A DNA stretch of 33,754 bases from Dehalococcoidia bacterium (lineage in GTDB: Bacteria > Chloroflexota > Dehalococcoidia > Dehalococcoidales > W693): positions 1 to 33,754 of the forward strand of contig DUFE01000087.1 in assembly GCA_011170385.1 (NCBI GenBank), in the 5' to 3' direction. The notes below the pieces were generated by a model, which was not told the origin of the DNA, searched no databases, and saw only the letters and a program-made list of their open reading frames with translations. Each line of letters opens with the position of its first letter. Within the stretch, counting starts at the first letter, position 1. The position numbers and the translations under genes were made by a program. This document shows positions 1 through 33,754 of this stretch, piece after piece.

Positions 1-1
1 A

Positions 2-202
2 TCCTGGCAGAGGGACGATTTCTGGGGCTACGAGGTGGCTGCAGAAATCCCCGGCGTCGAGATAGACAGATTCGATCTTAAGCGTTACTACTCCGTTGAG
101 CAGATAAAGGACCTGTCGGAGAAACTGAAGCAGGAGAGGCTGGAGTGGCTTGCCGGCTTCCCCGGACTCGATAAGAGTATAATTGGTGCCTTGAAACCAT
201 AG
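2..202 (+). CDS. 3' end of an unidentified CDS entering from upstream of the window
   Basis: Open frame from the window edge to TAG at 200-202. Translation: ...SWQRDDFWGYEVAAEIPGVEIDRFDLKRYYSVEQIKDLSEKLKQERLEWLAGFPGLDKSIIGALKP*. No family recognised by eye. Confidence 0.4.
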   Translation, partial: SWQRDDFWGYEVAAEIPGVEIDRFDLKRYYSVEQIKDLSEKLKQERLEWLAGFPGLDKSIIGALKP

Positions 203-223
203 TGTTTACTTATGGAATATCTA

Positions 224-267
224 TTACCGCCCCAAAGAGTAGATTATGCCGTGCAAAGGGGCGGTAA
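224..267. terminator. Hairpin between convergent genes (possible bidirectional terminator)
   Basis: Perfect 10-bp inverted repeat TTACCGCCCC (224-233) / GGGGCGGTAA (258-267) with a 24-nt loop. It lies between the stop at 202 and the stop of the minus-strand gene at 311. The loop is large and there is no clean U-tract. Confidence 0.4.
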
Positions 268-310
268 TGATTATTCCAGCTATGTTGCTGTCAAGCTGTT
301 GCTACGGTGA

Positions 311-1015
311 TTACATTATTATCGGGCCTTCGTATGTGATGTACTCCCACCATTCGTACCAATCACCGAAGAAGTCGTTTTCGTAGACGATATCCAGCGG
401 CCAGCAAGCCTGTAGCTCGTGTAACCCGGTTGTGGGGTTAAGCACCCAGGCTTTCACCGATACCGGTCCGTAGGAGATATTCGGCGGCATTGGTAGAACG
501 GCGAACACCTCGAATGCGCCGCAATCATTGGCGACGGCTTCCGCCAGCGGGTAGTTCTCCTCGCATATAGTTACGATAACGGTTTCTCCGGGATCAAAGC
601 AGGCGCCCTTTATGCGGATGGTCTGCCCCGGGTATGCTTCGACCGTGGCCAGCCAGCTCAACGGCCCGAACCAGATCCATGAATCATTTGGATCCCAGGT
701 AACGACAATCTGTCGCACCGATCCTGGTGGTCCCTGCTCACCCTGTGGTCCCTGCTCACCCTGTGGTCCCTGAGGCCCTGCCGGTCCCTGAGGCCCTGCC
801 GGTCCCTGAGGCCCCTGGGGACCTGGTTCACCCTGCGGGCCTGGCTCACCTGGTTCACCCTGTGGACCCTGCTCACCTTGTATGCCCTGCTCACCCTGCG
901 ATCCCTGAGGCCCTGCTGATCCCTGCGCACCTTCGGGTCCGGTACAACCAACTGCCGGAATCAAGACAAGAGCGATAATGGTAATAATAATGAATGACTT
1001 ATATAGGATTTTCAT
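311..1015 (-). CDS. Collagen-like (Gly-X-Y repeat) lipoprotein with a globular C-terminal domain
   Basis: 234-aa ORF with RBS AAGGAGG upstream. The N-terminal signal peptide has a lipobox-like AVGC. 24 uninterrupted GXY triplets follow ([13 protein letters not shown]...GEQGPPG). The C-terminal domain of about 135 aa is Trp/Cys-rich. Confidence 0.85.
722..940. repeat. Tandem, imperfect 9/18-bp repeats encoding the GXY tract
   Basis: Tandem 18-mers are visible, for example tggtccctgctcaccctg x2 (727-762) and gtccctgaggccctgccg x2 (764-799). All reading frames stay open here, which explains the spurious track ORFs 658-951 and 727-978. Confidence 0.8.
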
Positions 1016-1140
1016 AATTACCTCCTTATTATAAAGTAGGTGTTGAGATTATAGGTGCTTACTAAATACGAGTCAAGGGTTAGCTTTTGGATTGAGATAA
1101 AATACGAATTACTACTTGATTGGTAGGGGATTATAAAGGT

Positions 1141-1216
1141 TGGCGCGCCTAGAGGGATTCGAACCCACGACACTCGGTTCCGAAGACCGATGCTCTGTCC
1201 ACTGAGCTATAGGCGC
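1141..1216 (-). tRNA. tRNA-Arg (anticodon UCG)
   Basis: The reverse complement folds as a cloverleaf: acceptor GCGCCTA/TAGGCGC, anticodon stem TCGGT/ACCGA, loop CTTCGGA, T-loop TTCGAAT, encoded CCA. There is one U-U mismatch in the T stem. Confidence 0.9.
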
Positions 1217-1226
1217 AATACCATAT

Positions 1227-1304
1227 TGGGGTGAGTGGAGGGATTTGAACCCTCGATCTCCAGGGCCACAACCTGGCGCCTTAGACCACTGGGCTACACT
1301 CACC
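1227..1304 (-). tRNA. tRNA-His (anticodon GUG) with encoded G-1
   Basis: The reverse complement is G-GTGAGTG...CACTCAC-C-CCA. Anticodon stem CCAGG/CCTGG, loop TTGTGGC, T arm GAGGG-TTCAAAT-CCCTC. The extra 5' G pairs with discriminator C, which is typical of tRNA-His. Confidence 0.9.
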
Positions 1305-1356
1305 AGGATACGGGATTATTATAGCTAAAAAGAGCCTGCCTTTCAATGAAAGATAG

Positions 1357-1626
1357 CTATCTATAAACCAGCTCTACCATGGTAACGCCGTTACCCCCCT
1401 CCCCATAGACGCCAGGCCGAAATGACTTTACCAGTGGGTGCTTCGAAAGATACTGACGTACCGCCTGCCGCAGCATCCCGGTACCTTTACCATGGACGAT
1501 GCGAATGTTAGATATCCCTGCCATAAACGCTCTGTCTAAATATTCATCCAGCTTGGGCAGGGCTTCATCTAGGGTTAGCCGCCGCAAATGGATTTCGCTA
1601 TCAATTTGTTTATCGCTGCTCATCAT
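1357..1626 (-). CDS. Smr (MutS2 C-terminal-like) domain protein
   Basis: 89 aa. LDEALPKLDEYLDRAFMAGISNIRIVHGKGTGMLRQAVRQYL matches the Smr domain pattern (HGxGxGxLR). Confidence 0.8.
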   Translation of the reverse strand: MMSSDKQIDSEIHLRRLTLDEALPKLDEYLDRAFMAGISNIRIVHGKGTGMLRQAVRQYLSKHPLVKSFRPGVYGEGGNGVTMVELVYR

Positions 1627-1681
1627 CGTTATTTAATTATAAAGGGCTATTTGATTGATATATTATACTATTGTGATGATG

Positions 1682-1711
1682 TTGACAATAAATATATGAT
1701 TGCCTTATTAT
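1682..1711 (+). promoter_or_regulatory. Candidate sigma70-type promoter for hisF
   Basis: TTGACA (1682-1687), 18-nt spacer, TATTAT (1706-1711), about 60 nt upstream of the hisF ATG. Confidence 0.35.
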
Positions 1712-1773
1712 GGAATACGGTAAGCAATTTCCTATATAACGTTATCGTAATTAAAGTTAGATATGGGGGTAGA

Positions 1774-2544
1774 ATGGAGAAAGCAGTAAAGGTTATACCG
1801 TGTTTGGACATCAAGGAGGGAAGAGTGGTCAAGGGGGTCAGGTTCGTTAACCTTAAAGACGCCCGCGATCCAGTGGAGGCGGCAATCGCTTATTGTCAGC
1901 AGGGAGCCGATGAGCTGGTCTTCCTCGATATAGCGGCTACGGTAGAGGGTAGAGGCACTATGCTTGAATGGGTCAGGAGGGTTGCCGATAAAGTTACTGT
2001 TCCCTTTGCCGTTGGCGGCGGCATCAGAAATACTGATGATATGAAAGCCCTGCGCCAGCTCGGCGTCGATAAGGTATCGATAAACACGGCGGCGGTGAGA
2101 GAGCCGGCGCTGATAAAGAAAGCCAGCCAGCAGTTCGGTAAAGAGAAACTGGTGGTAGCCATCGACGGGCGAAAGAACAAACCGGGCAGCGGTTTACCCA
2201 GACTGGAGGTGGTTGTTAGCGGCGGCAAGGAAGCGACGGGTATGGATATCGTCGATTGGGCAAAGATGGTTGAGAGGCTAGGTGCCGGCGAGATACTGCT
2301 TACCAGCAAGGACGCCGATGGAACCAAAGACGGCTATGACATAGAGATGACGCGGGCGGTGGCGGAGGCGGTAACGATTCCAGTAACAGCTTCCGGCGGC
2401 GCCGGCAAGCTGGAACACCTGTATCAGGCTGTCGTCGAAGGCAAGGCTTCGGCGGTGCTGGCGGCATCCATCTTTCATTTTGGCGAAATATCTATCCCGC
2501 AGGCGAAGCAATACCTCAAAGAAAAGGGCATTGCCGTGAATTAA
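1774..2544 (+). CDS. hisF: Imidazole glycerol phosphate synthase cyclase subunit
   Basis: MEKAVKVIPCLDIKEGRVVKGVRFVNL...GADELVFLDI...SGGAG is classic HisF. The start is set at ATG 1774 (GGGGGT RBS) rather than the track start at 1588, which adds an AT-rich non-homologous extension overlapping the Smr gene. Confidence 0.95.
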   Translation: MEKAVKVIPCLDIKEGRVVKGVRFVNLKDARDPVEAAIAYCQQGADELVFLDIAATVEGRGTMLEWVRRVADKVTVPFAVGGGIRNTDDMKALRQLGVDKVSINTAAVREPALIKKASQQFGKEKLVVAIDGRKNKPGSGLPRLEVVVSGGKEATGMDIVDWAKMVERLGAGEILLTSKDADGTKDGYDIEMTRAVAEAVTIPVTASGGAGKLEHLYQAVVEGKASAVLAASIFHFGEISIPQAKQYLKEKGIAVN

Positions 2545-2565
2545 ATAAATACAGGAAGGTAAAGT

Positions 2566-4161
2566 ATGAATCTACAAAGACCAAACGCCAACGACGCTAC
2601 CCGAACCACCAACCGCTCTAAGAGCATCGTGCCGATGAGCGGGCTATGTACCCGCTGTCTGGACGGCTGCACAGGTAACTGCGAGGTGTTTAAAGCCTCC
2701 TTCCGTGGGCGGGAGCTTATTTACCCCGGCCCGTTCGGAGAAATAACTGCCGGGGGTGATAAAGACTACCCGGTAGACTATTCTCACTTCAGCATACACG
2801 GCTATGCCATGGGGGCTAATGGACTTCCCGAGGGAGTAGTCGGCGACCCGGATACGGCTACCTTCCCGGCTGTTGATACGGAAACGGAATACGGCTGGGA
2901 TATCAAGGTAAGAATGAAGGTACCAATATTCACAGGCGCCCTCGGCTCTACGGAGATAGCGCGAAAGAATTGGGAGCACTTCGCCGTAGGCGCTGCCATC
3001 AGCGGTATAACCGCAGTCTGCGGCGAGAATGTCTGTGGTATCGACCCACAGCTTGAGCGCAATGCCGACGGCAAGGTTACGCTGGCGCCGGATATGGACC
3101 GGCGAATAGAAATCTACCGGCGCTACCATAGCGGCTATGGCGAGATTCTGGTGCAAATGAATGTAGAGGATACCAGGCTGGGTGTAGCTGAATATGTTCT
3201 GAACAAGCATGGTCTGGACACCATAGAGCTAAAGTGGGGGCAGGGTGCCAAGTGTATCGGCGGCGAGATCAAGGTCAACAGCTTAGAGCGCGCTCTGGAG
3301 CTGCAGAAACGTGGCTACATCGTTACTCCAGACCCCTCCGACCCGCTCAACCAAGCTGCCTTTAAGGACGGCGCCCTGAAGGAATTTGAGCGGCACAGCC
3401 GCCTTGGATTTATAGATGAAGAAGGCTTCCTAGTTGAAGTGCAGCGGCTTCGCAACCTCGGTTTCAAGCGTATCACCTTAAAGACCGGGGCTTACGGGTT
3501 GCGTGAGCTGGCGATGGCTTTGAAGTGGGGCTCTAGGGCTAAGATCGACCTGCTGACCATAGACGGCGCCCCCGGCGGCACTGGAATGAGCCCGTGGCGG
3601 ATGATGGAAGAATGGGGTGTCCCCAGTCTGTATCTGCATTCGGCTGCATATAATTTTGCACGAAAGCTGGCTGATATGGGCGAGAGGGTGCCCGACATGG
3701 CTTTTGCCGGCGGTTTCAGCAGCGAAGACCATGTGTTCAAGGCACTGGCTCTGGGCGCACCATACACCAGGGCGGTGTGTATGGGCAGAGCGCTGATGAT
3801 TCCGGGTATGGTCGGCAAGAACATCGCTGCATGGTTGAAAGAAGGGAAGCTACCAAATACAATCAGTCAGTTCGGCTCGACAGTAGAGGAGATATTCATT
3901 AACTATGAGGATGTCAAGGGATTAGTCGGATCTGAGGAAATAAATAAGATTCCGATGGGCGCAATCGGTATTTACAGCTACTCGGAGAAGATAAGAATAG
4001 GATTGCAGCAGCTTATGGCGGGCGCCAGGTGTTTTAATATCCCGGCGATAACACGCAACGAGCTGATGTCCCTGACCGAGGAATGCACACGGGTATCCGG
4101 CATACCCTATGTCATGGATGATAGATATCATGAAGCAATGGCAATTCTGGAGGGCAGGTAA
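2566..4161 (+). CDS. FMN-binding glutamate synthase family protein (stand-alone GltB central-domain type) with N-terminal Cys cluster
   Basis: 531 aa. CTRCLDGCTGNCEV Cys motif, TIELKWGQGAKCIGGEIK, and IDGAPGGTGMSP resemble the Glu_synthase FMN/substrate domain. RBS GGAAGG upstream. Confidence 0.8.
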   Translation: MNLQRPNANDATRTTNRSKSIVPMSGLCTRCLDGCTGNCEVFKASFRGRELIYPGPFGEITAGGDKDYPVDYSHFSIHGYAMGANGLPEGVVGDPDTATFPAVDTETEYGWDIKVRMKVPIFTGALGSTEIARKNWEHFAVGAAISGITAVCGENVCGIDPQLERNADGKVTLAPDMDRRIEIYRRYHSGYGEILVQMNVEDTRLGVAEYVLNKHGLDTIELKWGQGAKCIGGEIKVNSLERALELQKRGYIVTPDPSDPLNQAAFKDGALKEFERHSRLGFIDEEGFLVEVQRLRNLGFKRITLKTGAYGLRELAMALKWGSRAKIDLLTIDGAPGGTGMSPWRMMEEWGVPSLYLHSAAYNFARKLADMGERVPDMAFAGGFSSEDHVFKALALGAPYTRAVCMGRALMIPGMVGKNIAAWLKEGKLPNTISQFGSTVEEIFINYEDVKGLVGSEEINKIPMGAIGIYSYSEKIRIGLQQLMAGARCFNIPAITRNELMSLTEECTRVSGIPYVMDDRYHEAMAILEGR

Positions 4162-4192
4162 CGCACTGGCAATGACCGTATTGCTATAGGAG

Positions 4193-5203
4193 GTGAAAGT
4201 GATAGTCGGAGAAGAGAGCCGGGAGGTGGAAAGGGCGAAGATAGCCATCCTGAGGATACTGGATGATCACCCGGGGGCTATAGGTAGCTATATCATCGCC
4301 AGACGCCTTAAAGATGAATATGGCATCGAACTATCGGAGAGAGCGGTCAGGTACCATCTACGGCTTTTAGACGAAAGAGGCTTGACCCAGAAGGTGAGCG
4401 GCCGCGACGGGCGGGATATTACCCGGAAGGGAATCGAGGAATTAAAGAATGCCATGGTCGCTGACAAGGTTGGCTTTGTCATCGACAGGATTGAGCTGTT
4501 ATCATACCTTACCACGTTTGACATAGACCGGCGGCAGGGTATGCTGCCGATAAATATATCGGTATTCCCACGCGAAAAGTTCAAGCCGGCGCTTAAGGCG
4601 ATGTCTGTCGCCTTTAAGGCAGAGATGTGTGTCAGCGACCTGGTGGCGGTGGTCGATGAGGGGGGAAAGCTGGGGGATGTACTAATACCCGAGGGCAATA
4701 CGGGTTTGGCTACCGTCTGCAGCATAATTATCAATGGGGCTCTGTTAAAAAAAGGCATACCTATGGATTCCAGGTTCGGCGGACTACTTCAAATGCGGGA
4801 AAGGGAGCCCTGGCGATTCACCGAACTGATAGAATACGCAGGCTCCTCTCTGGACCCATCGGAGATTATGATTGCCAGCCGTATGACCAGCGTAAGGGAC
4901 ATAATAAGCAGCGGTAATGGCAAGATGCTGGCTAACTTCCGCGAGGTTCCGGTGTTGAGTGTGCCGGTGGTGGGGGAGGTTATGAGTAAGCTGGGTGAAG
5001 CCGGTATTGGCGGCTTGACCATGATGGGCGAGGTGGGTAAGCCGGTGTGCGAGGTTCCGGTTGGGTTAAACAAGGTCGGTATGGTGCTTACTGGCGGCTT
5101 GAACCCGGTGGCGGCGGCAGTGGAGGCTGGCATAAGCACAACTAATATAGCTATGGGTGGACTTATCGATTATATAGAGCTTAAAAGCTTCTGGGATTTA
5201 TAA
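4193..5203 (+). CDS. NrpR-like (winged-helix + DUF128) nitrogen regulatory repressor homologue
   Basis: 336 aa. The N-terminal wHTH (ILRILDDHPGAIGSYIIARRLKDEYGIELSERAVRYHLRLLDERGL) is followed by one DUF128/NrpR-type domain. GTG 4199 fits the AGGAGG RBS (4188-4193) better than GTG 4193. Confidence 0.7.
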   Translation: MKVIVGEESREVERAKIAILRILDDHPGAIGSYIIARRLKDEYGIELSERAVRYHLRLLDERGLTQKVSGRDGRDITRKGIEELKNAMVADKVGFVIDRIELLSYLTTFDIDRRQGMLPINISVFPREKFKPALKAMSVAFKAEMCVSDLVAVVDEGGKLGDVLIPEGNTGLATVCSIIINGALLKKGIPMDSRFGGLLQMREREPWRFTELIEYAGSSLDPSEIMIASRMTSVRDIISSGNGKMLANFREVPVLSVPVVGEVMSKLGEAGIGGLTMMGEVGKPVCEVPVGLNKVGMVLTGGLNPVAAAVEAGISTTNIAMGGLIDYIELKSFWDL

Positions 5204-5399
5204 TATTTGTGAAAGTTATAAAGGGTCGTTGGCATCTTTATACCTGTTTTTCTCCATCAATACTCTACTTTTATTTTAATCTCCACCCTGCCTCTCCTCT
5301 TGTTATTTAGCCATTAACATCCTGCCCCAATCGCCCTTGGTGTGTTTTTTAAATATCAGAAGGCAACACTATCATTAATGTGTAAACCAGTGAACCATA

Positions 5400-5428
5400 T
5401 TGACACATTAAAAGCACGGGGATAACAT
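5400..5428 (+). promoter_or_regulatory. Candidate promoter for the SHOCT/SOD unit
   Basis: TTGACA (5400-5405), 17-nt spacer, TAACAT (5423-5428). The -35 is overlapped by the right arm of a 9-bp inverted repeat. Confidence 0.35.
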
Positions 5429-5479
5429 GTCACTGGGGGGAAATAGATTATACCGGGAGGTGTTAATGTGATATGGTAA

Positions 5480-5701
5480 GATGGTTCGGGCTGGTGGTGG
5501 TTTTCTAGCTGGCTATTCATACTTCTGTGTGGTTTAGGCTTTGCCGGGTTTATCTATTTCATCATATGGGCGATTGGTAAACAGGGTAAGGGTGGCAGAT
5601 CGTCTATTGAGAGTAATGCCTTAGAGATAGCCAAGGAAAGATATGCTAAAGGTGAGATATCTAAGGAAGAGTTCGAGCAGATAAAGAAGGATTTGGCATA
5701 G
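5480..5701 (+). CDS. Small SHOCT-domain membrane protein with unresolved start (possibly a pseudogene or sequence error)
   Basis: Open frame translation: DGSGWWWFSSWLFILLCGLGFAGFIYFIIWAIGKQGKGGRSSIESNALEIAKERYAKGEISKEEFEQIKKDLA*, with TAG at 5699-5701. The C-terminus is a typical SHOCT motif. There is no in-frame ATG/GTG/TTG after the TAA at 5477-5479. This ORF is not in the supplied track. Confidence 0.45.
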   Translation, partial: DGSGWWWFSSWLFILLCGLGFAGFIYFIIWAIGKQGKGGRSSIESNALEIAKERYAKGEISKEEFEQIKKDLA

Positions 5702-5726
5702 ATGAAGAGGCAAAACGATAACGGAG

Positions 5727-6323
5727 GTGAAAACAGTGTCTTATACCGTAAAAGATTTCAGTAATCTGATTGGTATGGAAGGTTTCAGTGAAACGCTGCT
5801 TAACAACCACTTCACCCTCTACCAGGGATATGTTAACAATACTAATAAGCTTTTGACGATGCTGGATTCAATGATGAAAGATGGCAAGCTTGGCACACCG
5901 GAGTATGCCGAGCTTAAAAGGCGTCTCGGCTTTGAGTTCAACGGTATGCGCCTGCACGAATACTACTTCGGTAATCTGAGCGATGGACAGACTATAGACG
6001 CATCCGGAAGGCTTTTTAGGAAACTGGTCGGAGACTTCGGCAGCTATGAAGAATGGGAAAAGGACTTCAAGGGTACGGGGATGATGCGTGGCATAGGTTG
6101 GGTTATCCTGTATCAGGATAATGTAAGCGGCAGGCTTATCAACCAGTGGATAAACGAACACGAAACAGGCCACCTTGCCGGTTGTATCCCGATGCTGATA
6201 ATGGATGTCTTCGAGCACGCCTACATGATTGATTACGGGCTGAAAAGGGCTGACTATATAGAGGTGTTTTTCAATAATATAGATTGGGTTGCGGTCGAGG
6301 GCAGGTTAAAACAAATAATATAA
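5727..6323 (+). CDS. Fe/Mn superoxide dismutase family protein
   Basis: 198 aa. It has the NNHFTLYQGYVNN, GMRLHEYYF and DVFEHAYMIDYG motifs (His/His/Asp/His ligand positions of Fe/Mn SOD). GTG 5736 fits the GGAGGTG RBS (5723-5729) better than GTG 5727. Confidence 0.8.
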   Translation: MKTVSYTVKDFSNLIGMEGFSETLLNNHFTLYQGYVNNTNKLLTMLDSMMKDGKLGTPEYAELKRRLGFEFNGMRLHEYYFGNLSDGQTIDASGRLFRKLVGDFGSYEEWEKDFKGTGMMRGIGWVILYQDNVSGRLINQWINEHETGHLAGCIPMLIMDVFEHAYMIDYGLKRADYIEVFFNNIDWVAVEGRLKQII

Positions 6324-6406
6324 CTGAAATGTAACCCTATTCCTATTGACATTGCAGCAGCAATGATTTATGCTTGCTGCAAAGCTGTTAATAGGAGGGT
6401 AAACTG

Positions 6407-6547
6407 ATGCAAGGATATTGTGTTAAGTGCCGCGCCAAGAGAGAAATGAAGGATGCCAAGGCTATCACAATGAAGAATGGCAGACCGGCAACGCAGGGTG
6501 TTTGCCCTGTGTGCGGGACCAAGATGTTCAAGATCGGCAAGTGCTAG
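6407..6547 (+). CDS. Small zinc-ribbon protein (DUF5679-like), 46 aa
   Basis: ATG 6407 follows AGGAGGG. Translation: MQGYCVKCRAKREMKDAKAITMKNGRPATQGVCPVCGTKMFKIGKC*, with two CxxC pairs. The track ORF 6368-6556 (-) is its antisense. Confidence 0.7.
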   Translation: MQGYCVKCRAKREMKDAKAITMKNGRPATQGVCPVCGTKMFKIGKC

Positions 6548-6829
6548 AGCCTGCATTGCGGTCTAAATAGTATCATTAACAATAGACTTAGTAATATTCG
6601 CTATTTTGCCGGCAGTATCAGGTAGAAGTGCCGTGAAACTGCAGAGGTAAAGTTGTGTTTATTCTGTCTCTATTATGTTGATTGCCGCCAGGAGACAGGC
6701 TGTAATCATATCTATATTCAGTTTATTGATTCCAGAGTTGATATGTTAATAAAGGCTTCCCTTGATACCGATGTTAATCGGTGAGCTGGGAAGCCGATTT
6801 GCTATAAAAGCGGAAAGGCTTTTTTACCG

Positions 6830-7468
6830 ATGAAAGATGCCGCCGAGGTTATCAGACGGCTCGAAAGGGAATACCCCGATGCCAGGATAGCGCTTAATTA
6901 TTCCACCCCCCTTGAGCTGCTGGTAGCCGTTGTGCTTTCAGCTCAATGTACGGATGAAGCGGTCAATAAGATAACACAGGGGCTATTTGAGAAATACCGC
7001 ACCGCTGAAGACTACGCCGGAGCGGACAGAGAGCATCTGGAGCAGGATATAAAGTCGACTGGCTTCTACCACAGCAAGGCAAAGAGCCTGATCGGCGCCG
7101 CCGCCAGTATAGTAGCCGATTTCGGAGGCGAGGTTCCCCGTACTATGGCAGAACTTACGTCGCTGCCCGGCGTCGGCCGGAAAACAGCCAACATAGTGCT
7201 ATATAACGCCTTTGGTATAACCGATGGCATCGCCGTGGATACCCACGTAAAGCGGTTATCGGGTCGCATCGGCTTTACCGCTAACAGCGAACCGGAAAAG
7301 ATAGAAAGAGATCTGATGGAGCAGATCCCCAGGGCAATATGGGGGGGTTTCTCATATCTTCTTATTGAGCATGGTAGAGCTATATGTATAGCTAGAAAGC
7401 CGAAGTGCGGGTATTGCATGCTTAAAGATATCTGCCAGTGGGAGCTAAAGGACAGGTTTTCGGGCTAG
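6830..7468 (+). CDS. nth: Endonuclease III (DNA-(apurinic/apyrimidinic site) lyase)
   Basis: 212 aa. HhH-GPD motif LPGVGRKTANIVL, catalytic D in GIAVDTHV, and C-terminal [4Fe-4S] CX6CX2CX5C (CIARKPKCGYCMLKDIC). Confidence 0.95.
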   Translation: MKDAAEVIRRLEREYPDARIALNYSTPLELLVAVVLSAQCTDEAVNKITQGLFEKYRTAEDYAGADREHLEQDIKSTGFYHSKAKSLIGAAASIVADFGGEVPRTMAELTSLPGVGRKTANIVLYNAFGITDGIAVDTHVKRLSGRIGFTANSEPEKIERDLMEQIPRAIWGGFSYLLIEHGRAICIARKPKCGYCMLKDICQWELKDRFSG

Positions 7469-8928
7469 AATGCGAACATGGCGGCAGCCATTTCTGCCAG
7501 CTTTATCAGCAACGACGGCGCAATTCCGAAGAGAAGTATACCGATACAGGTTATCGCAAGCACCAGCCTCAGGGCTGGCGAAGAAGGCACACCACTTTCG
7601 CCTGACGGCTTACCAAGCCACATCAGCTTAGCCACCCTTAGATAGTAGAAGGCGGAGATGGCGCTGTTGAGCACGGCGATAATAACCAGCCACAGCAGAC
7701 CGTTGGCGGCGGCACCGCTGAAGATGTAGAACTTGGCGATGAAGCCGGCAGCGGGCGGCAGACCGGTGAGAGAGATCAACCCCAGTGTCAGCACCAAAGC
7801 AAGCACAGGCGCCCGCTTGCCCATACCGGAGTAGTCTTTAATCAGGTCGCTATTAGCCTTGTTGGAGATGGCGATGATGGCGGCGAAGGCTGCCAGATCA
7901 GCAAGGGCGAAGGCGACCACGTAGAATAGGGTACTGCTCTGTCCGATGACTTCTGCAGAGCCGGACAATCCGGTAGTAGCCAGACTAATCATAATATAGC
8001 CGGAGTGGGCGATACCAGAGTAAGCCAGCATACGCTTGATATTGCTCTGCTGGATAGCCAGAATGTTACCCAGGGTTATACTGACGGCACTTAAGACGGC
8101 GAATGCCATGCCCCAGTCTATGCTCAGGGCTTCGGGCAAACCGAAGGCAGAGAAAAAGACACGCAGGATAACAGCAAAACCGGCAACCTTGCTGCCCACC
8201 GAAAGGTACAGCGTTACCGGCGTTGGTGCACCTTCATAAACATCGGGCGCCCACATATGGAAGGGAACGGCGGCAATCTTGAAGCCGAAACCGGCTATTA
8301 GCAACACCAACCCGAAGACAAGCCCGGGACTGGCAAGAAGGCTGGACGAAGCCGTCGTCTCCTGTATTGAGCGGGTGATTCCAGCCAGTTGTGTTTCGCC
8401 GGTAAAACCGAAGGTAAGTGCCATGCCGTAGAGCAGCACCGCCGAAGCGACTCCGCCGAGCAGAATATACTTCAACGAGGATTCGGTTGACCTGTTATCC
8501 TTAAGGAAGCCAACAAGCAGGTAGAAGGATATGGCGGTAAGTTCCAGGGATACGAAGACAGAGATAAGGTCAGTCGCTGCTGCCATCAGCATCATACCCA
8601 GTGTTGCAAACAGCAGCAGGGCGTGGTATTCGCCCTGGAAGCGAGCGAGCTTGTTGACATAATCTATGGAAACCAGGATAACCATAGCAGCGATGAACAG
8701 GAAAAGCAGCTTGAAAAAGATACCGAAATTGTCTACCGCCAGCATATCGTTGAAGATAGCCTGCGGGCTACCGTTCCATAGAGAGATGGCAAAACCAGCG
8801 GCAACAGCAATGCCGATTAGGCTGATGGCGGTGAGCACTCCCTTATGCCGGACGAAGAGGTCGAGCAGTATCACCGCTATTGCGGTTCCAGCCAGTACCA
8901 GTTCAGGTATAAACAGCTCAAGATTCAC
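7465..8928 (-). CDS. nuoN: NADH-quinone oxidoreductase subunit N
   Basis: 487-aa polytopic antiporter-like subunit and last gene of the nuo operon. Its stop overlaps the nth stop on the opposite strand (CTAG, 7465-7468). Confidence 0.9.
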   Translation of the reverse strand: MNLELFIPELVLAGTAIAVILLDLFVRHKGVLTAISLIGIAVAAGFAISLWNGSPQAIFNDMLAVDNFGIFFKLLFLFIAAMVILVSIDYVNKLARFQGEYHALLLFATLGMMLMAAATDLISVFVSLELTAISFYLLVGFLKDNRSTESSLKYILLGGVASAVLLYGMALTFGFTGETQLAGITRSIQETTASSSLLASPGLVFGLVLLIAGFGFKIAAVPFHMWAPDVYEGAPTPVTLYLSVGSKVAGFAVILRVFFSAFGLPEALSIDWGMAFAVLSAVSITLGNILAIQQSNIKRMLAYSGIAHSGYIMISLATTGLSGSAEVIGQSSTLFYVVAFALADLAAFAAIIAISNKANSDLIKDYSGMGKRAPVLALVLTLGLISLTGLPPAAGFIAKFYIFSGAAANGLLWLVIIAVLNSAISAFYYLRVAKLMWLGKPSGESGVPSSPALRLVLAITCIGILLFGIAPSLLIKLAEMAAAMFAF

Positions 8929-8937
8929 AGTATATTC

Positions 8938-10437
8938 CTATCCTCCCCAGAAGGCAGCTACGGGCGCAATTCCGGAATTTATAACATCGGTCAGCACCAT
9001 CGGATAGACGCCGACCAGAATAATAGCGATAATAAACACAGCGCAGTAGCAGAACTCAAGCTTATCGGCGTCCTTGACGCCGCTGTATTTCTTCAGCACC
9101 GGACCTAAAAATACCCTCTGTATCAGCAGCAGCATATAGGCGGCGGCAAGGAGAATGCCAAGCATAGAGATTATGGTATAGATGTGAAGCCCGTCGACGG
9201 CTTTGCTAACGAAAGCGCCCAGGAAAACGCTGATCTCGGCGATGAAGCCGCTGGTGGCGGGTACGCCCATTGCAGCAATACCGCCGATGGTGAATATGGC
9301 AGCTATGGCAGGCATCTGCTTGCCCAGCCCGCCAAGCTTGCCTATATTACGCTCGCCGGTATTGTGCATCACCAGTCCGGTGACGGCAAACAGAAGCCCG
9401 GTAATGATACCGTGGCTGAACATCTGGAGGCTGGCGCCGACCAGGCTCAACTCTCCAAGGGCGAAGATACCCAGCAGCACGAATCCCATATGGCTTATGC
9501 TACTGTAGGCGATAAGCCTTTTCAGGTCGGTCTGCCTCAGTGTTACCGCTGCTCCGTAGACGATATTGATAGTCGCCAGTGCCAGTAGCAGTGGGGCGTA
9601 TTGCTGGGCGGAGTCCGGGAAGATACTCAGGCAAATGCGAATCATGCCGTAGCCACCCATCTTGATGAGCGTCCCGGCAAGGACGACGCTGACAGCCGTC
9701 GGGGCATCGGTGTGGGCATCGGGTAACCAGGTATGCAGAGGGAATACGGGCAGCTTTACAGCAAAGCCAGCCAGGAGCAGGAAGAACATTGGCGCTGCCG
9801 GAATAACCATCTGAGCCATAGCCAGACCGCTCTGCGAAAGCTCTATCATATCAAGGCTGCCGGTTGAGAAGTAGATGCAGAGGATACCGGCTAGCATCAG
9901 GGCGCTGCCAAACAGGGTATAAATAACGTACTTTATAGCGGAGTATTCCTTTCTGCCGGCTCCCCAGATGGAGATGAGGAAGTACATCGGGATAACCTCT
10001 ATCTCCCAGAAGATGAAGAACAGCAGCAGGTCTAGTGAACAAAACACGCCCAGGATACTCGTCTCCAGCAGCAGCAGCCAGGCGAAATACTCCCGCACCC
10101 GTAGCTCGACCTTCCAAGAAATAAGAACCACCAGAAAACCGAGCAGGGCGGTTAAAAGCACCAGCGGCATGCTCAACCCGTCGACGCCGATGTGATAATC
10201 GGCGTTGATGGGTTCTATCCAGGCTGCCATCTCCTGAAACTGTACTGCCCCCGCCATCCCCGCTGAGCGGTCAAAGGCACAGAACAGCACCAGGGACAAA
10301 ACCAGCGGAATGAAGGTGAAAACGGCGGCGATGTACCGGATAAGCCTTGCCGAAAGACCCGGCACCATAGCGATGACGATAGCCCCTGCGACCGGTAGAA
10401 ATATTATGATCGATAGGCAGTTAAAGTCCAATTTCAA
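8938..10437 (-). CDS. nuoM: NADH-quinone oxidoreductase subunit M
   Basis: 499-aa antiporter-like subunit (HTWLPDAHTDAPTAVSVVLAG motif). Position between nuoL and nuoN. Confidence 0.9.
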   Translation of the reverse strand: MKLDFNCLSIIIFLPVAGAIVIAMVPGLSARLIRYIAAVFTFIPLVLSLVLFCAFDRSAGMAGAVQFQEMAAWIEPINADYHIGVDGLSMPLVLLTALLGFLVVLISWKVELRVREYFAWLLLLETSILGVFCSLDLLLFFIFWEIEVIPMYFLISIWGAGRKEYSAIKYVIYTLFGSALMLAGILCIYFSTGSLDMIELSQSGLAMAQMVIPAAPMFFLLLAGFAVKLPVFPLHTWLPDAHTDAPTAVSVVLAGTLIKMGGYGMIRICLSIFPDSAQQYAPLLLALATINIVYGAAVTLRQTDLKRLIAYSSISHMGFVLLGIFALGELSLVGASLQMFSHGIITGLLFAVTGLVMHNTGERNIGKLGGLGKQMPAIAAIFTIGGIAAMGVPATSGFIAEISVFLGAFVSKAVDGLHIYTIISMLGILLAAAYMLLLIQRVFLGPVLKKYSGVKDADKLEFCYCAVFIIAIILVGVYPMVLTDVINSGIAPVAAFWGG

Positions 10438-10452
10438 TACCTTTCATAGAAT

Positions 10453-12345
10453 CTATCCCCATATCAGCAGGCTAATGACAATAGCCAGCACGCCCAGTAT
10501 GATAAATAAGCCGTATAGCTGGAGCTGCCCGCTTTGAGCCCTCCTGACGGAATTACCGATATCCACCACTGTATCCGCCACGCCATTCACCGCCCCGTCG
10601 ATAACTTTACTGTCCAGTAGCTTCATACCAGCGAAGAGCCTGTCGGAGAGCAATCTTTGCCCGATAGCATCCTCGTAAAGCTCGTCCATCCAGTATTTCT
10701 TGGAGAAAAGGACGTATAATGAGCGGAAGAACCATGCAATGCGATGGGGGGATATCCACTTTGCGCTGTACATGGCATAAGCCAGCAGTATACCGCTGCC
10801 TGCCATCGCCAGTGAGATCCAGGGTAATGGGTGAGACAGTATGCCGAAGAAGCCCTCGGTAAAGCTATGGCTTTCGCCATGCCCCAGTAGATGGCTGAAG
10901 CCGCCGGTTGCGTTAAACCAGCCTGAGACGACAGCAAGCACCGCCAGCACCACCATCGGCACCACCATAACTGGCGGCGATTCGTGGGGCTTTTCGCTGC
11001 CGCGGTATTCGCCTCCGAAGGTCATAAAGACCACGCGGAACATATAGAAGGCGGTCATAAAGACAGTAATCATCGATAACACGAAAAGAAGCGTGTTCTC
11101 GGACAGGGCGCTGGCAAGTATCTCATCCTTACTCCAGAACCCGGCCAGCGGCCAGATACCAGCGATGCTTAACGATGCGATAAGAAAGGTGGCGTAAGTC
11201 CAAGGCATCACCTTTCGCAACCCACCCATAAAACGCATATCGAATGTCTTGGTACCGTGGTTGACGCTTCCTGCCCCAAGGAATAAAAGAGCCTTAAAGA
11301 AAGCGTGATTGAACAGGTGAAAGATGCCGATAGCCACACCGCCGACACCCAGTCCCAGCATCATATAACCAAGCTGGCTGATGGTAGAGTAAGCCAGCAC
11401 TCTTTTAATATCATTCATCACCAGCCCCATGGTGGCGGCGAAGATGGCGGTAAAACCGCCGATATAGGCTACGATGGACAGGGCTTCGGGCGAATGCTCG
11501 AACAGCGGGAACATGCGGGCGACCAGAAAGACACCGGCGGCTACCATCGTGGCGGCGTGAATAAGGGCGCTGACAGGAGTCGGACCCTCCATAGCGTCAG
11601 GCAGCCAGACGTGCAGCGGGAATTGCGCCGATTTACCGGCGGCTCCTAAAAATATGCCTATGGCAGCCCAGGTGAGAGTGGCGCTACCGATGGCACCGGC
11701 TACGGCATAACCGTGAAGCTGGGAGACATCAAGCGTCCCCTTGCTAAAGAATAGAACCAGTATCGCCGCCAGAAAGCCGAAATCACCAAGGCGGGTGACG
11801 ATAAAGGCTTTCTTGGCTGCCCTGGCTGCCGCCGGGCGATGGAACCAGAAGCCGATCAGCAGATAAGAGCACAGACCCACCAGCTCCCAGAAGACGTACA
11901 TTAACAGCAGGTTATCGACCATTACCAGCCCCAGCATAGCGGTGGTGAAGAGCGACATATAGACGTAGTAGCGATGGTAACCGGGATCACCGTGCATGTA
12001 ACCCTGCGAATATATCTGCACCATAAGGCTGACGGTGGTAACGACGATACACATTATCACCGTCAGCATATCTATCGTCAGCCCGAGATGAATGTTGATA
12101 GAGCCCTCGATGATAAGCCAGTTGAAGTCCGGAATTATAAGCTCATGCGAGGGCGTGTTGAGCAGGCTGGTCAACAGCCACAGCGACAGGATAAGAGAGC
12201 CGGCAACGGCGCTGATGGTGATATAGCCGCTTATCCTTGGGCTGTTATTGAGGAAAGGCTTGATAAACAGCGCAATAAGTACGAACGATATCAGCGGCAG
12301 CAGGAATATCATCCATACCAGACTGTTTGGTATTATCGCTTCCAT
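10453..12345 (-). CDS. nuoL: NADH-quinone oxidoreductase subunit L
   Basis: 630 aa, the longest antiporter-like subunit, with a C-terminal lateral-helix region (HVWLPDAMEGPTPVSALIHAATMV). Confidence 0.9.
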   Translation of the reverse strand: MEAIIPNSLVWMIFLLPLISFVLIALFIKPFLNNSPRISGYITISAVAGSLILSLWLLTSLLNTPSHELIIPDFNWLIIEGSINIHLGLTIDMLTVIMCIVVTTVSLMVQIYSQGYMHGDPGYHRYYVYMSLFTTAMLGLVMVDNLLLMYVFWELVGLCSYLLIGFWFHRPAAARAAKKAFIVTRLGDFGFLAAILVLFFSKGTLDVSQLHGYAVAGAIGSATLTWAAIGIFLGAAGKSAQFPLHVWLPDAMEGPTPVSALIHAATMVAAGVFLVARMFPLFEHSPEALSIVAYIGGFTAIFAATMGLVMNDIKRVLAYSTISQLGYMMLGLGVGGVAIGIFHLFNHAFFKALLFLGAGSVNHGTKTFDMRFMGGLRKVMPWTYATFLIASLSIAGIWPLAGFWSKDEILASALSENTLLFVLSMITVFMTAFYMFRVVFMTFGGEYRGSEKPHESPPVMVVPMVVLAVLAVVSGWFNATGGFSHLLGHGESHSFTEGFFGILSHPLPWISLAMAGSGILLAYAMYSAKWISPHRIAWFFRSLYVLFSKKYWMDELYEDAIGQRLLSDRLFAGMKLLDSKVIDGAVNGVADTVVDIGNSVRRAQSGQLQLYGLFIILGVLAIVISLLIWG

Positions 12346-12358
12346 AAATGCTAACCCA

Positions 12359-12670
12359 TCACCATTTCATAAGATCTATCTTGGTTACGTCTATCGTCTC
12401 GCGTCGGCGATAGATGGCTATGATTATCGCCAGTCCGACTGTCGCTTCGGCGGCGGCGACCACTATGATAAATATGGTAAAGACCTGCCCGGTCAGCAGT
12501 GCCGGCACAACATAGCGTGAAAAGGCAACCATAGCGATGCTGACTGCTCCCAGCATAACCTCGATGCTCATCAGGATAACGACGGCGCTCCTCCTGGATA
12601 GCGCCCCATAGAGCCCGATGGCGAAAAGCACCGAAGACAGTATTAAAAAGTGTTCCAGTCCCAGTGTCAT
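12359..12670 (-). CDS. nuoK: NADH-quinone oxidoreductase subunit K
   Basis: 103 aa with 3 TM helices and a conserved mid-membrane Glu pattern (AAAEATVGLAII). Confidence 0.9.
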   Translation of the reverse strand: MTLGLEHFLILSSVLFAIGLYGALSRRSAVVILMSIEVMLGAVSIAMVAFSRYVVPALLTGQVFTIFIIVVAAAEATVGLAIIIAIYRRRETIDVTKIDLMKW

Positions 12671-12672
12671 AT

Positions 12673-13161
12673 CTATTTCTCTCTCATAAGAACGATGGCT
12701 CCAATTATAGTCGCCAGCAGAAGAATCGCGGCGATCTCCACCGGCAGTATAAACCCGCCCTCGGTGAAAAGACTGTTAGCCAGCTCGGCGGTGGTCGGTT
12801 CGGTGGGAGGCAAACCAGATACCTGCCACGGAGTCCTGACGATGGCGAAAACGGCAACCCCCAGAAATAGCGTACAGGCGGCGATGACGGGGAATTGTAG
12901 CTTGTTAGGCAGGCTGCCCCGTTCGACCTCGCGGGTAAGCATAATTGCCAGAATAATCAATATAGCTATGGCACCGACGTTAATCAGTATCTGTACCGCA
13001 GCCAGAAAGTCGGCGCTTAAAGTAACAAAGATACCGGCTATGGATAGAAAGCAGAGGATTAGGCACAGCGCCGCCCGGAAGATGTTACGCAGGCGGACGA
13101 CGGCTATCGCCGATACTACAGCTGTTGTAGCCAGTAGCCAGAATGCAATCTCTAATCCCAT
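12673..13161 (-). CDS. nuoJ: NADH-quinone oxidoreductase subunit J
   Basis: 162 aa with NuoJ-like TM pattern (FLAAVQILINVGAIAILIILAIML). Position between nuoI and nuoK. Confidence 0.85.
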   Translation of the reverse strand: MGLEIAFWLLATTAVVSAIAVVRLRNIFRAALCLILCFLSIAGIFVTLSADFLAAVQILINVGAIAILIILAIMLTREVERGSLPNKLQFPVIAACTLFLGVAVFAIVRTPWQVSGLPPTEPTTAELANSLFTEGGFILPVEIAAILLLATIIGAIVLMREK

Positions 13162-13171
13162 AATACTTCTC

Positions 13172-14953
13172 TTACAAGTCTCTGTTGATTAGTAGTGTCT
13201 GTTCGGGCAGAGTCTTTTCGATCTCTGGGCGGAAATAGCCGCTGGGCTTCCGTACCTCCGGCGTTAGAAGCTCCTCCTTACTCAAGGTCTGCTCGACGAA
13301 GCGATAGGTTCCCCGCTCGTAGCTATAGCCCATAAACAGGGCGTCGAACGGGCAGGCTTCGACGCATAAGCCGCAGTAGATGCAGGAACCGCCCTTAAGT
13401 TGATATTTCTCAACTTCATAGGTCAGGTCGCACTGCAGGCAGCGTTCGGTTTCTGCAAGCGCCGATTCTTTATCCCAGCCAATCTCAACGCCATCGAAGC
13501 TGTCCAGCCGCTGCTGGTGAGGGATGGCGGATGTTTTCGGGCGCAATCCCTCGCGGGGACCACCTTTGCGGTCCGTTATCTCCTCCGGTAGCGCCAGCGT
13601 TTCATCTATTATGCCACTGCCGCCCAGGTACTTATCTATGGATATCGCTGCCTGGCGCCCCTGGGCGATAGCTTGGATGACCGTTGCCGGGCCGAGCACG
13701 GCATCACCGCCGGCGAAGATGCCCTTGCAAGCGGTAGCCAGCGTGTCCTGATCTGTTTGAATGGTGTTGCCGCGTCCGGTGTCCAGCTCGAACTTTTCGG
13801 GCAATTTAGGGCGCTGGCCGATGGCGGATATTATATTATCCAGCTCTATGACAAAATCGCTGCCTTCTATGGGTTCCGGTCGCCGCCGTCCGCTGGCGTC
13901 TTCTTTACCCAGCTTCATACGGACGCACTCTAGTTTAAGGCATTTGTTATCGCCGGTGACCCTGGTCGGCGCCACCAGGAAGAGAATCGTTATGCCCTCG
14001 TCAAGAGCCTCCTCTATCTCCTCCGGGCTTGCCGGCATCTCGGCGCGGGTACGTCGGTATATTATGGAAACATCTCTGGCGCCGAGTCGAAGGGCGGTTC
14101 GCGCCGAGTCCATAGCCGAATTACCGCCTCCGATAACAGCTACCCTGTTGCCCAAAACTATCTTTTTGCCCAGTTTGACCTCTCTCAGGAAGTCTATACC
14201 GCCAAGTATCCTGGGGTCATCCTCACCTTCGATACCCAGCTCGATAGCCTGGTGGGCGCCGATGGCAATAAAGACGGCGTTAAAGTCCTCTCGCAGTAGA
14301 CTTTCCGGGTTATCTACCCTGGTATCGGTGAGTATCTTGACGCCGGTTTTTTCTATCTCTCTTATATTATCGGTGAGTATCTTATCGGGCAGGCGGTATT
14401 CGGGGATGCCGTAACGCATCATGCCGCCCGGCTTCGGCAGTGCTTCAAATACAGTCACCTTGTGACCGCAGAGCTTTGAAAGATAATAGGCAGCGGTGAG
14501 CCCAGCGGGACCGGCACCGATAACCGCCACCTGTTTGCCGCTTGATGGCGCACGTTTTGACCTCTGCTTCCATACGCCGCTGTCGTTATCGACGGCGAAG
14601 CGCTTGAGCATTCGTATGGCGATGGGCTGGTCGATGAGGCTGCGGTTGCAGGATGATTCGCAGGAGTGGGCGCAGATATAGCCGCAGACCGAAGGAAACG
14701 GTATCTTTTCGCGGATTACGGCTACTGCCTCATCCGGCTTGTCCTGTGAAAGGCATCGGATATAGCGGGCGGCGTCCACGTGAGAAGGGCAGGCCTGGGT
14801 GCAAGGCGCCGGTATGAGCCCTTTCTCTCCCCTGTCGGAGGTCTCTATCTCTATGCATCCGTGGGGGCAGTTGCGTGCACAGGTATAACAGCCTATGCAG
14901 CTATCCTGTGACCAGGCGAGTATGTTGCCGCGGATTCGTCTGGATACGGTCAA
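13172..14953 (-). CDS. nuoI: NuoI (2x[4Fe-4S] subunit) interrupted by a ~470-aa GltD-like Fe-S/FAD/NAD(P)H oxidoreductase module
   Basis: Single uninterrupted 593-aa ORF. NuoI motif 1 is CIGCYTCARNCP (aa 19-30). A GltD/DPD-type Fe-S region follows (APCTQACPSHVD...VCGYICAHSCESSCNR). The Rossmann motifs are VAVIGAGPAGL (FAD) and VAVIGGGNSAMDSARTALRLGA + IIYRR (NAD(P)H), with the FAD motif GIFAGGDAVLGPATVIQAIAQGRQAA. NuoI motif 2 is CIYCGLCVEACP (aa 524-535). The conserved NuoI N-terminus continues in frame upstream to about 15043 (GNGIIKGLAVTLKHLLFRRPITTQYPEQR) without a canonical start. Confidence 0.85.
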   Translation of the reverse strand: MTVSRRIRGNILAWSQDSCIGCYTCARNCPHGCIEIETSDRGEKGLIPAPCTQACPSHVDAARYIRCLSQDKPDEAVAVIREKIPFPSVCGYICAHSCESSCNRSLIDQPIAIRMLKRFAVDNDSGVWKQRSKRAPSSGKQVAVIGAGPAGLTAAYYLSKLCGHKVTVFEALPKPGGMMRYGIPEYRLPDKILTDNIREIEKTGVKILTDTRVDNPESLLREDFNAVFIAIGAHQAIELGIEGEDDPRILGGIDFLREVKLGKKIVLGNRVAVIGGGNSAMDSARTALRLGARDVSIIYRRTRAEMPASPEEIEEALDEGITILFLVAPTRVTGDNKCLKLECVRMKLGKEDASGRRRPEPIEGSDFVIELDNIISAIGQRPKLPEKFELDTGRGNTIQTDQDTLATACKGIFAGGDAVLGPATVIQAIAQGRQAAISIDKYLGGSGIIDETLALPEEITDRKGGPREGLRPKTSAIPHQQRLDSFDGVEIGWDKESALAETERCLQCDLTYEVEKYQLKGGSCIYCGLCVEACPFDALFMGYSYERGTYRFVEQTLSKEELLTPEVRKPSGYFRPEIEKTLPEQTLLINRDL

Positions 14954-15047
14954 CCTTTGTTCGGGATACTGGGTGGTGATGGGACGGCGGAACAGAAGGT
15001 GCTTCAGCGTTACCGCCAGCCCCTTGATAATGCCGTTGCCATAGTGC

Positions 15048-16139
15048 TTAAAGCCCAGTACTGTTGCCTCCCAGCCTAAAGAATTTCGACCAGATGAGTA
15101 TCAGGGCTGCCATTATAACCAGGCTGGATATGATTATCACCAGCGATGACGCCTCCTGGAAGAAAACGACCTGCATGCTGGTTAGGAGCAGGTTTATCAG
15201 TGCCAGGGGCAGCAGGAACTTCCAGGCGAAAGCCATAACCTGGTCTATCCTGAAACGTGGTATGGTAGACCGCACCCAGACGATAAGGGAGAATACAGCG
15301 ATTACCTTTATGATAAACCAGAGGAAGGGCGGCAGAAAAGGTCCCTTCCAGCCGCCGAGGAAGAGAGTGGTTATTATAGCGGATGAAGTGAGCGCCTCGG
15401 CGTATTCCATAAGGAAAAACGTTGCGAACTTCATACCGGAATATTCGATGTTATAACCGGCGACGATCTCCGAATCGGCTTCAACCAGGTCGAACGGGGT
15501 ACGGTTTATCTCTGCCAGTGAGCCGATGAAGAATATTAAAAACCCTAATGGTTGCAGCAAGATGAAGGGAACGGTCTGGGCTTCGACAATATCGTTCAAT
15601 GACAGCGAGCCGGCGATGAGAACGACGCCGACGATGGACAGCACCAGCGGGATTTCGTAGCTAATAAGCTGCGCCACGTCTCGCATTGCCCCGATGAGGG
15701 AATATTTATTATATGAGCCCCAGCCGGCCATAAAGATGCCGATAGAAGCCACCGAACTGACGGCAATGATGTATAGAATGCCGATGTTGAGGTCTACCAG
15801 CAAAGCGTTGCCCTGTAACGGGATTACGGCAAACATCATAAATACCGGGGCAAGGGCGATGATAGGCGCCAGCCAGAAGACGATTTTGTCCCCCTTTGAG
15901 GGAACTATATCCTCCTTGGTCAATATCTTAAGAACATCCGCTACCGGTTGAAGGAGACCGAAGGGACCGGCGCGATTAGGTCCCAGGCGCACCTGGAAAC
16001 GCCCTATCAGCCGTCGTTCGTACCAGATGAAGAACATAACCATCAGCAGGATAAAGGTGATTATCATGCCTGCAAATAGCAGTAGATGCAACCAGAAGTT
16101 GCCCGACCAGAGTAATTCCTGTGGAGCGAATTGCATCAT
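15048..16139 (-). CDS. nuoH: NADH-quinone oxidoreductase subunit H
   Basis: 363 aa. ERRLIGRFQVRLGPNRAGPFGLLQPVADVLK is the NuoH/ND1 signature. The start overlaps the nuoD stop (TAATG). Confidence 0.95.
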   Translation of the reverse strand: MMQFAPQELLWSGNFWLHLLLFAGMIITFILLMVMFFIWYERRLIGRFQVRLGPNRAGPFGLLQPVADVLKILTKEDIVPSKGDKIVFWLAPIIALAPVFMMFAVIPLQGNALLVDLNIGILYIIAVSSVASIGIFMAGWGSYNKYSLIGAMRDVAQLISYEIPLVLSIVGVVLIAGSLSLNDIVEAQTVPFILLQPLGFLIFFIGSLAEINRTPFDLVEADSEIVAGYNIEYSGMKFATFFLMEYAEALTSSAIITTLFLGGWKGPFLPPFLWFIIKVIAVFSLIVWVRSTIPRFRIDQVMAFAWKFLLPLALINLLLTSMQVVFFQEASSLVIIISSLVIMAALILIWSKFFRLGGNSTGL

Positions 16140-17242
16140 TACCTATCCACCTCTCCCAGGCAGATATCTATGCTGCCGAAGGTGACTATGGCATCGGCGA
16201 GCTTCCAGCCAATAATCATATCCCGCAACGCTGTCAGGTTGATGAGTATAGAAGACCTGACATGGAAGCGGTAGGGCTTCTCCGAACCGTCGGAGACTAT
16301 ATAAAAGCCCAGTTCGCCCTTGGGAGCTTCTATGTGGGCGAAGGCTTCGCCTACCGGCGGTCTAAAACGCAGCGGTACTTTATTCAATACATTGCCTGAT
16401 GGCAGCTGCTCTATAGCCTGATTCAGAATGCGGATACTCTGGTACATCTCGGCTATCCTTACGCGGTACCGGTCGTAGCAATCACCAGCGCTGCCCGTGG
16501 GGATGTCGAAATCGAAGCGGTCGTAAACGGAGTAGGGGTCGGCTTTGCGGATGTCCCATTTAACGCCACTGGCGCGCAGTACCGGCCCACTGGCGGAGCT
16601 GCTGATTGCCAGCTTCTTTGGCAGGACACCGATACCCTTTGTGCGTGCCAGAAGTATCTCATTATCAGCCAGGAGCTGATCGTATTCGGCGATAAAGCCT
16701 GGGAAATGCTTCAGTAATTTCTTTAGAGCCGGAAGAAACTCGTCAGGGATATCGTGGCTGACGCCGCCGAAACGCATATAGTTATAAAGTAGCCTCTGGC
16801 CGCAGACCATATCGAAAAGGTCGAGAATCCTCTCCCTTTCGCGGAACATATACAGGAATGGCGTCTGGAAAGCGCCGAGGTCGTTAGCCAGCGAACCGAC
16901 GGCAATCAGGTGGCTAGCGATGCGCTGTAGCTCTGCCATGATGACGCGCAGGTACTCGGCACGCTCCGGCACCTGTATACCGGCAAGCTTTTCCACCGCC
17001 ATAACGTAGGATAGCTCGTTGCTCATTGAAGCAATATAATCCATACGGTCTGTAAATGGAATGTTTTGCTTGTAGGTGCGGTTCTCGGCGAGCTTTTCTA
17101 TACCGCGATGTAGATATCCGAAGACCGGCTCAAGCTCGACGATAACCTCGCCATCCATGGTAGCCAGCATTCGGAAGACTCCGTGGGTGCTGGGGTGCAG
17201 AGGACCCAGGTTGATGACGAATAGCTCGGTCTTAAGAGCCAT
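16139..17242 (-). CDS. nuoD: NADH-quinone oxidoreductase subunit D
   Basis: 367 aa. [15 protein letters not shown]...[12 protein letters not shown] and the C-terminal DICLGEVDR motif. Confidence 0.95.
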
Positions 17243-17681
17243 CGGTAAAATCCTTTCGCAGTGGGTGCCCCTGGAATCCCTCCCAGAGGAAAATACGTTT
17301 CATATTTGGGTGGCCTTCGAAATTTATACCCATAAGGTCGAATATCTCGCGCTCCTGGAGTTCGGCTCCCCGCCACAGGCTTACCACGGAGGGGATGGTG
17401 GGGGTTTTTCTATCGGTACACCTGGTCTTTATCACCAGGCTGTGGTTGTGCTTTAAAGACACCAGGTGATAGACAAGCTCGAAATAATCGCAGTAATCGA
17501 TTGCAGTGATATGAACCAGGTAGTTGAAATTTAGTCCGGGCTCGTCCTTGAGGAAGGCAGCAATGTCGAAAAGGAACTCGCTCTTAACCAAAAGGCTATC
17601 CGGGTTTAGTCCGGCAATGCCTGCGGCAAGACTTTTATCCAGTCTGGCGGCTGCTTCGCTGCCGGCAAGAGCCAGTGTCAT
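17232..17681 (-). CDS. nuoC: NADH-quinone oxidoreductase subunit C
   Basis: 149 aa. [31 protein letters not shown] is the NuoC/30-kDa signature. ATGA overlap with nuoB. Confidence 0.9.
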
Positions 17682-18277
17682 TTCTTCTCCTCGACGAAGC
17701 TTTTTCTCCTTTTTATCTTCTCACGAAGCATCTGTATCCCGTAAAGCAGGGCTTCGGGGCGTGGCGGGCAGCCGGGCACATAAACATCCACCGGCACTAT
17801 GTGGTTATAGCCGGGTACCACCGAATAGGAGCCCTTGAAAACGCCGCCGCTGATGCCACACGCCCCCATGGCGATTACCCATTTAGGCTCTGCCATCTGG
17901 TCATAAAGACGCTTTATCTGGGGAGCCATCTTCCAGGTAAGGGTACCAGCGGTAATCATCAGGTCTGCCTGGCGCGGTGAAGCGCGGACGATTTCCATAC
18001 CGAAACGTGAGATATCAAAACGGGATGCGGCGGCGCCCATGAACTCGAAGGCGCAGCAGGCAGGGAATGAAATTACCGGCCATATGGCGGTGCGCCTCGC
18101 CCAGTTAAGAGCGGCGTCCACTGTGGTCAGTAGTATGTTCTGGCGTAGTTCGTCGGTCAGCCAGCTGTCCGGGTCGGGAATGATATCGCGGCTTCTTTCT
18201 TTGAGCTCCTCTATCATCTTTCCCTCGTGGATATCGAGCTCGGCGCCGGAATAGACGTGACCTTTTCCTACTTCCAT
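17678..18277 (-). CDS. nuoB: NADH-quinone oxidoreductase subunit B (N2 cluster subunit) with ~45-aa N-terminal extension
   Basis: 199 aa. The ACCAFEF...GACGISGG...PGCPPRPE cysteine pattern is that of NuoB. The ATG at 18277 overlaps the nuoA stop by 10 nt. Confidence 0.9.
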
Positions 18278-18639
18278 TCGAGGACCTTCTTACGCCAGGC
18301 ATAGATATAGCCGATAACTACAATCGATATAAATATAAGGACGACAAAAAAGCCAAATTCACCTAGCTGTTTGAGATCTACAGCCCAGGGGTAGAGAAAT
18401 ACTACCATAACATCCAGGGCGATGAGCATCAGGGCATAGAAATAATAGCGGAAGTTGAACTGAACCCATGACCTGCCGATAGTCTCCATACCGCATTCGA
18501 AGGGCGTGTACTTTATCGGGTTGGGCTTGCTGGGTATGATCTTGATGAGTCTAAGTAGAACTGGGAGAAAGACAAGCAGAGAGGCAAAGAGGATTGAAAT
18601 CACTGTAAACAGTGCGATGTAACCAAAGTTTTCTAGCAA
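18268..18639 (-). CDS. nuoA: NADH-quinone oxidoreductase subunit A
   Basis: 123 aa with 3 TM helices, FECG and [14 protein letters not shown] motifs. TTG start follows the AAGGAG RBS. Confidence 0.9.
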
Positions 18640-18687
18640 CTACACGCTCCTTTGAGAAGTTAATTTACTAGAAACAATGAGTGGATA

Positions 18688-18716
18688 AGTATATCACCCT
18701 TTTGTTTTTTAGGCAA
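18688..18716 (-). promoter_or_regulatory. Candidate promoter of the nuo operon
   Basis: On the minus strand: TTGCCT (18716-18711), 17-nt spacer, TATACT (18693-18688), about 50 nt upstream of the nuoA start. Confidence 0.4.
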
Positions 18717-18798
18717 GTAAATTATCCAGCTATTAGGGCGTAATGTCCATACCCTGTAATACATCTAATATTCAAACCAGAAGGGAGTGGGGGCTATA

Positions 18799-18827
18799 TT
18801 GACAAAGAAGTGATTTGGGGCTAAACT
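18799..18827 (+). promoter_or_regulatory. Candidate promoter of the CetZ-like gene
   Basis: TTGACA (18799-18804), 17-nt spacer, TAAACT (18822-18827). The RBS GAGGAGGTGAGG lies before ATG 18856. Confidence 0.4.
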
Positions 18828-18855
18828 TCAGGTTCAGGAAACGAGGAGGTGAGGT

Positions 18856-20031
18856 ATGAAAATAGTGGTCATCGGTATGGGGCAGTGCGGCGGTCGAATT
18901 GCAGACGAGTTCGCCCGTCTGGGTAAAAGGGCGCGCAGCCTGCGGGGCATAGATATAATCGTTGATACTTTTGCAGTTAATACGGATTCTACCGACTTGG
19001 TGGGGATGCACACAATAGGCTCCGATTATCGCCACCGGATACTGATAGGTGCCGGCACAACCCACGGGCACGGTGTCGCAAAAATGAACGATATCGGCGC
19101 CGAGATAGCCAGGGAAGATGCCGATAAGGTGCTGGATGCCATAAAATCGGCGCGTCAGCTGTATGAATCGGATGCCTTCCTTCTGATCGCAGCGACTGCT
19201 GGAGGCACCGGATCTGGGGCGACACCGGTAATAGCCAGGTTTCTCAAGGAGCGTTATGCTGATAAGCCGGTGTATACCATGCTGGTCTTACCCTTTGAGC
19301 ATGAAGAGATGAACGAGGAAAGGGCATTGTATAACACAGCGGTATGTCTTAAATCTACGTATCAGGTTGCCGATGCCGTTATCCTGATAGATAACCAGCG
19401 GTATGTCAGGAAGGACTACTCGCTACAGAGCAATATGATAGAGATAAACAGGCTGATCGCAGAGCCATTCTTCGATCTGCTGTGTGCCGGTGAAGAGAAA
19501 AAGGTAAAGCATATCGGCGCCAAGGTGCTGGATGCAGGTGATATAATACAGACCCTTTGCGGCTGGACGGCTATCGGTTATGGCGAGTTGAAGTTGCCGC
19601 TGATAACCTTTCCTACGGATTGGAGCGGGGACTTTCGCAAACGCGGTAATCGCACGCACAAGGGTATAGAGGCAATGGATCAGGCATTGTGCGACCTGTC
19701 AATTGAATGCGATCCACAGGACGCTAATAGGGCGCTCTACCTGCTTTCCGCTCCGGTTAAGGAGATGAATATGGAGCTGGTCAAAGAGCTCGGTGATTAT
19801 CTTAAGGGCTTCGCCCCGCAAGCTGTCATCAGAGACGGGGACTATCCTCGTGAGAAGGGCTTGCTGGATGTTACGGTTATATTGTCGGAGTTAAGCGATG
19901 TCGCCAAGGTGAGGGATTACTACACCCGCTCCTCTGCGCTGGCTAAAGAGATGAAGGTAAGGACGAAGAACAAGGAAAGCAAAGCCGTGCTGGCGGAAGA
20001 AGCTGGCAAGGATATACCGACGCTGTTTTGA
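18856..20031 (+). CDS. Tubulin/FtsZ-superfamily GTPase, CetZ/tubulin-like rather than canonical FtsZ
   Basis: 391 aa. IVVIGMGQCGGRIADEF (tubulin/CetZ-type GQxG), ATAGGTGSGATPV (tubulin signature), VILIDNQRY (DN where FtsZ has PND), and a C-terminal tail ending GKDIPTLF. Confidence 0.8.
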   Translation: MKIVVIGMGQCGGRIADEFARLGKRARSLRGIDIIVDTFAVNTDSTDLVGMHTIGSDYRHRILIGAGTTHGHGVAKMNDIGAEIAREDADKVLDAIKSARQLYESDAFLLIAATAGGTGSGATPVIARFLKERYADKPVYTMLVLPFEHEEMNEERALYNTAVCLKSTYQVADAVILIDNQRYVRKDYSLQSNMIEINRLIAEPFFDLLCAGEEKKVKHIGAKVLDAGDIIQTLCGWTAIGYGELKLPLITFPTDWSGDFRKRGNRTHKGIEAMDQALCDLSIECDPQDANRALYLLSAPVKEMNMELVKELGDYLKGFAPQAVIRDGDYPREKGLLDVTVILSELSDVAKVRDYYTRSSALAKEMKVRTKNKESKAVLAEEAGKDIPTLF

Positions 20032-20105
20032 TGGTTCGTTTTTAGTCCGCTCCATATACAAATAACTGAATATCCCCTGGAAACTGGCGGAAGTCTGTAT
20101 CTACA

Positions 20106-20978
20106 ATGGCAGAGCACACCGGGCTGTATATCGGCACCTCCGGCTGGTCTTACCCCCGGGGCGAAGGAACCTGGAAAGGGCATTTCTATCCCACGGGCAA
20201 GATTGACGAGCTGATCTATTACAGCCGGTATTTCTCTGCAGTGGAGATAAACAGCTCCTTCTACCACCCGCCCGATCCTGAAACCGTTAAAAAGTGGTCA
20301 GAAAGGGTACCTGAGGGCTTTCTTTTTACCGCCAAGCTTTGGCAGAAATTCACCCACCCCGATATGTATCGGCAAGCTACCGGAACCGATGCCACCATTT
20401 CACAGCGGGATGTGGATATATTCAAGAGAAGCCTGGAACCGCTGGTCGAGAGTAACAGGCTTGGGGCGCTGCTAGCGCAATTTCCACCGAGCTTCAAGAA
20501 CGACGACTTCGGACGGCGGATACTGGCTGCCGTAGGCAAAACCTTTTCGCAGTATCGGCTGGCGGTAGAGCTGCGCCATAAGAGCTGGAGTGACGACCCG
20601 GAAACAGCAAAACTGCTCGCTGCTGGCAATACTGCCTGGGTGCAAATAGACGAACCGAAGTTCAGAACATCGATAGCACAGGAGCTGCCGATAACCTCCG
20701 GTATAGCCTATTTTCGCTTCCACGGACGCAACGCCGAAAACTGGTGGCGGGGCGATAGCGAAACGCGCTATAGATACCTCTATTCGGATAGTGAGATACA
20801 GGAGTTGTCGCATCGAGTAGAGGCAGCCCACCGTAAAGCAAAGCTGGCTTTCGCCTTTTTCAATAATCACTGGCAGGGGTATGCCCCACGTAATGCGGTT
20901 AGCATGATAAAAGCCCTAAAGCTGCCAGTAAAGGAATTGTCTATGCAGATGCCTCTGGCGGACGAAGGTGAAAAGTAG
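20106..20978 (+). CDS. DUF72 (YecE-like) family protein
   Basis: 290 aa. YIGTSGWSYPRGEGTWKGHFYP...YYSRYFSAVEINSSFY matches the DUF72 N-terminal pattern. Confidence 0.8.
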   Translation: MAEHTGLYIGTSGWSYPRGEGTWKGHFYPTGKIDELIYYSRYFSAVEINSSFYHPPDPETVKKWSERVPEGFLFTAKLWQKFTHPDMYRQATGTDATISQRDVDIFKRSLEPLVESNRLGALLAQFPPSFKNDDFGRRILAAVGKTFSQYRLAVELRHKSWSDDPETAKLLAAGNTAWVQIDEPKFRTSIAQELPITSGIAYFRFHGRNAENWWRGDSETRYRYLYSDSEIQELSHRVEAAHRKAKLAFAFFNNHWQGYAPRNAVSMIKALKLPVKELSMQMPLADEGEK

Positions 20979-21063
20979 CGGGTGTTGACAAACGGCATTC
21001 GCGCTTCTGGGATAAATCACGTACCTTCAGTTCGCCATACTGGCTATTACCGATAACCTGATA

Positions 21064-21933
21064 TCAGTTATTCTCGTCTGGCAATGAATAGAATGCAATA
21101 CCCAGCGCACCGGTGCCGATAGCGTATCCGATAATAGGGCTGACCTCGGTAAGTAAGAGCTCTTTACAGTCGAACTCACCGGCGATACGTTGCTTCAATT
21201 TCTCTCCTTCTTCGGGTATCGCGGTGTGCATCACGGCGGCGTGAACCGCCTGTTCGCCTGTCCTGCGCTTCATATTGTCGACGAGCTTTTCCTTACCACT
21301 CTTCATTGTTCTTGATACGCTAACCAGGTGCACCACTCCATTTGAGATGGTAAGCAGCGGCTTGACCCCCAGCGCCGAACCCACCTGGGTGGCGATTTTG
21401 GGTATCCGCCCTGTGCGGTAGGCATGGCGGATGGTATCTAGGGCAAGGAACATATAGGCGTGTTCCCTTACCTTGTTGGCTGTTAGGATAACCTCGTCAA
21501 GCTGTCTGCCCTCGATTGCCGATCGGGCGGCCGCCAGAACGATAAGCCCCTGCGTTGCGGTGGCGGTCATGGAGTCCACAATGGCGATGGTGGCCTCGGG
21601 ATTTTCCTGTAGCAAGTTGTCCTTTGCTAGACAGGCGACATTAAAAACTGTGCTTAGCTTGGAGGAGACGGATATACACAAAATATCCTGCCCGCGGTTC
21701 ACAATCTCGCGGAAAAGGTTTATATAATCGTTAGGGGGGGAAGGAGCCGTTGAAAAGGAGTCGGGCGCCTTATCTAGGAGCTGGTAAGCCTCGGCGGCGT
21801 CAAGATCTACGCCATTACTGTAGACTTTGTTTCCGAATAGTATTTTCACCGGAACGATATGGATTCCGTACTTCTCCGCCTGCTCTTTGGGCAAGCAGGA
21901 AACGCTGTCGGTAATAATGGCAACTTTATTCAC
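21064..21933 (-). CDS. DegV family fatty-acid-binding protein
   Basis: 289 aa. VAIITDSVSCLPKEQAEKYGIHIVPVKILFGNKVY is a typical DegV N-terminus. Confidence 0.85.
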   Translation of the reverse strand: MNKVAIITDSVSCLPKEQAEKYGIHIVPVKILFGNKVYSNGVDLDAAEAYQLLDKAPDSFSTAPSPPNDYINLFREIVNRGQDILCISVSSKLSTVFNVACLAKDNLLQENPEATIAIVDSMTATATQGLIVLAAARSAIEGRQLDEVILTANKVREHAYMFLALDTIRHAYRTGRIPKIATQVGSALGVKPLLTISNGVVHLVSVSRTMKSGKEKLVDNMKRRTGEQAVHAAVMHTAIPEEGEKLKQRIAGEFDCKELLLTEVSPIIGYAIGTGALGIAFYSLPDENN

Positions 21934-22058
21934 TTCAGCCTCCTGCGGTGATTGGAATACGGATTATAGCATAGTAATATGCGTGTAGGGAAATGTCTAG
22001 ATATTGGTATATCTGAAAGAAGAATAGCCTCCGCTGGATATGATATAATAGCCTACGA

Positions 22059-23069
22059 ATGTCGGTAGTAGTAACCGGTGCCTCCGGACATATGGGTATC
22101 AACCTGATACACTCCCTGATTGCACAGAACCGGTCGGTACGCGCCATGGTCCATGTTAACAGACAGGCGGTGGACGGGTTAGATGTTGAGGTTGCCAAAG
22201 GCGATGTACGCGATCTGACGTCTCTGCTGGATGCCTTTAAGGGCGCTGATGTGGTATATCACCTGGCGGCTCATATCTCTGTCTTGAGGAACGAGGGGCG
22301 TTTGCTTGAATCGGTCAATGTTACCGGTACCAGAAACGTAGTCGAAGCTTGCCTGCGTTGTGGTGTGCGCCGCCTTATCCACTTTAGCTCGATCCATAGC
22401 ATAGCCCAGACGCTTGCAGATAACCCGATTGATGAATCATCCCCTGCGGTACAATCGCGACAATGCCCGCCCTATGATCTATCCAAAGCGGCTGCCGAGG
22501 GAGAGATATGCAGGGGGATAGGGAGGGGGATGGATGCTGTTATCGTCAGCCCAACTGCGATAATCGGTCCTTACGATTATAAGCCGTCGCACTTCGGCGA
22601 AGCGCTGGTGAAGATGGCAAACGGCAAGCTGCCTGCACTGGTTGATGGTGGGTTTAACTGGGTAGATGCTCGTGACGTTGCCGGAGGGGCGATGCAAGCC
22701 GAAGAACGGGCGTCGACCGGAGCAAGGTATATCCTTTCGGGGCACTGGGTTTCACTGTATGATATGGCTGTGATGGTTGAAAAGATAACCGGTGTTCCGG
22801 CACCCCGCTTTGTCTGCCCGATGTGGCTGGCTCGTATCGGTGCACCGCTTATGACTGCCTTTGACCGTCTATCCGGGAGGCGGCCGCTTTATACCAGTGT
22901 CTCCCTGAAGGCGCTGCGTAGTCACCGTAATATAAGCCATCGGAAAGCTACCCAGGAGCTAGATTACCATCCGCGTCCGTTTGGTGAAACACTAGTCGAT
23001 GCCCTTCGTTGGTTCGAAGGGGCAGGTAAACTCGCCAGACCCCTGAAAGAGAAAACGGCAATGTCATGA
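22059..23069 (+). CDS. NAD(P)-dependent epimerase/dehydratase-type extended SDR
   Basis: 336 aa. VVVTGASGHMGINL (GxxGxxG) and the YDLSK catalytic YxxxK. The stop overlaps the next start (ATGA). Confidence 0.8.
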   Translation: MSVVVTGASGHMGINLIHSLIAQNRSVRAMVHVNRQAVDGLDVEVAKGDVRDLTSLLDAFKGADVVYHLAAHISVLRNEGRLLESVNVTGTRNVVEACLRCGVRRLIHFSSIHSIAQTLADNPIDESSPAVQSRQCPPYDLSKAAAEGEICRGIGRGMDAVIVSPTAIIGPYDYKPSHFGEALVKMANGKLPALVDGGFNWVDARDVAGGAMQAEERASTGARYILSGHWVSLYDMAVMVEKITGVPAPRFVCPMWLARIGAPLMTAFDRLSGRRPLYTSVSLKALRSHRNISHRKATQELDYHPRPFGETLVDALRWFEGAGKLARPLKEKTAMS

Positions 23070-23827
23070 CCGAGAAAGTATTATTCGATTATATTATAAT
23101 AGGCTGGTTTGTACTGGCGGTAGTAGTCTTTCTGATGCTGATTTTCGTTGCTGCTCCGTATGGCCGTTATGCACGCGGTGGCTGGGGTCCCACCATAAAA
23201 AACAGGGCGGGCTGGGTTATTATGGAAGCGGCGGCGCCGATAGCCTTTGCTATATGTTTCATTCTTGGTGATAACGCCAGTACGTTCACCACGCTGGTCT
23301 TTCTTGGATTGTGGCAGCTTCATTATATACATCGGGCTTTTATCTACCCCTTCGGATTGCGTAGCAGGGGCGATGGGATACCACTCGTAATCGTTAGCTT
23401 AGGGATGCTGTTCAACACGGTGAATGGATATCTCAATGGACGTTATATCTTCACATTCTCCAGTGGTTATGGCAACGAGTGGATCGGAGATCCCAGATTT
23501 ATTATCGGGGTATCGTTATTTATTGTCGGCTTCGTCATAAACCGACGAGCAGACCTGATTCTCCGCAACTTAAGGAGACCCGGTGAATCAGGGTACAGGA
23601 TTCCGCACGGAGAGCTTTATCGATGGATATCATGCCCTAATTACTTAGGCGAAGTCGTTATCTGGGTGGGGTGGGCTGTGGCGACCTGGTCGTTACCCGG
23701 TATGGCGTTCGCCGTTTGGACGGCTGCCAATCTGGTACCACGCGCCCGGCTGCATCACGCGTGGTACCGCAAAAACTTCCCGGATTACCCGCCCGGGCGA
23801 AAGGCATTTTTACCCGGGATATGGTAG
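23066..23827 (+). CDS. 3-oxo-5-alpha-steroid 4-dehydrogenase (steroid 5-alpha-reductase/polyprenol reductase) family membrane protein
   Basis: 253 aa, polytopic. YRIPHGELYRWISCPNYLGEVVIWVGWAV is the family C-terminal signature. Confidence 0.8.
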   Translation: MTEKVLFDYIIIGWFVLAVVVFLMLIFVAAPYGRYARGGWGPTIKNRAGWVIMEAAAPIAFAICFILGDNASTFTTLVFLGLWQLHYIHRAFIYPFGLRSRGDGIPLVIVSLGMLFNTVNGYLNGRYIFTFSSGYGNEWIGDPRFIIGVSLFIVGFVINRRADLILRNLRRPGESGYRIPHGELYRWISCPNYLGEVVIWVGWAVATWSLPGMAFAVWTAANLVPRARLHHAWYRKNFPDYPPGRKAFLPGIW

Positions 23828-23951
23828 CCCATCTGTAGAAGTGAGAGGGTTATAATATATTACGCGCTTCTAAAAGGTGATTATCTGCAAAAACCATACA
23901 AATATGGGCATACAGTGTGAGTGCCTGCACCGATTAACCGCTACCTTAATG

Positions 23952-24869
23952 CTATCCCCTGACAAGAAAAACCGGGACGTATGCTTTTAGCATAACGTCT
24001 TCGGCGACGCTACCGTAAGCCCAGCGGCTGATTCCGGAGCGTCCGTGGGTTATCATAGTGACGAGGCTTACTTTATTATCCCTGGCGTAGTTAATAATCT
24101 CTTCATCAGGTTTACCCAGCGGTGCCTCCTTGTGTACCTTTAGTCCAGCATCCTGAAACCGCTTTTCTATATGCGCCAGGTAAGGGCCGACCACCAGCTT
24201 GCACTTGGCAGCTTCCAGCTCTACGTGCTCTTCCCAGCTCAACGGCATATCGGAGGGATAATCTGCAGATACATCCGGCGGTTGGTAAGCCCGCAATAAA
24301 ACTATCTTCACCTTTCCTCCACCCCACTGTTTAGCCAATGATTCGACGTGCGGCAATACCGATTCTGCCAGTTTGGAGCCATCTAGCGGAACCAATATCT
24401 TTCTTTCAGGCAATCTATCTTCCAGGATTTCTTCGGCAACGCCGTCTCGAGCTAGCCAGACGGGTACATTCGCCGAACGCAATACCTTGTAAGCGACGCT
24501 GCCCATAGCCCAGCGGTTGATTCCGGAGCGTCCATGGGTTGCCATAAGAATAAGGTCTATACCATTGTTATCGGCGTAGCGCAGTATTTCATCGGCTGGC
24601 TTGCCTGATGCCAGCTCGCATTTTACGTTTACATGGCAGGCTATCTCCCCTCTCCCCTTCTTTATCATTTTTGGATATTTCCTGATGGCATCCGCCGCCC
24701 ACTCGATATATGCTCTATGCTTGGGAATCAACCCGCGCTCATCTTGGCTGTAGACATGGAGCAGGTATATATCGACACCCTCCATATTGCAGGCGATGCT
24801 CTTGGCGTATTTCAATATCGCTTCGGCAAAGTCAGAACCATCGAGCGGTATGAGCATTTTCTTGTACAA
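23952..24869 (-). CDS. Tandem universal stress protein (2x UspA domain)
   Basis: 305 aa. Two copies of the pattern K(K)ILVPLDGS...ATHGRSGI(N/S)RWA(M/Y)GSVA. Confidence 0.85.
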   Translation of the reverse strand: MYKKMLIPLDGSDFAEAILKYAKSIACNMEGVDIYLLHVYSQDERGLIPKHRAYIEWAADAIRKYPKMIKKGRGEIACHVNVKCELASGKPADEILRYADNNGIDLILMATHGRSGINRWAMGSVAYKVLRSANVPVWLARDGVAEEILEDRLPERKILVPLDGSKLAESVLPHVESLAKQWGGGKVKIVLLRAYQPPDVSADYPSDMPLSWEEHVELEAAKCKLVVGPYLAHIEKRFQDAGLKVHKEAPLGKPDEEIINYARDNKVSLVTMITHGRSGISRWAYGSVAEDVMLKAYVPVFLVRG

Positions 24870-24980
24870 TGATTACCTCCGGCTAGTCAGATAGTAGGAA
24901 TTTATAAATGTGACGAAAATAGACCAGCGGATATAATAATACACAAGTAGTCGTGAAAACTCAACCTCAGAGCTTTAATA

Positions 24981-25009
24981 TTGCCTTATACACGGAGCAG
25001 GGGTATAAT
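24981..25009 (+). promoter_or_regulatory. Candidate promoter for moaB
   Basis: TTGCCT (24981-24986), 17-nt spacer, TATAAT (25004-25009). It lies inside the track ORF extension, which supports the internal ATG at 25055. Confidence 0.45.
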
Positions 25010-25054
25010 AAACCCTCCGGGGAGACAACAAGAATAGCAAAAAGGCTAGTCACA

Positions 25055-25558
25055 ATGGGATACCACGAGCACAAGCATCAATCACCGGCGAATACAACAT
25101 GCGCCGTGATTATCATCTCCGGTAGCAGAAATAAGCAAAACGACGAGTCTGGCAAGCTCATCGCGCAGTTGCTTAAGAATGACGACCACAGGGTGTCATC
25201 CCTTTCCATTCTGAAAAATGACGCCGAAGCAATTATTAACAAGGTGTCCTGTCTTCTTGAGGATGAAAATGTTCAGGTTATCATCACCAGCGGCGGCACC
25301 GGCGCCAGCAACTTGGATATAACCGTAGAGACGATAACCCCGCTTCTAGATAAAAGGTTGGACGGTTTCGGTGAGCTCTTCCGTTTACTTACCTATCAAG
25401 AGATTGGCAGCGGCAGTATTATGAGCCGGGCGATGGCGGGTGTGGTAAAAGGCAGGGCCATCATCTGTCTACCGGGCTCTGTAGATGCCGTCAGATTGGC
25501 GATGGAAAAGATAATACTGCCCGAAATCGGACACCTGGTCAGGGAAGCAAGCAGATAG
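25055..25558 (+). CDS. moaB: Molybdenum cofactor biosynthesis protein B (MoaB/MogA family)
   Basis: 167 aa from ATG 25055. CAVIIISGSR...VIITSGGTGASNLDITVE...ICLPGSVDAV are MoaB/Mog motifs. The track start (GTG 24953) adds 34 non-homologous residues. Confidence 0.85.
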   Translation: MGYHEHKHQSPANTTCAVIIISGSRNKQNDESGKLIAQLLKNDDHRVSSLSILKNDAEAIINKVSCLLEDENVQVIITSGGTGASNLDITVETITPLLDKRLDGFGELFRLLTYQEIGSGSIMSRAMAGVVKGRAIICLPGSVDAVRLAMEKIILPEIGHLVREASR

Positions 25559-25613
25559 CCTTTCGTAACTGAAGGCTGCATTACAGCTGACGGTATTGCT
25601 GACGGTATTACTG

Positions 25614-26084
25614 CTACCTTATATACGTACCGCTTTTACCGCCGCTCTTCTTCTCAAGGCAAATATTTTCGATGGTCATACCGCGGTCGATGGCTTTGCA
25701 CATATCGTAAATAGTCAGCGCGCTCACCGAGGCGGCGACCATAGCTTCCATCTCCACACCGGTCTTGCCGGTACTCTTCGCCGTCGCCGTTATCTTGATA
25801 CAGTCTTTGTCAGTATAATCGAACGCGATGCCGATCTCGCTTACCTGTATAGAGTGGCACAGGGGAATCAGGTCAGGCGTTTTCTTAGCTGCCATAATAC
25901 CGGCTACTCTGGCTACCGCTAGAACGTCCCCCTTTTTAAGCTGGTTCTGCCTGATTTTCTCCAGCGTTTCCGGTTTCATCCGTATACCGCTGGTTACCAC
26001 TGCCTCACGAATAGTATCGTCCTTGGCGGATATATCTACCATTTTTGCTTCGCCGCTGGAGCCGACGTGGCTCAATTCTTCCAT
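25614..26084 (-). CDS. moaC: Cyclic pyranopterin monophosphate synthase accessory protein
   Basis: 156 aa. KGDVLAVARVAGIMAAKKTPDLIPLCH...GVEMEAM is the MoaC signature. Confidence 0.9.
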   Translation of the reverse strand: MEELSHVGSSGEAKMVDISAKDDTIREAVVTSGIRMKPETLEKIRQNQLKKGDVLAVARVAGIMAAKKTPDLIPLCHSIQVSEIGIAFDYTDKDCIKITATAKSTGKTGVEMEAMVAASVSALTIYDMCKAIDRGMTIENICLEKKSGGKSGTYIR

Positions 26085-26117
26085 AGTAATCTCTCCGTCT
26101 TTAGTACCCGTTCAGCC

Positions 26118-27101
26118 TCAACCGCCTATTTGCCACATCTGCCGTTTCCCACGGACGAACTCCTCGCCCAGGCGGTGATGCTCTCTTTTCATATTGGCTG
26201 CTTCCTGTATCAGCCTTGCCAGCTCTTCAATGCTGGCGCCACTGCGTAGAGGTCCTTTGATATCTACCTCATCGTCCTCAAGAAGGCAGGGTCTCAATCC
26301 GCCATCAGCAGTCAGGCGGAAACGGTTACAGTTGGCACAGAAGCAATCAGTAACTGCACCGATAAAGCCAACCGTACCTTCGGCGCCGTGCAGCTTATAA
26401 TACTTCGCTGGGCCGTTGCCCTTGGTCGGCAGGCACGGCTCCATCTTGCCGAGCGATTGCTGGATCGATTCTAGAATATCGCCGACGGCAACCACCCGGT
26501 TTCCTTCGCCTTCGGTATCGGCAAACGGCATATACTCTATATATCTTATATGCCAGCCTTCATCTAGGCTCATACGTGCGAAATCGATAACTTCATCATC
26601 GTTTATACCTTTAAGGACAACCATATTTATCTTCACCGGATCCAGGCCGACTTTCTTCGCCGCCTCTATGCCATTCAGTACTTCCCCAAGCTTATCGGTG
26701 CCGGTTATATATTTGAACCTGTCCGCTTTGAACGAATCCAGGCTTATATTAACCCGTTTCAACCCGGCTTCCTTGAGCTCGGCGGCATATTTAGCCAGTA
26801 GAGCGCCGTTGGTGGTAAGAGATATATCGGTGATTCCGTCCACCTGTGAAAGCAATTCCACCAGAGCACTTACGTCGGGCCTGACCAGCGGCTCGCCACC
26901 AGTTATGCGCAAGCTTTTCACCCCCAGTCCTACCGCCGCTTTGACTATCCTCTGTATTTCCTTATATCGCAAGATATCATCATGCGTCAGGCGCGGCACT
27001 GATCTCGCCGTGCAATATATGCAGCACATATTGCATCGGTCGGTTATCGAGATGCGCATGTAGTTTATGCGTCGATGGTATGTATCAAAAAGCCCCGACA
27101 T
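26118..27101 (-). CDS. moaA: GTP 3',8-cyclase (radical SAM)
   Basis: 327 aa. ISITDRCNMCCIYC (CX3CX2C), ITGGEPL, and the C-terminal CxxCNRFRLTADG cluster motif. Confidence 0.9.
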   Translation of the reverse strand: MSGLFDTYHRRINYMRISITDRCNMCCIYCTARSVPRLTHDDILRYKEIQRIVKAAVGLGVKSLRITGGEPLVRPDVSALVELLSQVDGITDISLTTNGALLAKYAAELKEAGLKRVNISLDSFKADRFKYITGTDKLGEVLNGIEAAKKVGLDPVKINMVVLKGINDDEVIDFARMSLDEGWHIRYIEYMPFADTEGEGNRVVAVGDILESIQQSLGKMEPCLPTKGNGPAKYYKLHGAEGTVGFIGAVTDCFCANCNRFRLTADGGLRPCLLEDDEVDIKGPLRSGASIEELARLIQEAANMKREHHRLGEEFVRGKRQMWQIGG

Positions 27102-27253
27102 ATCTACCTTTTAATCCTGTCACAGATACTACCTAATTTAAGCAGTATTCGCACATTTATGCAAATCTTTACGATCTGGGGCTTGTTTATGCCGGCATGG
27201 AAATGATAAACTCTTTAAGGAATTCACTTGTGAATACTTCATCATCACCAAAT

Positions 27254-27328
27254 GCGGGTGTAACTCAGCGGCAGAGTGCTTGCTTCCCAAGCAAGACGTC
27301 GAGGGTTCGAATCCCTTCACCCGCTCCA
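27254..27328 (+). tRNA. tRNA-Gly (anticodon CCC)
   Basis: GCGGGTG...CACCCGC-T-CCA. Anticodon stem CTTGC/GCAAG, loop TTCCCAA, T arm GAGGG-TTCGAAT-CCCTT. Confidence 0.9.
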
Positions 27329-27376
27329 CAAAATTTCTTTATATCTCTTTTTTGCTTAACAAATTGCTTAACTTTT

Positions 27377-27796
27377 TTACTCATTACTTACCTCCTGCTT
27401 TTTATGAGTACTCAATTTATAACCTACCATTTCAAGAAGACTAGGATCTAAAACATCTTCCGGATGTAGTTCTGGCTTATGTACTTCTAAGGATGGTATT
27501 ATCTCTAATACCCAATTCTCCAGTTTTTTCAAAATAGATAGATATTCTTTCAAAGAGAGGGAATTCCATTTTGCCCCTTTTGCTAAATATGAAAGAAGAG
27601 CAGCGTAAATATAATGCTGCTCAGGTGGAAGATTTTCAGCTATATTGTGAATATACTCGAAAAAATAATCCTCTTCATCATCATTAAGACTTAGAATAGA
27701 CCCTGGTTTGTATTTAGTAGCACAGTCAATTACAGGGTTTGTGGTAAAGATCCCATATGAATATTTACTGATAATTTCCGCATTTCTTTGGAAAAT
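27377..27796 (-). pseudogene. 139-codon open frame without a canonical start (possible 5'-truncated gene remnant)
   Basis: The minus-strand frame is open from the TAA at 27797-27799 to the TAA at 27377-27379 (…YSYGIFTTNPVIDCATKYKPGSILSLNDDEEDYFFEYIHNIAENLPPEQHYIYAALLSYLAKGAKW…). The first ATG/GTG/TTG comes only about 58 codons from the end. No family recognised. Confidence 0.3.
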
Positions 27797-27974
27797 TTAA
27801 GGTTTTTAAGATTTTTCAATCGTAAAAAGCCTTATCAACTACCCCCTTTTAATCATGATAATTCCTGTTAAAAAGTTAACATTATCCAACATAACACTTT
27901 CATTGAGATGGGTTCCGTTTAGGTTATTTTTCTTCTTTTTAAGTGTTGGGTAAAATGGTTATTTTAACAATTGG

Positions 27975-28027
27975 CAAAATTTTGCATAAGCCCCAATGAA
28001 AAATGTGATTATGCCGTAAGAATAGGA
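27975..28027 (+). repeat. 53-nt direct repeat, copy 1
   Basis: caaaattttgcataagccccaatgaaaaatgtgattatgccgtaagaatagga. It matches 29208-29260 at 50/53 positions and lies 172 nt upstream of the HTH gene start. Confidence 0.85.
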
Positions 28028-28198
28028 CTATTAGATAAAACAATCGTATTGCTCTCTCCAACAAGTTGATGTTTAGTTCGATCTAGTACAAAAGTTTGGT
28101 AAAAATAGCCCAAATATGGGATAGGCGGGGGTATGCTTTATTAATATTATTGTGTCAAGAGGTATCATTATGTCTCAGACCGAGAGGTTACTTGAATA

Positions 28199-28420
28199 AT
28201 GCCTATACGAATAAATGGGCAAACCTACTATAGAACGGCAGAAACATGTCAGGAGATTGGAATAAGCCGAGCAACTCTCTATAGATGGCTAAGAAAAGGC
28301 CTCCTTGTGAAATCATATAAAGATCGAAGAGGATGGAGACTATTCACCGAGGACGATCTGCATAAGCTCAATGTAAAAGCTATGGAGGTTCAGATAGAAA
28401 ACATTTATATTGGGAAGTGA
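28199..28420 (+). CDS. MerR/excisionase-type helix-turn-helix protein
   Basis: 73 aa. YYRTAETCQEIGISRATLYRWLRKGLLVKSYKDRRGWRLFTEDDL matches the HTH_17/excisionase pattern. Confidence 0.7.
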   Translation: MPIRINGQTYYRTAETCQEIGISRATLYRWLRKGLLVKSYKDRRGWRLFTEDDLHKLNVKAMEVQIENIYIGK

Positions 28421-28552
28421 AGATGCAAAGATTAGCTCGAAACCACCTGTTGGAGAATATCAAGGAATTAAATCTAGATGATATAAAAGGTAGTAAAACC
28501 ACTGAGCGGGGTTACTTTATATTTAGGTAAAAAGGCTAGAGGGAGGAGTCAA

Positions 28553-29089
28553 ATGGAAACCAAGGAAAAAAAGGAAGATGTTAACGGTGATGGCGATGGG
28601 ACATTGGCAGAGGTGATGGATCAATTATTAAAGGAAGCTGAGAATATCATCGAAGATATTGGCGAAGAGGTTAGAAAGGAACTGGCAGACGAGATAAGCA
28701 TAATCCATGACCAATTTGACAAAAAGAGAAATCAGATTATGGAAAAAGCCAAAAAGATGGCTGGTAATAAAGCAACTAAGATTACTGATAATATTAGAGA
28801 AACTTTGATAAAACAAATCGAGCTCTCATCAACCAATAGAATTTCAGATATATGCGATCGAGCAGACCATGCATTAAAAGATATATTGAATTTAAACCCT
28901 CCTCAAGCTAAAGATGTTAACAAAGAAGCATTAGTCAATAATAAGTCTGAGATGAAAGAGGATTCTTCTAAAATAGAGGGAGAAAATATGGTTAAAGCTC
29001 AAGGCATAGATGACATTGATTTCTCAACTATAGAAATAAAAGACAGCGGAAAATCTGATCAAAGTTTTGATGATTGGTTAAAACAATGA
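28553..29089 (+). CDS. Acidic, predicted coiled-coil hypothetical protein
   Basis: 178 aa, RBS GGGAGGAG, rich in E/K/D. No family recognised. Confidence 0.6.
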   Translation: METKEKKEDVNGDGDGTLAEVMDQLLKEAENIIEDIGEEVRKELADEISIIHDQFDKKRNQIMEKAKKMAGNKATKITDNIRETLIKQIELSSTNRISDICDRADHALKDILNLNPPQAKDVNKEALVNNKSEMKEDSSKIEGENMVKAQGIDDIDFSTIEIKDSGKSDQSFDDWLKQ

Positions 29090-29207
29090 GTCAATAAATG
29101 TACTCTAGGTGACAAAAGGAGTCAAACTAGAGTCTGTTAGGTTAATACTTAATTGAGTTTAAAACAAGATATTATCCCTTATATTGCTTGTAATAGAAAT
29201 ACTATGA

Positions 29208-29260
29208 CAAAATTTTGCATAAGCCCAAATGAAAAATGTGATTATGTCGTAAGACTAGGA
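29208..29260 (+). repeat. 53-nt direct repeat, copy 2
   Basis: caaaattttgcataagcccaaatgaaaaatgtgattatgtcgtaagactagga. It lies 183 nt upstream of the NfeD-like start. Confidence 0.85.
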
Positions 29261-29351
29261 ATGCTTAGTTGAATTGTTTTGCCACATATACTTCCATATA
29301 CCCCCTACCCCCCATAGTCTAATATTGAAATCATAGCCCCGTATTACGAAT

Positions 29352-29392
29352 TATCTAACCTATTGACAGTATCTATATCGGAGGGTAGATTT
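29352..29392 (+). promoter_or_regulatory. Repeated promoter-like module, copy A (TTGACA-N17-TAGATT)
   Basis: tatctaacctaTTGACAgtatctatatcggagggTAGATTt, with -35 at 29363-29368 and -10 at 29386-29391. About 50 nt upstream of ATG 29443. Confidence 0.5.
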
Positions 29393-29442
29393 AATTGACT
29401 ACTATTCTGGGGACTACTTCTGAAATCGTTTAACTAGAATAC

Positions 29443-29838
29443 ATGTTGAAAAGAATCAATTTAAGACTACTTCTCACTATTATCATCTCTTTGGTCGACG
29501 ACGCTATCATTATATTAATCCTGTTTTTCATACTATTACATTTCGGTATTGAGATGCCTATATGGCTTATCATCACCTTAGCATTGATATTTTCTTTGAT
29601 TACCTATGTATTATATCGTGCATTAAAGAAAAATCCGCTACTTGGCTTTGAAAACATGGTTGGTAAGAGCGGAGTAGCAATAAGTACAATAACACACAAG
29701 GGTACTATTAAAATAGGCAGAGAATTGTGAGCTGCTAAAACTGACCAAAACGACATTGAAAAGGGGGAAGAAGTCACCGTTATAGGACAGACAGGTCTCA
29801 AACTTACAGTTATTAAGAAAAACCAAGTAGAATTATAG
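29443..29838 (+). pseudogene. NfeD-like membrane protein interrupted by an in-frame TGA at the conserved Trp position
   Basis: TM-rich N-terminus, then MVGKSGVAISTITHKGTIKIGREL-TGA(29728-29730)-AAKTDQNDIEKGEEVTVIGQTGLKLTVIKKNQVEL, with TAG at 29836-29838. The NfeD OB-fold consensus reads GExWxA at that spot. Confidence 0.6.
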
Positions 29839-29839
29839 G

Positions 29840-29880
29840 TATCTAACTTATTGACAACACCTATATCGGGGAGTAGATTA
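29840..29880 (+). promoter_or_regulatory. Repeated promoter-like module, copy B (TTGACA-N17-TAGATT)
   Basis: tatctaacttaTTGACAacacctatatcggggagTAGATTa, with -35 at 29851-29856 and -10 at 29874-29879. Confidence 0.5.
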
Positions 29881-29928
29881 TCCATAATTGAATATTACCT
29901 GGGTGGGTGGATGAGGCGAATATGATGA

Positions 29929-29972
29929 GGGCACTAGTTTCGCTTGACTAAAGTGTAGCTGGTGCTCTTTTT
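29929..29972 (+). terminator. Repeated hairpin + U-tract element, copy A
   Basis: GGGCACUAGUU...AGCUGGUGCUC forms about 11 bp (3 G-U pairs) with a 17-nt loop, followed by TTTTT. It sits between promoter copy B and the RBS/ATG of the 29999 gene. Confidence 0.45.
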
Positions 29973-29998
29973 AAAATTATTAGCAAGGGAGGTGTGTA

Positions 29999-30271
29999 AT
30001 GAGTAACTATCGTAAGGCTTTGATATTAACAGCTATTCCAATAGTAGTTTTATGCCTAATCAGTATTGGATTAATGTTCGCTCATTATGACCGCCTTGGT
30101 GAGCAGATTGGTTGGGGCGCATCTGGCTTATTGGTAATATCTATTGTAGCGGCAATAGTGTGTAACATTAGAGGTATGAAACAAATAGCAAAGGGGATAT
30201 GGAAGGGATTTATTATTGGGTTCGTTGCTTTGATAGTAACCTTTGTTTGGACTTCATTGGCTGCTATATAA
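29999..30271 (+). CDS. Small membrane protein (about 3 TM), hypothetical
   Basis: 90 aa, RBS AAGGGAGG, hydrophobic segments. Confidence 0.6.
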   Translation: MSNYRKALILTAIPIVVLCLISIGLMFAHYDRLGEQIGWGASGLLVISIVAAIVCNIRGMKQIAKGIWKGFIIGFVALIVTFVWTSLAAI

Positions 30272-30276
30272 AATAA

Positions 30277-30319
30277 GGGCACTAGTGTCGCTTAACTAAA
30301 GTGTAGCTGGTGCTCTTTT
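30277..30319 (+). terminator. Repeated hairpin + U-tract element, copy B
   Basis: 41/43 identical to copy A. It starts 6 nt after the stop at 30271 and precedes ATG 30342. Confidence 0.45.
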
Positions 30320-30341
30320 ATATAGGTATAAGGTAAGTAGG

Positions 30342-31487
30342 ATGAGAGTATTAATTTCAATATTTCTAGCAATAATTATGTTATCACTTTTTGCCTGTGC
30401 TGGTGAAACAACTATTACTAATACGTTTACGATCACTCAAATAGAAAATCAAACACAAGAAATAACTACTACTGTCACGACAACTCAACCAACTCAAACG
30501 GTAACTGATACCATTACATCAACAATAACTATAACTAATACAATAACTACTGCCGAAACAATAACCACAATTACCACCACAACGGTTACTACGACTACTA
30601 CAAATACACTGGTACCTACTGTAGAAGGTGTTCAACTCATTTCCGAGACCGATTGCGAGGATGGTAGTCTATGCTATCATGTGGAGGTTGAACGTCTAGG
30701 CCTAGCCCCAAGGGAAGCTGAAATAAGGGCTAGCTTTAATCCAGATTCGAAGGGCACCGTTATTTTTCTCGTTGGAGGCTGGGGCAAAGGCTGGTATGGT
30801 GATGCTGGTGAACTACAACTGGGGATAATAAATATAATGCGTGACGAAGGCTATGAGACTTATGAGATAAGATGGCTTGGAGATTTTGGTTGGGGTACAG
30901 ACAACTTCGGACAGGGATTTAAAAGGCTATCTTGCGGTACTGCAAAGATTATAACTTGGATAGTCACCAACATTGCCAGTAATCCTAACGTTGTAGGTGC
31001 AACAGGCCAGAGTGGCGGAGCCAATGAGCTTGCCTATGGCCTCAGCATCCATAACCTGGAGAGTATCATCGACGTTATCGTACTAACTGGAGGTCCTGGA
31101 AGGGTGGACCTGGTTGCAATATGCCAAATGGATGTTCCCAATGTAAGGGGGATAGTCGACTATGTTATGGGCTGGCAGGGAGATGGAGACTATTGCACTG
31201 GTGGCAATTGCCCTGAATGGGTGGTACAAGCCCTGCAATCAGAGAGTATTATCACCCCTTTGTCCTACGAATACAGGGATTACGATTATCCAAACACACA
31301 GGTGATATTTATTGAAGGTGAGGAGGATATTTTTACACCTCAGGGTAGGATATTCTTTGACGCTATTACGTGTATGAAGCAATGGATAGAACTAGAAGGG
31401 TTAGGGCACGGGATTCCAGGCACACCATTGGGTGCGTCGTCAATAAAAGATAGTCTTCTGGAAGGTTTAGGTAATATTGTTAACTAA
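30342..31487 (+). CDS. Secreted lipoprotein: Thr/Ile-rich low-complexity linker + alpha/beta-hydrolase-like domain
   Basis: 381 aa. Signal peptide with lipobox LFAC, about 70 aa of T/I-rich repeats (TTITNTFTITQ...TTTTVTTTTTN), a GATGQSGG nucleophile elbow (GxSxG), a late LGHG, and several Cys pairs. Confidence 0.65.
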   Translation: MRVLISIFLAIIMLSLFACAGETTITNTFTITQIENQTQEITTTVTTTQPTQTVTDTITSTITITNTITTAETITTITTTTVTTTTTNTLVPTVEGVQLISETDCEDGSLCYHVEVERLGLAPREAEIRASFNPDSKGTVIFLVGGWGKGWYGDAGELQLGIINIMRDEGYETYEIRWLGDFGWGTDNFGQGFKRLSCGTAKIITWIVTNIASNPNVVGATGQSGGANELAYGLSIHNLESIIDVIVLTGGPGRVDLVAICQMDVPNVRGIVDYVMGWQGDGDYCTGGNCPEWVVQALQSESIITPLSYEYRDYDYPNTQVIFIEGEEDIFTPQGRIFFDAITCMKQWIELEGLGHGIPGTPLGASSIKDSLLEGLGNIVN

Positions 31488-31631
31488 CACAAGTACTGTT
31501 ATACACCGTTTTTCAATTATATCCCGAATCTATAACTCATAAGCCCTTGGTTACTGTTATAAACCTGCACCGCTTTTCATAGAAAGCACGCACCAGACTA
31601 TCTAATGCTAGACTATCTACTGATTGCTTGC

Positions 31632-31871
31632 TTAAAGATTTACTTTGATCTGCTCTAGGGAGCCCTCGATACATAGCAGAATAGAACGGGCAAGAACGAT
31701 GGCAACCTTGGCAGGGACTGTCATTTCTCCCCTTTTACCCTCGAAGTCCCAGAACTCGAAGGTTACATTATCCTGGTCTTCCTGGCGCACTACCAGCTTG
31801 TCGGCATCGGCGAAATCGACATACTCCATACCGGAAGTGTATTTCACCCAGGTTTTTATCTGCGATGTCAT
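31632..31871 (-). CDS. Hypothetical 79-aa protein
   Basis: Strong RBS GGGAGGTG 5 nt before the ATG. Composition is closer to the host than to the island. Confidence 0.55.
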   Translation of the reverse strand: MTSQIKTWVKYTSGMEYVDFADADKLVVRQEDQDNVTFEFWDFEGKRGEMTVPAKVAIVLARSILLCIEGSLEQIKVNL

Positions 31872-31968
31872 ATTTCACCTCCCTCTATCTTAATAAAAGT
31901 ATAGAATTACTATGCAGGTTATTAATATAGCACTTGGAATAGCCTTTGTGAAGATGTATGTATCGATA

Positions 31969-31998
31969 TTGACCTGTATATATACGGAATAGTATACT
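31969..31998 (+). promoter_or_regulatory. Candidate promoter for the mannosylglycerate gene
   Basis: TTGACC (31969-31974), 18-nt spacer, TATACT (31993-31998). The RBS GGAGAAGG lies before ATG 32038. Confidence 0.4.
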
Positions 31999-32037
31999 CA
32001 TCGGTGTGCAAGGACAAATAGAGTTGGAGAAGGCGTA

Positions 32038-33754
32038 ATGCGTTTCGATGTCGTCAGTCAGACCGAGCACCTGGGTTCGGTAAACATCTATAACATACGG
32101 CGGGCACTAGAGCTTGACTCGGGATCGGCAATGACCAAACTAGTCAGAGATGAAGCCGGGGGGCAGCACGTCAGTCGTGAGGCGATAGCCGACATAGAGC
32201 AGAAGATGGCTATAGTCCTATCGATAAAGAACGAAGACCTTAAGGTTTTCGAGGGCGTCCTTAGTGGTGTACCCCACGACTGCCTGATGATAGTCATCTC
32301 CAACAGCGGTGGCGAAGGGGTGGGTGTATTTAAGAACGAAAAGGATATCGTAAGCCGCTTCTGCAATATCACCAAGCGTAAAGCTATCGTCGTCCACCAG
32401 AAGGATGAAGCTCTGGCGCAGGCGTTTCTTTCGGCAAACTATGCCGATATCATCGGTGATGACAATCTGATACGGGACGGCAAGAGCGAAGGGATGATGA
32501 TAGGCATTATCCTGGCGGCGCTACTGGGCAAGGAATACATTGGCTTTATTGATACCGATAACTACATCCCCGGAGCCGTGCTGGAATATGTGTACCACTA
32601 TGCCGCCGGATTCAGCCTGGCTGAATCACCTTACTCAATGGTACGGATACTGTGGCACTATAAGCCGAAGCTAACAGGTGAGCTCTACTTCAGGAAATGG
32701 GGACGCGTTTCGGGGATAAGTAACCGCTTTTTGAATACGCTATTATCCACGAAAGGGCAATTCGAGACCGAGGTTGTTAAAACGGCTAACGCAGGCGAGC
32801 ATGCCATGAGCCTGCAGCTGGCAATGAGGCTCACCTATGGTTCGGGATATGCTGTTGAAACCCAGGAACTTATCTCGATAATGGAGCAGTTCGGCGGCAT
32901 ACTGCCGACAAGCGATGAGAAGGTCACTGAGAAGGGTGTGGAAATAATCCAGACGGAAACGATAAACCCGCACCTCCATGCCGAAAAGGGCGATGAGCAT
33001 GTTCTTCAGGAGATGCTGTTGCCCAGCCTTTCGGTAATATACCACAGCCCGATATGCGATGATTCGACGAGGGAAAGTATAAAGGAGCAGCTGGTGGAGG
33101 CGGGGTGCATCGGGAACGCCGAGGCGGTGCCGCAGGTGCAGCTCATTTCAGCCCCGCAGAATGTCGATTTACCCGTTTTTGCCGGAACTATAGAGGGTGA
33201 AATGGCTCGTTATTCAGTGCCGGAGAAAGCCGTATTCACAATATCTGGAAGCAAAAAGAAAAAAGCGGAGGCGGCAAAGAAAGTGGTGATTACCGGATTG
33301 GATGGGACTTTATTATATCCATTGACCTATTCGTATATCGCGGCGCTGGATTCCATAAGGGAACTTCAGTCGCAGAGGATACCCATAGTCTTCTGCTCGG
33401 CGATGACGAGACAGGAGCAGCAGGTATACCGCGAGGAGCTTGGAATCGAGGCGCCGTTTATTGTGGAAAATGGTGGTGCCATCTACGTCCAGAAGGACTA
33501 TTTCCGCCTGCCGTTCTCTTACGATAAAGCCTCGGAAGATTATCTGGTTATCGAGTTCGGTATGCCCTACAGTGAGCTGCGGCACAAGCTAAGCATAGCG
33601 CTGAACGCCGCTTGCAGGCAGATAGAGGGCAACCAAAAACTGGGTAGTATATCCATAAACAGCTTCGGCGACATGAGCATAGAGGATATCGCCAAGGAGA
33701 CAGGTTTAAGCCTTAAGATGGCAGCATTTGCCAAACAGAGGGAGTACAGCGAGA
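32038..33754 (+). CDS. mgsD: Bifunctional mannosyl-3-phosphoglycerate synthase / phosphatase (MPGS-MPGP fusion), 3'-truncated by the window end
   Basis: Open to the window end, so it is absent from the track. The N-terminal ~400 aa show GT55 MPGS motifs (MAIVLSIKNEDLKVFEGVLSGVPHDCLMIVISNS, GKSEGMMIG, GFIDTDNYIPGAV, NAGEHAMSL, ETINPHLHAEKGDEHV). A HAD-IIB MPGP start follows (VVITGLDGTLL...VFCSAMTR...IVENGGAIY). Confidence 0.85.
   Translation, partial: MRFDVVSQTEHLGSVNIYNIRRALELDSGSAMTKLVRDEAGGQHVSREAIADIEQKMAIVLSIKNEDLKVFEGVLSGVPHDCLMIVISNSGGEGVGVFKNEKDIVSRFCNITKRKAIVVHQKDEALAQAFLSANYADIIGDDNLIRDGKSEGMMIGIILAALLGKEYIGFIDTDNYIPGAVLEYVYHYAAGFSLAESPYSMVRILWHYKPKLTGELYFRKWGRVSGISNRFLNTLLSTKGQFETEVVKTANAGEHAMSLQLAMRLTYGSGYAVETQELISIMEQFGGILPTSDEKVTEKGVEIIQTETINPHLHAEKGDEHVLQEMLLPSLSVIYHSPICDDSTRESIKEQLVEAGCIGNAEAVPQVQLISAPQNVDLPVFAGTIEGEMARYSVPEKAVFTISGSKKKKAEAAKKVVITGLDGTLLYPLTYSYIAALDSIRELQSQRIPIVFCSAMTRQEQQVYREELGIEAPFIVENGGAIYVQKDYFRLPFSYDKASEDYLVIEFGMPYSELRHKLSIALNAACRQIEGNQKLGSISINSFGDMSIEDIAKETGLSLKMAAFAKQREYSE

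Follow-up and report, generated by a model that had tools for sequence, protein, structure and literature searches.

The input modules of complex I are exchangeable around a conserved core of Q- and P-modules: NuoEFG serves the 14-subunit enzyme, FpoF serves Fpo and NdhS/ferredoxin serves NDH-1 (PMC3144371, PMC11238625). The electron donor of the 11-subunit form of complex I, which lacks NuoEFG, is regarded as unknown, a question put in 2011 and still posed in a study of 2024 (PMC3144371, PMC11238625).

The closest precedent that we found in the literature for the gene described here is the GltD-related flavoprotein that substitutes for NuoI in the mbx-like operons of Thermotoga; a similar substitution is known in proteobacteria (PMC4758237). 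Mbx-like complexes of the Thermotogae and some proteobacteria have this GltD-type NAD(P)-binding flavoprotein at the NuoI/MbxN position (PMC4758237; bioRxiv 10.1101/322537). Their operons are of the Mrp/Mbx type, with NuoD homologues that retain vestigial hydrogenase ligands, and the complexes are considered to use ferredoxin for the reduction of NADP+, with no involvement of quinone; we compare them with our system by their description, not by sequence topology.

The closest relatives at the protein level are StnC, a subunit of the StnABC transhydrogenase of Sporomusa ovata, and the large subunit of NfnABC (8oh5_C, 9bov_A and 9n5u_A). The relevant domain of StnC is nested in a NuoG-like fold, binds FAD and NADPH, and passes electrons from NADPH along a linear series of Fe-S clusters without bifurcation (PMC10482914). 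The cassette of these proteins spans about 470 residues and contains, in this order, the motifs PCxxxCP and CxxxCxxxC, the FAD and NADPH domains, and the motif RCLxC.

Here, we analyzed a 33.7-kb stretch of Dehalococcoidia DNA, hereafter the window, which contains a nuo operon whose nuoI gene (nuoI*) encodes the same cassette, about 45-50% identical to that of StnC and NfnABC. Our main reading, to which we assign a probability of roughly 0.65, is that NuoI* is the NuoI subunit of an 11-subunit complex I into which a mobile StnC/NfnABC-type cassette has been inserted, and that electrons from NADPH would enter through the NuoI clusters and reach quinone. The input would then differ from the known ones in being a domain nested in NuoI instead of a separate subunit, and in using FAD, not FMN or F420, and probably NADPH. 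No description of a NuoI-GltD fusion in a nuo operon was found in the literature searched, which included only a minority of the papers in subscription journals. The first-pass annotation had not recognised the architecture as a described one. Within that literature, this holds for the Nuo version, but not for the idea, since the GltD-related substitute of NuoI in mbx-like operons was already known.

The nuoI* gene and its operon

All genes of the operon are located on the (-) strand, in the order nuoA, nuoB, nuoC, nuoD, nuoH, nuoI*, nuoJ, nuoK, nuoL, nuoM and nuoN, so that nuoI* is present between nuoH and nuoJ, the position also taken by canonical nuoI. The ten neighbouring genes all match NCBIfam models of Nuo subunits: nuoA (18268-18639), nuoB (17678-18277), nuoC (17232-17681), nuoD (16139-17242), nuoH (15048-16139), nuoJ (12673-13161), nuoK (12359-12670), nuoL (10453-12345), nuoM (8938-10437) and nuoN (7465-8928). 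Nine of them score above the curated cut-off, and nuoA scores below it. Screening of the whole 33.7-kb window revealed no nuoE, nuoF or nuoG, which bears out the first-pass description of an operon lacking these genes. These genes, or a canonical nuoI, may be present in another part of the genome; one Dehalococcoidia relative has been reported to carry nuoEFG in a separate operon (PMC5736913).

The nuoI* gene (13172..15058, (-) strand) was delimited using its open reading frame, the frame upstream of it, a GGAGG sequence, the N-termini of homologues and the domains encoded. Counted from the first TTG (14953), the open reading frame (13172-14953) is uninterrupted and encodes 593 aa. The frame is open upstream of this codon as far as 15093, and the upstream part encodes the canonical NuoI N-terminus, GLAVTLKHLLFRRPITTQYPEQRL; TTG at 14953 was therefore rejected as the true start. 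Because the stretch encoding the conserved N-terminus contains no in-frame ATG, GTG or TTG, and because homologues begin with MRFKHYGNG or LRFKHYGNG, the gene likely starts at the CTG at 15058-15056, which would give a protein of 628 aa. This codon is located 8 nt after GGAGG, and a gene starting there overlaps with the nuoH stop codon at 15050-15048. The span proposed originally, 13172-15043, thus has an end about 15 nt short of this CTG. The predicted product is about 69 kDa. In subsurface Dehalococcoidia, the gene at present bears no annotation other than “FAD-dependent oxidoreductase” or “formate dehydrogenase beta subunit”. Below, positions of Pfam and NCBIfam matches refer to the 593-aa open reading frame starting at TTG, and the numbers of Cys, Lys and Arg residues refer to a 623-aa translation.

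Domain anatomy of NuoI*

In NuoI*, the NuoI N-terminus and ferredoxin motif 1 precede a GltD-type Fe-S/FAD/NAD(P)H module of about 460 aa, which is followed by ferredoxin motif 2 and a NuoI tail. Pfam detected Fer4_6 (residues 13-34), Fer4_20 (residues 49-123, E 6e-18), Pyr_redox_2 (residues 141-432, E 6.5e-36) and Fer4 (residues 523-539), and NCBIfam detected GltD-type families (E 1e-146 to 1e-56) together with NuoI models on residues 513-566. These profile searches confirmed the nested order that the first-pass annotation had proposed, namely a NuoI with an in-frame GltD-like module between its two ferredoxin motifs. The match to the NuoI model TIGR01971 covers residues 513-562, in the C-terminal part of the protein, which is also where PRK05888 matches. 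The score of the whole protein against TIGR01971 is 48.4 bits, compared to a curated cut-off of 113, and the PRK05888 models also score below their cut-off, because the insert splits the profile and only the flanks match.

NuoI* shares with canonical NuoI/Nqo9/TYKY proteins the N-terminal segment YPxE...RxRG, two CxxCxxCxxxCP motifs and the C-terminal tail. It differs in having the insert of about 460 aa in place of the short tip of the hairpin between the motifs, which gives it about 628 aa instead of the usual 160-220 or so. In a search of PDB sequences, NuoI/TYKY/NdhI chains aligned exclusively to the two flanks (in 623-aa numbering, residues 5-73 and 543-597, with E values down to 3e-16), and the core (residues 65-540) matched NfnABC and StnC (E 1e-127 to 1e-114). 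The predicted structure has a pLDDT of 89.7 and a pTM of 0.86, and a fold search with this model returned 9bov_A, 8oh5_C and 9n5u_A as top matches, as in the PDB sequence search.

We then considered conservation in 107 sequences that are 57-88% identical to the window protein. None of the eight NuoI cysteines, the seven cysteines of the module, K147, the GxGxxG motifs or YRR varies among them. The NuoI-specific N-terminal segment (14900..15058), which includes GLAVTLKHLLFRRPITTQYPEQRLTVSRRIRGNILAW, aligns over residues 5-73 with residues 40-111 of 8b9z_I and also with 6hum_I (TYKY, NdhI and NuoI chains); its residues T23, Y26, P27, R36, R38 and G39 are invariant in the same set. The segment has low confidence in the structural model, as would be expected of a region packed against other subunits. 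It is followed by ferredoxin motif 1, CIGCYTCARNCP (14864..14899), with C49, C52, C55 and C59.

The Fe-S subdomain of the module (14585..14809), corresponding to the Fer4_20 match, contains PC81TQAC85P followed by C124, C128, E129, C132 and K147. E129 is conserved in at least 90% of the 107 sequences. K147 aligns with K170 of StnC, a conserved lysine that is a ligand of cluster C7 in that protein (PMC10482914). At another position of the alignment, StnC has a glycine where most proteins with the NuoI* architecture have Cys120. The FAD and NAD(P)H Rossmann domains (13658..14533, the Pyr_redox_2 match) contain VAVIGAGPAGL, VAVIGGGNSAMD...IIYRRTRAEMPA and GIFAGGDAV. StnC and NfnABC, both of which bind FAD and NADPH (PMC10482914), share 45-50% identity with this region. 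Its GxGxxG motifs, YRR (Y329, R330, R331) and GGGNxAxD, the last also invariant in the 107 sequences, align with those of NADPH-bound StnC. The second Rossmann fold, with GGGNxAxD and YRR, would hold the NADPH 2'-phosphate site. In one subfamily (P0121), ACLECR takes the place of IYRRTR.

Downstream of the flavin domains, the stretch 13430..13657 comprises a linker and a segment that corresponds to the N-terminus of canonical GltD and ends in RC535LQC538; the alignment with StnC and NfnABC extends as far as ...RCLECGC of those proteins. The Cys pair is located 15 residues before motif 2 in all 120 listed sequences, every one of which has RCLxC after the flavin domains, and C535 and C538 would supply the remaining two cysteines of the distal cluster of the module. 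The N-terminal module of canonical GltD, NfnB and DPD has the same fold and cofactor motifs, but there RCLxC is located at the N-terminus, 4 residues before CxxxCP, so that the order in NuoI* is permuted. The module is consequently not a plain GltD, as had been thought, but by PDB alignment a cassette of the StnC/NfnABC type with its RCLxC pair after the flavin domain. The RCLQC motif had been overlooked in the first-pass annotation, and every motif quoted there was found in place. Motif 2, CIYCGLCVEACP (13349..13384; C554, C557, C560 and C564), is matched by Pfam Fer4 and by TIGR01971. The NuoI C-terminal tail, including the stop codon (13172..13348), matches Nqo9/TYKY/NuoI chains, with residues 543-597 aligning to residues 90-141 of 2fug_9 (E 3e-16).

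The similarity of the module to NfnB raises the question of whether its FAD might bifurcate or confurcate as in NfnB, coupling the oxidation of NADPH to the reduction of both quinone, via the NuoI chain, and an acceptor of low potential, for example ferredoxin. The homology to NfnB/NfnL is clear (4ylf_B, E 1.6e-91; 5jca_L), and the arginine adjacent to FAD (R201 in NfnB, R239 in StnC) is retained as R217 in NuoI*. However, the closest relatives are StnC/NfnABC-type domains, and the FAD of StnC has been shown to be non-bifurcating (PMC10482914). Moreover, no NfnA-like [2Fe-2S]/FAD (FNR-like) partner was found in the window, and both clusters of the module would lie in one linear path, which leaves no second exit route. 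The proximity to the non-bifurcating StnC type and the lack of an NfnA partner in the window led us to reject bifurcation as the main reading, and we regard it as quite improbable.

Conservation of the fusion and a second insertion site

Among the 120 listed clusters with 57-88% identity to the window protein, 116 share the architecture of NuoI*, and the other four are incomplete sequences. We refer to these proteins, with the cassette between the two motifs, as type A; they belong mostly to Chloroflexota/Dehalococcoidia. A nuoI gene with the cassette is located between nuoH and nuoJ in the window and in loci L001, L075 and L081-L084. All contexts checked show the same nuo operon, and no nuoEFG genes were found within 10 kb in L081-L084.

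The lack of a canonical start codon ahead of the conserved N-terminus, together with the fact that the window is a single assembly, could suggest that nuoI* is an artefact, i.e., a chimeric assembly of a soluble GltD-like gene with fragments of nuoI, or else a decayed, non-functional fusion. The 116 clusters argue strongly against this, as they come from independent sources: more than 115 full-length clusters with this architecture derive from NCBI, ENA, JGI and Logan, i.e., from different sources and assemblers. The same operon is also present on independent contigs, one of which is 525 kb long, there is no discontinuity in GC content along the gene, the cofactor ligands are invariant, and CTG after GGAGG is a plausible start. 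On the basis of the clusters, the 525-kb contig and the even GC content, a chimeric assembly, a concern already voiced in the first-pass annotation, was rejected, and an artefact or a decayed gene is in our view extremely improbable.

In a second family of NuoI proteins, which we call type B, the cassette is located ahead of motif 1. These proteins are encoded by metagenome-assembled genomes of Actinomycetota, Bacillota and Bipolaricaulota, in operons with the organization nuoABCDH-I*-JK... and without nuoEFG. The distance from RCxxC to the first Cys of motif 1 is exactly 4 residues in 39 of 39 sequences. The fusion of NuoI and cassette is therefore shared by several phyla and was in every case part of a nuo operon lacking nuoEFG across the region visible.

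The same cassette is present in many other Fe-S host proteins. In a search of a representative library, in which the Dehalococcoidia family is a single 50%-identity cluster and which shows the diversity of architectures rather than counts per lineage, the window protein gave better scores with at least 22 representatives of clusters that have other host proteins than with the type B representative. These scores and the different insertion sites suggest that the cassette was recruited independently into the type A and type B NuoI proteins. In a scan of genome contigs covering at least 600 stretches, which is no census and gives no taxonomic distribution, 3 of 80 loci among the matches listed adjoin nuo-like genes, and the others mostly concern unrelated hosts of the cassette.

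The host complex and a candidate electron path

NuoD contains HPSTHG, RMDY and ..NDLG, which align with the quinone-site residues H38, Y87 and D139 of Nqo4 of T. thermophilus. Its similarity to Nqo4/NdhH far exceeds that to MBH or MBS (best match to Nqo4, E 6.6e-113, compared to 2.8e-70 for MBS and 8.1e-64 for MBH). NuoB contains the tandem CC (ACCAFEF), GACG and GCPP, which correspond to the ligands of cluster N2. Judged by these signatures, the host is an otherwise ordinary 11-subunit quinone-reducing complex I with an intact Q-module. Neither membrane subunits of the Mrp/Mbx type nor a NuoD of the hydrogenase/Mbx type were found among the genes of the operon. An Mbx/Ech-type identity of the complex was rejected in view of the canonical nuo gene set, the quinone ligands of NuoD and the N2 site of NuoB. 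The operon is in this respect different from the mbx-like operons, as it has the canonical nuoABCDHIJKLMN set with Q-site and N2 signatures. In both StnC/NfnABC and NuoI*, the cassette is nested inside an Fe-S domain of the host, but in StnC this is the NuoG-like domain of a soluble bifurcating complex, with a HydBC-like module as downstream partner, and in NuoI* it is the NuoI subunit of a membrane complex, with the Q-module downstream.

The best-supported reading of NuoI* is that it would act as a self-contained input module for NAD(P)H, with which the complex could probably oxidise NADPH directly. The insertion point of the cassette would be the tip of the beta-hairpin that connects the two [4Fe-4S] motifs of NuoI. 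A hydride from NADPH would be transferred to FAD, from which single electrons would leave via a proximal [4Fe-4S] cluster (C85, two of C124/C128/C132, and K147 or E129) to a distal [4Fe-4S] cluster at the junction with NuoI (C81, C535, C538 and one of C124/C128/C132). From there, N6a/N6b of NuoI and then N2 of NuoB would carry them to menaquinone at the NuoD/NuoH site, which would drive proton pumping by NuoL/M/N; the reaction of the complex would be reversible. The complex would thus most likely be a proton-pumping NADPH:menaquinone oxidoreductase whose input module is a single subunit. We infer the binding of cofactors, the preference for NADPH, the distances between clusters, the direction of electron flow and the assignment of ligands to individual clusters; the preference for NADPH would follow from homology, in the form of the YRR motif. 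As the type A module is located at the end of a hairpin with about 10 residues per strand, the sequence does not dictate that it lies close to a particular NuoI cluster.

The opposite direction has to be weighed as well. The module could be an NADP+-reducing output, with the complex either running in reverse, from menaquinol and the proton-motive force to NADPH, or acting as an ion-translocating ferredoxin:NADP+ oxidoreductase that takes reduced ferredoxin at NuoI. The Mbx-like complexes of Thermotoga and Mesotoga with a GltD-related NuoI substitute are read as ferredoxin:NADP+ oxidoreductases (PMC4758237; bioRxiv 10.1101/322537, citing Schut 2013). StnC operates reversibly (PMC10482914), ferredoxin has been proposed for other 11-subunit complexes (PMC11238625), and an Ech-like cluster of Bathyarchaeota has the cassette fused to a NuoC-like subunit. 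The canonical nuo gene set of the window, which is not of the Mrp/Mbx type, argues against an output role, and so do the retained quinone ligands of NuoD, its much greater closeness to quinone-reducing enzymes than to MBH/MBS, and the tandem-Cys N2 site of NuoB. We therefore consider an output role unlikely and favour the NADPH input. The chances are about even for the wider proposal that a mobile NADPH-oxidising cassette was recruited at least twice into NuoI, at two sites, and thereby formed a one-domain N-module that turned a headless complex I into a proton-pumping NADPH:menaquinone oxidoreductase.

NuoI* suggests an answer, for some anaerobes, to the question of where the electrons of “headless” complex I come from, and makes the question of the donor of the 11-subunit enzyme directly testable. 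The candidate input device resides in the complex itself, as a complete NADPH/FAD/2x[4Fe-4S] module in NuoI that is found in more than 115 protein clusters, and the same solution has apparently been invented a second time, at another NuoI site and in other phyla. If the proposal is true, the long-sought electron donor would be identified for the type A and type B lineages, and complex I would have gained nucleotide-linked inputs convergently and independently of NuoEFG. An NADPH-linked, FAD-based N-module would then be added to the known inputs NuoEFG, FpoF and NdhS/ferredoxin, which bears on how complex I is assembled out of modules, and metabolic reconstructions of the abundant subsurface Dehalococcoidia would change.

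The composite nuoI gene and its operon

The complete operon nuoA-B-C-D-H-I-J-K-L-M-N runs from position 18639 down to 7465 on the minus strand (NCBIfam). All ten genes around the composite nuoI match NCBIfam models of Nuo subunits, and every one of them except nuoA exceeds the curated cut-off. As the first-pass annotation had stated for the operon, nuoE, nuoF and nuoG are missing: none was found within the 33.7-kb window.

Read from its first TTG, the composite gene is an uninterrupted ORF of 593 aa (13172-14953, minus strand). Upstream of this TTG the frame is still open and codes for HYGNGIIKGLAVTLKHLLFRRPITTQYPEQRL, the conserved N-terminus of NuoI, and this open stretch contains no ATG, GTG or TTG. 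Homologues start with MRFKHYGNG or LRFKHYGNG, one of them (P0001) likewise being called with a Leu start, and in the stretch 15056-15071 a CTG (15058-15056) lies 8 nt downstream of a GGAGG; a gene starting at this CTG overlaps the nuoH stop. Because of this conserved N-terminus, the lack of other start codons, the homologous starts and the GGAGG spacing, translation most likely begins at this CTG, so that the gene would span 13172-15058 and encode about 628 aa.

A search of 5.8 billion proteins yielded, among the matches listed, 120 clusters with 57-88% identity, drawn from assemblies of NCBI, ENA, JGI and Logan. The 116 full-length ones (614-648 aa) share the architecture of the composite gene, the other four being truncated. 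The few named clusters are assigned to Chloroflexota, Dehalococcoidia or Dehalococcoidales; their only annotations are "FAD-dependent oxidoreductase" and "formate dehydrogenase beta subunit". In practically all full-length members, a motif scan of the 120 sequences found the order YPxEK, ferredoxin motif, PCxxxCP, FAD glycines, RCxxC and ferredoxin motif (type A, with the cassette between the two ferredoxin motifs), and 15 residues always separate RCxxC from motif 2. The operon is also present on the independent contigs L001, L083 and L084, and the GC content is continuous across the composite gene. The concern that the gene might stem from a chimeric assembly is thereby answered, and an assembly artefact is excluded.

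The 525-kb contig L084 shares with the window a CetZ-like gene, DegV, MoaA/MoaC, endonuclease III and SOD. The CetZ-like gene, divergent from nuoA (18856-20031, plus strand; 4991-6166 in L084), encodes a member of the tubulin/FtsZ family with a CetZ_C domain; such proteins have been described from archaea. Three genes follow one another at 1588-5203 (plus strand) in this apparent Chloroflexota genome: a HisF-like gene, one for a Glu_synthase-domain protein and one for an NrpR-type regulator. The NrpR nitrogen repressors are known from Euryarchaeota. A collagen triple-helix-repeat protein (311-1015) lies side by side with two adjacent tRNA genes (1144-1303; all minus strand). After another tRNA (27254-27325) comes a stretch in which the GC content falls to 0.35-0.41 versus about 0.53 elsewhere. 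Pfam gives no match for its ORFs 28553-29089 and 30342-31487, and the region (27254-32000, tRNA included) may represent an integrated element.

Anatomy of the nested module and its relatives

Pfam places Fer4_6, Fer4_20, Pyr_redox_2 and Fer4 at residues 13-34, 49-123, 141-432 and 523-539 of the 593-aa ORF, respectively. GltD-type NCBIfam models match the product with E values of 1e-146 to 1e-56, and NuoI models are restricted to residues 513-566. The nested domain order proposed from sequence inspection is thus confirmed, and every motif quoted for it is present in the ORF.

In an alignment of 107 sequences (57-88% identity to the window protein; residues numbered as in the 623-aa translation of 13172-15043), the eight NuoI cysteines (C49, C52, C55, C59, C554, C557, C560 and C564) are invariant, as are seven cysteines of the insert (C81, C85, C124, C128, C132, C535 and C538), K147, the FAD-motif residues G176, G178, P179 and G181, GGG(N)xAxD and Y329-R330-R331; E129 and C120 reach at least 90% conservation without being invariant. 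The C535/C538 pair (RCLQC), absent from the first-pass annotation, lies downstream of the flavin domains within the segment RLDSFDGVEIGWDKESALAETERCLQC, which we take to resemble the N-terminus of canonical GltD, such as that of E. coli. An AlphaFold2 model based on this alignment is confident (mean pLDDT 89.7, pTM 0.86) except for the N-terminal ~35 residues, as expected for a segment that would pack on other subunits. Since strands 64-74 and 540-549 border the insert in the model, the module is predicted to sit at the end of the hairpin that joins the two NuoI motifs, in agreement with the proposed insertion in the loop linking the two cluster motifs.

The best PDB sequence matches are the NfnABC large subunit (9bov_A, E 2.5e-127, residues 65-540 versus 90-568; also 9n5u_A) and StnC of the Sporomusa StnABC transhydrogenase (8oh5_C, E 2.4e-114). 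NfnB, GltD and DPD rank lower (E 1e-91 to 1e-36), matches to NuoI, TYKY and NdhI chains are confined to residues 5-73 and 543-597, and Foldseek with the model ranked the PDB hits identically. The NfnABC and StnC alignments extend through RCLECGC, showing that the RCLxC-after-flavin order is native to this subgroup. NCBIfam PRK12771, whose match is colinear, is probably a generic "ferredoxin with nested cassette".

The GltD-like domain of StnC (aa 102-565) is an insertion in a NuoG-like fold; this domain binds FAD and NADPH and carries two [4Fe-4S] clusters; three Cys and Lys170 ligate cluster C7, and the domain does not bifurcate but feeds single electrons into a linear Fe-S chain (PMC10482914). 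StnC K170 and R239 correspond to the invariant K147 and R217 of the window protein, and the NADPH-site IIYRRT is common to both. The window module therefore possesses every cofactor ligand of a known NADPH input domain that is nested and does not bifurcate, and the YRR motif and StnC homology point to a preference for NADPH. A bifurcating role for its FAD is unlikely, given that its nearest relatives are non-bifurcating and that no NfnA partner is encoded in the window.

A second topology and other hosts of the cassette

Representatives of 1.84 billion protein clusters were searched with the window protein, and the best 150 were assessed for a NuoI N-terminus. In query numbering, the cassette runs from about residues 45-79 to 540-570, and its host proteins have ~430-1480 aa. 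Of these 150, only P0121 and P0144 combine a NuoI N-terminus with the cassette. P0121 (type A, a 46-member cluster) and the Chloroflexota protein P0234, which has no NuoI N-terminus and terminates in a hydrophobic helix, have ACLECR or AFLEDL in place of the window IYRRTR in the second Rossmann fold, which may reflect a changed dinucleotide specificity.

P0144, ~40 relatives (616-680 aa; named ones from Actinobacteria, Actinomycetota or Firmicutes MAGs) and the Bipolaricaulota locus L075 represent type B, with the order NuoI N-terminus (YPxEK..PRFRG), cassette (PPCxxxCP ... RCLSC), motif 1, loop, motif 2 and tail. Type B replaces nuoI in nuoA-B-C-D-H-I-J-K-... operons of an Actinobacteria (L081), a Firmicutes (L082) and a Bipolaricaulota (L075) MAG, none of which has nuoEFG within 10 kb, so that composite NuoI recurs in several phyla in two topologies. 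The L081 operon (12655-21077) contains five antiporter-like (Proton_antipo_M) genes rather than three. Exactly four residues lie between RCxxC and the first motif 1 Cys in all 39 type B sequences scanned. In T. thermophilus Nqo9, N6a is ligated by the first three Cys of this motif, as Sazanov and Hinchliffe reportedly described in 2006, and we take the same to hold for type B by homology; N6a normally takes electrons from NuoG. Since four residues are too short for a long distance, the predicted distal cluster of type B must adjoin the N6a equivalent. Against the window protein, at least 22 representatives whose host is not NuoI outscore the type B representative; one mobile cassette has therefore probably been recruited into NuoI independently in types A and B.

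The cassette is also nested in HdrA-like, RnfB-like and NuoG-like proteins. HdrA-like polyferredoxin flavoproteins of 840-1490 aa (L003, L005, L010, L013, L027, L029, L053 and L062, the last with an in-frame stop codon) carry it after a ferredoxin motif. In Desulfosarcina alkanivorans (L032, 9482-11587) and Desulfocarbo indianensis (L080, 9398-11608), an RnfB-like N-terminus and ferredoxin motifs precede it, suggesting Rnf-type complexes with a built-in NADPH module. An Ech-like six-gene cluster of a Bathyarchaeota MAG (L072, 6488-12831), close to HypD, encodes antiporter-like, NuoH-like, NuoB-like, NuoC-like and NiFe-large-subunit-like proteins and a ferredoxin; its NuoC-like subunit is fused to the cassette (593 aa, ending in RCWRCDWNE), which by its predicted architecture is a second way to attach the cassette to a complex-I-like Q-module.

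The host complex and the proposed electron path

The best match of the window NuoD is T. thermophilus Nqo4 (E 6.6e-113), followed by cyanobacterial and plant NdhH; matches to MBS (2.8e-70) and MBH (8.1e-64) are far weaker. Equivalents of His38 (HPSTHG), Tyr87 (RMDY) and Asp139 are present in it, and position 135 is Ser; these residues are discussed as quinone-reactivity signatures of NUO11 enzymes (PMC4758237). NuoB contains the tandem Cys (ACCAFEF), GACG and GCPP of cluster N2, and the Q-module is thus intact. Because of these NuoD and NuoB features, the predicted host is a canonical 11-subunit complex I, and an Mbx or Ech type is ruled out.

The first-pass annotation considered the architecture undescribed. 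The nested cassette itself is already known from StnC and NfnABC, and a GltD-related protein "substituting" NuoI has been noted in mbx-like operons of Thermotoga and proteobacteria (PMC4758237). What stands is the version in a bona fide nuoABCDHIJKLMN operon, of which, like the two insertion topologies, we found no description in a literature search of incomplete coverage; an earlier mention is possible. A NuoI-cassette fusion is not mentioned in surveys of 11-subunit complex I or in studies of Dehalococcoidia, which regard the electron donor as unknown (PMC3144371, PMC11238625, PMC5736913).

We consider it likely, with a probability of about two in three, that the composite complex provides a path from NADPH to menaquinone via FAD, the module clusters, N6a/N6b and N2. 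The main rival, in which the same architecture would reduce NADP+ with ferredoxin, or with quinol and the proton-motive force, corresponds to a proposal made for the Thermotogae Mbx-like enzyme (PMC4758237; bioRxiv 10.1101/322537) and seems rather improbable here. For the NADPH-to-menaquinone path, we infer cofactor occupancy, ligand-to-cluster assignment, distances and direction of flow as follows: NADPH would reduce the FAD of the module, from which electrons would pass through the proximal to the distal [4Fe-4S] cluster at the NuoI junction, and from there via N6a/N6b to N2. Electron transfer from N2 to menaquinone would be coupled to proton pumping, and the whole path would be reversible.
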